From positions 27,776,001 to 27,840,000 of the forward strand of contig OZ024754.1 of assembly GCA_964016885.1 (NCBI GenBank): DNA of 64,000 nt. Direction: 5' to 3'. Of the stretch, positions 1 through 64,000 are shown one piece after another. Source of the stretch: Eledone cirrhosa. Its lineage: Eukaryota. Positions within the stretch are counted from its first letter, which is position 1. Every line of letters begins with the position of its first letter. Made by a program: the position numbers and the translations under genes. The notes below the pieces were generated by a model. The model was not told where the DNA came from and did no database searches. It saw only the letters and a program-made list of their open reading frames with translations.

Positions 1-266
1 GTTTTTGAATTTCAATATACTTAAGTGCATATACACAGAAAAGATTTTAATTAAAATATTCCAAGATATCTTTACTCAATTAAATATAATCTTTATCGAT
101 CACACACTTTAGCTACAATAATAATCAGTGTTTTTTTTATTTGTTCGTTTATTAAAGTTTATATTTTGTTATTGCTATTATTAAACATCATATGTATTTG
201 AATTCTTCAATTATTCTATGAACACGCAAGCACATAAAAATACATACATGAATGCAGTAATATATA

Positions 267-378
<112 letters not shown>

Positions 379-484
379 GTAGTTTGCTTGAAGCATTATA
401 TTGTAGAAAATAGTGTTTTATGAGAGCGAACGGGATATTAATGGTTAAGCATATAGTGATAACAAAATTTCATCTTGCAGATGC

Positions 485-945
485 TTAATATTCTTTATAT
501 TTCACGTTGAAATCCCTTCATCAGAAGAGAACATCTGTAAACTACTTTGTACTGCAAAATCTTGTGTCGCTTTTAAGCTGATATATTCTTTTTTTTTTTC
601 AAAATGTTAATTTTTCAACGCTATAATTGTTGAATGGATCTTGTGGCATATGTTCATGTTTTGCTCATATCTAATCTATGTTTGTATCTAATTTTGAAGT
701 GGAATGAAGTGTGCTATTAGGTCTGACTATGTTTGTCACTGGGTTTTGAATCTGGCTAATAGAATATATTCTTTGATTCTGAGATTGCCAGTATTCCCAT
801 CTCTGGCTTCGATAGTAAGTGTTATTGATTTATTTGCGTTTATCTATGTATCTCTTGAACTATGATGCATGTGTATTGGGATGTTCTTTAAAAGGTGTGT
901 GAAGTAATCGAATCGTACTTTGTCTATTTCTAGTCGTAATATTTG
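485..945 (-). mobile_element. Degenerate Penelope-like element 3' fragment with hammerhead-like motif
   Basis: Minus strand encodes ...LTIEARDGNTGNLRIKEYILLARFK..., resembling a GIY-YIG C-terminus. It is followed on the same strand by tctt-CTGATGA-...-GAAA-ta-TA-aaga at 528-492. Confidence 0.4.
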
Positions 946-2195
946 TACGTATATATATATATATGACTTTTTTTTTCGAAAATTATCCTACCCATTTTTG
1001 TTTTACAATCGTCTCACATTCCTCTAAGCAACAGAGCGGTTCTTCAATAAGTTGCACAAACTGGCATTTAAAGTGTAATATCACCTAAATGCTCGAAATT
1101 GCACACGAACAATGTGGCTGACACGTTAGCGATGCAGCTGTCTGTTCGTCTTATATAACTGTATTTTCTATATATTATTATTTAATCAATTAGATAATTA
1201 GTTAACTAATAAGTTAATTTTCAGGTTTCGTTTCTCCCAGACTGTAACCTTATTGAATATGTGTCTATGTGTGTGTGTGTATGTGTATAGTCTAGCTAGA
1301 CGAAAAAGAAAACGCTTCGAAATAAGCACACACAATACACGCCCCTGTGGTTATATTTAAACTTTAAACACATTTATTTACTACGACATATTCGTCCCTG
1401 TTTGTTCCACAATCGACAGCTACCAATTATCCCATTTTCTTGTTACATAATCCCATTTCATAATAACTGATTATATTTTCCAGAAGATAACTGTGCTCCA
1501 TTAAAGATAAATGAACGCATGAATATTCTTACAAAATCTGTTTCCTCCATTAACTTCTGAATTGCTGACATCATGGAAGTGTAAAAGTAAACACTAGTTT
1601 GCTGACATTTGTAAAAGATATTTCGTAAAAACATTATTGTTCTTGGTTTATTCACCTACTGTGTATATTAATTTAAAAGGCATCAGTTTAATCTTCGAAT
1701 ATAACTAATATATTTGATTGCATTTCATAGGAAGAATATTCTTAATGAAATATTGTAAAAATTATTTTGGATATCAATATTTTCAGGCGTTTATTTCAAG
1801 AGAGATATACAAATACAAATATTTTAATAATTGATATTTTTCCTGAGGCAGAACGCTTTACCGAATATACGATATGTTCTCACCTTCTATCTAAACAATA
1901 ACTTTGGCGAGTTACATCTATTAGACACCTGGACATGAAACAAACACCTCAGGACATGAGAAAATCAAAAACTTTCACCTAGCCTGAAGGAATCATTACT
2001 CCTAACATTTTTACAACAAATATTCTCACCTCCTATCTAGATAATGGTTTTGGCAGTTTCTTTCCATTATACACTGAAGAAGCAATGGGGATATTCCAAA
2101 CCTAAAAGCCTTAGGACGAAAAACACCTCAAAAACAATTAAAACTTCAAGGAATCAAGACACCATTGTTTATAAATACTGATACCAACACTGCCA

Positions 2196-2231
<36 letters not shown>

Positions 2232-2243
2232 GTTATTGTTATT
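2196..2243. repeat. (TAA)n tract: tail/target of Dong-like copy A1, left edge of the array
   Basis: (ATT)n with two GTT interruptions abutting the element 3' end. Confidence 0.95.
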
Positions 2244-5200
2244 CCTTGAATCTCAGTCATTGATGTTGGTTAACTGGAAAGTCCGTTGGATTGAATATCA
2301 AGCCACTACCTGCAGCCTCAGATATTCAGGACGTATCGGAGGGTTCTTGCTGTTCCAAGCAAGCATGCCTTTTGAAGCGTTCCAAAAAGCGTGAAGGGGC
2401 CGATTTTCTTTAACCATCCCTGGAAACCTTTGGAGGTAGTCCCCAGTGCGCCTATGACAATCGGGATCACTTTGACTTCATGGCAGTTCCAAATCCTTTT
2501 CACCTCCCACTTTAGGTCCTGGTATCGGTTAATTTTCTCCCTCTCCTTCTCTTGCACTCTCGTGTCGAACGGGCAGGCCACATCCACAATCAGGCACGAT
2601 CTTTTTTCTTTGTCCATAACCACCAGGTCAGGTCTATTGTGTTCCAGTTTTTTGTCCGTCTGTATCCTAAAATCCCACAGCACCTTCACCTGACTGTTCT
2701 CCATCACCGCCTCTGGCCTATGCTCATACCATTTCTCAGAATGTGGTAGATTGTTTACTTTGCACAGGTGCCAGTGGATCACCCTGCCCATCACATCGTG
2801 TCTCCAGCCCTTATAGTGGGTCTGGGCTAGGTGTTTACACTCGGACACAATGTGAGCCACAGTCTCCTCTCTCTCTCCACAGATCCTGCACAGTGGGCTA
2901 GCCTCCTCCTTGTAGATATGGTGCTTCAACCACTTCGTTTTGAGGGCCTGCTCCTGCGCAGCCATTAGCATTCCTTCTGTAGCCTTTTTGAGGTCTCCTC
3001 TTCTCAACCAGTTCCATGTCTGTGGATCTCTAAATTCAGTTTTCTCAAAGAAGGTACTATGAAGGGATTTTCCCTTAAGGCTGCTCTTCCTCCTTGATGT
3101 TATTTCCTCCTTGGACATCCCCTGGCCTACTGTCCCCTCCTTCAGTACAGTTCTGAGCATTGGCTCCTTACTATAGGTCACGTATTTGTATAGGTTGTTT
3201 TTCTCCATCTGAACACAGTCCTCTATGCTGATAAGACCTCTTCCACCCTCAGATCTCCTTAGGTAGAGTCTATCGACATCACTCCTCTTGTGGAACATGT
3301 TGTAGATAGTCAATAGCTTCCTAGTCTTCCTATCCATTTCTTTTTGTTCAGCAACATTCCATCTCAGAATTCCCGCACTGTACCTAATAATAGACACAGC
3401 TCGGGAATTTACTGCGCTTATGGCATTTCTGCTGTTCAGATGTGACTTCAATACGCTCCTTACTCTCCGAATGTATTCAGTTCTTAACAATTCCTTCATT
3501 TTTTTGTTCTTTATGCCATCAGCCTCCAGAACGCCCAAATACTTGTATCCTTCCTCAGAGTCAATTTCCTTTATCATCTCACCTGTTGGTATCTGGATCC
3601 CGTTACTTCTGCTCAACCTACCCCTCTTCATCACAATGACTCCACATTTACCAATACCAAACTGCATACATATATCACTGCTGAAAATACGGACAGTGTC
3701 AACAAGCACATCCAACTCCTTCTCACTTTTCCCGAAGAGCTTAAGATCGTCCATGAAGAGGAGGTGATTGATGGTAAGCTCTCCCCTTCCCAACTTGTAT
3801 CCTGCTCTCACTTTTCGCAGCATAATGGTCAAGGGCATCAGGGCAAGGACAAACAACAGAGGGGACAGGCTATCTCCCTGGAAGATACCTCTCTTGATCT
3901 TCACGCTTCCCAAGGATACTCCAGTTGATGTCAACTCTGTCTCCCAGGACCCCATACTCCTGCCCAGCAACTGTCTGATGTTATCTGCCACCCTGAAGAC
4001 CTCCAGGCTTTTGGTGATCCAGGAATGAGGCACCATGTCAAATGCCTTTCTGTAGTCTATCCATCCCATGGCAAGATCAGTGTGTCTCCTCCTGCAATTC
4101 CCCATTACCATCTTATCAATAAGCAACTGGTCCTTTGTACCACGTGACTTCTTTCGGTATCCTTTCTGTTCGTCCGGTAACAAGTTGTTTGTGTGGAGGT
4201 GATGGTAGATTTCCTCAGACACAATGCTCGTCAACAGTTTCCACATTACGGGCAGACATGTGATAGGTCTATAGTTGGTAACATCATTACCCTTGATTCG
4301 GTCTTTCATTATCAGAACTGTGGTACCTTTTGTCAACCACTCTGGCACCTCACCCGACACCAAGCAGTCATTGAACATGGCCGTCAGCTTCGGGTGGAGG
4401 GATGTTAAATGTCTAATCCAATACCCCTGCACACCATCTGGGCCTGGTGATTTCCAGTTGGTTAGTTTTTTGGCTTGCCCCTTAAGAGTTTCAACTGTGA
4501 TACTCAAATCAGTCTGTTGTTGTGCCTTCTCACCGATCTCCCTCTGTACTGTCTCAATCCACCCTGCCTGGGCATTGTGTCTAACATCCTGCTCCCATAT
4601 TCCTCTCCAGAATGTTTTAGCTTGTTCCGCCCCAGGGATCAAGTCGTTGCCTCTTTCTTTCCCCTCAAGCTGTCCAAACAGCATCTTCTGGTTGTTGTCG
4701 AACATGCGGTTCTGTTTATACTGACTGACTCTGTTCTCGTATCGCCTGATTTTGGCACTCTTTGCTACAATGCGTTGCTTCAATTCCTCTATGATAATAT
4801 TTAGCTTTTTACTCCTAGTTTTGTATTTTATTTCCAGTCTATTTTTAGTGCCTATGTTTTTTAGTGTCCCATTCAGTAGTGACTCAAGCTTTCCTATGTC
4901 ATTTCTCATTTCCCCGATTTGCCCACTCAGTCGCTTCTTCCACCACGGCTCTGCTCTTTCTTGTCTGTTGTTTCCTCTCGCTTTTATACCAAGTAGTTTC
5001 CTCACCGTATTTGCTGTTGCTTTGAGGATATTGTTGCACTGGTGAAGACTCCTCGCCTCAAGGTATGGGATGACTTTGTTTACCTTAGCTGTTGTTTCTT
5101 TTAACTTTTTCCTGTCTACAAATCTTAGGTTCATAGGTCTCCCACTATCATTGTTCAATTCATCTACCACTAGATTTAGGATGTCAACCGAATCTTGTCC

Positions 5201-6774
5201 TAGCCCGTCAGCATTCATCTCCTCAGTGGCCGTATCTCTGTTCCAGGTATTATTTATCTCAGTATTCAGATCATTGTCTGCTTCGGGTGGTTCCTCCGTT
5301 CTCAGGACCTCCTCACCTTCATTTCCCACCGGCTCGCTTGTCTGGCATACTACACCCGCCATCTCCAAGCCATTCTCTCTGCTCAGTTCCTCCAGTTCCA
5401 GCTCGCTTATCCACCCATTAGTTCTTATTACCCGAGCCTGCCCGGCCAATTTTTGTTCATCTAATTTAAATAAACCAATCTCGTTCCAGATGTTATGCAT
5501 CCGTCTCCTGTAGCCCCTCTCCTTGGGGTTACTTTTCAGGTAGCATTGCATAACAGTTCTATTCAATTCTTTCGTCCAGTTGGTTCTGGCCCCTTTCCTT
5601 CTTCTTCTTCCTCCAACATCAGCAGTATTTGGTTGACAGTCAGGTTCCTGCTGCTGAGCCAGGGGGCACCTGTTGGGTGAGAGTCTGTCACATGACGTTC
5701 TAGTCTCCATTTCACCGTTATTCGAACTGTTTATGTTCGATATTTAAACACTCTTATCGAGGATTGGCGAATGTATGTTTACATAGCCATCTGTGGATCC
5801 GCCATCCCACTTGGCCCTTGTGTGGCATTATCACCACGCTGTATACGAACACACATAAACAAACAAACACACGGGCAGAAAGGGCCCCAAAAATGAATAA
5901 GCATAAGTTTCATTGTAATGTAGTATTCGAATGTCTGACTTAGTTTTTGTTTTTTAAGTTTTACTTTTTCCTCCCTCTTCTCTGTCCGTCCGCCTGCTTC
6001 TCTCTTCATTCTTATTTTCTTTACGTTTTGGGGGTTTCTTTTTTTGTTTTTGTTTTTCTCTGTTTGTTTTTCTCGTTTTTTGCTGTTGTTGCTGTGCTGC
6101 TTTGGTTTTGTTGTTTGTTTTTTCTTTTTTCTTTTGAGTCTATCTATATATTTGTTAGTAGTAGAGATTCTATAATGTGGAAGTAGTAGCAGCCAGCAGG
6201 GAGAAGTGGGAGGCTGGCGGCGCTGGCGATACTGAGACAGTGGTGGTGGTGATGTCGATACCGAGGCAGTGGTGGCGGTGATGCGACCGTATTACTGTAG
6301 TGATGGTGCTGTAGCGGTGGCAGCAGCAGTGAAGGAGTCAAGGGGTGGTGGCGGCGGTGATGGGATAGTGGTGGTAATGATGGCCGTAGTGAGCGGTGGC
6401 GGTGAAGGTGAAAATGCTGTTGTGTTTAGTGTACACAGATGATGGGGTGGGTGGTGTATCTAGTTTCTGGTGTTGGTGAGTTTAGCTGTCCTATATAGTG
6501 TAGCCAGAGGAGAGGAGGGGGGGGGGTTCTTCTTCTTCCATTTATAGCCATTTTTTTGGGGGGGATATACAGTGTACAATACAAAGTTGAATATTTGAAT
6601 ATTTGAGCCTTATACCAATATATTTTGGGTCCGAATTTTTTGGGGCTCAAGCCGGGTGCTTTACGTAGCATTTGTACTAAGAGTTGTTATTTCACAAATG
6701 ATTTAAATATGTTAAAAATTCAAAACTTACGGGAGCGATTTCATGACCTCCGTCACCTCGTGCGTCTTCTTCCC
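2244..6774 (-). mobile_element. R4/Dong-clade non-LTR retrotransposon, family A, copy A1 (apparently full length)
   Basis: Single RT-RLE ORF, ~75 nt 3' UTR ending in (TAA)n, and ~1.06 kb 5' UTR starting GGGAAGA, the same start as copy A3. Confidence 0.93.
2318..5710 (-). CDS. Intact 1130-aa reverse transcriptase / restriction-like endonuclease protein (Dong/R4 type)
   Basis: N-terminal Myb-like segment (NWTKELN...HNIWNE...EQKLAGQARVI). RT motifs YRPITCL, WIDYRKAFD, GIFQGDSLSPLLF, HLLFMDD, YKYLG. CCHC knuckle CRIC-x8-H-x4-C, RHD, and PD..D..K nuclease (RPDLVV..IVDVACP..EKINRY). Confidence 0.96.
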   Translation of the reverse strand: METRTSCDRLSPNRCPLAQQQEPDCQPNTADVGGRRRRKGARTNWTKELNRTVMQCYLKSNPKERGYRRRMHNIWNEIGLFKLDEQKLAGQARVIRTNGWISELELEELSRENGLEMAGVVCQTSEPVGNEGEEVLRTEEPPEADNDLNTEINNTWNRDTATEEMNADGLGQDSVDILNLVVDELNNDSGRPMNLRFVDRKKLKETTAKVNKVIPYLEARSLHQCNNILKATANTVRKLLGIKARGNNRQERAEPWWKKRLSGQIGEMRNDIGKLESLLNGTLKNIGTKNRLEIKYKTRSKKLNIIIEELKQRIVAKSAKIRRYENRVSQYKQNRMFDNNQKMLFGQLEGKERGNDLIPGAEQAKTFWRGIWEQDVRHNAQAGWIETVQREIGEKAQQQTDLSITVETLKGQAKKLTNWKSPGPDGVQGYWIRHLTSLHPKLTAMFNDCLVSGEVPEWLTKGTTVLIMKDRIKGNDVTNYRPITCLPVMWKLLTSIVSEEIYHHLHTNNLLPDEQKGYRKKSRGTKDQLLIDKMVMGNCRRRHTDLAMGWIDYRKAFDMVPHSWITKSLEVFRVADNIRQLLGRSMGSWETELTSTGVSLGSVKIKRGIFQGDSLSPLLFVLALMPLTIMLRKVRAGYKLGRGELTINHLLFMDDLKLFGKSEKELDVLVDTVRIFSSDICMQFGIGKCGVIVMKRGRLSRSNGIQIPTGEMIKEIDSEEGYKYLGVLEADGIKNKKMKELLRTEYIRRVRSVLKSHLNSRNAISAVNSRAVSIIRYSAGILRWNVAEQKEMDRKTRKLLTIYNMFHKRSDVDRLYLRRSEGGRGLISIEDCVQMEKNNLYKYVTYSKEPMLRTVLKEGTVGQGMSKEEITSRRKSSLKGKSLHSTFFEKTEFRDPQTWNWLRRGDLKKATEGMLMAAQEQALKTKWLKHHIYKEEASPLCRICGEREETVAHIVSECKHLAQTHYKGWRHDVMGRVIHWHLCKVNNLPHSEKWYEHRPEAVMENSQVKVLWDFRIQTDKKLEHNRPDLVVMDKEKRSCLIVDVACPFDTRVQEKEREKINRYQDLKWEVKRIWNCHEVKVIPIVIGALGTTSKGFQGWLKKIGPFTLFGTLQKACLLGTARTLRYVLNI

Positions 6775-6880
6775 TTATTCTTATTATTATTATTGTTATT
6801 GTTATTCCTTGAATCTCAGTCATTGATGTTGGTTAACTGGAAAGTCCGTTGGATTGAATATCAAGCCACTACCTGCAGCC

Positions 6881-9800
6881 TCAGATATTCAGGACGTATC
6901 GGAGGGTTCTTGCCGTTCCAAGCAAGCATGCCTTTTGAAGCGTTCCAAAAAGCGTGAAGGGGCCGATTTTCTTTAACCATCCCTGGAAACCTTTGGAGAT
7001 AGTCCCCAGTGCGCCTATGACAATCGGGATCACTTTGACTTCATGGCAGTTCCAAATCCTTTTCACCTCCCACTTTAGGTCCTGGTATCGGTTAATTTTC
7101 TCCCTCTCCTTCTCTTGCACTCTCGTGTCGAACGGGCAGGCCACATCCACAATCAGGCACGATCTTTTTTCTTTGTCCACAACCACCAGGTCAGGTCTAT
7201 TGTGTTCCAGTTTTTTGTCCGTCTGTATCCTAAAATCCCACAGCACCTTCACCTGACTGTTCTCCATCACCGCCTCTGGCCTATGCTCATACCATTTCTC
7301 AGATTGTGGTAGATTGTTTACTTTGCACAGGTGCCAGTGGATCACCCTGCCCATCACATCGTGTCTCCAGCCCTTATAGTGGGTCTGGGCTAGGTGTTTA
7401 CACTCGGACACAATGTGAGCCACAGTCTCCTCTCTCTCTCCACAGATCCTGCACAGTGGGCTAGCCTCCTCCTTGTAGATATGGTGCTTCAACCACTTCG
7501 TTTTGAGGGCCTGCTCCTGCGCAGCCATTAGCATTCCTTCTGTAGCCTTTTTGAGGTCTCCTCTTCTCAACCAGTTCCATGTCTGTGGATCTCTAAATTC
7601 AGTTTTCTCAAAGAAGGTACTATGAAGGGATTTTCCCTTAAGGCTGCTCTTCCTCCTTGATGTTATTTCCTCCTTGGGTATCCCCTGGCCTACTGTCCCC
7701 TCCTTCAGTACAGCTCTGAGCATTGGCTCCTTACTATAGGTCACGTATTTGTATAGGTTGTTTTTCTCCATCTGAACACAGTCCTCTATGCTGATAAGAC
7801 CTCTTCCACCCTCAGATCTCCTTAGGTAGAGTCTATCGACATCACTCCTCTTGTGGAACATGTTGTAGATAGTCAATAGCTTCCTAGTCTTCCTATCCAT
7901 TTCTTTTTGTTCAGCAACATTCCATCTCAGAATTCCCGCACTGTACCTAATAATAGACACAGCTCGGGAATTTACTGCGCTTATGGCATTTCTGCTGTTC
8001 AGATGTGACTTCAATACGCTCCTTACTCTCCGAATGTATTCAGTTCTTAACAATTCCTTCATTTTTTTGTTCTTTATGCCATCAGCCTCCAGAACGCCCA
8101 AATACTTGTATCCTTCCTCAGAGTCAATTTCCTTTATCATCTCACCTGTTGGTATCTGGATCCCGTTACTTCTGCTCAACCTACCCCTCCTCATCACAAT
8201 GACTCCACATTTACCAATACCAAACTGCATACATATATCACTGCTGAAAATACGGACAGTGTCAACAAGCACATCCAACTCCTTCTCACTTTTCCCGAAG
8301 AGCTTAAGATCGTCCATGAAGAGGAGGTGATTGATGGTAAGCTCTCCCCTTCCCAACTTGTATCCTGCTCTCACTTTTCGCAGCATAATGGTCAAGGGCA
8401 TCAGGGCAAGGACAAACAACAGAGGGGACAGGCTATCTCCCTGGAAGATACCTCTCTTGATCTTCACGCTTCCCAAGGATACTCCAGTTGATGTCAACTC
8501 TGTCTCCCAGGACCCCATACTCCTGCCCAGCAACTGTCTGATGTTATCTGCCACCCTGAAGATCTCCAGGCTTTTGGTGATCCAGGAATGAGGCACCATG
8601 TCAAATGCCTTTCTGTAGTCTATCCATCCCATGGCAAGATCAGTGTGTCTCCTCCTGCAATTCCCCATTACCATCTTATCAATAAGCAACTGGTCCTTTG
8701 TACCACGTGACTTCTTTCGGCATCCTTTCTGTTCGTCCGGCAACAAGTTGTTTGTGTGGAGGTGATGGTAGATTTCCTCTGACACAATGCTCGTCAACAG
8801 TTTCCACATTACGGGCAGACATGTGATAGGTCTATAGTTGGTAACATCATTACCCTTGATTCGGTCTTTCATTATCAGAACTGTGGTACCTTTTGTCAAC
8901 CACTCTGGCACCTCACCCGACACCAAGCAGTCATTGAACATGGCCGTCAGCTTCGGGTGGAGGGATGTTAAATGTTTAATCCAATACCCTTGCACACCAT
9001 CTGGGCCTGGTGATTTCCAGTAGGTTAGTTTTTTGGCTTGCCCCTTAAGAGTTTCAACTGTGATACTCAAATCAGTCTGTTGCTGTGCCTGCTCACCGAT
9101 CTCCCTCTGTACTGTCTCAATCCACCCTGCCTGGGCATTGTGTCTAACATCCTGCTCCCATATTCCTCTCCAGAATGTTTTAGCTTGTTCCGCCCCAGGG
9201 ATCAAGTCGGTGCCTCTTTCTTTCCCCTCAAGCTGTCCAAACAGCATCTTCTGGTTGTTGTCGAACATGCGGTTCTGTTTATACTGACTGACTCTGTTCT
9301 CGTATCGCCTGATTTTGGCACTCTTTGCTACAATGCGTTGCTTCAATTCCTCTATGATAATATTTAGCTTTTTACTCCTAGTTTTGTATTTTATTTCCAG
9401 TCTATTTTTAGTGCCTATGTTTTTTAGTGTCCCATTCAGTAGTGACTCAAGCTTTCCTATGTCATTTCTCATTTCCCCGATTTGCCCACTCAGTCGCTTC
9501 TTCCACCACGGCTCTGCTCTTTCTTGTCTGTTGTTTCCTCTCGCTTTTATACCAAGTAGTTTCCTCACCGTATTTGCTGTTGCTTTGAGGATATTGTTGC
9601 ACTGGTGAAGACTCCTCGCCTCAAGGTATGGGATGACTTTGTTTACCTTAGCTGTTGTTTCTTTTAACTTTTTCCTGTCTACAAATCTTAGGTTCATAGG
9701 TCTCCCACTATCATTGTTCAACTCATCTACCACTAAATTTAGGATGTCAACCGAATCTTGTCCTAGCCCGTCAGCATTCATCTCCTCAGTGGCCGTATCT

Positions 9801-10273
9801 CTGTTCCAGGTATTATTTATCTCAGTATTCAGATCATTGTCTGCTTCGGGTGGTTCCTCCGCTCTCAGGACCTCCTCACCTTCATTTCCCGCCGGCTCGC
9901 TTGTCTGGCATACTACACCCGCCATCTCCAAGCCATTCTCTCTGCTCAGTTCCTCCAGTTCCAGCTCGCTTATCCACCCATTAGTTCTTATTACCCGAGC
10001 CTGCCCGGCCAATTTTTGTTCATCTAATTTAAATAAACCAATCTCGTTCCAGATGTTATGCATCCGTCTCCTGTAGCCCCTCTCCTTGGGGTTACTTTTC
10101 AGGTAGCATTGCATAACAGTTCTATTCAATTCTTTCGTCCAGTTGGTTCTGGCCCCTTTCCTTCTTCTTCTTCCTCCAACATCAGCAGTATTTCGTTGAC
10201 AGTCAGGTTCCTGCTGCTGAGCCAGGGGGCACCTGTTGGGTGAGAGTCTGTCACATGACGTTCTAGTCTCCAT
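6881..10273 (-). CDS. Intact 1130-aa RT-RLE protein, second copy
   Basis: Same motifs as A1, with about 16 amino-acid differences by eye, so a separate copy. Confidence 0.96.
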   Translation of the reverse strand: METRTSCDRLSPNRCPLAQQQEPDCQRNTADVGGRRRRKGARTNWTKELNRTVMQCYLKSNPKERGYRRRMHNIWNEIGLFKLDEQKLAGQARVIRTNGWISELELEELSRENGLEMAGVVCQTSEPAGNEGEEVLRAEEPPEADNDLNTEINNTWNRDTATEEMNADGLGQDSVDILNLVVDELNNDSGRPMNLRFVDRKKLKETTAKVNKVIPYLEARSLHQCNNILKATANTVRKLLGIKARGNNRQERAEPWWKKRLSGQIGEMRNDIGKLESLLNGTLKNIGTKNRLEIKYKTRSKKLNIIIEELKQRIVAKSAKIRRYENRVSQYKQNRMFDNNQKMLFGQLEGKERGTDLIPGAEQAKTFWRGIWEQDVRHNAQAGWIETVQREIGEQAQQQTDLSITVETLKGQAKKLTYWKSPGPDGVQGYWIKHLTSLHPKLTAMFNDCLVSGEVPEWLTKGTTVLIMKDRIKGNDVTNYRPITCLPVMWKLLTSIVSEEIYHHLHTNNLLPDEQKGCRKKSRGTKDQLLIDKMVMGNCRRRHTDLAMGWIDYRKAFDMVPHSWITKSLEIFRVADNIRQLLGRSMGSWETELTSTGVSLGSVKIKRGIFQGDSLSPLLFVLALMPLTIMLRKVRAGYKLGRGELTINHLLFMDDLKLFGKSEKELDVLVDTVRIFSSDICMQFGIGKCGVIVMRRGRLSRSNGIQIPTGEMIKEIDSEEGYKYLGVLEADGIKNKKMKELLRTEYIRRVRSVLKSHLNSRNAISAVNSRAVSIIRYSAGILRWNVAEQKEMDRKTRKLLTIYNMFHKRSDVDRLYLRRSEGGRGLISIEDCVQMEKNNLYKYVTYSKEPMLRAVLKEGTVGQGIPKEEITSRRKSSLKGKSLHSTFFEKTEFRDPQTWNWLRRGDLKKATEGMLMAAQEQALKTKWLKHHIYKEEASPLCRICGEREETVAHIVSECKHLAQTHYKGWRHDVMGRVIHWHLCKVNNLPQSEKWYEHRPEAVMENSQVKVLWDFRIQTDKKLEHNRPDLVVVDKEKRSCLIVDVACPFDTRVQEKEREKINRYQDLKWEVKRIWNCHEVKVIPIVIGALGTISKGFQGWLKKIGPFTLFGTLQKACLLGTARTLRYVLNI

Positions 10274-10842
10274 TTCACCGTTATTCGAACTGTTTATGTT
10301 CGATATTTAAACACTCTTATCGAGGATTGGCGAATGTATGTTTACATAGCCATCTGTGGATCCGCCATCCCACTTGGCCCTTGTGTGGCATTATCACCAC
10401 GCTGTATACGAACACACATAAACAAACAAACACACGGGCAGAAAGGGCCCCAAAAATGAATAAGCATAAGTTTCATTGTAATGTAGTATTCGAATGTCTG
10501 ACTTAGTTTTTGTTTTTTAAGTTTTACTTTTTCCCCCCTCTTCTCTGTCCGTCCGCCTGCTTCTCTCTTCATTCTTATTTTCTTTACGTTTTTGGGGTTT
10601 CTTTTTTTGTTTTTGTTTTTCTCTGTTTTTCTCGTTTTTTACTGTTGTTGCTGTGCTGCTTTTGTTGTTTGTTTTTTCTTTTTTCTTTTGAGTCTATCTA
10701 TATATTTTGATGCCTTCCTCTTTGTTAGTAGTAGGAATTCTATAATGTGGAAGTGGTAGCCAGCAGAGACTGGCGGCGTTGGCGATACTGAGACAGTGGT
10801 GGTGGTGATGTCGATACCGAGGCAGTGGTGGCGGTGATGCGA

Positions 10843-11487
10843 CCGTATTACTGTAGTGATGGTGCTGTAGCGGTGGCAGCAGCAGTGAAGGAGTCAGGGG
10901 GTGGTGGCGGCGGTGATGGGATAGTGGTGGTAATGATGGCCGTAGTAAGCGGTGGCGGTGAAGGTGAAAATGCTGTTGTGTTTAGTGTACACAGATGATG
11001 GGGTGGGTGGTGTATCTAGTTTCTGGTGTTGGTGAGTTTCGCTGTCCTATATAGTGTAGCCAGAGGAGAGGAGGGGGGGGGGGGGGTTTCTTCTTCTTCC
11101 ATTTATAGCCATTTTATTTTATTGGGGATATACAGTGTACAATACAAAGTTGAATATTTGAATATTTGAGCCGTATTACTGTAGTGATGGTGCTGTAGCG
11201 GTGGCAGCAGCAGTGAAGGAGTCAAGGGGTGGTGGCGGCGGTGATGGGATAGTGGTGGTAATGATGGCCGTAGTGAGCGGTGGCGGTGAAGGTGAAAATG
11301 CTGTTGTGTTTAGTGTACACAGATGATGGGGTGGGTGGTGTATCTAGTTTCTGGTGTTGGTGAGTTTAGCTGTCCTATATAGTGTAGCCAGAGGAGAGGA
11401 GGGGGGGGGTTCTTCTTCTTCCATTTATAGCCATTTTTTTTTGGATATACAGTGTACAATACAAAGTTGAATATTTGAATATTTGAG
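10843..11487. repeat. ~320-330 bp tandem duplication within the A2 5' UTR
   Basis: ccgtattactgtagtg...aatatttgag at 10843-11170 and again at 11171-11487; single copy in A1. Confidence 0.9.
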
Positions 11488-11786
11488 CCTTATAACAATA
11501 TATTTTGGGTCCGAATTTTTTGGGGCTCAAGCCGGGTGCTTTACGTAGCATTTGTACTATTATTATTATTATTGAATGCCATGGTTGACGGAGGCTCGGC
11601 TCTGTAAGGTATAGTAATTTTTAACCGTTAAAACAATTGTAAATTGTTTAAAACTTGAACCAAATTGTTGATAAAGACACCCTCCTCCTCGTGAGAGGGG
11701 TCTTTCTGTCCGTTATTTGGCCCTTCGGGGTTAAATAACCAGTTATTGGGGTTTTGTACCCAAAATTTCATTTTAAACAAAAAAAC

Positions 11787-13886
11787 ATGGCTACCAAAAA
11801 AAAAAAATTTCATACGTCACTCCCACTCATTCCGTCTTCTTCTTCCTCAATCATCACTACAGGAGAGAGAAGATTGTCTCTCTCCCTCCCTTCTTTAAAT
11901 GTGTCTCTCTCCCTACCTTCTCTTTCGCAAGCGACGAAAGAAAAGAAAAGTCTCGTGCAAAGCGTGCAAGGTTTCTCCACGACGACGACGACAGCGACGA
12001 AACAGGTGTGCGGGAAATACGAAAACCCAGTTCATTCGTCTGACGTCAGGAATAATAGCAGTAGCAGCCGTAATAACAACAGCAACAGTGACAATGAAAA
12101 CAACAGTAGCAGCCGCAACAGCATCACCAGCAGCATAAACAACAACAGCATTAGCAGCAGCAACACCAACAACAACCACAGCAACAGCGGCGGAGGCAGT
12201 AGTCGTAGTACCTGCAGCAACAACAAAAGTACCAGCAGCTCTGACGACAACAACAACAGCAGAGAAAAACCAATCTCATTTGCAGGTATTGCGAAAAACC
12301 TGGAAACAATCCTCATAACAAATGAGGAATTAGAGGAAGCGAAGAAGATGGTGACAAAGAACGGACACCGAGCAATCTGCAAGGCAGCGAAAAAATTTTT
12401 CGAAACCCAAGAGCACTGTACGGTCACGTACCGTACAGTAAGTACAAAATCCCGTAGGGTGGAAAGAGCCACAGAGGCCCAAATACAAAAAGCCTTGGGG
12501 TCTGTGTGGCAGAGGAAAACGCACATCACCCGAGGCAAAAAATACGCCACCGTAGACGTACTTTTTGCCACACCCCAGGAGGCAAAGGCCCAATCAGTAG
12601 TGACCCTAAGGAGCGAGGAAATGGTGTTGGTGCCCTCCTACTGCGGGCAAAAAATTGTGAGGGTCAAACTGACCCACGTCCCCCCCGGAATGACCCCTTC
12701 TTGGCTGGCCGCGTCTGTCCTCGTCGGAATCGAGGACAAAACAACTGTACTGCAAGTACAGAAAAAAGTAAGAGAAGATTGGGTCGGCTCCTCCATTGAG
12801 ATGCTAATCCAAACCAACCAGGAGTGCATCGAAGCTATCCCGGATGTGATAGACTTCGATAACGGCACTCAACTGCCCATAAGTGTTGAGGGCAAACGCC
12901 CGAAATGCTTTCGCTGTGGATCGAAGACTCACCTCAGGGCCTTCTGCAACGAGAAGACCCTGAGAAAGGAGAAAACCCCCCTCCTCCCGAATCCGGTTCC
13001 ACGGCTACCAGCAACAGGACAAGCGGCAACCAGGAACGATAGGTCCGTGGCACCCATACCCACTCCACGGAAATCAAAGACAGCAGCAGCAGTGGAAATA
13101 TTAACAACAACAACAGCAATACCAAATGCAGCTGCAACAGAGACTCCAGTGCAAACATCACCAACAACAACAAGTGAAAGAGTGGAGCTGGTACCCCTCC
13201 CCGACCTTACAGAATCAGACATGGAGTGTGAGGTGGGAGAGGGATGGCAAAAGGTCTCAAGAAGGCACAAACGCAGAAGCAGCGCATCGTCGCCTTTGAA
13301 AAGGGAGGAAAGAAATGAGAAAAGGGTAAAGTCTACTGCAAAGAGACCCACAGCAGCAACACCACCAACACCATCACCACCCACACCAGCACCACCATCA
13401 CCACCGGCGACAACCCCACCGCCAACAACACCTTCAACACCACCACCACAAGCACCAACATCGCAAACACAACAACAAAACACACACACCCAGCAACAAC
13501 GACAAGAAAATAGCAGAACCACACCCCACCCCCAGAAAAACAAATGCACGGCAATAAACACACACAACAAGAAACTAATGACTTACATAATTGAACACAC
13601 AGACATTTCACAACAGGACTACATAATACCAGCACCAATCAAAACGCCAACTAACATAAGACTGCTAAAAATAGCACAGAAACAATACACAAACATTAAA
13701 ACGAAATTCCCCAACGCAGTTGGTGATTTCAGGGACCTAGGAGGAACCATTAATCGAAGAGTATATTCAGACATTCTCTTAGAAGAGCCGACGACCAGCC
13801 GAAGGGACGATTCAACGGTCCCTTCACCAGACGATCAAGTGAAAAGGGATGTAAAAACCATCCCTCCTCTACCAAAAATACGGTAA
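11787..13886 (+). CDS. Tx1-type ORF1 (gag-like nucleic-acid-binding protein)
   Basis: ATG at 11787 (aaacATGg), S/N-rich N-terminus, central folded region, CCHC zinc knuckle CFRCGSKTHLRAFC, P/T-rich linker. Lies 35 nt upstream of ORF2. Confidence 0.88.
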   Translation: MATKKKKFHTSLPLIPSSSSSIITTGERRLSLSLPSLNVSLSLPSLSQATKEKKSLVQSVQGFSTTTTTATKQVCGKYENPVHSSDVRNNSSSSRNNNSNSDNENNSSSRNSITSSINNNSISSSNTNNNHSNSGGGSSRSTCSNNKSTSSSDDNNNSREKPISFAGIAKNLETILITNEELEEAKKMVTKNGHRAICKAAKKFFETQEHCTVTYRTVSTKSRRVERATEAQIQKALGSVWQRKTHITRGKKYATVDVLFATPQEAKAQSVVTLRSEEMVLVPSYCGQKIVRVKLTHVPPGMTPSWLAASVLVGIEDKTTVLQVQKKVREDWVGSSIEMLIQTNQECIEAIPDVIDFDNGTQLPISVEGKRPKCFRCGSKTHLRAFCNEKTLRKEKTPLLPNPVPRLPATGQAATRNDRSVAPIPTPRKSKTAAAVEILTTTTAIPNAAATETPVQTSPTTTSERVELVPLPDLTESDMECEVGEGWQKVSRRHKRRSSASSPLKREERNEKRVKSTAKRPTAATPPTPSPPTPAPPSPPATTPPPTTPSTPPPQAPTSQTQQQNTHTQQQRQENSRTTPHPQKNKCTAINTHNKKLMTYIIEHTDISQQDYIIPAPIKTPTNIRLLKIAQKQYTNIKTKFPNAVGDFRDLGGTINRRVYSDILLEEPTTSRRDDSTVPSPDDQVKRDVKTIPPLPKIR

Positions 13887-13921
13887 GTGGTCTTTCCCAT
13901 CTTTTCCACTCTATTTTAAAC

Positions 13922-16900
13922 ATGACCTCACTCAGAATAGGCAGCATAAATGCGCGTGGCTTGGGGTCGTCATGGAAGCAGGGTCACCTGCTCAACGACC
14001 TCAGGTCACTAAACATAGATGTAGTGGCCATCAGCGAGACCAGAATCTCCGAAGCACGGGCCTTCGCACCGATCTTCGGCGGCTACGATGTGTACGCATC
14101 TCCCAGCCGTCCTGGATCGGGTGGAGGAGTTGCTGTGCTTTTTCGGAGAGGTTTGGATCTCGCCATACGGGCCATCTTCCTGGACCCAGAGGGTAAGCTG
14201 GTGGTGCTGGACGTGACCAGCGGAGACGGGCAAGCTTTCAGGCTAGTGGCCGTCTATGCCCCGACAGGAGCAGGGCGGCCTGATTTCTTCCGGCGTCTGG
14301 AGACCTTTCTTGGAACGTCGCGCTCTTTAGTGTTAGTGGGCGACTGGAACGGGATCTTAGATGCACGCTGGGACTGTGTGGGATTAGCGGATAGGAGTGG
14401 AGGGTGCAAGAGCCTCACCAACCTGCTCAAGCGTTTTGAACTGTCTGACAGGTACCGATTGGATTTCCCGAATGTGCCCATGTGGACTTGGACAAACCGC
14501 ATAGGGTCATCCAGATCATATCTAGATAGAGTATTTTGTAGGGAAATAGATAGGTCTAGCATAGGCTGTCCACAATTCAAGATAGTCAGCTACACGGACC
14601 ACAAATTCGTGACCTGTGTGCTTGACTTAGATAGGCTTCATAGACGAGGACCCGGCTACTGGAAGCTAAACGCGTCCTTACCAGCGCGCAAGGCCTACAG
14701 AGACCGGATTAGCGAACTAGTTAAGCGGGCGTTGACGGGGGCCATCGTCAACAACAAGTGGTGGTTTGCTCTGAAAAGAGCGATTAGAATAGAATCGATT
14801 AGGTTTAGTAAGGCTTTAGCAATAGAGAAAAATAGAGCAGAGGGAGAACTAGTTAGAAAATTAGACGAGGCGCTTAGCAAAGGCATTGCGACCGACGTGC
14901 TTGCGGCGAAATTGGCCCTTGACCAATTCTTCAATGCAAAGCACGAAGGCTGCGTTGTCAGAGCTAGGGTGCGTGCTCTCAGACACGAGGGGACGAAAGC
15001 CGTTCAATGGGCCCGAGTGGCGGAGGCGCGTCGTGGCAACAAAGCCACGATCGGGTCTTTGGTGGACCACGACGGGCGCATGCTACTCGATCCCGGGCAA
15101 ATGTGTGAAGCTTTTCAGCGACACTTCGCTCAGCTGTTCGGGGGCAGCGGGGGGCCGGGTAGAGGGATGGACTTTAGTGTCTACCTCGACGGACTGCCGC
15201 GGCTCTCGGCCACTGAGGCGAAGTGTTGCGAAAAGCCGATAACAGCCGCTGAAGTACGGGAGGCAATGACTGGCTGCACAAGGGGTAAATCGCCTGGTTT
15301 GGATGGTCTGCCCTATGAACTTTACGTACAGATGCCAGACTTGTTCGGAGGCCTCTTGGCGGACGTCTACTGCAACTGGCAACAGAACGGGAGAATTCCC
15401 AGTTCTGTGAGCCGAGGAGCGGTGGCACTGCTGAGAAAGGATCCGAACAAGGGGGATAACATAGACAATTTCCGGCCCATAACTCTGCTAAACACAGAGT
15501 TTAAGATTTTGGCCAAGGTGCTAGCAAAGAGGTTGGCGCTTGTCGTTGGTGGTCTGGTGGGAGAGGCGCAGACATGCGCCATTCCCGACAGATCCATCCA
15601 CGACAACCTCCACCTCATGCGATACATCGTAGAGAGGGTAGCTAGGGAACCTGGCACGGGTGGGTCCTTGATCAATTTAGATCAGTCGAAAGCTTTCGAT
15701 AGGGTCGACCATCGTTACCTAGCGGCAGTCCTGAGGGCGGCTGGCTTTGGGCCCGTCTTCAGAGGCTGGATCGCTGCCATGCACAGCGACATCTGCTCTG
15801 TGGTGAGAGTGAACGGTCACCTGTCGGAACCGTTCAACATCATGCGCTCGGTCCGCCAAGGATGTCCCCTCTCGTCCCTCTTGTACGTATTGACTCTCGA
15901 GCCATTACTGCACAAACTGGAGACGTTGAGGGGAGTCCCGCGCGAACTAGGATGCGGAAGATCCGTGTCAGCATATGCGGACGATGTCACCGTAGTGGTG
16001 TCGAACGCCAAACACATCGAGGCGATCGGCACTACACTAAGAGAATACGAAGCGGTGACAGGAGCAATGATCAACCAGGAAAAGTCAGTGGGCCTGCAGC
16101 TCGGCACCTGGAGAGGCAGGTCCATGCCGTCCAACAGCGTCGTCGGGCGCTGGACGGACGGACCGGTTAAATTGCTAGGGGTCTGGTTCGGTCCGGACCT
16201 CCAGACGGACAAAAACTGGGACGAGGTGACGAGCAGGGTGGCTTCTCTCACCCAGAAATGGGCGGAGAGGAAGCTATCCCTGAAAGGTCGAGCGGAGGTG
16301 GCTAACGCGTACATCGCGTCTGTCATCTGCTACCGCCTAACCGTCGTACCTTGTCCTAAGCCTCGCCTGACTGCGCTGGAGCGTTTGCTCTTTCGCTTTT
16401 TGTGGAAGGGACGTGCTCCGATGGTCAGGCGGTCCATCTGTTGTCAACACCCGCTACGTGGAGGGCTGGGCATGCCGTGGCTGATGATGCGCAGGCACGC
16501 GCTCAGGCTACGACATCTCCACCTCTTCCTCGACGGTGATCAGGTGTGGTCGCCGTTTGCTAGACGCGTTTTTCCCCAGCTCGTTTCCTTGACGGAGCTG
16601 CAGTCCTGGGTCAAGCGAAGACCGAGAGGGAGCGCCTGGAGACTGGAATGTCTTCAGGCGCTCACAGCCCTCGACCAATCGGGCAATGTGATCGGTGGAA
16701 ACTCCACCTCGGCGTTCTATAGAGGATTAGTGGAGGGGAAGAGCGACGACGTACTTGGGGAAACTCTAGGCGTCGACGAAAATCAACTAGCCAATCTCTT
16801 CGGAAGAACTTTCGGGCCAGGGCCTATGGACAACTTCCAGAAATCTCTGGCCTGGCAGTGCTACCGAGGAGCCTTGCCAGTTCGGGATAAACTCTACAGG

Positions 16901-17341
16901 CATGGAGGTGCCGTCAGCCGGGCATGTCCGAGATGTGCGCAGGGCGACGAAACCGTCCTGCACGCACTCGTCCAGTGTCCGAAAATTGCTGACTTGTGGG
17001 TTTATGTCGAACACCTGCTGTCGCGTTTAGGACGGATCCAGCTATCATCTGAGTCTATCGTGAGGATTGCCCCGCCCTCCTCCTTTAGCCGGGAAGGGCA
17101 GGCAGTTTTTATCTGTCTGGTGGCCATGGCGAAAGAGATAGTATGGTGGACACGTTTGAAAGGGCTGAAGACGAGCACTTACCTCTTCGGTGATGCTCTG
17201 ATTGACTTTTTCAAATTTCATTTGAAAAGGAAAATCAGAGTAGAGAAGGAAGTGCTCTCTTCCCAGCATTTTGTTGAAAGATGGGTGAGAGAAGCAAGAA
17301 TGGCCCGAGTGAATGGGCCGACTCTGAGTATATATCTGTAA
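13922..17341 (+). CDS. Intact Tx1-type ORF2: APE endonuclease + reverse transcriptase + C-terminal CCHC
   Basis: APE motifs SINARGL, ISET, VYAP, GDWN, SYLDRVF, TDH. GPGYWKLN. RT motifs KSPGLDG, FRPITLLN, LDQSKAFDRV, VRQGCPLS, AYADD. C-terminal CPRC...ETVLHALVQC. Confidence 0.96.
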   Translation: MTSLRIGSINARGLGSSWKQGHLLNDLRSLNIDVVAISETRISEARAFAPIFGGYDVYASPSRPGSGGGVAVLFRRGLDLAIRAIFLDPEGKLVVLDVTSGDGQAFRLVAVYAPTGAGRPDFFRRLETFLGTSRSLVLVGDWNGILDARWDCVGLADRSGGCKSLTNLLKRFELSDRYRLDFPNVPMWTWTNRIGSSRSYLDRVFCREIDRSSIGCPQFKIVSYTDHKFVTCVLDLDRLHRRGPGYWKLNASLPARKAYRDRISELVKRALTGAIVNNKWWFALKRAIRIESIRFSKALAIEKNRAEGELVRKLDEALSKGIATDVLAAKLALDQFFNAKHEGCVVRARVRALRHEGTKAVQWARVAEARRGNKATIGSLVDHDGRMLLDPGQMCEAFQRHFAQLFGGSGGPGRGMDFSVYLDGLPRLSATEAKCCEKPITAAEVREAMTGCTRGKSPGLDGLPYELYVQMPDLFGGLLADVYCNWQQNGRIPSSVSRGAVALLRKDPNKGDNIDNFRPITLLNTEFKILAKVLAKRLALVVGGLVGEAQTCAIPDRSIHDNLHLMRYIVERVAREPGTGGSLINLDQSKAFDRVDHRYLAAVLRAAGFGPVFRGWIAAMHSDICSVVRVNGHLSEPFNIMRSVRQGCPLSSLLYVLTLEPLLHKLETLRGVPRELGCGRSVSAYADDVTVVVSNAKHIEAIGTTLREYEAVTGAMINQEKSVGLQLGTWRGRSMPSNSVVGRWTDGPVKLLGVWFGPDLQTDKNWDEVTSRVASLTQKWAERKLSLKGRAEVANAYIASVICYRLTVVPCPKPRLTALERLLFRFLWKGRAPMVRRSICCQHPLRGGLGMPWLMMRRHALRLRHLHLFLDGDQVWSPFARRVFPQLVSLTELQSWVKRRPRGSAWRLECLQALTALDQSGNVIGGNSTSAFYRGLVEGKSDDVLGETLGVDENQLANLFGRTFGPGPMDNFQKSLAWQCYRGALPVRDKLYRHGGAVSRACPRCAQGDETVLHALVQCPKIADLWVYVEHLLSRLGRIQLSSESIVRIAPPSSFSREGQAVFICLVAMAKEIVWWTRLKGLKTSTYLFGDALIDFFKFHLKRKIRVEKEVLSSQHFVERWVREARMARVNGPTLSIYL

Positions 17342-17569
17342 ACTAAAGGTGGAAAACTGGGAGAGGGCACTTGCCTTGGTGGTCAGGGTCATTGTGGCTT
17401 TTTACTGGGCTTTCTCCACAAATGTCCCTCCGAAGTCTCCCCCCTATTGGGGAATTTTTCATTGTTATTTTCATTGTTATTTTTGTTACATCCTCTGTTT
17501 TTGTTTTTTTTTTACACGCAGAAATGCCCATTTGTACTGTCCTGCATTGTCCTGCACTGTCCTTAATGT

Positions 17570-20500
17570 CTATTATCCTCTCCTTCAGTACAATTCTGAG
17601 CATTGGCTCCTTACTATCAGTCACGTATTTGTGTAGGTTGTTTTTCTCCATCTGCACACTGTTCTCTATGCTGATAAGACCTCTTCCACCTTCAGATCTC
17701 CTTTAGTAGAGTCTATCGACATCACTCCTCTTGTGGAACATGTTGTAGATAGTCAATAGCTTCCTAGTTTTCCTATCCATTTCTTTTTGTTCAGCAACAT
17801 TCCATCTCAGAATTCCCGCACTGTACCTAATAATAGACACAGCTCGGGAATTTACTGCACTTATGGCATTCCTACTGTTCAGGTGTGACTTTAATACGCT
17901 CCTTACTCTCCGAATGTATTCAGATCTTATCAATTCCTTCATTTTTTTGTTCTTGATGTCATCAGCCTCCAGAACACCCAAATACTTGTATCCTTCTTCA
18001 GTGTCAATTTCTTTTATCATCTCACCTGTTGGTACCTGGATTCCGCTGCTTCTTCATCACAAGGACTCCACACTTACTAATACCAAATTGCATACATATA
18101 TCATTGCTGAAAATACGGACAGTGTCAACAAGCACATCCAACTCCTTCTCACTCTTCCCGAAGAGCTTAAGATCGTCCATGAAGAGGGGGTGATTGATAG
18201 TAAGCTCTCCCTTTGCCAACTTGTATCCTGCTCTCACTTTTCGCAGTATAATGGTCAGGGGCATCAGGGCAAGAACAAACAAGAGAGGGGACAGACTATC
18301 TCCTTGGAAGATACCTCTCTTGATCTTCACGCCTCCCAAGGATTCTCCAGCTGATGTTAACTCTGTTTTCCAGGACTTCATACTTTTGCCCAACAACTGT
18401 CTGATGTTATCTGCCACCTTGAAGATCTCTAGGCTTTTGGTGATCCAAGAATGAGGCACCATGTCAAATGCCTTTTTGTAGTCTATCCATCCCATGACAA
18501 GACCAGTGTGTCTCCTCTTGCAATTCCTTATCAATAAGTAACTGGTCCTTTGTACCACGGGACTTCTTTCGGCATACTTTCTGTTCGTCCGGTAACACGT
18601 TGTTTGTATGAAGCTGATGGTAGATTTCCTCAGACATAATTCTTGTCAACAGTTTCCACATTACGGACAGACATGTGATAGGTCTATAGTTGGTAACATC
18701 ATTACCCTTGATTCGGTCTTTCATTACCAGAACTGTGGTACCTTTTGTCAACCATTCTGGTACCTCACCTGACATCAAGCAGTCATTGAACATGGTTGTC
18801 AGTTTCGGGTGGAGGGATGTTATATTTTTAATCCAATACCCCTGCACACCATCTGGGCCTGGTGATTTCCAGTTGGTTAGTTTTTTTACCTGCCCCTTAA
18901 GAGTTTCAACTGTGATACTCAAATCAGTTTGTTGGTGTGCTTCTTCACTAATCTCCTTTTGTACTGTCTTAATCCACACTGCCTGGTCATTATGTTTAAC
19001 ATCCTGCTCCCATATTCCTCTCCAGAATGTCTTAGTTTGTTCCGCCTCAGGGATCAAGTCGTTGCCTCTTTCTTTCCCTTCAAGCTGTCCAAACAGCATC
19101 TTCTGGTTGTTGTCAAACATGCGGTTCTGTCTATACTGACTGACTCTGCTCTCGTATCGCCTAATTTTTGCACTCTTTGCTACAATGCGTTGCTTCAGTT
19201 CCTCTATGATAATATTTAGCTTTTTCCTCCTAGTTTTGTACTTTATTTCCATTCTATTTTTACTGTCTATGTTTTTTAGTGTCCCATTCAGTAGGGATTC
19301 AAGCTTTCCAATGTCATTTCTCATTTCCCTGATTTGACCATTCACTCGTTTCTTCCACCAAGGTTCTGATCTTTCTTGTTTGTTGTTTCCTCTCGCTTTT
19401 ATGCCAAGTAATTTCCTCACCGCATTTGCTGTTGCTTTGAGGATATTGTTGCACTGGTGAAGGCTCCTCGCCTCAAGGTATGGGATGACTTTGTTTACCT
19501 TAGCTGTTGTTTCTTTTACATTTTTCCTGTCTACAAATCTTAGGTTCATAGGTTTCCCACTATCATTGTTCAATTCATCTACCACTAAGTTTAGGATATC
19601 AACCAAATCTTGTCCTAGCCCGTCAGCATTCATCTCCTCAATGACCGTATCTTTGTTCCAGGTATTATTTATTTCAGCATTCAGATCATTGTCTGCTTCG
19701 GGTGGTTCCTCCGTTCTCTCAACCTCTTCACCTTCATTTCCCACTGGCTCGTTTGCCTGGCATACTCCGCTCTCCATTTCCAACCTAATCTCTCTGCTCA
19801 GTTCCTCCAGTTCCAGCTCGCTTATCCACCCATTAGTTATTATTACCCGAGCCTGCCCGACCAATTTTTGTTCATCTAATTTAAATAGACCAATCTCGTT
19901 CCAGATGTTATGCATCCGTTTCCTATAGCCTTTCTCCTTGGGGTTACTCTTCAGGTAACATTGCATAACAGTTCTATTCAATTCTTTCGTCCAGTTGATT
20001 CTGGTCCCTTTCCTTCTTCTTCTTCCGACACCAGCAGTATTTGGTTGACAGCCAGGTCCCTGCTGCTGAGCCAGGTAGCACCTGCTGGGTGAGAGTCTGT
20101 CACATGACATTCCAGTCTCCACTTCACCGTTATTCGAACTGTTTAGGTTCGACATTTAAACACTCTTATCGAGGATTGGTAAATGTATGGTTACATAACC
20201 ACCGGTGATTTCATCCCCTCCGGTGATTTTAGTGTGGCACTATCACGCTGTAGACGAACATAAATAAACAAACAAATAGGTAAAAAAAAAAAAAAAAAGA
20301 ATAGGCATAAGTTTCATTGTAATGTAATGTTTGAATGTCTGACTTAGTTATTTTTTTCCTCCTTCTATGTCTGTCTGTTTCTTTTTCTTTTCATTTTTCT
20401 TTTCTTTACGTTTTTCGTTGTTGCTGTGCTGTTTTGATTTTGATTTTTGTTTTTTTGATATCTTGACCGGGTCATCAAATCAGTCTATTTATATCTTTGG

Positions 20501-21068
20501 ATGCTTTCCTCTTTTAGTGGGGGTACTACGATGCATGTCTTAGCAGGAGGTAGTGGGAGAGAATAACGGCGGTAGCGATAATGAGGCAGTGGTGGTGGTG
20601 GTGCTGTGCTAGTAGTACTTAGCAGGAGGTAGTGGGAGAGAATAGCGGCGGTAGCGATAATGAGGCAGTGGTGGTGGTGATGTGATCGTAGTACTGTAGT
20701 GATGATGGTGTTGAAGTTGAAGTAGAAATAGAAGTTGAGGTAACTTGACTAGAGTTTTTGGCGTGGTAGTGGTGATAGTGGCGGTGGTGGTGTTGGTGGT
20801 GAAATTATTTAGCCATTTTGCCATTTTCCTCTTTTTCGACTATAACATTTCTGATCCAAAATTAAATATTAAATATTGGGGCCCTATGCGGTAAAGTGAT
20901 GCGTTGTGGCTTGCTGAGCGTAAAAAACTACAAATAATAAACTACAAATTCTTATACATCATTTGTAATAAGAATTATTCTATCACAGTTGTTTTAAATA
21001 AGTAAAAATCAAAAACTTACGAGAGCGATTCCATAACGATATATATCCACCATGTACGTTGTCTTCCC
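17570..21068 (-). mobile_element. Dong-like copy A3 (diverged subfamily; frameshifted; 3' part lost)
   Basis: ORF pieces 20155-18464, 18558-18022 and 18020-17703 match the A1 protein. 5' end GGGAAGA at 21068. The C-terminal ~0.9 kb is absent at the T1 junction. Confidence 0.92.
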
Positions 21069-25135
<4,067 letters not shown>

Positions 25136-25399
25136 CTTTTTGTTGTTTTTTTTTAAATTGTTATTATCATGAGTGGCTCCTTAATGTGAGCATTGCGTGG
25201 CTTAAGAATGAAATTATTAATAATTGTCTCCACTCCAGGAACAAGGCCAGCAATCACCCAATGCATTACAATAATATAATATACTTTTTGCTGAAGTTGC
25301 CTGTTATTGTTGTTGGCTATGTCGGAGGTGGTGATGGGGCTTTTTATATTGTTGGTGAGGAAGGGGTGAGCCAGCAGTCCCATAGTTGTTGATTTTGAC

Positions 25400-25800
25400 G
25401 TTTGGCCGGTGGCCAGGTCACTAAGTCAATCTATTTATATCTTTTGCTAGCCTCTCCCTTGTCTAGTGATACCGCCACCTTCCCCTTTCTCTCTCAAGTT
25501 AACAGGGGAATAGTGGTGGTAGCAATGAAGGAGTGGTGGCGGCGGTGATGGGATAGTGGTAGCAATGATGGATGGAGTGGTGGCGGCGGTGGCGTTGTCG
25601 TTACTGAGTTTTGTGATATGTAGTATATATGAGTTTGTGTCGTGTATGTTTAATATATATTGTGTTGACATAGTCCCGTAAAATTGGAATTAAACATTTT
25701 GTTAAAACTTGAGACAATAATAATAGTAATTATTATTATGATGCTGGGATTGGTGGTGGTGGTGGTGAAATTGCCGTTATCTGGCTGTTATATTTAGTGT
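25400..25800 (-). mobile_element. Mosaic of segments homologous to the family A 5' UTR
   Basis: gtca..tcaatctatttatatctttt matches A3 ~20470-20500. gtggtggcggcggtgatgggatagtggt matches A1 ~6345-6373. cgttatctggctgtt..tttagtgt matches A5 ~28920-28945. Confidence 0.65.
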
Positions 25801-25803
25801 GAT

Positions 25804-27685
25804 AGGGTTCTTGCTGTTCCCAGCAGGCATGCCTTTGAAGCGTTCCAAAAAGCGTGAAGGGGCCAATTTTCTTTAACCATCCCTGGAAACTTTTTGAGAT
25901 AGTACCTAGTGCGCCTATGACAATCGGGATCACTTTGACTTCATGGCAGTTCCAAATCCTTTTTACCTCCCACTTTAAGTCCTGGTATCGGTTAATTTTC
26001 TCCCTCTCCTTCTCTTGCACTCTCGTGTCGAATGGGTAGGCCACATCCACAATCAGGCACGATCTTTTTTCTTTGTCCACAACCACCAGGTCAGGTCTAT
26101 TGTGTTCCAGTTTCTTGTCCGTCTGTATCCTAAAATCCCACAGCACCTTCACCTGATCGTTTTCTATCACCGACTCTGGCTTATGCTCATACCACTTCTC
26201 AGAATGTGGTAAATTGTTTACTTTGCATAGGTGCCAGTGGATCACCCTGCCCATCACATGATGTCTCCAGCCCTTATAGTGAGTCTGGGCTAGGTGTTTA
26301 CACTCGGATACAATGTGAGCCACAGTCTCCTCTCTCTCTCCACAGATCCTGCACAGTGGGCTAGCCTCCTCCTTGTAAATATGGTGTTTCAACCACTTCG
26401 TTTTGAGGGCCTGCTCCTGCGCAGCCATTAACATTCCTTCTGTAGCCTTTCTAAGGTCTCCTCTTTTCAACCAGTTCCATCTCTAAATTCAGTTTTCTCA
26501 AAGAAGGTACTATGAAGGGATTTTTCATGAAGGCTGCTCTTTCTCCTTGATGTTATTTCCTCCTTGGACATCCCCTGGCCTATTGTCCTCCTCCTTCAGT
26601 ACAGTTCTGAGCATTGGCTCCTTATTATCAGTCACGTATTTGTGTAGGTTGTTTTTCTCCATCTGAACACAGTCCTCTATGCTGATAAGACCTCTTCCAC
26701 CTTCAGATCTCCTTAAGTAGAGTCTATCGACATCACTCCTCTTGTGGAACATGTTGTAAATAGTCAATAGCTTCCTAGTCTTCCTATACATTTCTTTTTG
26801 TTCAGCAACATTCCATCTCAGAATTCCCGCACTGTACCTAATAATAGACACAGCTCGGGAATTTACTGCACTTATGGCATTCCTACTGTTCAGATGTGAC
26901 TTTAATACGCTCCTTACTCTCCGAATGTATTCAGTTCTTATCAATTCCTTCATTTTTTTGTTCTTGATGTCATCAGCCTCCAGAACACCCAAATTCTTGT
27001 ATCCTTCTTCAGAGTCAATTTCCTTTATCATCTCACCTATTGGTACCTGGATTCCGTTACTTCTGCTCAACTTACCCCTCTTCATCACAATGACTCCACA
27101 CTTACTAATACCAAATTGCATACATATATCATTGCTGAAAATACGGACAGTGTCAAAAAGCACATCCAGCTCCTTCTCACTCTTCCCGAAGAGCTTAAGA
27201 TCGTCTATGAAGAGGAGGTGATTGATGGTAAGCCCTCCCTTTCCCAACCTGTATCCTGCTCTCACTTTTCGCAGTACACTGGTCAGGGGCATCAGGGCAA
27301 GGACAAACAACAGAGGGGACAGACTATCTCCCTGGAAGATACCTCTCTTGATCTTCACGCTTCCCAAGGATTCTCCAGTTGATGTTTACTCTGTTTGCCA
27401 GGACTTAATACTTTTGCCCAACAACTGTCTGATGTTATCTGCCACCTGAAGATCTCCAGGCTTTTGGTGATCCAAGAATGAGGCACCATGTCAAATGCAT
27501 TTTTGTAGTCTATCCATCCCATGGCAAGACCAGTGTGTCTCCTTGCAATTCCTCATTACCATCTTATCAATAAGTAACTGGTCCTTTGTACCACGTGACT
27601 TCTTTCAGCATCCTTTCTGTTCGTCCGGTAACAAGTTGTTTGTGTGGAGGTGATGGTAGATTTCCTCAGACATAATGCTTGTCAA

Positions 27686-27687
<2 letters not shown>
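25804..27687 (-). mobile_element. Dong-like copy A4, 5'-truncated, disrupted, 3' UTR missing
   Basis: RT C-half and RLE pieces (27367-26525, 26470-25804). The 5' truncation point abuts (TTA)n at 27688. Confidence 0.92.
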
Positions 27688-27749
<62 letters not shown>

Positions 27750-27761
27750 GTTATTGTTATT

Positions 27762-28965
27762 CCTTGAATCTCAGTCATTGATGTTGGTTAACTGGAAAGT
27801 CCGTTGGATTGAATATCAAGCCACTACCTGCAGCCTCAGATATTCAGGACGTATCGGAGGGTTCTTGCTGTTCCAAGCAAGCATGCCTTTCCAAAAAGCG
27901 TGAAGGGGCCGATTTTCTTTAACCATCCCTTTGAAACTTTTGTTCATCTAATTTAAATAAACCAATCTCGTTCCAGATGTTATGCATCCGTCTCCTGTAG
28001 CCCCTCTCCTTGGGGTTACTTTTCAGGTAACATTGCATAACAGTTCTATTCAATTCTTTCGTCCAGTTGGTTCTGGCCCCTTTCCTTCTTCTCCTTCCTC
28101 CAACATCAGCAGTATTTGGTTGACAGTCAGGTTCCTGCTGCTGAGCCAGGGGGCACCTGTTGGGTGAGAGTCTGTCACATGACGTTCTAGTCTCCATTTC
28201 ACCGTTATTCGAACTGTTTATGTTCGATATTTAAACACTATTATCGAGGATTGGCGAATGTATGGTTACATATCCATCTGTGGATCCGCTATTCCACTTG
28301 GCCCTTGTGTGGCATTATCACCACGCTGTATACGAACACACATAAACAAACAAACACACAGGCAGAAAGGGCCCCAAAAATGAATAAGCATAAGTTTCAT
28401 TGTAATGTAGTGTTCGAATGTCTGACTTAGTTTTTGTTTTTTAAGTTTTAGTTTTTCCCCCCTCTTCTCTGTCCGCCCGCCTGTTTCTCTCTTCATTCTT
28501 ATTTTCTTTACGTTTTTGGGGTTTTCTGTTTTTTTTTGTTTTTGTTTTTCTCTGTTTGTTTTTCTCGTTTTTTGCTGTTGTTGCTGTGCTGCTTTGGTTT
28601 TGTTGTTTGTTTTTTCTTTTTTCTTTTGAGTCTATCTATATATTTTGATGCCTTCCTCTTTGTTAGTAGTAGGAATTCTATAATGTGGAAGTAGCAGCCA
28701 GCAGGGAGAAGTGGGAGACTGGCGGCGGTAGCGATACTGAGATAGTGGTGGTGGTGATGTCGATACCGAGGCAGTGGTGGCGGTGATGCGACCGTATTAC
28801 TGTAGTGATGGTGCTGTAGCGGTGGCAGCAGTGAAGGAGTAAAGGGGTGGTGGCGGCGGTGATGGGATAGTGGTGGTAATGATGGCCGTAGTGAGCGGTG
28901 GTGGTGAAGGTGAAAATGACGTTATCTGGCTGTTGTGTTTAGTGTACACAGATGGGGTGAGTGGT
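27762..28965 (-). mobile_element. Dong-like copy A5, internally deleted (~3 kb), both flanks in (TAA)n
   Basis: Most of the 5' UTR plus the first ~87 codons are joined at ttttg (27938-27942) to the last ~100 nt of the ORF and the 3' UTR. Confidence 0.92.
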
Positions 28966-28977
28966 TATTATTATACG

Positions 28978-29031
<54 letters not shown>

Positions 29032-29511
29032 TGATTCTCAGTCATTGATGTTAGTTAACTGGAAAGTTTGTTGACATGAATATCAAGCCACTACCTGCAG
29101 CCTCAGATATTCAGGACGTATCGGAGGGTTCTTGCTGTTCCCAGCAAGCATGCTTTTTGAAGTGTTCCAAAAAGCGGGGCGGGGCCGATTTTCTTTAACC
29201 AACCCTGGAAACTCCTTGAGATAGTACCTAGTGCGCCTATGACAATCGGGACCACTTTGACCTAATGGCAGTTCCAAATCTTTTTTAGCTCCCACTTTAA
29301 GTATCGGTTAATTTTCTCCCTCTCCTTCTCTTGCACTCTCGTGTCGAATGGGCAGGCCACATCCACAATCAGGTACGATCTTTTTACTTGTCCAAAACCA
29401 CCAGGTCAGGTCTATTGTGTTCCAGTTTCTTGTCCGTCTGTATCCTAAAATCCCACAGCACCTTCACCTGATCGTTTTCTATCACCGACTCTGGCTTATG
29501 CTCATACCACT
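29032..29511 (-). mobile_element. Dong-like copy A6, short 5'-truncated 3' fragment
   Basis: Matches the A1 3' ~0.5 kb and is flanked by (TTA)n on both sides. Confidence 0.9.
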
Positions 29512-29512
29512 C

Positions 29513-29580
<68 letters not shown>

Positions 29581-29785
29581 GGCGACCTACTTAGTAAATG
29601 TTATCATCGTGAGCTCCGCAAAGGTTTGTTATTTTCAGTTGTTTAAAATTGCCATTTATGAAATTTTTTATTGTTAAATGTGCACATACATTGTTTTCTG
29701 AAAAGGACACACAAAAAGATTGGGGCCTTGAGCCCAAAATTTATACTTTTATAATTATCAAACAAAAGTTTTTCTTTGTAAAATC

Positions 29786-31601
29786 ATGGACGACTCAAAG
29801 TCATACCTTCCTCACAATCTAACACCTCACACCGACACCACCATTGTAAATATTACTACGTTTGCCAACACTAAAAATATAAGCAGTAGCAACATTTTAA
29901 ATTTGTCTCAGGCAGACATTCATTTCCCGCCATTACCAATGACTGCAGGTGTTAAAGCCCCCCCCCCCCCCCCCCACCCACCCACCACCACCACCACCAC
30001 CGCGACCCCACCCCCATCCCACCACCACCATGACCCCCCCCCCCTCTACCACCACCACCGCGACAACAGAAACAAAAGAAAAAAATAAATTAACTCGTGA
30101 TATCGAAATGAATTCAACCTAAATGAACTCTTCCACACCGAACACCACTGACGCCATCACCACCACAACTGAAACTAAAATTAACAATAACAAAAATAAC
30201 GATAACAACAACAACAACAATGAAATTAAGAAAACAACCCTGAGTTTTGCCAGAGTAGCAAAAAATGCGAAGCATTTCAGGTAACTCAGGAGGAATTAGA
30301 AGTAGCCAAAAAAATGGTAAAGAAAGTTGGGTACAGGGTCAGCCTCAACCCCCCCCCCCCCCCGCCTAATAAAATGGAGCATCGGCGCCTATGCACCGTG
30401 TCTTATCGAACAATTAATATAAAATCGCGCCGAGTGTAACGGCCATCCGAGTCCCAAATCCAAAAAGCTTTGGGACATGTGTGGGAAAAAAAAACCCACA
30501 TCAGACGTAGGCAGAAATATGGAAACGTGGACGTGTTCTTTGAAACACCACATGAGGCTAGAGAACACTCCATGGCCCCATTAAGAAGTGACGACTTCAC
30601 ACTCGTCCCAATCTATTGTGGCCAGAGACTCGTAAAGATAAGGGTGACCCACGTTCCACCGGCCATCGAAATTCCCTGGCTAATAGCTGCCGTCCTCGCC
30701 GGCATCGAAGCCAACACCAAGATAATCGAAATAGCGAAAGAAAAGCGGGAGAACTGGTCCGGATCTGGGATGGAGCTCCTGATCCAAGCGGACCAAAAAA
30801 GCATTGAGGAGATCCCAGAGGTAATAGACCTCACTGACGGCAGCCACCTCACCGTAATCGTCGAGGGCAGAAGGCCTAGGTGTGTCGTTTGTGGTGAAGG
30901 AACCCACCTAAGGGCTTTCTGCCTTCGGGCTAAAAGGTTGAGGCCACCTCTCTTACCCACCCCAGTGACTCAACCATCAACACCAGCAGCAGCAGCAGAG
31001 ATGGCAGCAACAACTGTAGCAGCAACAACAGAAGCAACTGTAACAGCAACAACCCCAGCAACAGTAGCAAAACCAACACCACCACCACCAAAAAAGAAAA
31101 AATTCTCTTCCTTCCTCCTCCAAAAACAAAATACAGAGGGAAACAAATAAACTATTAAAAAAAAAAGTTAGGACAGATATGCCACCAGCCACACCAGCAT
31201 CACCAACCCCATCACCACTAACACCAACACCATCACCATCATTAACCCCACCACCACCTACACCACAAAAGTCACCAAAAAGCGAAACAGAAACAAACCC
31301 ACAACAAACGCAAACAAAACAAAACAACCAAAACGATACACACTACACAGCATTAAATTTGAACAACAACCAATTATTACACTACATCCAACACAACACC
31401 AGCATCACAGAAAATGACTACACAACAACCCAAAAGTTCACACCACCTCCACACATACAAATCACTCGCATCACACAGAAAACTTACATGACACTAAAAC
31501 AAAAATTCCCCAAAGACATCGGAGGCTTCCGACAAGCACTCTCCAGGAGGATTTATAAGGACATCCTTCCTGAGGAGGCCACAAGCAGTGAAAAGGAATA
31601 G
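29786..31601 (+). pseudogene. Disrupted Tx1 ORF1, divergent from T1 ORF1
   Basis: Pieces 29786-30088, 30470-31150 (VWEKKTHIRR..KYGNVDVFF..PIYCGQ..VEGRRPRCVVCGEGTHLRAFC) and 31179-31601 (KFPKDIGGFR..SRRIYKDIL). Confidence 0.85.
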
Positions 31602-31630
31602 GGAGCATAAATTCCACAAGCGGTGAAAAG

Positions 31631-34600
31631 GAATAGGGAGCATAAATGCGCGTGGCTTGGGATCGGCATGAAAGCAGGGCCACCTGCTCAACGACCTCAG
31701 GTTACTAAACATAGATGTAGTACCATCAGCGAGACCAGAATCTCCGAAGCACGGGCCTTCGCACCGATCTTCGGCGGCTACGATGTGTACGCATCTCCCA
31801 GCCGTCCGGGATCAGGGGGAAGAGTTGCTGTGCTTTTTCGGAGAGGTTTGGATCTCGCCATACGGGCGATCTTCCTGGACCCAGAAGGTAAGTTGGTGGT
31901 GCTAGACGTGACCAGCGGAGACGGGCAGGCTTTCAGGCTAGTGGCCGTCTATGTCCCGACAGGAGCAGGGCGGCCTGGTTTCTTCCGGCGTCTGGAGACC
32001 TTTCTTGGAACGTCCCGCTCTTTAGTGTTAGTGGGCGACTGGAACGGGATCTTAGATGCACGCTGGGACTGCGTGGGATTAGCGGATAGGGGAGGAGGGT
32101 GCAAGAGCCTCACCAACCTGCTCAGGCGTTTTGAACTGTCTGACGGGTACCGATTGGATTTCCCGAATGTGCCAATGTGGACTTGGACAAAACGCATAAG
32201 GTCATCCAGATCATATCTAGATAGAGTATTTTGTAGAGAAATAGATAGGTCTAACATAGGCTGTCCACAATTCAAGATAGTCAGCTACACGGACCACAAA
32301 TTCGTGATCTGTGTGCTTGACTTAGATAGGCTTCATAGACGAGGACCCGGCTACTGGAAGCTAAACGCGTCCTTACCAGCGTGCAAGGCCTACAGAGACC
32401 GGATTAGCGAACTAGTTAAGCGGGCGTTGACGGGGGCCATCGTCAACAACAAGTGGTGGTTTGCTCTGAAAAGAGCAATTAGAATAGAGTCCATTAGATT
32501 TAGTAAGGCTTTTGCAATAGAGAAAAATAGAGAAGAGGGAGAATTAGTTAGAAAATTAGACGAGGCGCTTAGCAAAGGCATCGCGACCGACGTACTTGCG
32601 GCGAAACTGGCCCTTGACGAATTCTTCAATGCAAAGCACGAAGGCTGCGTTGTCAGAGCTAGGGTGCGTGCTCTCAGACACGAGGGGACGAAAGCCGTTC
32701 AATGGGCCCGAGTGGCGGAGGCGCGTCGTGGCAACAAAGCCACGATCCGGTCTTTGGTGGACCACGACGGGCACATGCTACTCGATCCCGGGCAAATGGG
32801 TGAAGCTTTCCAGCGACACTTCGCCCAGCTGTTCAGGGGCAGCGGCGGGCCGAATGGAGGGATGGACTGTAGTGTCTACCTCGACGGGTGCCGCGGCTCT
32901 CGGCGACTGAGGCGGAGTGTTGCGAAAAGCCGATAACAGCCGCTGAAGTACGGGAGGCAATGACTGGCTGCACAAGGGGTAAATCGCCTGGTTTGGATGG
33001 TCTACCCTATGAACTTTACGTACAGATGCCAGATTTGTTCGAAGGCCTCTTGGCGGACGTCTACTGCAACTGGAAACAGAACGGGAGAATTCCCAGCTCT
33101 GTGAGCCGAGGAGCTGTGGAGCTGCTGGGAAAGGATCCGAACAAGGGGGATAACAGATAATTTCAGGCCCATAACTTTGCTAAACACAGAGTTCAAGATT
33201 TTGGCCAAGGTGCTAGCAAAGAGGTTGGCGCTTGTCGTTGGTGGTCTGGTGGGAGAGGCGCAGACATGCGCCATTCCCGACAGATCCATCCACGACAACC
33301 TCCACCTCATGCGATACATCGTAGAGAGGGTAGCTAGGGAACCTGGCACGGGTGGGTCCTTGATCAATTTAGATCAGTCGAAAGCTTTCGATAGGGTCGA
33401 CCATCGTAACCTAGCGGCAGTCCTGAGGGCGGCTGGCTTTGGGCCCGTCTTCAGAGGCTGGATCACTGCCATGCACAGCGACATCTGCTCTGTGGTGAGA
33501 GTGAACGGTCACCTTTCGGAACAGTTCAACATCATGCGCTCGGTCCGCCAAGGATGTCCCCTCTCGCCCCTCTTGTACGTATTGACTCTCGGGCCATTAC
33601 TGCACAAACTGTAGACGTTGAGGGGGGTCCCGCGCGAACTAGGATGCGGAAGATCCGTGTCAGCATATGCGGACGATGTCACCGTAGTGGTGTCGAACGC
33701 CAAACACATCGAGGCGATCGGCTCTACACTAAGAGAATACGAAGCGGTGACAGGAGCAATGATCAACCAGGAAAAGTTAGTGGGCCGGCAGCTCGGCACC
33801 TGGAGAGGCAGGTCCATGCCGTCCAACAGCGTCGTAGGACGCTGGACGGACGGACCGGTTAAATTGCTAGGGGTCTGGTTCGGTCCGGACCTCCAGACGG
33901 ACAAAAACTGGGACGAGGTGACGAGCAGGGTGGCTTCTCTCACCCAGAAATGGGCGGAGAGTAAGCTATCCCTGAAAGGTCGAGCGGAGGTGGCTAACGC
34001 GTACATCTCATCTGTCATCTGCAACCGCCTGATCGTCGTACCTTGTCCTAAGTCTCGCCTGACTGCGCTGGAGCGTTTGCTCTTTCGCTTTTTGTGGAAG
34101 GGACGCGCTCCGATGGTCAGGCGGTCCATCAGTTGTCAACACCCGCTACGTGGAGGGCTGGGCATGCCGTGGCTGATGATGCGCAGGCACGCGCTCAGGC
34201 TACGACATCTCCACCTCTTCCTCGACGGTGATCAGGTGTGGTCGCCGTTTGCTAGACACGTATTTCCCCAGCTCGTTTCCTTGACGGAGCTGCAGTCCTG
34301 GGTCAAGCGAAGACTGAGAGGGAGCGCCTGGAGACTGGAATGTCTTCAGGCGCTCACAGCCCTCGACCAATCGGGCAATGTGATCGGTGGAAACTCCACC
34401 TCGGCGTTCTATAGAGGATTAGTTGAGGGGAAGAGTGACGACGTACTTGTGGAAACTCTAGGCGTCGACGAAAATCAACTAGCCAATCTCTTCGGAAGAA
34501 CTTTCTGGCCGGGACCTATGGACAACTTCCAGAAATCTCTGGCCTGGCAGTGCTAGCGAGGAGCCGTGCCAGTTCGGGATAAACTCTACAGGCATGGAGG

Positions 34601-35033
34601 TGCCGTCAGACAGGCATGTCCGAGATGCGCGCAGGGCGACGAAACCGTCCTGCACGCACTCGTCCAGTGTCCGAAAATTGCTGACTTGTGGGTTTATGTC
34701 GAACACCTGCTGTCGCGTGTAGGACGGATCCGGCTATCATCTGAGTCCATCGTGAGTATTGCCCCGCCCTCTTCCTTTAGCCGGGAAGGACAGGCAGTTT
34801 TTATCTGTCTGGTGGCTATGGCGAAAGAGATAGTATGGTGGACACGTTTGAAAGGGCTGAAGACGAACACTTACCTCTTCGGTGATGCCCTGATTGACTT
34901 TTTCAAATTTCATTTGAAAAGGAAAATCAGAGTAGAGAGGGAAGTGCTCTCTTCCCAGCATTTTGTTGAAAGATGGGTGAGAGAAGCAAGAATGGCCCGA
35001 GTGAATGGGCCTACTCTGAGTACGTATCTGTAA
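31631..35033 (+). pseudogene. Disrupted Tx1 ORF2
   Basis: Highly similar to T1 ORF2 along its length, with frameshifts and stops; the start codon region is replaced. Confidence 0.95.
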
Positions 35034-35306
35034 ATTAAAGGTGGAAAACTGGGAGAGGGCACTTGCCTTGGTGGTCAGGGTCACTGTGGCCTTTTACTGG
35101 GCTTTCTCCACAAATGTCCCTCCCCCTATTGGGGAATTTTTCATTGTTATTTTTTTTTGTTACATCCTCTGTTTTTGTTTTTTACACGCAGAAATGCCCA
35201 TTTGTACCGCCCTGTATTGTCCTGTACTGTCCTTAATGTCTACTTTATGTAAACCTTTGTGGTTAATAAAGAAATCATTATTATTATTATTATTATTGTT
35301 GTTATT

Positions 35307-35944
35307 CCTTGAATCTCAGTCATTGATGTTGGTTAACTGGAAAGTCCGTTGGATTGAATATCAAGCCACTACCTGCAGCCTCAGATATTCAGGACGTATC
35401 GGAGGGTTCTTGCTGTTCCAAGTAAGCATGCCTTTTGAAGCGTTCCAAAAAGCGTGAAGGGGCCGATTTTCTTTAACCATCCCTGGAAACTTTTGGAGAT
35501 AGTCCCCAGTGCGCCTATGATAAACGGGATCACTTTGACTTCATGGCAGTTCCAAATCCTTTTCACCTCCCACTTTAGGTCCTGGTATCGGTTAATTTTC
35601 TCCCTCTCCTTCTCTTGCACTCTTGTGTCGAACGGGCAGGCCACATCCACAATCAGACACGATCTTTTTTCTTTGTCCACAACCACCAGGTCAGGTCTAT
35701 TGTGTTCCAGTTTTTTGTCCGTCTGTATCCTAAAATCCCACAGCACCTTCACCTGATTGTTCTCCATCACCGCCTCTGGCCTATGCTCATACCATTTCTC
35801 AGAATGTGGTAAATTGTTTACTTTGCACAGGTGCCAGTGGATCACCCTGCCCATCACATTGTGTCTCCAGCCCTTATAGTGGGTCTGGGCTAGGTGTTTA
35901 CACTCGGACACAATGTGAGCCACAGTCTCCTCTCTCTCTCCACA
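35307..35944 (-). mobile_element. Dong-like copy A7, 5'-truncated (RLE domain + 3' UTR)
   Basis: ORF 35923-35381 matches the A1 C-terminus; (TTA)n on both sides. Confidence 0.93.
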
Positions 35945-35964
35945 TTGTTATTATTATTATTATT

Positions 35965-36150
35965 CTTGGAGTCTCAGTCATTTATGTTATTTAACTGGAA
36001 AGTTTGTTGAAATGAATATCAAGCCACTACTTGAGGCCTCAGATATTCAAGACGTATCGGAGGGTTCTTGCTGTTCCCAGCAACCATGCCTTTTGAAGTG
36101 TTCCAAAAAGCAGGGCTGGGCTAATCTTCTTTATCATCCTTGGAAACTCT
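35965..36150 (-). mobile_element. Dong-like copy A8, short diverged 3' fragment; right edge of the array
   Basis: Matches the 3' UTR and last codons of family A with many substitutions. Confidence 0.85.
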
Positions 36151-36496
36151 TTATCTCTGTCGTTTGCAAAGAAAATTATATAGTATGTGTGAGATATAAA
36201 ACAATTTTAACCACGATTTCCCTATATATTCGTAAACTTGGTGTTATCTAATATGAACGCTTATGCTTTATAATCGGAAGCCACAACGTTTTCAAAAACT
36301 AATGGACATTCTCCTATTCGTTTTATTAATATATATATATATGTATATATGTATAACGCTCTTTCCTACGTTCTTCTACACACTATACATCTCAATTTAC
36401 ATTCACTTACATCTCTCTCTCCACCACCGGATCTTGTTACCCGGAGAATTACCCATCTGCATTGTTGAGGCTTCCAAAACGACCTACAGAAAATAT

Positions 36497-36569
<73 letters not shown>

Positions 36570-36602
36570 TGAGAAAAACCACAGACCCTCCATCTCAACT
36601 CA

Positions 36603-36640
36603 CCTTTTGAAAAGCAGAAGAACTGCGAAACCGGTAAAGG
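36603..36640 (+). ncRNA. Degenerate minimal type I hammerhead motif
   Basis: cctt-TTGAAAA-gcag-aagaa-ctgc-GAAA-ccgg-TA-aagg. Stems are intact but the CUGANGA box has two substitutions. Confidence 0.6.
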
Positions 36641-36775
36641 AACCAAATAAATATATATATTTTTTTAAAAAATAAGACTTCAGTTGCATTTTCGATTTCA
36701 TCTCTTTTTCTTTATACTTCCACTCGCGTAGCACACCTCGGTTATTTTTCATTTTGTAAAAAAAAACCTCACTTT

Positions 36776-36858
<83 letters not shown>

Positions 36859-36960
36859 CGTCCCTTCACGCACAAGGCGCCAAGGTACGCATGTATTGTC
36901 CAACCAAGTGCCAATGTGGTTCAATGGCGGGTTAATAAATTAACGAGCCAGAACAAATAT

Positions 36961-37516
36961 AAACAAGGTTTAGTAAATAATGAAAAAGTTTCAAAATAAA
37001 TTTTAAAAAATTGACTTTACCTACTATAGTTACCTTTACCGATCGGTTTCGAATCCCAAAAATAAAACGGAGACCATACGGCCTTCGTTGCAAAGAGAGA
37101 TTCTCGTCAGAAGGTTCTTTTCATTCAAAGAATATAAAATTCCTGAATTTAAATCACAAACTAGCGCTATCAAAAACTGTTCCTGGGATGAGAGTGCTGC
37201 TGGCAACAGCGGTGGCTAGTTTGACCTACCTCCTTTTGCCTCTATCTTTGCTACGGCCCTTGATAAACCTGTTCTACATCATCCACTCTCATCCCAGGAA
37301 CAGTTTTTGATAGCGCTAGTTTGTGATTTAAATTCAGGAATTTTATATTCTTTGAATGAAAAGAACCTTCTGACGAGAATCTCTCTTTGCAACGAAGGCC
37401 GTATGGTCTCCGTTTTATTTTTGGGATTCGAAACCGATCGGTAAAGGTAACTATAGTAGGTAAAGTCAATTTTTTAAAATTTATTTTGAAACTTTTTCAT
37501 TATTTACTAAACCTTG

Positions 37517-37519
<3 letters not shown>
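36961..37519. repeat. Perfect inverted repeat, 236 bp arms, 87 bp spacer
   Basis: 36961-37196 is the reverse complement of 37284-37519; the ORF track shows the same peptide on both strands. Confidence 0.95.
37365..37448 (+). ncRNA. Type I hammerhead ribozyme (mirror copy at 37032-37115, minus strand)
   Basis: Stem I acctt/aaggt, CTGACGA, stem II gaatctc/gggattc, GAAA, palindromic stem III ccgatcgg, GUA cleavage triplet. Confidence 0.88.
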
Positions 37520-37595
<76 letters not shown>

Positions 37596-37823
37596 TATAT
37601 ATATATATATATATATATATCATATATATATATATCATATATATATATATATATATCATATATATATATATATCATATATATATATATCATATATATATA
37701 TATATCATATATATATCATATATATATATATCATATATATATATATCATATATATATATATATATATCATATATATATATATCATATATATATATATATC
37801 ATATATATATATATCATATATAT
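37520..37823. repeat. (TA)n tract with periodic ATC interruptions
   Basis: Directly visible; the same pattern occurs at 38427-38706 and 39035-39585. Confidence 0.9.
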
Positions 37824-38076
37824 AAATGAGAGGTATAGAGATTGTTTTAGCAAGAAGCTAACGGCATTCTATAACATATATGCGACTATAACGTCAAGAT
37901 GGGAAAAGTAGTTAACGAAAGATTTAGGAAAAATAACTCAAACTCATCTCAAAAGAGAATCAGGATATAAATTCATCCACAGAATTTAGTAAAATCCAGG
38001 GAAAATCTATAGACCTTTAACTCATGATAAAATAAAGTTTGAAACACTTATCCTTCAATTTGGAATAACATCAAAT

Positions 38077-38158
38077 GCTCTGTATAGTCTTAAAAGACTA
38101 TTTCATGAAAACTTTCAGTGGAGATGGTCACGGTTGGAATTTCAATCATCAGCAGAGC
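38077..38158 (-). ncRNA. Type I hammerhead ribozyme
   Basis: Minus strand: gctctg-CTGATGA-t-tgaaa...tttca-t-GAAA-tagtct-ttta-agacta-TA-cagagc. Perfect 6-bp stems I and III, AUA triplet. Confidence 0.85.
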
Positions 38159-38627
38159 TCAACAGAAAACCAGGGCTCTCACAGTAATATAATCCGAAAA
38201 AGGGAATTCTAAAACTGGCTAGTTCACCTTCATGTGTATTTATGAAAAAGCACATGAGGAAAAAACGGGGCTAGTGACGTCAGGATGGAAGTGAATGTTT
38301 ATTTACAAGAAATAGCAGTCAAATACATTCTGAAAAAAAACTCTACAAAGGAGTTCAGCAAAATAGCAATATTATCACAGTTTTTATGAAAAAAACCGGG
38401 ATTAGTCACAGATAGTTTAAGCACTCTATATATATCATATATATATATATATCATATATATATATATATCATATATATATATATATATATATATCATATA
38501 TATATATATATATCATATATCTATATCATATATATATATATATATATATCATATATATATATATATATCATATATATATATATATATATCATATATATAT
38601 ATATATATATCATATATATATATATAT

Positions 38628-38704
<77 letters not shown>

Positions 38705-38706
38705 TA

Positions 38707-38946
38707 TACAATATTAAATAAATGGAAACTATATTTATAAAACCATATTTATTTCATTATATATATTTCGGGGATATCATATTAACAATATGCTATGCCT
38801 TCCTCAGACAAAATACAATATAAACAGTTTTATATTGTATTTTGTCTGAGGAAGGCATAGCATATTGTTAATATGATATCCCCGAAATATATATAATGAA
38901 ATAAATATGGTTTTATAAATATAGTTTCCATTTATTTAATATTGTA
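38707..38946. repeat. Palindrome, 118 bp perfect arms, 4 bp spacer
   Basis: 38707-38824 is the reverse complement of 38829-38946. Confidence 0.95.
38838..38903 (+). ncRNA. Minimal type I hammerhead motif (mirror copy at 38750-38815, minus strand)
   Basis: tattttgt-CTGAGGA-aggcatagcatatt-gtt-aatatgatatcccc-GAAA-tatata-TA-atgaaata. Confidence 0.75.
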
Positions 38947-39039
38947 AATATACTCCAAATATTTGTCGAGTGCTTTTATATCAGTTATACATATTTACTA
39001 GTTGTAACCCAACAATTTTAAATATAACTTTCCATATAT

Positions 39040-39074
<35 letters not shown>

Positions 39075-39284
39075 TATATATATATATATATATATATCAT
39101 ATATATATATATATATATCATATATATATATATATATATATATCATATATATATATATATATATCATATATATATATATATATCATATATATATATATCA
39201 TATATATATATATATATATATCATATATATATATATATATATATCATATATATATATATATATATCATATATATATATATATAT

Positions 39285-39337
<53 letters not shown>

Positions 39338-39377
39338 TATATATATATATATATATATATCATATATATATATATAT

Positions 39378-39510
<133 letters not shown>

Positions 39511-39607
39511 TATATATATATATCATATATATATATATATATATCATATATATATATATATATATATCATATATATATATATATAGATAGATATACACGT
39601 GTGTGTG

Positions 39608-39718
<111 letters not shown>

Positions 39719-41414
39719 TTTGTGTGTGTCGGATTCTTCTCTCCTTATCGGGGAAAATATACTCACACAAGCACACATACCCTTACAGATACGCATACAT
39801 ATATGTATGTATTATGTATACGGATGATTTTATGTATGAGTGATATACTAATCGTTATGTATAGTTAAAAACTACAATGATTTTAATATGGCACCACCAG
39901 GGTCTCCAAAATAACCGCCTCTCCTTACACGGAACGAAACAACCAATTTTGAAAGGTTCCTATTTAAATCGCCCAACGTAATTTATATAGGAACCAGTTA
40001 TTAGGTTATCTTACAAATAACATCTTCACAAAAAAATATAACGATTTGATTAAATTTTTCCGAATTTTTTCATTAATCAATTCAAATACAGCGTATTTTA
40101 TTAGAAATGTGGTCGCGAAAGGGTGAAAAGATCATACTGAGTTGATAGAACTGTTAGAATTGAGTAAGCGACAGATTAAATTCTCGTATTTTATTTTTTT
40201 ATTAGAAACATACAAGACTCAATGTTGCTTTTTTATCACTTGAAGTGCAATTATATAGAAAATCAGGAATTTGATCGACAATAAACCTCCTTCCAGAGTT
40301 TAATTTTGCATTGGACGAAGGGAAAGTAAATTAATATCATACCACACGAGGTTATATAAATAACATTTTGAGGTATCTTAAATTCAATGGATGCTAGCAT
40401 ATACAGTGGAATCCGTGAAGTAGGGGTATATATATATATATATATAAATGTAAAAAATGAAATTTCATTTCTCACTCTTAGTACGGCTGATACTTAAATA
40501 TATGACCTATCGTGATATTTTACGATTTAAATGATATACATGTGTAAGCTTATGTATTTATATAAATGTGACGAGGATATCACAATAAGCGACCATATGT
40601 TAAATATAAACATAGGATGATACGAGCAGGAAGATTTCGTATATTTTCCTTTTGAATTATAAAACACTTTATAACCATTGTTCATTTAACAATGATAGTT
40701 TGGATCATTTTTTGTGAGATCATCAATGTAAGATGGCTGAAAGATGAAAGCCATCAATATTTAAATAATGTGTACTATAGAAACGGAGTTGGATATAAAC
40801 ATTTTATGTGTGTCTGTGTCTGTGTCTGATGTGCGTGAGGTAGAGATGGGATAAATAATTTTAATGCTTTACATCAATACTTTTAATGTCTTACATCAAA
40901 CAGATGATCTCAGATAAAATAATCTGCTGATCAGTGACAACAAAGGAAACAATAAATTCAGAAACCTTTAAAATATGCTCCAACTTGATAATAAACGCTA
41001 CATGATTCATGCCATTCGTATGTAAAGAAAGCGTTATAAATCCTTAGATAACGAAAATGACGATTGACGGCCACCAGTAATAGTGCACAAAACAGAGATG
41101 ATCTCAGCGTTAAATATTAAAGCAGACGCTTTCACATCTTTAGAATACAGGACGTTGGTAAAACCTCGCCTGAATGACAGTGTATATTACATCACAGGAT
41201 ATGTCGGTCTGGGTCTATATTCAGCACTGAGAATAGAAGTTTAAAAACAGATGGGAAATTCACGTAATTGAAGAAAAGAATGGACATCAGAAAGAGAAAG
41301 TTGGACAATGATGTAGATAATGAGATTGACGATGAAGATGATAATGATAACGATACTGATTATGAATACAAAACCACGCCGATGATGGAATGAAAAGCAG
41401 TGAAGAAAATGACA

Positions 41415-41830
41415 TTAAGAGTGGGTCGTTCAGAGTGGCGTGACGAGGAGGTCGGCCTGCACTAAGACGGTAAGATAACAGGTGCAGACCGAAATCGTCA
41501 ACAACCCCTTCACAATAGTATTTGTGTGGATCACACACGCAGCCGTCCAGACTCTGTGTCACTCCAATGCGGGTGCACTCATCATGAAGAAGGGTACCGA
41601 TTTATGAGGAAGACACCGAATTTAGTCAAGCACCACTGCTTGAGGCAGAGCTGAGGCAAGCGAGACGGTGTTGGTCCAAGGAAGATTGATCCATCTGGAT
41701 GTGAACTCGCACTTCACGTCGTCCCAGTTACGTTGGACATCAGTCCAATCAGCCAGAGCTAATTCTAGCTGCCGTGTTACGTCAGGTTCTGTTTCTTTCG
41801 AGGGACTATATTGAAAAATAAACCTCATTT
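41415..41830 (-). mobile_element. Degenerate CRE-like non-LTR retrotransposon fragment
   Basis: CDPHKYYCEGVVDDFGLHLLSYRLSAGRPPRHATLND fits the CRE-type CxPHxCxCGxxVDxxGxHxLSCxxSAGRxxRHxxLND zinc-knuckle region. Confidence 0.7.
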
Positions 41831-42532
41831 GGTCATACAATGTGTGTATCTTGGTCAGCCAATGAAAGTTTCAGCCTATGAACCTTTCAGACAACCCTCG
41901 TAGTCCTACACACATCATATATAGAATATATAACCAGTAGTTAACCGTAAGACAATTAGCCAGTCGGTGATGATGATTCTATTAGTTATACCTTCAATTA
42001 TCTGATCCTTTGATGGCTACTGCAAATGCTCTTCAAGAATGCACTACTACTGCTGCTGTCATTTCATTCATACAAGGAAGTGTGTATATAAATATTGAAA
42101 TATGTAAAGTATTTAAATGTTATAACGTAAAGAATTTAAAATATGAAGGCTGACAGGGCGTTTATATGTAAGTGTTGGAATAAAAAATTAAAATAAATGT
42201 GATATATAAGAAATGTAAAGAAGAAAGATATACAAAAACTAGGCAAGCTCAATGAAGGTAAGAAGCTCTGAAATAAATAGAAGCAGAAATGAAATAGAAA
42301 TATATCGACGAGAAAAAAGATAGTGGAAGAGTGGCGGATGGGAGAATATAAGTAGAACGAGAAGAGGAAAATGGCGTAGGTAGGAGAATATAAAGTATTG
42401 CTTATCGCAAAACATACGTTGATTTAAGCTAACATAAGTTACTCTAAACTCAATAGAGGAAATATAAAAATTGACATATTTGTTCTCATGAACGCTTCTT
42501 TTTATATACTTCATATTTGCACATATATACAT

Positions 42533-42639
<107 letters not shown>

Positions 42640-42778
42640 CATACACACATATACATATATGTGTGTGCGTGTGTGTGTGTGTGTATGTATGTATACATAT
42701 ATATATGTATATAGATATATATTTCTCTATATAAATATATACATATATATATATATGTATATATGTATATAATATATA

Positions 42779-42819
<41 letters not shown>

Positions 42820-43109
42820 GTATGTATGTATCTATACATAAAGTCTTGCATTAAAAAACGCATATATATGTAGTTGAAGCAATATATTTCATACATATAA
42901 TCTATTTATATTTATTTTCATTCTCTTATGCCAATTATCATTTTTACCGATGCGAAAGGAAGCGTTGTCTTAAAATAATTTAAATAAATTCTTTAATATC
43001 ACAATTTATTAATTTCCCTTTTCACTTCATGTGTTCCAGTACATGAGCATCATTTAGAGACAGGCTATATAGTTATTAAAGCGTGAATGACTTAAACATT
43101 CGTCTGTTA

Positions 43110-43230
43110 AATGAAAGCACGTGGTTAGGGTATCGAGTTCACGACCATCACGTAGTGTGTTCGACTCTTAGATCAGGCCACACGTCATGTGCTTGAACAA
43201 GATGCTGCATTTTTTTGTTGTTCACATACT
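43110..43230 (+). mobile_element. tRNA-derived SINE head
   Basis: gtggttagggtatc...gttcgactc B-box-like; similar to the reverse complement of 60870-60973. Confidence 0.6.
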
Positions 43231-43459
43231 AGGACTAGGGGCCCCAAATATTTAAACTTTTAATAAACCTCCTGTGATCTGCAACTTTGTAGCAGGCCTG
43301 CTAAACATACCCAAAATCGTGATATCGACATGATAGGGCTGGAGTACCTATCATTAAGAAACATCCTATGAAATGCATCTTCGTATGAGTCCGACTTAGC
43401 CTGCAACCTTTTAAAGATAGCTTGGGTAAAGACCCCACCTTCCCTCACGAATGACCATG

Positions 43460-43728
43460 GGATTTGCACCTAGAAAGTTCCCCTCCGAGGTACACCTCCG
43501 GGCAATGTTGTTTGTGGAAGACCAGCAGTCGCCCATACATACCAGTCAACCCACCACCGATGCAGTCCAAATAAAAGGCAATGGTCGATACAGTTCGACA
43601 TTAATGGCGTGCATGACCTTGGGCAACGTGAAATGAAGGATACAACGCATCATCCAGTCTGAGAATCGAACTCGCAACCTCACGATTGCTAGCCAAATCT
43701 TCTTAACCACTAAGTCATACGCCTTCAC
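43460..43728 (-). mobile_element. tRNA-derived SINE
   Basis: Homologous to 60685-60973 (gttcccctc..gaccagcagtcgcccatacat..caacgtgaaatgaag..tcgaactc..taaccactaag). Confidence 0.75.
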
Positions 43729-44154
43729 CAAAGATAGCTAACAGTGCAGCATTAAGGAGTGTGCTTGATATACCATACTCATTCGCTGTTATTTCACTAT
43801 AGATATTTTATGTGAAGAGTATGGCTTGTAATGTAACCAAATATCGCTGTTCTAAAACTCCATTGCTCTGTCGAACATGAAAAGCATATATACGCATGAT
43901 TCTTTTTTTTGGGGGGGGGGGGGGGGGGGGCACGCGCACACGTCTTTTGTGTTTTCATATGCTTCTATATATGTGTGTACATTACCAAATTGAACATATG
44001 AATGTATTTTCAGCTCGATAGTTCGGTAAATAAGAAGCCAATAAACACATCTCAAAAGAAGGCAATCGAATCCCCTATTTACAGTTATGAGTGGCAAAAG
44101 CAAAGAGTAAATCAAGCGCTTTAACAGCTGCCATCTTTAAAGTATTGCTTTAGT

Positions 44155-44195
<41 letters not shown>

Positions 44196-44198
44196 TAC

Positions 44199-44260
<62 letters not shown>

Positions 44261-44637
44261 GTATATAAGTGATATATATATAAGTGATCGCTAACAATTT
44301 CAACGCGTGGATTGACTGCATTGAACGATTTTGACACTCCAACCTAAATACCCTTCCCATCTAATAGAGAGTCTTTTCTTGTAGAATAAATTTTATAATA
44401 TTTTTTGTCAAATATCTACGTAAAACGTAATTCCTTTGTTGAATATTCTATTTGTTGCTTTGCATCAAGTTCTTTTTTCTTTTTTTTTGTGAATAGTTTT
44501 TATCGGCGTTTTATTTTATTCAAATATTGATGCTCATTTGTTCGCCACAACTCTCTCTCTCTCTCTCTGTATATCTCATATTCTCCGCACACACATATGT
44601 ACACACACACATAAACACACATACATAGACACAAACA

Positions 44638-44733
<96 letters not shown>

Positions 44734-44903
44734 TTTAATTGAATATAAGAGAAAAACGAACACAGATATATACATATGTGTTCAAATCGTAAGGGCCAAG
44801 ATTCGCTAAGGTGAAAAGGATATCCTAGAGCTATTTTATTGTAAGAGACTATTTTGAGTTTCTAACTCAATATATACCTTATACCTTTGATATATATATA
44901 TAT

Positions 44904-45317
44904 ACTAGACCTGAAAAATAAGCAAGCTCAAAAGAGCCACAGGATGTTATAATAAACCTTCAAAAGTGTGGGACTAGAGTAGTTGCTTAAAAATATTGTA
45001 ATCATTATCTATCGTACATTCTGTGGCATCCTTTTATAAAAAAAAAGAGACTCTTAACGAACTCAAGATGACACGATAATTGTTTAAGCTAATGTTCAAT
45101 ATCTCATATTAGATGTTTAGTAATGATTAATACAAAATGCACTTAAACCGAATTCTATATTATAAATTCACTTAAATAATTATCGTGTCATCTTCAGTTC
45201 GTTATGAGTCTCTTTTTTATAAAAGGATGCCACAGAGTGTACGATAGATAATGATTACCATATTTTTAAGCAACAATTCTGTGGCCCTTTTGAGCTTGCG
45301 TATTTTTCAGGTCTAGT
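44904..45317. mobile_element. Foldback/MITE-like element with long imperfect inverted arms
   Basis: actagacctgaaaaata...tatttttcaggtctagt. ~145 bp of paired arm, a ~40 bp extra segment in the left arm, ~80 bp spacer; no clear TSD. Confidence 0.7.
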
Positions 45318-45348
45318 TTAATATATTAACATATAAATTAACAATATA

Positions 45349-45495
45349 ACTTACCAAATCGAGAAAAATATTTTGATGATAAACGACGAAATACAGGAGG
45401 AAGATTCGAAAGCGAAACGATAAATAAACGTGCAAACGAAATGGCGGATGCTTTTGAGCAACAATTATCCTCGTTGGCTGATTAGCCAATAAGAC
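45349..45495 (-). promoter_or_regulatory. Candidate host promoter and non-coding first exon
   Basis: Locally CpG-rich, CCAAT at 45486-45490, YY1-like CCGCCATTT (45447-45439), and ttg|GTAAGT donor at 45354-45349. Confidence 0.4.
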
Positions 45496-45609
45496 GATAC
45501 ATTAGAAAACATGTTTGGCAGCGATCATCACGGCCAGCGACACCCCTTAAATGTTTTATTCACAAGACACGCAGACTTAAAACATTCTGTTGTTAGTCAC
45601 TGCGTGCCT

Positions 45610-45668
<59 letters not shown>

Positions 45669-46571
45669 TGTAGTAAAAGCTTTGTGTAAATATCCAAGGA
45701 TTTAGAGCACTCAGTCCGTGGGACGAGTTATCTATAATCAGCTACAACCGTGTCATTACGCAGGTACTTAAATAGTTACTTAAATTCCGTTGCGTTTAAA
45801 ACCAACTCATTCACCCAGCCATTCACCCGGGAGGATATATAGCTATATGGTTAAAAATTAATTTCGTATCCTTATAATTCTAGGAAAGCTAATCCTATAG
45901 GGCAAGACATATCGACTAACTTCAGCCTGATACTAAGCTGTTAATAACCATTGGTAGCCTGACAAGTTACCAGTCTCCCCCTGTCATCATTGCCACAAGC
46001 TTACAGAGAGAAGATAATGATACTGTAAGATCTTTTCCTATAATGTGAATCACGGGTTTTAGGTGTCAAGGTTGGTCCATGTTGTTACTTGTGAATTACA
46101 TATAATTAAAAAGAAATCATTTGTTCTTGTAAACTAAGCATTTATTAACTAAACATTTATTAACAGAAGTTACTGTAGTGATACTGTAGACGGGGAAACA
46201 TTCGTTGTTGTTGTTTTTTCACGTGAATAGATGAAACTATTTTGTGTTGCAATGGTGAAAATTTAACAGATGAATTTGACAGATCTCTTACGTTTTGGGT
46301 TATTTTCTTTTTTGGTTTTGTTTTGCCAGCAATCAATCACATTTCGTTGTTTACGAATATGTTTATATATATAACCATACTGCTCGTCTACTGCATGTTA
46401 TATATATATATATATATATATAAATTAATAAAGTAATGAATAAACAAAGAAACAGTTCCTTATATTAAAAAAATTCATCATTTTACGATCGTTTCTAGGA
46501 TATATATGTGTTAGTGTTGGTATGCATATTTATACAAACTATCAGAGGGAATATACATACCTACACATATA

Positions 46572-47034
46572 TATGCTGTCTTCAGAAATAATGATATTTG
46601 TTTATTGAAAAAAACAAAGATTTAATACAATAGGTCTGTTTGGGAACAGGTTTTGAATTGACCAATAGAAAGATAGTAATCTAGGTCAAGATAGTAATCT
46701 AGTAGTAAAAGAACCTTAATTTATGGGTAGAGGAAGGTAGATTTCAGTTTTGGATGGAAAAGAATATTATGAATGAAAGATTATTTTAGGGATGAAAATA
46801 GGTCGAATGCTGACCTCAGAAATAATTATATTTGTTCATTGAATAAAACCAACAAAGATTTGATATAGTCTGTCTGTTTGGTAACAGGTTTAGAATTAAC
46901 CAATAGAAAGTTAATAATTGGCCAAATGGTAAAATAGTAGTAATTGAAGTTTATTTTAGGGGTAGATGAAGGTAGATTTCAGTTTTGAATGGAGTGTGAA
47001 GAATGAGAAAGTTATTTTAGGGGTGAAAATAGGT
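46572..47034. repeat. Diverged ~235 bp tandem duplication
   Basis: atgctg..tcagaaataat..tctgtttgg..gaaggtagatttcagttttg..gaaaataggtc occurs at 46572-46804 and 46808-47034. Confidence 0.8.
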
Positions 47035-47393
47035 CAGGTCAGTAAAAAGTATACGAACAGTTGCTGTTATAAAATAGTAATGCCGATGCAAATATCTAAG
47101 GAGACTAAAATTTTACGATAAGAGTGTTAGTGAAAAAAATACATCCATGAAAAGAATATAAATTAATTTAATTGATGGGTATATTTATATTGATAAAATT
47201 ATACTAATGCATATAGATATGATAAATAAGAGTTAGATGTAGTTGAAGAGTGTTGTTAAAGATGAGGGGAAATTAAGAGAATATAAAAATAATATATATA
47301 TATATACACATATATACACACACATACACACACACATATATATATATATATACATACACACATACATATAAATATATATACATATATACATAC

Positions 47394-47451
<58 letters not shown>

Positions 47452-47522
47452 ATATATACATACACACATACATATAAATAGATATACATATATACATATA
47501 TACAGTATATATATATATATAC

Positions 47523-47559
<37 letters not shown>

Positions 47560-47564
47560 CATAT

Positions 47565-47661
<97 letters not shown>

Positions 47662-47704
47662 GAGAGAGGGGGGGATGGAGAGAGAGAGGAATAGATAGAG
47701 AGAG

Positions 47705-47766
<62 letters not shown>

Positions 47767-47769
47767 AGG

Positions 47770-48188
47770 AGAATATCCTCGCGTCGCATTCTCAAAGACT
47801 TATGGTACGATGGTAGGGTGAGCTGACTGCCAGCTCACAATTAGCGGTGCGGTCAGGCCTGCACTACAAGGAGATCTGCAAGATAAAACATGAAAGTGTG
47901 CAACATCCACGTCGCCACCTGGGAACGATATGCAGGTGCTCGTGCAGCTTGGTGCCTCGCTGTCAGGGTAGGTGTACAGACAGCAAAACAGACAAGGAAC
48001 AGAGACTTTCCTGAGAAATCGGTGAGAAGGAAGGAGTGACTACGACAACCGCAACATGTATCGTGGATTATCTACAGCAAATGCATTAGGGACTGCCATG
48101 CACGTATTGAACTGTTCAGTCTCTCACGAAAGTGCTCTTCACGTTACATCATCGTCACTCGTAGACGGAGGGATGGCAGTCAGTCAGT

Positions 48189-48190
<2 letters not shown>
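47770..48190 (+). mobile_element. RTE-clade LINE 3' fragment
   Basis: [61 protein letters not shown], then a short 3' UTR ending in (cagt) repeats. Confidence 0.75.
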
Positions 48191-48262
<72 letters not shown>

Positions 48263-48361
48263 TGTGTGTGTGTTTGTGAGCGTGTGAGTGTGTGAGTGTG
48301 TGAGTGTCTGTGCGTGTAATTTTGTGCATACGAGAGGGATGGTAGTCAGTCAGTTATATAC

Positions 48362-48444
<83 letters not shown>

Positions 48445-48516
48445 AGTGTGTGTGTGAGCGTGTGAGCGTGTGAGTGTGTGAGTGTGTGAGTGTGTGAGTG
48501 TCTGTGTGTGTAATTT

Positions 48517-48547
<31 letters not shown>

Positions 48548-49465
48548 GTTTTGTTTTGTTGTTTGTTTTTATAAATCTATAGTATCGAAGACATCTCTTC
48601 GGAAAGTATTCGAACTTAATCAAGCTAAAAGTTGTCCAGCTTTTATTGTTGATAGCATCAGTAGCATTCCAAACTACATATGCCTTGCGTTGCATTTTTC
48701 TTTTCTTTACAAACTCTCCCATTTGGCAGACGTTCTAATATGGCTTCCTTTAGTATTCATTACCGAATGTCAATGTGTTATGTGCTGAAAATCGTCTTCA
48801 TACGCTTCACTAGACAAATCTATTGCTGGCAAAGATGTTCATTATATTATCTGAAATATAATTTCATATGACAGCCATGCGGATCTTTGATACATGTCGA
48901 AAGCAAATCTAACGTTTCACAAAATGCTTCGAGTTGGACAGAAAATCTGAGATCCTCTTTCACTTTTCATTTCTAACAGTTTACTCAGCGATACCTAATT
49001 AACACAGTCACCGATTTTGGTACTTGATAGTATTCTTGAAGTCATTACACTGTCATTTATTTCCATCTCCATATAACTACTATTATATTAAAACTTTTAT
49101 ATGTGTATATGTCATGTAAATGTATATTACACACTGGAAAGCGGGTGCTAACAGTATATGTATGTGTGTGTGAGTGAATGAGTGAGAGTAAGAGAGTGAG
49201 AGAGAAATATAGAGAGAGAAGGATTGGTATTTTTCTTTTATTCCCTCAATGTAACAACTGTTAAAAGGAAAAGGAATGCTTTGAATATATGTGCGATTTT
49301 TATACCCAAAATTTTTTATATTTGTTTTGTGTATACATACATACATACATACATATATATATATAAATTTTGGTACGCTATCATCAGATAAAATACAAAA
49401 TGTTTTATAAATATTTGACATAACCAAGGATAATATACCTTAACGGTTCCAGTTATCCCTGAAAG

Positions 49466-49546
<81 letters not shown>

Positions 49547-49549
<3 letters not shown>

Positions 49550-49866
49550 TTGCGAGGTTTTTTATATGAAATCGTGTGTCGAAACAAATATTGTTATACT
49601 TGGGGAGGGTCATATTGTTGTAATAATATTACCAAAATTAATAACAGAACACACTCGCTGTTTGGTTGGTTTTCGCTTCTGTATCTTTTATTTCAGTTAA
49701 TTTATTCGGTCCTCAATGTTTCCCATTGACTAACCAATGGTAAAAAATACAGATATAATATAGACAGAAACACATATATATAGTCTAAAAAAGTTCTTTC
49801 GTTGCACATCTGCAACATCGTCAGTGGTGCTATTATGTTTCCTCCTGTTGTATTGTATGTCTACGC
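49547..49866. mobile_element. Dispersed repeat (second copy at 52980-53290) containing a partial minus-strand hammerhead core
   Basis: Colinear with 52980-53290. Minus strand CTGACGA-t-gttgca-gatg-tgcaac-GAAA at 49824-49797. Confidence 0.7.
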
Positions 49867-50076
49867 TATCTTTATTTAATCTGTTTATTTATTTATTTAT
49901 TTTTGTCTTCTCTGCGCATGCATTTGCGTGTGTGTATAGTGTTTGATATGTGTTCACGTTTGGGTGACTGTGTTTTGGTTATTGTATTATATCTTAGTTT
50001 ACTAGACGTTCCTGGAATGGCTCCGTTGTAGTTACTGGCTGTAATAATTATATATACGTACACACAGATGTATACG

Positions 50077-50109
<33 letters not shown>

Positions 50110-50127
50110 TTATGTGTGTATGTGTGT

Positions 50128-50219
<92 letters not shown>

Positions 50220-50529
50220 ATATAAATTCAAATTGAAGGATATATGTATATAAAACTTGTAACTGAATCAGCCAGCCTATTCAAACACTGTGCCACACTG
50301 TATCTCTCTCTGATCTACGTTAAGATATAAGAATATATATGAATATAAGATATATCTGAAGAAAGTTCAGTTACGAAGGCTATAATATAAAATGAATTAT
50401 GACAGTGTAATTCAAAGAGCCAGTCTTTTTCCGCAATGTCTTATTGATTCTACCTGAGAATCAAGCTAATGGAACACGTGCATATCGAATGTGTGGTCAG
50501 TTGAATGTGGAGAGGAAGCACACGAGTTA

Positions 50530-50587
<58 letters not shown>

Positions 50588-50779
50588 ACAGGGAGAAAAA
50601 GACGATTATTAGGAAGAAAAAGTTTTTTTTTTCCCTTTTTATTTATTGCTCTCTTTTTTCTGGGTTAGAAAATGATTAAAACGAAATATTTTACTTTGTG
50701 TGAAGTCTTAAGGTATTAGTTGATTTATTTATTAATTAACAATGCCATTTATTTATTTATTTATATATTTAATAATTGT

Positions 50780-51470
50780 CTATTACCGCTTTCAGCATTT
50801 TTAAGCATTATCAAATGATAGTGATATGTATTGGTGTAGAATGGTGGTATTGGACATGTTAAGGAAATGGGGAAGAAAGAATAATGTTATTTACAAACAA
50901 GGTTTATGAAGTGAAAAGAAAAAAGAAAATAGAAAGTAAGCAGAGTAATGTGGAGCATAAAAAGTCAATGTGAAAGAAAAAATAATGTTATTTACAGGCA
51001 TAGTTCTTGAAGTTAAGCAGATCAAAATGTGTTAATATAGCAAGGGTGCTTAGTTGATCCATGATGGAGGAAAATTGTGGACTGGGGTTTGATATGATTT
51101 CTCTTTTTAGAGAGTTAATATGCAGGGCGACGTAATTCATGCTGGATGATATTTAATTTATTTAAGAAAAAGGATTAGGTAGGGTATGAGGGAGGTAACT
51201 CTTGTAAATGTTTGATTGTTCGTTCCAGTTTTAGTTTAGTCCGAAGTTTACTGCATTAAGTTGAGGTTGGAATTTGTTAATGAAATATGTTTCCTTATTG
51301 GTACGGTGGATGAAAGTAGCGTTGTCTATGAATTTGTAAATGGGGAAAATTTTTAAGTTTGGATGTTGGTTGGGTGCACAATTGGCGATATGTTCACTAA
51401 ATGCAATCTGTATTCCTGTATTCCTGTATTCCTGTATTTTGATTTGTGATTCATGGACGGTCATATGCAC
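50780..51470 (-). mobile_element. Penelope-like element 3' fragment (GIY-YIG C-terminus, UTR, degenerate hammerhead)
   Basis: FSEHIANC..LKIFPIYK..RTNKETYFINKFQPQLN. Downstream TTGATAA-tgc..gct-GAAA-gcgg-TA-atag at 50821-50780. Confidence 0.7.
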
Positions 51471-51589
51471 TACATAGGACAGACAAAAAACAACCGCCGA
51501 CAACGTATAACAAACATCCATCCCAATCCCCACCCTCTCCTACCACCAGCTAAGGAAATACATAAATACTACCATTTACTTGGACAACC

Positions 51590-51640
51590 AGCTTCCTGAT
51601 GATTTCTCACGAATGAAACAGTTCTAGTCCTGTAGAAACT
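51590..51640 (+). ncRNA. Type I hammerhead motif
   Basis: agcttc-CTGATGA-tttctcacgaat-GAAA-cag-ttctagtc-ctg-TA-gaaact; same family as 56893-56941. Confidence 0.75.
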
Positions 51641-51664
51641 CTTCTATATTAAAACTATACGTGC

Positions 51665-51722
<58 letters not shown>

Positions 51723-51812
51723 AAAATTAAATTAAGGGTGTCATATCGGAGATTATTCCCTGCGATTGTTTCATGTTTATTTTAGATATATATATATATG
51801 TCAATCAATTTC

Positions 51813-51863
<51 letters not shown>

Positions 51864-51879
51864 TACATATATATATATC

Positions 51880-51910
<31 letters not shown>

Positions 51911-52091
51911 ATATATAAATATATATATTTACATATATATATGATTATTTATATACGTGTGTGCGTATGTATGTGTGTGTATATATATATATATAGAGAG
52001 AGAGAGAGATGTTAACATGAATGGAGCTGTAATTTTTATCTAAAGACATTTTTCCTAATTCCAACCCACCCGATCTTATTCCTCACTCTTT

Positions 52092-52125
52092 CTTCTGATG
52101 AAGGACTGGCGTCCTAAACGGTAAG
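52092..52125 (+). ncRNA. Degenerate minimal hammerhead motif
   Basis: CTGATGA-a-ggac-tggc-gtcc-TAAA-cggtaag (GAAA mutated). A more decayed relative lies at ~58970-59001. Confidence 0.5.
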
Positions 52126-52240
52126 TCCCTCTTCCTGCTATTTCATGCCGTTAACCTAATATATTCCTACCATATACTGGGTGATTGTATTGTTATTTCT
52201 GTTCACCTTTTACACACACACGTGCGCGCGCGCACACACA

Positions 52241-52345
<105 letters not shown>

Positions 52346-52979
52346 GTGTATGTATGTACGTATATGAAGTACAATTGTTTTCATTACATGTACTAATTCT
52401 TTTTATACATTCTTAATTCTGTGATATTACGGATTATTTAGCTTTCAGACGAGTCTATAAGAGCCAAATCGATACAAATAAATGTTCAATGCTTGTCAAA
52501 CGCAGGCTTAATGAGAAGAAGTGTGTCGCCTGTGTGTATGAGGGGAGTGTTGGTAGTCTAGACAGAAGACCTGGTTCGAATACATCCAATAATGGTTTCA
52601 TTCAAAGACTCCACAGAAACAGGTGCAGGTTTTATTCTCAAACAAGTCTAAATACCTATTTTATCTACTCCCGTTTTCATTTTGTGCCTAAGGTGAATGA
52701 TTTCTTGTTTCGTTTATTTTATTTTATTCATTCTGACTAAAAAAAGGCCGTGATCTTGATAATGTAGATATTTATAGACATATAATATATATATTTATAG
52801 ACATCTGCATGTATATGAATATGTGTATATACATAAGTATACACGCAAACACACGCTTATGCATCGTATGCGTTTGTGTGTGAAAATATATATGTACGCT
52901 AGTTATCTCATTGAATGAGTGTCATGGCCGGGAGTCAATTAAATAAATACGGAAACTTTCGTATATATATATATATATT

Positions 52980-53371
52980 TGTTTTGCAAGTTTATTTTTA
53001 TGAAATCGTGTGTTCAAACAAATATTGATATATTTGGGGAGGGTCGTATTGTTATAATATTGGCAGAAATAATAATAGAACAGACTCACATTTTGGTTTG
53101 GATTGGTTTTCACTTCTGTATATTTCATATCTCCATAGTTAATTTATTTAGCAATCAATGTTTATCATTGATTGACCAACTGTTAAAAATACAAATATAA
53201 ATATATATATATAGTCTATCTTTCGTCACACATATGTGACATCATCAGTGATACTATTATATTTCCTCCCGTTGTATTGTAATTCCTACGCCAAGATACA
53301 GAAGCGAAAACGAATCCAAACCAAACTGAGTGTTCTGGCAATATTATGACAATATGACCCTCGCCAAATAT

Positions 53372-53378
<7 letters not shown>
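52980..53378. mobile_element. Dispersed repeat with diverged inverted ends and a partial hammerhead core
   Basis: 53023-53121 is approximately the reverse complement of 53296-53378. Minus strand CTGATGA-t-gtcaca-tatg-tgtgac-GAAA at 53248-53221. Confidence 0.7.
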
Positions 53379-53453
<75 letters not shown>

Positions 53454-53456
<3 letters not shown>

Positions 53457-53894
53457 ACGGCAACACTCATCTTTTTCCAATTCTCCGAGGGTTATAAACC
53501 CCACTATCAGGCTAGAAATTTCTTTAGTCTAAAATACAGTGAAAGCTTATAATTTCTAATTTCTAATTTCAAACTCGCGCACCGTTTCAAAAACATACTT
53601 ACATGTTTACGTTTATAATTTGCTTGTTTATCATTCACTTTCTAAGTTCATAGCTTCTAATTCGAATGGAAGGAGCTTGGATGTGTATTGGTGTAATGGT
53701 AGCACAGTGGTCTGGATAACCAAAGATGTGGGTTCGACTCCAATGTACGGCAACACTCATCTTTTTCCATTTCTCCATCAGGCTAAAAATTTCTTTAGTC
53801 TAAAATACGGTGAAAGCTTATAATTTCTAATTTCTAATTTCAAACTCGCGCACCGTTTCAAAAACATACTTACATGTTTACGTTTATAATTTGC
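53454..53894 (+). mobile_element. Partial tandem repeat enclosing a tRNA-like sequence
   Basis: Direct repeats 53454-53623 and 53744-53894. Between them: A box tggtgtaatgg, D stem gtgt/gcac, stem tggt/acca with a 7-nt loop, B box ggttcgactcc. Confidence 0.7.
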
Positions 53895-54072
53895 AGTATA
53901 ATAAGCAGTTCTTATATATATATATATAAGAACTGCTTAGGAAATTTTTTAATCCGGCCACACGACTAAGGAAACTTCTTGTTGAGTCAAAGAACGCCGA
54001 ACGTTAAAACTATCCTCGATACAGAGTACTCATAACCTTTCGTTGGATTCCCTGAAACGATATCTTGTTATC

Positions 54073-54095
54073 TTTTGAGAGGCCCACGTAAGCGT

Positions 54096-54189
<94 letters not shown>

Positions 54190-54212
54190 ACGCTTACGTG
54201 GGCCTCTCAAAA
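54073..54212. repeat. Inverted repeat centred on (TA)n
   Basis: ttttgagaggcccacgtaagcgttga-(TA)n-tcaacgcttacgtgggcctctcaaaa. A smaller case occurs at 53902-53939. Confidence 0.95.
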
Positions 54213-54660
54213 TTCGTTGGAATTTCTAATTGGATTTTCACCCCGAAATTGGATACGAACCCGGAGTACACCTGAAATTCCACCGGGAAATCTTTCGTAT
54301 CATTGAAATTTTCTTTGATTCTTATATATATATATATATATTAAGAAAAACAATGAAGTTTCGTTTACATGTAATTAGGTTTGTATCGTGTATCGACCAG
54401 TTAAATCACTACTAGTTCGAAGAGCAGATCGATACTGGAGTCGACATCTGTGTATCATAATAGGATCGATCAGGAACCAAGAGAAAGGGGGAAAAGCATT
54501 ATCAAACATACCAGCAACATTATTCAGGGAACCTCACCCTTACACGATCTGTGGATTTGCCTGCAGGTCTAAAATGCCGTTTCGGATATAAATATTCAAA
54601 CTGAATTAACTAAATAGGTTTTTCGGATCCTCATACGTTAAAATCAACGAGAGAGTCAAT

Positions 54661-54704
<44 letters not shown>

Positions 54705-54748
54705 TCAATAATATTAATAAATGGAAGCTACCTTTATAAAACCATATT

Positions 54749-54809
54749 TATTTTGTTATATAAATTTCAAGGGTACCAAAATTTTGGTACTCTCTCATCA
54801 GATAAAATA
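54749..54809 (-). ncRNA. Minimal type I hammerhead motif at the end of a decayed Penelope-like fragment (to ~55240)
   Basis: tattttat-CTGATGA-gagagtaccaaaattttggtaccctt-GAAA-tttata-TA-acaaaata. Flank is homologous to 38715-38815. Confidence 0.7.
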
Positions 54810-55239
54810 CAAAAGTTGGTTTACAGATAGTGACATATTCAAACTAGATTTCAGTTATAAGTATATTTTATTAATTACAACAGGTTAGTTATATATGTAT
54901 ATATAAATAGTTTTGGTGAGTATATATGTTATTTATTTTATAGATAAATAATTAATATATTTTTATATAAGAAGAGTTACGATATGTTGGGTGAAGATAT
55001 GTTTACGTTTTCAATATATGGCTTAAGAAAATGGAAGTAGTTCTATTTTAGTATAGAAGATGTATACTATTTTGTATATTCAATAATTGTATCAAGATAG
55101 GAATAAATTTACGAAATTTTGATATTTATGTAAAGTTTAACTGTTCCTTAGATATTAGGTGTAAACAAGATTTTTTTCAAAGGAAAGGATAACTCTAATA
55201 TTTCTTAGTTTAAAGATTTAATTTATATTTATCGACATA

Positions 55240-55582
55240 TACTAGCCGAATTACCCACGCCTTGCTGCGTTTCACACATTTTTGGGGTAAGAAAAAGATG
55301 ATTGAATCAGTGATATAATTTAATTAGGGTGTCTTAATATTATTGAAATTTGTTGAAATGTTGTGAATAGGCATCATATCTTGTCATTTACCTAAGGTTT
55401 AAATTTCATATAAATCGAAGGGAAAAGATTTTCAGCGGGGTTTGTGCCCCGGGGAACCGTTTGAATTAAAATGAAATATACGTATCCAAGTACCCTGTTT
55501 CAGAATATATATCGTTATGGGGCTTATCTCCAAAATCATAGGAGGAGTTCGTGAACAAACAAACAAACAGACAGGAACTACA

Positions 55583-55590
<8 letters not shown>
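55240..55590 (+). mobile_element. Non-autonomous Helitron/Helentron-like element
   Basis: Starts tactagccgaattacccacgccttgctgcg and ends with ggaggagtt-(acaa)n-acag then (TA)n, an architecture typical of Lep1/DINE-1-like elements. Confidence 0.5.
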
Positions 55591-55631
<41 letters not shown>

Positions 55632-56424
55632 GTGTGTATATATGTATATATACATTGGGACGGTCATGTTGCCAATAAAAACACACTCACCTGTTGCTTT
55701 TCACTTCAATTTATTATATATTTCCAATTAATTGGTTGGTTGGTTCGATAACCGGAAGGTTGTTTATATATTGTCAAAGCTCTTTCGTAACACATTCTGT
55801 GGCCTCCTCAGTGACTAGATCTTTATTTCGTGTGTCTCTGCTTTGTTCTGTCCTACACCATCTTGTTTTTGTGTGCTGTGTGTTGTTTCTTGTGTGCTTA
55901 GTTTGCGCATGCTTTACATCGGGGGTGGGGGCGTTTATTTATTTTTGTTTTCATTTAAACAAATATCAACTTATTATTATATATATATATATATATATCC
56001 AGAGAGAGATACATACATTTATATAGGAGTGGGGGTCTATGTGTGTGCGCAGGCGTGTTTAAGTAAAAGTGGAGTGAAGCAATGCTTTCATAGCGTGAAT
56101 GATAAACTGTATTTCCACATGTCAGTGTGACAATCGAAGTTAACGCTTAACTGGAGATTTGGCAGCAGGAAGTGATTGAGAGATACATATCTCTTCGTAT
56201 GGCACGCTAGATTATTGAAGATTAGAATAATTTCAAATATTTTTCTAATATTTTTCTAATATTTACAGAACAATTCCTTGCATGGCGTGTACAATTTCGG
56301 TGGTTGTAATCACGGGCAGCATTGTTTAATAGAGTCATCTCAATCTTCGTTCATCCACCAACAATAAGCCGTGATGATATATATAGATGTGTGTGTGTGT
56401 GTGTGAGTGTTGGGTGGGGGAGGG

Positions 56425-56530
<106 letters not shown>

Positions 56531-56540
56531 GTGTGTGTAT

Positions 56541-56639
56541 ATATTTATTAAAATAACAGATTAAAGTTTAAGCAAAGAATCGCTGCTTTCACCCTTAACG
56601 AGATCTTCTGAAACTTTAATCTGTTATTTTAATAAATAT
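56541..56639. repeat. 29 bp perfect inverted repeat, 41 bp spacer, next to (TG)n
   Basis: atatttattaaaataacagattaaagttt ... aaactttaatctgttattttaataaatat. Confidence 0.9.
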
Positions 56640-56892
56640 TTGCTCTACGGTTCTTATATATTTGATATATATTTATCCTTATCGAGCCCTCTTTGGATTT
56701 TAGACTTCAAGTTTATTATTATTACTATATATATATATATATATATATAGATGAGATTCTACAGGACTAGAACTGTTTCATTCATTAGAAATCATCAGGA
56801 ATCACTGATGATTTCTAATGAATGGGATTCTTATACTCTTAGGCAAGAAAGAAGTAAATTGCTTAGGCAAGAAAGAAGTAAATTGCATCAGG

Positions 56893-56941
56893 GATTCCTG
56901 ATGATTTCTAATGAATGAAACAGTTCTAGTCCTGTAGAATC
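56893..56941 (+). ncRNA. Type I hammerhead ribozyme (mirror copy at 56755-56803, minus strand)
   Basis: gattc-CTGATGA-t-ttc-taat-gaa-t-GAAA-cag-ttctagtc-ctg-TA-gaatc, within 59 bp inverted arms 56745-56803 / 56893-56951. Confidence 0.82.
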
Positions 56942-57024
56942 TCATCTATATTAAAACTTTTATACTCTGCTATGTATTGAGTACCTTACTTACTGTGGTT
57001 ACCTCCGATTCAACCCGGAATAAC

Positions 57025-57063
<39 letters not shown>

Positions 57064-57200
57064 ATATATAGAATATATATAGAACCTTTATCTTACTGGT
57101 AATAAGGTAATAATAAATTACTGACCTTCACTGTTTAGGGTTTAAAATATATATAACTATAAAATGTTTTAGTTTATACATAACCATAAATAGTATCCTT

Positions 57201-57265
<65 letters not shown>

Positions 57266-57569
57266 TATGTGGGGAAAAGTAAACAAGTTTACTGCAATTT
57301 TGCTGAGTAATTGCTGCATTAGATATTCTAGTAATTTGTGATATTCTCCTCTGTGAGATTTCACATCCCTTCAATGAACTTCTCAATCTTGAGCCTCGAC
57401 TCTTATCTAAGAATATTTTGCTTTCATTAGTACCTTCCAAAATGACTAGTATATTTACTGATGTAGTAATGATAAATGTATTGGATGTATCCGTAGCTCC
57501 TGGAGCACTTTAAACCTGGCATCTGAACACAGCCAATTTCTACGGGATAAGGGGATGTAGATGTAGAGT

Positions 57570-57740
57570 AAGAATGAATCCACCCCAGTACTGCACCGTT
57601 TATTTTTTTAGCGATCTCGAAAGGATAAAAGGCAAAGTTGAGTTCGGTGGGATTTGAATTCAGACTAAATAGAGACCCGGAACGAACACCACAAAAGCAA
57701 ACCATCCGAAATTCTAACTAGTTTAGCATTTCACTGCCTA
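57570..57740 (-). mobile_element. SINE (second family), minus copy
   Basis: Reverse complement resembles 58177-58257 (gagttcaaatcccgccgaggttgactttgcctttcatcc). Confidence 0.7.
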
Positions 57741-58114
57741 CGCCATCTTTACGTTCAAAATAAATATCCTGTTATAGAGGCATAAGCTCCATAATAGCAA
57801 TTTACTTCTTTCTTGCCTAAGAGTATAAGACATTTTCAAGTACCTCGCAAACAAAACCCCCACCATATCTACTGCTCCAGTAAAGTCGAGAGGAAGGGGT
57901 AAGGAAGGGCAGATCTGGCTGCATCTGAAAGTAGAGGAAATGACTAAGAAAGCCATAAATGAGAGGAAAAATGGGGGAAAAGAAAGGTCTCTAGTGCCAC
58001 AGAAGACAGGGAGGATGATAGGTTCTGGGCCAAGCACGGTGGTGTTGGGGCTGCGCTTGGAATCACTCGTACTATATTTCAAAATAATGTTCCATTATTT
58101 ACATTTTCTGTGGA

Positions 58115-58296
58115 TTGGCAGTATCGGTAGAGGGTCAAACACCATGTTTTCCAGCATAGTTACGTCCCTTAACGATCTGAGTTCAAATCCCGCCGAGGTT
58201 GACTTTGCCTTTCATCCTTACGTGGTCGATAAAATAAAGTACCAGTAATGTACTGGGTAATTGCTGGTCTTGTGCCAAAAAGTAGAAACAATTATT
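58115..58296 (+). mobile_element. SINE (second family), plus copy
   Basis: B-box-like gagttcaaatcc, then gactttgcctttcatcc..gtcgataaaataaagtaccagt. Confidence 0.7.
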
Positions 58297-58565
58297 TACA
58301 TTTTCTGTGGCTGCTTAAATTTACTTCATTTTTGAAGTAGCTGATTAAATACTTGATAGAGTCATGGCTGACTCTAATTTACTTCCAGTCCAGTTATTTT
58401 GGTGTTCAGAAAAATTCCTATATTTAAAATGTTGCGAATTTTGGTAATTAATTTAATTGCGCATGAAATATTTTTGATTGCTTGTTGTTATTTTTGTTGT
58501 TGTGATTGTTTTTGTTGGTGGTGGTGTTGTTGTTGCTGTTGTTGTTGTTGGTGTTGTTGTTGCCG

Positions 58566-58598
<33 letters not shown>

Positions 58599-59231
58599 TT
58601 CTCTGGTTTAATCAAAGCCTTTGATATTGCTTTGATTTATTTCGTTTTGATTAGAGTTAATGGCTACATTTAATTACATCTATTTCACTTGTGTTTCTTC
58701 TGTAGTGAAATAGAAAATCTAATGAATAAACCGTATTATCAAATGCTTTTTCTAGAGGTCCTCTTATGTTGAAAATATTGAAAAACTTTATTAGTAATGT
58801 TTCACCAATAGTTCAGTGTGGAATATTTAGCAATAAAATATACTGACTTAGAGTAAATAAATAAATAAATAAATTGTGTACTGAATTAAAGTTAATACTA
58901 TATTTACAATTGTAGGAGTATGAAACTGCATATCATATATACGTATACCACGGATATGGGCGGCATTTCTTCCGATAAAGGACTAACGTCTGAAACATTA
59001 ATACTCATGTTCTATTCTGTTATGGATCTGCTCTTCAGATTGGTGATTCAACAAATGATACAGTGTTTTTTTTATTTTGTTGGATCACCAGTCTAGAGAG
59101 CAAATCGATAATAGTGTCGCGTCCATAACTTCTATGCTTGACCATGACTCAATCCTCTGCAAAACGCGCGTAACAGGTCGATACACAATAAAAACCTAAA
59201 TACGTGTAAACGAAACTTCATCGCTTTTCTT

Positions 59232-59266
<35 letters not shown>

Positions 59267-59267
59267 T

Positions 59268-59392
<125 letters not shown>

Positions 59393-60519
59393 CCAGGTGG
59401 TGCTATTAAGTTAGACTTGGCCTGGGCCAGTACTGGCTGAAACCTATTAATGTTATCAGTGTTAGATATATATATCATCCTCCACCTCATCATCATCATC
59501 ATCATCATCATCATTTGTGTACAATTATGTTTTAATGAATGTTTTTATATTTCTTATATCTTATGTTTTAACTAATAACATGAAATCTAAGTTGTGTTTC
59601 AATGCTGAATATTCCTGTTATATCAGCCGTACACAATCTTTCTGGAATCAAGCCTCATGAAGATGTATTTTATTTAGCCACCCTGCGGATAGTAGTTAAG
59701 GTTAACCTTGGTGAAATTTGAAGTTGTGCCGCAACGGTTCTCAACAAATACCACGGCTATTTTATCCGATCCTCTTACGTCTTTACAGTACATTAGAATA
59801 TACTTATGTAAGGTTCCAGAAAGTAGATCGAACCCTGAATATTTCTAAAGAGAAACTGTGCGAAATTGTTACCACCAACAACTCCAACTATTGATTTGGT
59901 CAGGCACTCCATCACCCACGCTGAGTCTCAGCAGAATCCCTCATAGGATGGTGTAATTGGTGAGGTAAACATTTGAAAACATGAATTTGTCATGATCAAG
60001 TTGGATACGAAGCTAATGTCTCGGCCTCGCATCTATGGCGTCCTCCGTTTGAATCGTTTTAAGCTAAATATATCTGCTTTGGACACCGTTGATAGCCGTA
60101 CATGACCGGGTTCTTTTAGCAATGCTGTGGATGAATTGGTTGAGTCGGCTCAACCCATCCTGTGTGAACGTACAAGTACAAGCACATAACAAATAAAGGG
60201 AAATTCTTCATCTCTGGGCTATTTAACTTAATGAACATTAGATACAATGCATAGTTTCATTTAGTGAGACATGTATTTTGAATCTCTAACACTTCGTTCA
60301 TTTATATCGTAATGAAAATAATTTGATTCTTCTCCTACACATTACTGTAGCACAGTTTATATCTATCTTTGTCACATGCTCACACAATTGTTAATTCGAT
60401 ATCTGCCAACCTCATATAATCTCTTTCCAGAAAGTCATTAATTATATTGATTCTAAATTCTGAATGTCATTTTATACAATCGGACTCAATGAACTTATAC
60501 GTACTTCGTCAAATGTTGT

Positions 60520-61075
<556 letters not shown>

Positions 61076-62293
61076 CATACGTGCTCAAGGTGTCTCGCAG
61101 TGGGACTAAACTCGAAACCCCGTGATGCGAAGCGAATTCCTTAATCACAAAACCCTTCCTATACCTAGTTCATATAACTGTTGATTTGTTTTCCATGTTC
61201 AACCGATATATAATATCTCTCCACAATCTGATTGTATTAATTCTAGATAATGATTATTTCATACAACAATACTCAATGAACTGTGTTTTCCTACTTCTTT
61301 TTCTTCTTCTTCAAATAGAGCAAGAGTATTGATTATCAAACTGCTGTTTCAGTATCTAGTATCATGTTTACCTGTTCAAATTGTTCAATCCTTTAATTGT
61401 ATCAACTGGTAATTCCAGTTTTGTTTTTGGTTTTGTTTTATCCACTTTATTTGAATTGCATCACTTTAGATCTAACTTAATGCACTAATGTTTTAAATTC
61501 TCCCTAATTCTCTGGCGATTTTTTTCTTTGATCAAACAATATACCCAACCCATTATAAAATATATTCGATCTAAACTACTTGACACTCAGGACGACTTCA
61601 TAGAAACAATATATATCGCTATCGAATACTCGGCCGTAGTCTCGTTTATTCAACAAAACTACCCCTATCCATATATGGATTAAAGCTGCTTCTTTATTTT
61701 GTTTTAAGGATATTCATATATTAATGATTAATATCTTTCGTCGTATATCTATTGTTTGAGCATGGTAGATTGATAGTCGTTTCTACGATAAGTGACGCAC
61801 TTGTTAGGAAAAGCTTGCTCGTGAAATTTCTGTGCAAGTCGCGGAGCATTCCATAGCCATAGATACGCTTAAATTGGTTTTCAAAAAGATTCAGTGAGAC
61901 ACAGTGTGTGCAAATGCTGACCCTTTGACTTACAGATACAACACATTTTCTTCGGTTGAGTGGATGCATCAATATGAAATAAAGAACTATCTTAACAAAC
62001 ACAAAGTGGTATTGGAAATCGAACTTCCGAACTTATGATTGTGAATCAAGCGCTCTAACCACTAAGCTACGTGCTTTTCAGTATACGAATGGTTTGTAAT
62101 TAAAATGTTCATAAAATCACGTGGTGACGTGAAAGATAAATGAATATTAGGGCAATCTGTTGTACTCACATGTTCGTGAACGAAATTGAGTGGTAATAAA
62201 GCGATATGTATATATATATATACCCCACTCTCACTAAGCGTGAACCTAACACCATTTGTAACTTGTACTCCTGCGTTGTTGTTATTTTTTATA

Positions 62294-62340
<47 letters not shown>

Positions 62341-62492
62341 AGTGGGTGTAAATAGGAGTTACTGCAGGTTCACCCGGGTGAGCACTCGATGTTTAGGTTC
62401 ACTTCTGTGATGATGTGTAGAGCTATACAGAGTGTAAAATATAGAAAGGATAAAAAGGACGATTGATTATTCCTTCATTGCATTTATTGATA

Positions 62493-62577
62493 GGTGACGC
62501 ACGTTTCGCCACTGATCAGCTCAAGGTTCGATCTATATCGATCCTACCCGACTCAATAATCGGCAGCTCGACGGACC
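62493..62577 (-). ncRNA. Degenerate hammerhead motif with long stem II
   Basis: ggt-CCGTCGA-gctgccgatt...gatcagtggc-GAAA-cgtgcg-TC-acc; core box mutated. Confidence 0.5.
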
Positions 62578-64000
62578 CTCTTAAAATGCTATAAGAAAAT
62601 GAAATACATGCTATGTGGTAAAGTCAGAGTTTCAAGAGTTAGACAAAATGAGTTGTTTTGATTGGTGAGAAGGATCAAGGCGATGTACTGGCCTGTAGTG
62701 TATATGGGGGTGGGTGTGATGGTGAGATGATGGTGATGGTCTGTGGATGAGGTGGGCTGTGGTGTGGTGGTGGTGGGTTGGCTTTGGCGTGTAGAGTATG
62801 TGGGGTGGATGTGATGATATGGTGGTGGTTAAGGTTATTTAGTGGGATGGGCTGTGGTATGAGGTTAGTAGATTGTCAGTAGACGGGTTGGCGTGTGGGT
62901 GGGGGTGTGGTAGTGGTGCCTTTGTCTATGGTAGCGGCGTTTGTGGTGGTGTGGCAGATGTATTGGTGGTGTCATGTCCTTACATAGATACATAGTTAGA
63001 CGCTCTTCGTCTGACAGATACCTTGTATATACGTATACGTACACACATATATGTATATATGTGCACATATATTGTTGTATAAACACACACAACATAAAAC
63101 ACATACGCACATCCTTGCCCACACATATCGGCATACGCTCACACACAGCCATATGTATATGTACACACATGTATGTGCATGCGCGCATGCGGGCACGAAT
63201 ATGGAGAGTGGGGAAGTATCGGTGGGGGTGGCGAACAACAGAGATGGGGGGAAGGTGAGAGGCGACGTAGAGCGTGTTTTACATATATACATACACATAC
63301 ATACACATGAGTGTATATATATATATATACATACACACACATGTACCGACAACACACACATACACGCACATATACACATACATGCACATATATGAGCTCA
63401 CCTACACATACAGTCAGATTTACCCATATACATATATGCAGACGTACACATACACACACATACATACACATACATATATACACACACATACATACACATA
63501 CATATATACACACACATACACATACGCATACACACACACATACATATATATACAGATATATATATATACATATATATATATATACACACACATAGACATA
63601 TGCATACACATGTGTTCACATACACACACACACATAGAGATAAATTTGCGTACACGCACGCACACTTAAAACGCCCGTATGAGTAAAATACTTACACACA
63701 GACACACACACTATTGTTGGTTGGGGAGTGGAGGTATGTTTTGTCGGTGTTGATGAAGTATGGAGTTGTGTTTTGTGGTGGTGGTGGTGGTGGAGTTGTG
63801 AGGGACAAAAATATATATGCCGGATCGAATACCGGTTAAAAGGTGACATAGGGAACGCGGGGGAAAAGCGTTTATGGACGTACGGCGATGTGTGTTGTGG
63901 ACATGGTGAGGGTGGTGGTACTGGGGTGATATGTGCGGCAAGATGATTACATGATCAGAGGTTACGGTGTGTTATATGGTAGGCAGACGATTTTGGGAGC

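Follow-up and report, generated by a model that had tools for sequence, protein, structure and literature searches.

Splice-like sites frame a candidate intron in the leader of a Dong-like LINE of Eledone cirrhosa

Elements that are copied through RNA normally lose their introns, and this loss is their hallmark. A stretch of 64,000 nucleotides from Eledone cirrhosa (contig OZ024754.1, positions 27,776,001 to 27,840,000; hereafter the window) raises the question of whether a LINE may carry one in its leader, as an earlier reading of the letters alone (the original prediction) had proposed a spliceosomal intron in the 5′UTR of a Dong-like element, on the minus strand from 6730 to 5839. We conclude that the splice-like feature at this locus is real and non-random. 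Its interpretation as a weakly spliced intron of the U2 type is the reading that we favor, at about even chances, and the evidence for this reading and for its competitors is set out below.

The left 36 kb of the 64-kb window consists of a nested array of non-LTR retrotransposons in (TAA)n repeats, with flanks that are rich in AT microsatellites. One family (A) is arranged head to tail in the array, as judged by self-BLAST, and has a single ORF with RVT_1 (E 8e-24), a CCHC finger (residue 952) and an RPD motif (residue 1037); no APE domain was found in this ORF by Pfam search. Its closest solved structures in the PDB are R2 proteins, and its tails and 5′ junctions identify (TAA)n repeats as its insertion sites. 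A single ORF with RT, C-terminal CCHC and RLE, and no APE is the combination that characterizes R4/Dong elements, for which such an architecture and a (TAA)n target have been reported (PMC7998251). Family A therefore appears to be Dong-like (R4-type), a label that derives from architecture and target and not from a tree with named references; none of the 120 homologs listed for the family bears the name Dong or R4. The second family (B) lies on the opposite (plus) strand and encodes ORF1 and ORF2, the latter containing an APE endonuclease and closest to LINE-1 ORF2; we take it to be Tx1-type. Both Dong-R4 and L1-Tx1 elements are reported to be abundant in octopus (PMC13282606, PMC8967140), where Dong-R4 is listed as the LINE group with the most recently active insertions (1129; PMC13282606, Table 1).

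The copies of family A that bear on the question are all on the minus strand. A1 (2196–6775, delimited by self-BLAST, its tail repeat at 2196–2243 and RVT_1) is 5′-complete, with a leader of ~1030 nt, one ORF, a short 3′UTR and a (TAA)n tail; the ORF (2318–5743) is intact, measures 1141 codons from stop to stop and contains the RT, the CCHC finger and the RLE-type RPD motif. Self-BLAST further delimits A2 (6775–11559), which is near-identical to A1 (3403/3426 ORF positions), has an intact ORF and contains an internal duplication of ~330 nt; A3 (17570–21065), a diverged copy without its 3′ end; and A5 (27730–28965), with an ORF deletion near 27940. That deletion was considered as a splice event and rejected, as it has short microhomology and no GT/AG.

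A GTAAGT hexamer starts at 6730 in A1 (6725–6730) and at 21020 in A3, in both as the 46th base counted from the adopted 5′ end, and the sequence TTCGT[AC]TACAG occurs four times in the window, always on the minus strand, ending at 5839 (A1), 10402 (A2), 20248 (A3) and 28326 (A5); these coordinates agree exactly with those originally given for a donor ~45 nt from the 5′ end and for acceptors shortly before the ORF. In the four copies the second motif closes a U-rich, AG-free tract that ends in CAG ~95 nt before the ORF. Donor and acceptor are both present only in A1 and A3, where they delimit predicted introns of 892 nt (5839–6730) and 773 nt, A2 and A5 being 5′-truncated inside the interval. 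The predicted exon 1 of A1 (6731–6775, ~45 nt, placed from the sequence and frame arithmetic) has a 5′ end that agrees with that of A3. Its donor is followed by an AU-rich stretch, and the predicted intron as a whole is A/C-rich, of low complexity and, to judge in part by the ~330-nt duplication of A2, indel-tolerant, with no AATAAA or ATTAAA found in it. The acceptor block (5839–5945) comprises a conserved 50-nt stretch, a branch-point candidate CTTAT at −66, the U-rich tract and the CAG end, and the predicted exon-2 leader that follows (5744–5838, 95 nt) is weakly structured, with a fold z of −1.8 and both-sided changes in 2 of 27 predicted pairs.

Both sites stand out against the other candidates on the sense strand. 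The donor at 6730 is the sole GTAAGT among 207 sense GTs in A1 and that at 21020 is one of two among 169 in A3; the hexamer itself is frequent, with 24 in the window. The intron side of the donor matches U1 in both copies and the exon side is weak (CCC, CTC). The acceptor at 5839 ranks first of 396 sense AGs for T content over the 40 nt before it (0.55, with 0.425 for the runner-up) and second for AG-free length (94 nt), and that at 20248 ranks first of 293 for both (0.70 and 89 nt). AG-free stretches of 94 and 89 nt occur here on an A-rich strand. With thresholds taken from A1's own values, which makes the counts optimistic, a donor followed by an acceptor of this quality arose in 0/3000 (A1) and 3/3000 (A3) dinucleotide-shuffled leaders, in 3/3000 (A1) and 197/3000 (A3, not significant) shuffles that kept local composition, and in none of 52 flank and 16 LINE-body control tiles. 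A YTRAY branch point was not found in the last 120 nt of the predicted intron; weaker YTNAY candidates are present in all four copies (CTTAT at −66/−61 and TTTAT at −18). Taken at the level of sequence, the anatomy is supported as that of a U2-type 5′UTR intron.

Conservation between the two complete leaders was part of the original prediction, which held that both signals are kept while the sequence between them differs strongly. The difference in the middle stood: the donor block is identical at 64/79 positions and the acceptor block at 85/107, as compared to 393/709 for the middle, and the ends of the leader are the more conserved parts. The signals themselves, however, were not conserved above their neighbors. 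GT and AG are conserved in both leaders, but in this comparison of two independent leaders (n = 2), a sample that is too small, fully conserved six-mers numbered 15 of 74 in the donor block and fully conserved dinucleotides 71 of 106 in the acceptor block, so that the proposed test of GT/AG conservation gave no excess, and the conserved blocks reach 50–60 nt past what splicing needs. Both blocks are also less identical than the four-fold sites of the ORF (238/260; first and second codon positions, 806/858 each). The leader overall (631/1032) has diverged far more than those four-fold sites, as expected if leaders swap or evolve fast. Although the letters of the U-rich tract have changed between A1 and A3, the tract is U-rich and AG-free in both, which favors constraint.

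The copies themselves suggest which RNA was copied. Interval sequence lies upstream of the acceptor in all four copies that span it (A1, A2, A3, and A5), the 5′ ends of A2 and A5 fall within the interval and adjoin TAA repeats, and the upstream neighbors of A1 and A3 differ. As four of four copies keep the interval and two 5′ junctions lie inside it, the intron-containing RNA was likely the template of the copies, in line with the suggestion that unspliced RNA serves transposition. The exact spliced junction is absent from the window, and none of the four copies lacks precisely the predicted intron; as A1 and A2 may be a DNA duplicate, these four are not fully independent. By binomial arithmetic, 0/4 spliced copies permits a spliced fraction of up to ~0.5.

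An observation that goes beyond the original prediction concerns the donor region, which appears similar to the 5′ end of LINEs of another clade. The first ~220 nt of A1 (module at 6545–6775) align end to end with the 5′UTR of B1, an L1/Tx1-type copy of family B (11574–11793, plus strand), with 133 of 206 aligned positions identical; the global score, for an alignment whose end point was picked by eye, was 68.5 as compared to 13.0 ± 9.0 in block shuffles and was reached by 0/1000 of them. The second L1/Tx1-type copy, B2, has the same module in its 5′UTR (29581–29792, plus strand). The alignment stops at ATGGCTA, where ORF1 of B1 starts; in family A it is a dead ATG inside the interval. The donor motif precedes it by 179 nt in A1 and by 183 nt in B1. 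The donor falls inside the module, and the matching place reads GTAAGG in B1 (11604) and GC for GT in B2; in B2 a further GT lies a few bases past the GC. With the compared ends fixed at 200 nt, block shuffles attained the scores of the six pairwise comparisons of A1, A3, B1, and B2 in 0, 3, 0, 34, 0, and 0 of 1000 cases. Against 2552 unrelated tiles, the best of which scored 43.0, the 200-nt score was barely higher for A1–B1 (44.5) and clearly higher for A1–B2 (62.0), and in an earlier local test 2 of 1966 unrelated tiles beat A1–B1. Homology of the module in A and B is thus likely, not certain, and its role would probably be that of an internal promoter. The idea that the intron middle is a decayed B ORF1 gave mixed results, with 0 to 106 of 150 block shuffles reaching the score over eight pairs. 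Two further ideas were rejected: an 11-nt donor motif as an exact shared pattern has three matches against 1.64 expected, with B1 and B2 unmatched, and a derivation of the U-rich tract from the B 3′UTR found T-run matches only, with scores reached by 218, 169, 25, and 5 of 1000 shuffles.

The main alternative, which we regard as unlikely, though still a sizeable possibility, is that there is no meaningful splicing, the GTAAGT being part of a DNA promoter motif that several LINE families have in common, with GT or GC tolerated, and the U-rich tract being either an independent element of the RNA or DNA or a run of Ts that drifts and ends in CAG by chance. That B1 and B2 share the module, B2 without the GT, would fit such a motif, as would a plus-strand segment at 25676–25740 that resembles the donor block and has GTAAAA at that place. 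The 3′UTR of B1 holds an acceptor-like site of equal strength (17521; T content 0.65, 84 nt AG-free), so that these LINEs also contain a U-rich tract with CAG where no role in an intron is evident. The extent of the conserved blocks beyond splicing needs and the lack of spliced copies among the four point the same way, and for human L1 the donor is reported to be kept because of its position in a RUNX3 site, and most RNAs are reported to be unspliced (PMC5860796). However, this alternative has to assume two independent chance events in the correct order and on the correct strand, with each top-ranking site recurring in two diverged leaders. Moreover, strong splice sites are as a rule recognized when a transcript is made by polymerase II.

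Without the predicted intron, A1 would lose 7 of its 12 upstream ATGs and A3 would lose 11 of its 15. The caution that some would remain was justified: five are left in A1, with four in the exon-2 leader, and the ATG of exon 1 (6744 in A1) would be retained as the start of an out-of-frame ORF, 32 codons long in A1 and 10 in A3. At the position where the family ORF starts, A3 has ATG (20155) and A1, A2, and A5 have ATA, the first ATG of A1 being at 5710. The N-termini of 45 full-length homologs, picked by length among the 120 listed, align at the A3 ATG and the A1 ATA, and therefore the protein needs no spliced-in start; the distance from the start to a conserved tryptophan motif has a median of 48 in homologs (33 of 62 long homologs measurable) and is 54–55 in family A. 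We also rejected the exon-1 ATG as the ORF start, as it is out of frame via the main acceptor (first exon base 5838), and would come into frame via an AG at 5727, present in all four copies, that has no pyrimidine tract, with homologs starting at 5743/20155. The interval as a coding ORF was likewise rejected, given stops in every frame and Pfam matches that are low-complexity noise only.

The 5′ end of Bombyx mori Dong is reported to carry a self-cleaving HDV-like ribozyme (PMC3774820). Descriptor searches and Rfam were negative for an HDV-like fold at the 5′ ends of A1 and A3, with the proviso that divergent ribozymes can escape such searches, and the folds of these ends were no better than those of shuffles (z 1.01 and 0.03). 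One loose match to the HDV descriptor lies over the U-rich tract of A1 and is absent in A3. A distant Dong copy (D) has a candidate HDV-like fold ~155 nt before its ATG that was equaled in 1 of 2000 shuffles, by a descriptor written post hoc and with no Rfam match for D; homology of the exon-2 leader with the leader of D was not significant and was set aside. A ribozyme as the cause of the conserved blocks was rejected on the negative HDV-like descriptors for A1 and A3 and the lack of a hammerhead core, and a structured RNA family in the leader was rejected as Rfam matches were at chance level only.

Returning to the reading that we favor, the interval 6730–5839 would be a genuine U2-type intron, spliced weakly, that lies in a borrowed polymerase II leader and persists via unspliced RNA. 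In such a scheme, a lineage of family A would have gained an internal-promoter module from an L1/Tx1-type element with the same repeat as its insertion target, and the module would have replaced an HDV-like ribozyme end of the kind known from Bombyx Dong. Splicing would skip the dead ATG and the low-complexity filler, along with the seven upstream ATGs of A1, and so might aid translation of the ORF, while unspliced RNA would have been the template of all four copies. As ~180 of the 220 nt of the module lie inside the predicted intron, a spliced copy would retain little of the promoter and would be a dead end, by analogy to the human L1 SpIREs, and the intron would persist as only unspliced RNA gives copies that can be transcribed again. 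Weak splicing does not require that translated and copied RNA pools be strictly separate. In its favor we count the ranks and shuffle counts of both sites, the changed but still U-rich tract, the branch-point candidates common to the four copies, the similarity and spacing of the 5′ modules, the strong divergence of the leader, the negative HDV-like searches in A1 and A3, and the human L1 precedent. Counted against it are the GC at the donor position of B2, the acceptor-like site at 17521, the missing YTRAY, the lack of excess conservation of GT and AG over two leaders, the 0/4 intron-less copies, the upstream ATGs that would stay after splicing, the narrow margin of A1–B1 over unrelated tiles, and the A3 count in composition-preserving shuffles. 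A more ambitious version is that a Dong LINE exchanged its ribozyme end for an L1/Tx1 polymerase II promoter and that a functional intron has been selected to skip the captured ORF1 start; this would need both a spliced mRNA and an unspliced template, and we consider it rather doubtful.

The main idea of the original prediction, that splicing is efficient and labor strictly divided, with spliced RNA serving for translation and the protein acting in trans to copy unspliced RNA in the nucleus, seems improbable to us. It would be served by the strength of both sites, the removal of most upstream ATGs and the 0/4 spliced copies, and there are reported parallels in the separate translated and copied RNA pools of the LTR element BARE (PMC3735527) and in the intron retention of Penelope-like elements (PMC3846280). 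However, LINE proteins are reported usually to favor their own encoding RNA (for L1, PMC5860796), which would give many spliced copies, and a sample of four copies, of which two are 99% identical, is too small to tell this idea from weak splicing. Very improbable is an acceptor that mainly traps read-through RNA from upstream copies or host genes and lends the ORF a promoter, with the element's own donor secondary: the head-to-tail array, the survival of the acceptor in the 5′-truncated A2 and A5 (the A2 ORF being intact) and a report of L1 co-opting a host promoter via a splice acceptor (10.1101/2025.02.02.635956) would suit it, but the element has its own best-possible donor 0.8–0.9 kb upstream, the bodies of upstream A copies hold no better one, and no host gene was detected in the window (0/22 flank ORFs over the Pfam cut-off). 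Both of these readings are less likely than an absence of meaningful splicing.

Among known systems, human L1 offers the closest comparison. Its splicing within the 5′UTR is reported to remove promoter sites, with most RNA unspliced and ~2% of full-length copies spliced; like family A, it is a LINE whose donor sits near the 5′ end, within the promoter region, and whose acceptor precedes the ORF; the interval is kept in most of its copies, and spliced copies would lose promoter sequence (PMC5860796). Family A differs in being an RLE-type, single-ORF LINE with a full GTAAGT and a 90-nt AG-free U-rich tract, for which no spliced copy was seen and splicing is predicted from sequence. The claim that an intron is unusual for LINE-type elements did not take into account that sense-strand 5′UTR splice sites are known in human L1 (PMC5860796). 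In the literature that was covered, mostly abstracts and with subscription papers and Repbase reports largely outside it, neither an intron in R4/Dong nor an L1-to-Dong leader swap was found, and papers on Chlamydomonas yielded nothing on LINE introns. Bombyx mori Dong and nematode R4 share with family A the single ORF, RT, C-terminal RLE-type motifs, and (TAA)n insertion (PMC3774820, PMC7998251), whereas in place of the ribozyme end of Bombyx Dong, A1 and A3 have a ~1-kb leader with splice-like sites and no such fold. Penelope-like elements likewise keep an intron through RNA-based copying, and the original statement that retention is known in them agrees with the published accounts (PMC4209133, PMC3846280); they form a different class and are described as having GIY-YIG, pLTRs, and hammerhead ribozymes, and their introns are proposed to be retained because antisense or unspliced RNA is the template. 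Family A was not seen to have any of these features; in it, neither a GIY-YIG match (Pfam) nor terminal repeats (self-BLAST) were found. Drosophila TART and Neurospora Tad are also reported as non-LTR elements with introns in their transcripts, but the TART introns are in antisense RNA and mostly 53–104 nt, as compared to the sense-strand, 773–892 nt predicted intron of family A (PMC1636488).

If the intron is real, a LINE that keeps so strong an intron on the sense strand would put to the test how the unspliced RNA comes to be selected for copying and if LINE proteins are bound to their own RNA. It would also test whether an intron helps an element to escape silencing, as the HUSH complex in human cells is reported to recognize RNA-copied elements by their loss of introns (PMC8770142). 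A module common to RLE-type and APE-type LINEs would represent promoter exchange between distant clades and, if the scheme proposed here is true, also a switch from ribozyme-made to promoter-made 5′ ends.

The copies considered here lie within a nested array of ~34 kb (2196-36150). Its minus strand carries two families of Dong-like elements and its plus strand L1/Tx1-type elements, which have inserted into one another's (TAA)n tails. The predicted intron of A2, one of the copies of the Dong-like (R4-type) family A, contains a tandem duplication of ~330-390 nt (11171-11559). A long near-perfect inverted repeat with arms of about 200 nt was read from the sequence at 37025-37441, and may represent either a fold-back element or an artefact of the assembly.

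The start position of the family A ORF, on the minus strand at 5743 in A1, 10306 in A2 and about 28230 in A5, is occupied in these copies by ATA, immediately 3' of an in-frame TAA, and by ATG in A3. Eleven codons downstream of this position A1 has ATG, whereas A3 has GTG.

The distant Dong copy of the array, D, is decayed, with an amino-acid identity to A1 of 26-45%. Its leader shows an HDV-like ribozyme topology (25127-25037, minus strand), with a candidate fold consisting of a P1 of 6 bp, a P2 of 5 bp, a P3 of 3 bp and a loop of 7 nt, which deviates at one loop base that is normally fixed. The descriptor, which was composed post hoc from D itself, matched in 1 of 2000 shuffles and had three matches across the whole window. 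The candidate had no match in Rfam. Upstream of D, at 25390-25800, there are minus-strand pieces homologous to the middle part of the A leader (the ~1-kb region preceding the A ORF). In addition, 25676-25740 on the plus strand is similar to the A donor block, the region around GTAAGT near the A 5' end, but has GTAAAA at that place.

In B1, an L1/Tx1-type element on the plus strand, a GTAAGT overlaps the ORF1 stop codon, with a pyrimidine tract and then an AG at 13935 downstream of it (13883-13935). Removal of these 53 nt would fuse ORF1 to ORF2 in frame, and an ATG at 11581, if spliced from the GTAAGG donor at 11604 to the same AG, would likewise be in frame with ORF2, each agreement having a chance expectation of 1 in 3. 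The B1 3'UTR also contains a strong acceptor-like site, with a U-rich tract and CAG (17480-17521, plus strand), and a corresponding site is present in the B2 3'UTR near 35191.

What the first reader, a model, noticed from the sequence alone, without database searches (positions are those of the whole stretch)
11560..35306. Tx1-clade element apparently specific for (ATT)n and lacking a poly(A) tail
Seen: both Tx1 copies start directly after ...attattatt (|gaatgcc at 11574, |ggcgacc at 29581). The intact 3' end of T2 reads AATAAAgaaatc|attattatt, in the same register and with no A-tail. TAA tracts make up only about 1-2% of the array, so two chance hits are unlikely. Established: Tx1 relatives target other microsatellites (Kibi TC, Koshi TTC). 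I do not recall a TAA-specific Tx1 family but cannot search for one. Inference: this is a candidate new APE target specificity, and T1 ORF2 is intact and testable.
Basis: partly seen in the sequence, partly recalled or inferred. Interest (0 to 1): 0.8.

Follow-up and report, generated by a model that had tools for sequence, protein, structure and literature searches.

The report
Tailless LINE landing in ATT repeats
Two separate copies of an L1/Tx1-type jumping gene sit exactly at ATT-repeat tracts and the one intact end has no poly(A) tail, which suggests a preferred landing site not listed for this group, likely set by a loose T/AA cut plus pairing of the RNA's own end with the repeat, though only two insertions could be examined.

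Summary
The three junctions are as described: (ATT)5|T1 at 11574, (ATT)22|T2 at 29581, and T2 AATAAA-GAAATC|(ATT)7 at 35277, with no poly(A). T1's 3' end is missing. T1 and T2 look like independent insertions: ORF2 is 96% identical, but 5'UTR and ORF1 are different (54% amino-acid identity in the ORF1 core). Both sit in tracts between copies of a TAA-targeting Dong/R4-like element on the opposite strand.

The chance argument holds only against uniform insertion (about 3e-4). A nuclease that merely nicks T/AA in AT-rich DNA hits tracts twice with p about 0.26 and predicts the same strand and register. The missing poly(A) is probably a lineage trait: 0 of 66 3' ends of a sister family carry one. 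Those ends have nine different short tails, seven of them with an identical endonuclease loop.

No further copies could be read: no genome is held, and the read tool listed no junction rows. Verdict: a plausible (ATT)n-preferring Tx1-like family, with a target absent from the Tx1 lists I could read; endonuclease-encoded specificity is not shown.

The parts
11559..11573 (+). (ATT)5 tract between the truncated 5' end of Dong-like copy A2 and the 5' end of T1
11574..17572 (+). T1: L1/Tx1-type LINE, 213-bp 5'UTR, two open frames, 3'UTR ending 34 bp short of the T2 end
11787..13886 (+). T1 ORF1 (699 aa): low-complexity ends, core resembling ZCCHC3-type RNA-binding domains plus one CCHC knuckle
   Evidence: no Pfam hit
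13922..17341 (+). T1 ORF2 (1139 aa), open: APE endonuclease, RT, C-terminal zinc finger; 9-residue betaB6-betaB5 loop (WTNRIGSSR)
29513..29580 (+). (ATT)22 tract between the truncated 5' end of Dong-like copy A6 and the 5' end of T2
29581..35276 (+). T2: both ends present, both frames broken; 5'UTR and ORF1 do not align to T1 as DNA; 95.8% identical to T1 from 31631 on
31579..31647 (+). 35-bp tandem duplication at the T2 ORF1/ORF2 boundary, where similarity to T1 begins
35265..35276 (+). AATAAA signal and the last 6 element-specific bases of T2; no poly(A)
35277..35297 (+). (ATT)7 tract after T2, running into the 3' end of Dong-like copy A7
2232..6782 (-). Dong/R4-like copy A1, full length, ORF 2318-5743 open (RT, CCHC, restriction-like nuclease motif read by eye; no APE by Pfam), (TAA)n at both ends
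6795..11559 (-). Dong/R4-like copy A2, ORF 6881-10306 open, about 100 bp short at the 5' end, head to head with T1
17570..21076 (-). Dong/R4-like copy A3 (89% to A1), lacking its 3' 895 bp at the T1 join
21192..25728 (-). Second, diverged Dong/R4-like family (copy B), frames broken, (TAA)n at both ends
25804..29509 (-). Truncated Dong-like copies A4, A5 and A6, separated by (TAA)n tracts
35296..36152 (-). Truncated Dong-like copies A7 and A8; end of the array

Best explanation
T1 and T2 are two L1/Tx1-type LINE copies lying at (ATT)n tracts in one orientation, and the family likely prefers such tracts because a predicted loose T/AA nick of the (AAT)n strand would give a primer that pairs with AUU units likely present at the RNA's 3' end. 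Steps. Shown: the junctions, the domain content and the absence of poly(A) at T2. Inferred: the first nick falls at 5'-AAT/AAT-3' on the bottom strand, the same T/AA step that human L1 cuts; the RNA ends about 11-18 nt after AATAAA, inside the downstream tract; reverse transcription starts on that (AUU)2-4 end, so no A-tail is copied; any target duplication is hidden in the repeat. The Dong-like element uses the same tracts from the other strand and keeps supplying new ones.
For: Three of three informative junctions are at (ATT)n in one register. The copies look independent: different heads, different flanks, and 61 of 126 ORF2 substitutions at third codon positions. Uniform insertion is rejected (about 3e-4), and 0 of 13 strict L1 TTTT/AA sites lie in tracts. 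Strand and register are those a T/AA nick predicts. The T1 hairpin loop has L1's length of 9 residues, not the 11 of Tx1L and TRAS1 (PMC1950540, passages). In the sister clade (SH-aLRT 100 for the joint group), 0 of 66 3' ends carry poly(A), and the element ends 11-18 nt after AATAAA at the 4 array ends and 3 joins to truncated units. Seven of its nine tail types share one loop sequence. PMC1950540 (passages) names RNA-target pairing as a possible extra determinant of L1 site choice.
Against: Only two insertions and one 3' end. The RNA end was not observed; it is carried over from a family only 42% identical in another organism. The 66 sister ends are not independent (tandem copies on 16 contigs), and their arrays can arise by template jumps or DNA duplication without any tail guidance. 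A relaxed AT-rich inserter with no ATT preference fits the window at p about 0.26. The read data listed no junction rows, so nothing genome-wide supports the preference.
Confidence: 0.45

Rival explanations
1. One reading: the APE domain itself recognises the (TAA)n/(ATT)n repeat, as is assumed for Kibi (TC)n and Koshi (TTC)n.
For: Same junction facts. 115 of 130 TAAT/AA sites in the array are in tracts. Tx1-clade families have repeatedly acquired microsatellite targets (PMC4494074, passages and section 15). The T1 loop differs from that of the sister clade.
Against: Nothing here requires sequence read-out beyond T/AA in AT-rich DNA. The loop is L1-sized. T2 differs from T1 at two loop positions, which may be decay. 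Sister endonucleases with one loop go with many different end sequences.
Confidence: 0.25
2. No ATT preference: the family inserts at AT-rich T/AA sites anywhere, and inside this roughly 43% GC array the tracts are simply half of the available sites.
For: 116 of 227 WWWT/AA sites of the array lie in tracts, so two hits have p about 0.26. The family is very abundant in the laid runs, so some copies in tracts are expected.
Against: With only T/AA required, p is 0.025 (126 of 793 sites). A tail-less RNA still needs something to prime on, and the repeat offers exact pairing. The WWWT/AA null was chosen after seeing the data.
Confidence: 0.25
3. The pattern is secondary: (ATT)n is only an element-made 3' tail that Dong later targeted, and the 5' tracts were brought next to T1 and T2 by deletion or recombination within the array.
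For: The array is rearranged (T1/A3 join, internal deletion in A5, duplication in A2). Some LINEs do end in TAA repeats (I element; PMC3747384, passage).
Against: It needs two separate rearrangements, each ending exactly at the apparent start of a different 5'UTR (213 and 205 bp before ATG) and in the same register. Read depth stays high into the first bin of T2 in run X7, so T2's head is not visibly eroded.
Confidence: 0.05

Closest known systems
Microsatellite-targeting Tx1-clade LINEs: Kibi (TC)n, Koshi (TTC)n, crocodilian families on (TTCC)n/(TTTC)n (PMC4494074, passages and section 15); telomere-inserted Tx1-1_ACar (PMC10088271, passages)
   Same: APE-RT-zinc finger ORF2, CCHC-bearing ORF1, insertion inside a simple repeat.
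   Different: The repeat is (ATT)n, not a T/C pyrimidine tract. Kinship to Kibi or Koshi was not testable (no reference sequences). The basis is two copies.
Dong (R4 clade; name and clade partly recalled), listed as targeting TAA microsatellites in silkworm, mosquito and snail (PMC3812793, passage)
   Same: Same repeat. Dong-like copies surround T1 and T2, and 8 of their 9 5' ends abut a tract.
   Different: Restriction-like nuclease rather than APE, single ORF, opposite orientation in the tract, so the other strand would be nicked first.
Human L1 (5'-TTTT/AA-3' nick, poly(A) tail; PMC1950540, passages)
   Same: Best PDB match of ORF2 (E 1.6e-52); conserved catalytic residues; same loop length; inferred T/AA nick; replacement of the 5' module (known for L1, recalled).
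   Different: No poly(A) at the intact end; upstream bases AAT instead of TTT; CCHC-type rather than Transposase_22 ORF1.
Unnamed sister family on probably animal contigs inside genome G001 (record title: uncultured Arenicella MAG)
   Same: 42% identical ORF2, homologous ORF1, AATAAA close to the end, no poly(A), several 5' heads on one ORF2 type.
   Different: Forms head-to-tail arrays of up to about 70 kb, no ATT at junctions, 11-residue loop.

Membership tests
L1 group (L1/Tx1) of non-LTR retrotransposons | ORF2 with N-terminal APE, RT and C-terminal zinc finger | tested here: met
   Pfam Exo_endo_phos, RVT_1, zf-RVT
L1 group (L1/Tx1) of non-LTR retrotransposons | ORF2 closer to L1 than to R2 | tested here: met
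   PDB: L1 ORF2p E 1.6e-52 over residues 4-854, against R2 E 1.3e-21 over RT only
Tx1 clade | Type I ORF1 (RRM plus CCHC knuckle), which in non-mammalian animals goes with Tx1 (PMC5203782, passage) | tested here: met
   CCHC motif in the T1 and T2 ORF1; Atlas hits 0.91-0.94 to CCHC and ZCCHC3-type RNA-binding clusters; no Pfam hit, so the RRM call is a lead
Tx1 clade | RT groups with named Tx1 references (Tx1L, Keno, Kibi, Koshi) | not testable with these tools
   No named Tx1 sequence was returned; the tree (quick method, 53 rows) places T1 only among unnamed relatives
Microsatellite-specific Tx1 families (Kibi/Koshi type) | The same repeat flanks more than 20% of a genome-wide sample of copies (criterion in PMC4494074) | tested here: inconclusive
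   2 of 2 copies, both from one array; no genome held; no junction rows listed
Microsatellite-specific Tx1 families (Kibi/Koshi type) | Endonuclease nicks the repeat selectively | not testable with these tools
   Needs a bench assay; the single-sequence model was unusable (pLDDT 36.8)
Dong/R4 (neighbouring element) | Single ORF with RT, CCHC and restriction-like nuclease, inserted in (TAA)n | tested here: met
   RT by Pfam, no APE; nuclease motif read by eye; tracts at 8 of 9 5' ends; RT phylogeny with a named Dong not tested

The most novel reading that the evidence does not exclude
In this L1/Tx1 lineage the landing site is written in a short, exchangeable RNA tail between AATAAA and the transcript end, not in the endonuclease. 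A source copy that picks up (AUU)n homes to (ATT)n tracts, while sister subfamilies with an identical endonuclease loop but other 11-18-nt tails home to their own tails and build subfamily-pure tandem arrays. That would be a LINE retargetable by about 15 bases of RNA.
Probability: 0.2. Interest if true: 0.75.

Novelty: new variant of a known kind. Interest (0 to 1): 0.4.

Why it matters
If the preference holds genome-wide, it adds (ATT)n to the Tx1 target list and gives another case of an APE element and a restriction-like-nuclease element converging on one target, as Keno and Utopia do on U2 (PMC4640811, passage), here from opposite strands of the same tract. That alone is a modest addition. 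The larger stake is how the site is chosen. T1 ORF2 is intact, and the sister family offers near-identical endonucleases with different tails, so the question of nuclease read-out versus RNA-primer pairing becomes directly testable by tail swaps.

Tried and rejected
No whole genome is held for the window, so the genome-wide logo could not be made. Related-locus scans with T1 ORF2 alone found nothing in viral or metagenome contigs. With alignment A1, the metagenome scan gave 80 distant loci (22-48% identity, best segment) with no ATT/TAA tract of 4 or more units, and the genome scan gave 44 loci, 40 of them in G001. A 17-base pattern from the T2 end gave 17 viral-contig matches, all limited to 17-24 bases and treated as chance. 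Reads and contigs of 4 of 19 listed runs were laid on T2: the repeat stretch at the 3' junction was skipped (24 loose-end rows dropped in X17) and no junction row was shown; X13 is another organism (16 reads). The large loose-end peak at 32620 lies on an EcoRI site and is taken as a RAD library artefact. Counts of records running over the ends of the stretch (43, 4 and 886) cannot be assigned to an end and were not used. The single-sequence fold of the endonuclease failed. Rfam and ARAGORN found no ribozyme, tRNA or snRNA at the junctions. T1 and T2 as one duplicated insertion was rejected (different heads and flanks; third-position excess). Strict L1 TTTT/AA targeting was rejected for these sites (0 of 13 such sites in tracts). 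Earlier scan notes held nothing on this genome or sequence.

Full report
Setting. The window is AT-rich animal DNA full of microsatellites. A cephalopod is my guess, from the mix of Dong-R4-like and L1-Tx1-like LINEs that octopus annotations also report (PMC13282606 and PMC8967140, passages); it was not tested. From 2196 to 36152 lies an array of nine Dong/R4-like copies on the minus strand and two L1/Tx1-type copies, T1 and T2, on the plus strand. Two Dong-like ORFs are open (1141 codons between stops) and carry RT, a CCHC finger and a restriction-like nuclease motif, with no APE. Eight of their nine 5' ends, truncated ones included, abut a (TAA)n tract. That is what a tract-specific element looks like and serves as an internal yardstick.

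The observation. T1 starts at 11574 after (ATT)5, T2 starts at 29581 after (ATT)22, and T2 ends AATAAA-GAAATC then (ATT)7, with no A-run. All three junctions fall between whole ATT units. T1 stops at 17572, 34 bp before the point where T2 ends, and joins the inside of a Dong-like copy that lacks its own last 895 bp. A later deletion is the simplest reading, and this junction says nothing about the target. So the evidence is two 5' ends and one 3' end.

Are the copies independent? Probably yes. From the start of ORF2 on they are 95.8% identical, but their 5'UTRs and ORF1s do not align as DNA and the ORF1 cores are 54% identical as protein. Of 126 ORF2 substitutions, 61 are at third codon positions, which points to divergence under selection in separate source lineages. 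Laid contigs agree that heads are modular: in run X7 the T2 head bins have mostly 118,000-292,000 summed depth against 500,000-1,035,000 for ORF2, while in run X1 (another organism label) the two 5'UTR bins have 11 and 2 against 440,000-1,455,000 (these are not copy numbers).

Is it chance? Tracts are 1.6-1.8% of the non-Tx1 array, so two uniform hits have p about 3e-4, or about 0.02 if one hit is what drew attention. But APE nucleases are not uniform. Counting nick sites on both strands: 126 of 793 T/AA steps, 124 of 525 WT/AA, 116 of 227 WWWT/AA, 115 of 130 TAAT/AA and 0 of 13 TTTT/AA sites lie in tracts. Two hits then have p 0.025, 0.056, 0.26, 0.78 and 0. A T/AA nick can only fall on the (AAT)n strand, at AAT/AAT, and that alone gives the orientation and register seen. 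Strict L1 behaviour is excluded for these sites; a loose AT-rich preference is not.

The protein. T1 ORF2 (13922-17341) is open, with APE, RT and zinc finger. Its best solved relative is human L1 ORF2p (E 1.6e-52), and the catalytic N, E, D/N, D and H align. The hairpin loop that influences nick choice in L1 (PMC1950540, passages) has 9 residues, as in L1, against 11 in Tx1L and TRAS1. ORF1 has a CCHC knuckle and resembles ZCCHC3-type RNA-binding clusters, a type that goes with Tx1 in non-mammalian animals (PMC5203782, passage). No named Tx1 sequence was available, so 'Tx1 clade' is likely but not tested by tree.

Relatives. One unnamed protein is 79% identical (P0001, no DNA available); the next group is 38-45%. 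In a quick tree these form one clade (SH-aLRT 100), with T1 and P0001 sister to the rest. That sister group is readable in G001, a bacterial bin that holds microsatellite-rich contigs, probably animal, with 87 matches. There the elements lie head to tail. I found 66 3' ends on 16 contigs with a 3'UTR motif search: none has poly(A) or (ATT)n after AATAAA. Instead there are nine tail types, and each of the 14 contigs with two or more ends shows one type. At 4 array ends and 3 joins to 5'-truncated units the element stops 11-18 nt after AATAAA. Seven tail types share the loop WLDSSPSAKVG, one differs by a residue and one was not parsed; the three endonuclease types compared are 92-95% identical. 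At the two array starts read, the flank partly resembles the tail. These ends are not independent, and template jumps or DNA duplication could build such arrays without tail guidance.

What this does to the finding. First, lacking poly(A) is likely a trait of the lineage and not a mark of an ATT specialist. My best model is a loose T/AA nick of the (AAT)n strand, followed by priming on the RNA's AUU end, which pairs exactly with that primer (0.45). Nuclease read-out of the repeat (0.25) and no real preference (0.25) remain open; rearrangement is unlikely (0.05).

What could not be done. No genome is held. Reads from 4 of 19 listed runs were laid on T2, but the repeat stretch at the 3' junction was skipped and no junction row was listed. 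Collection scans returned no close copy with flanks.

Literature. Ten searches found no Tx1 family on TAA/ATT; one search listed only 40 of 327 papers. I read passages of PMC4494074 (plus section 15), PMC3812793, PMC4640811, PMC1950540, PMC3747384, PMC5203782, PMC10088271, PMC8967140 and PMC13282606 (plus a term search of its supplement). They list Tx1 targets as Tx1D, U2, (TC)n, (TTC)n, (TTCC)n/(TTTC)n, DNA transposons, LTR elements and telomeres, and list TAA only for Dong. Figure 3 and the supplements of PMC4494074, Kojima and Fujiwara 2004, and Repbase were not visible and may hold an ATT-targeting family.

Verdict. It is probably a new target variant of a known kind, on thin numbers: interest 0.4. 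The bolder reading, that a short exchangeable RNA tail sets the target, has probability about 0.2 and would deserve about 0.75.

Noticed in passing
G001 contigs C3-C19 (loci L081-L118, L121-L122, L125-L163): A bin titled uncultured Arenicella holds probably animal contigs with head-to-tail arrays (up to about 70 kb) of mostly intact L1/Tx1-type LINEs. They have no poly(A), one tail type per contig, nine tail types in all and several 5' heads, with near-identical endonucleases.
   Followed up: partly
window 11574-13934 versus 29581-31630: T1 and T2 carry different 5'UTR+ORF1 modules on a 96% identical ORF2. The switch is at the ORF2 start, marked in T2 by a 35-bp duplication, and head abundance differs between organisms.
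   Followed up: partly
window 2196-36152: Array of nine Dong/R4-like copies of two families, all on the minus strand, with two open ORFs (2318-5743 and 6881-10306, 98% identical as DNA).
   Followed up: partly
L119:3036-10137 and L006:1-150: A distant L1/Tx1-type element lies between two U1 snRNA matches in L119. Another (L006) has a U1-like stretch near its start (recognised by eye), recalling the U1-headed Tx1 families of PMC4494074.
   Followed up: no
window about 29722-29745 (+) and 6630-6655 (-): The T2 5'UTR and the Dong-like 5' region share a short CTTGAGCCC-AAAA-TT motif; T1 has a similar GGGG...CCCAAAATTT hairpin before its ATG. Seen by eye; may be chance.
   Followed up: no
window 21068-21191: Compound tract (CTT)13(ATT)29 at the full-length 5' end of Dong-like copy A3.
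   Followed up: no
window 53685-53749 (+) and 62014-62069 (-): Marginal Rfam tRNA matches, not called by ARAGORN; possibly SINE heads.
   Followed up: no
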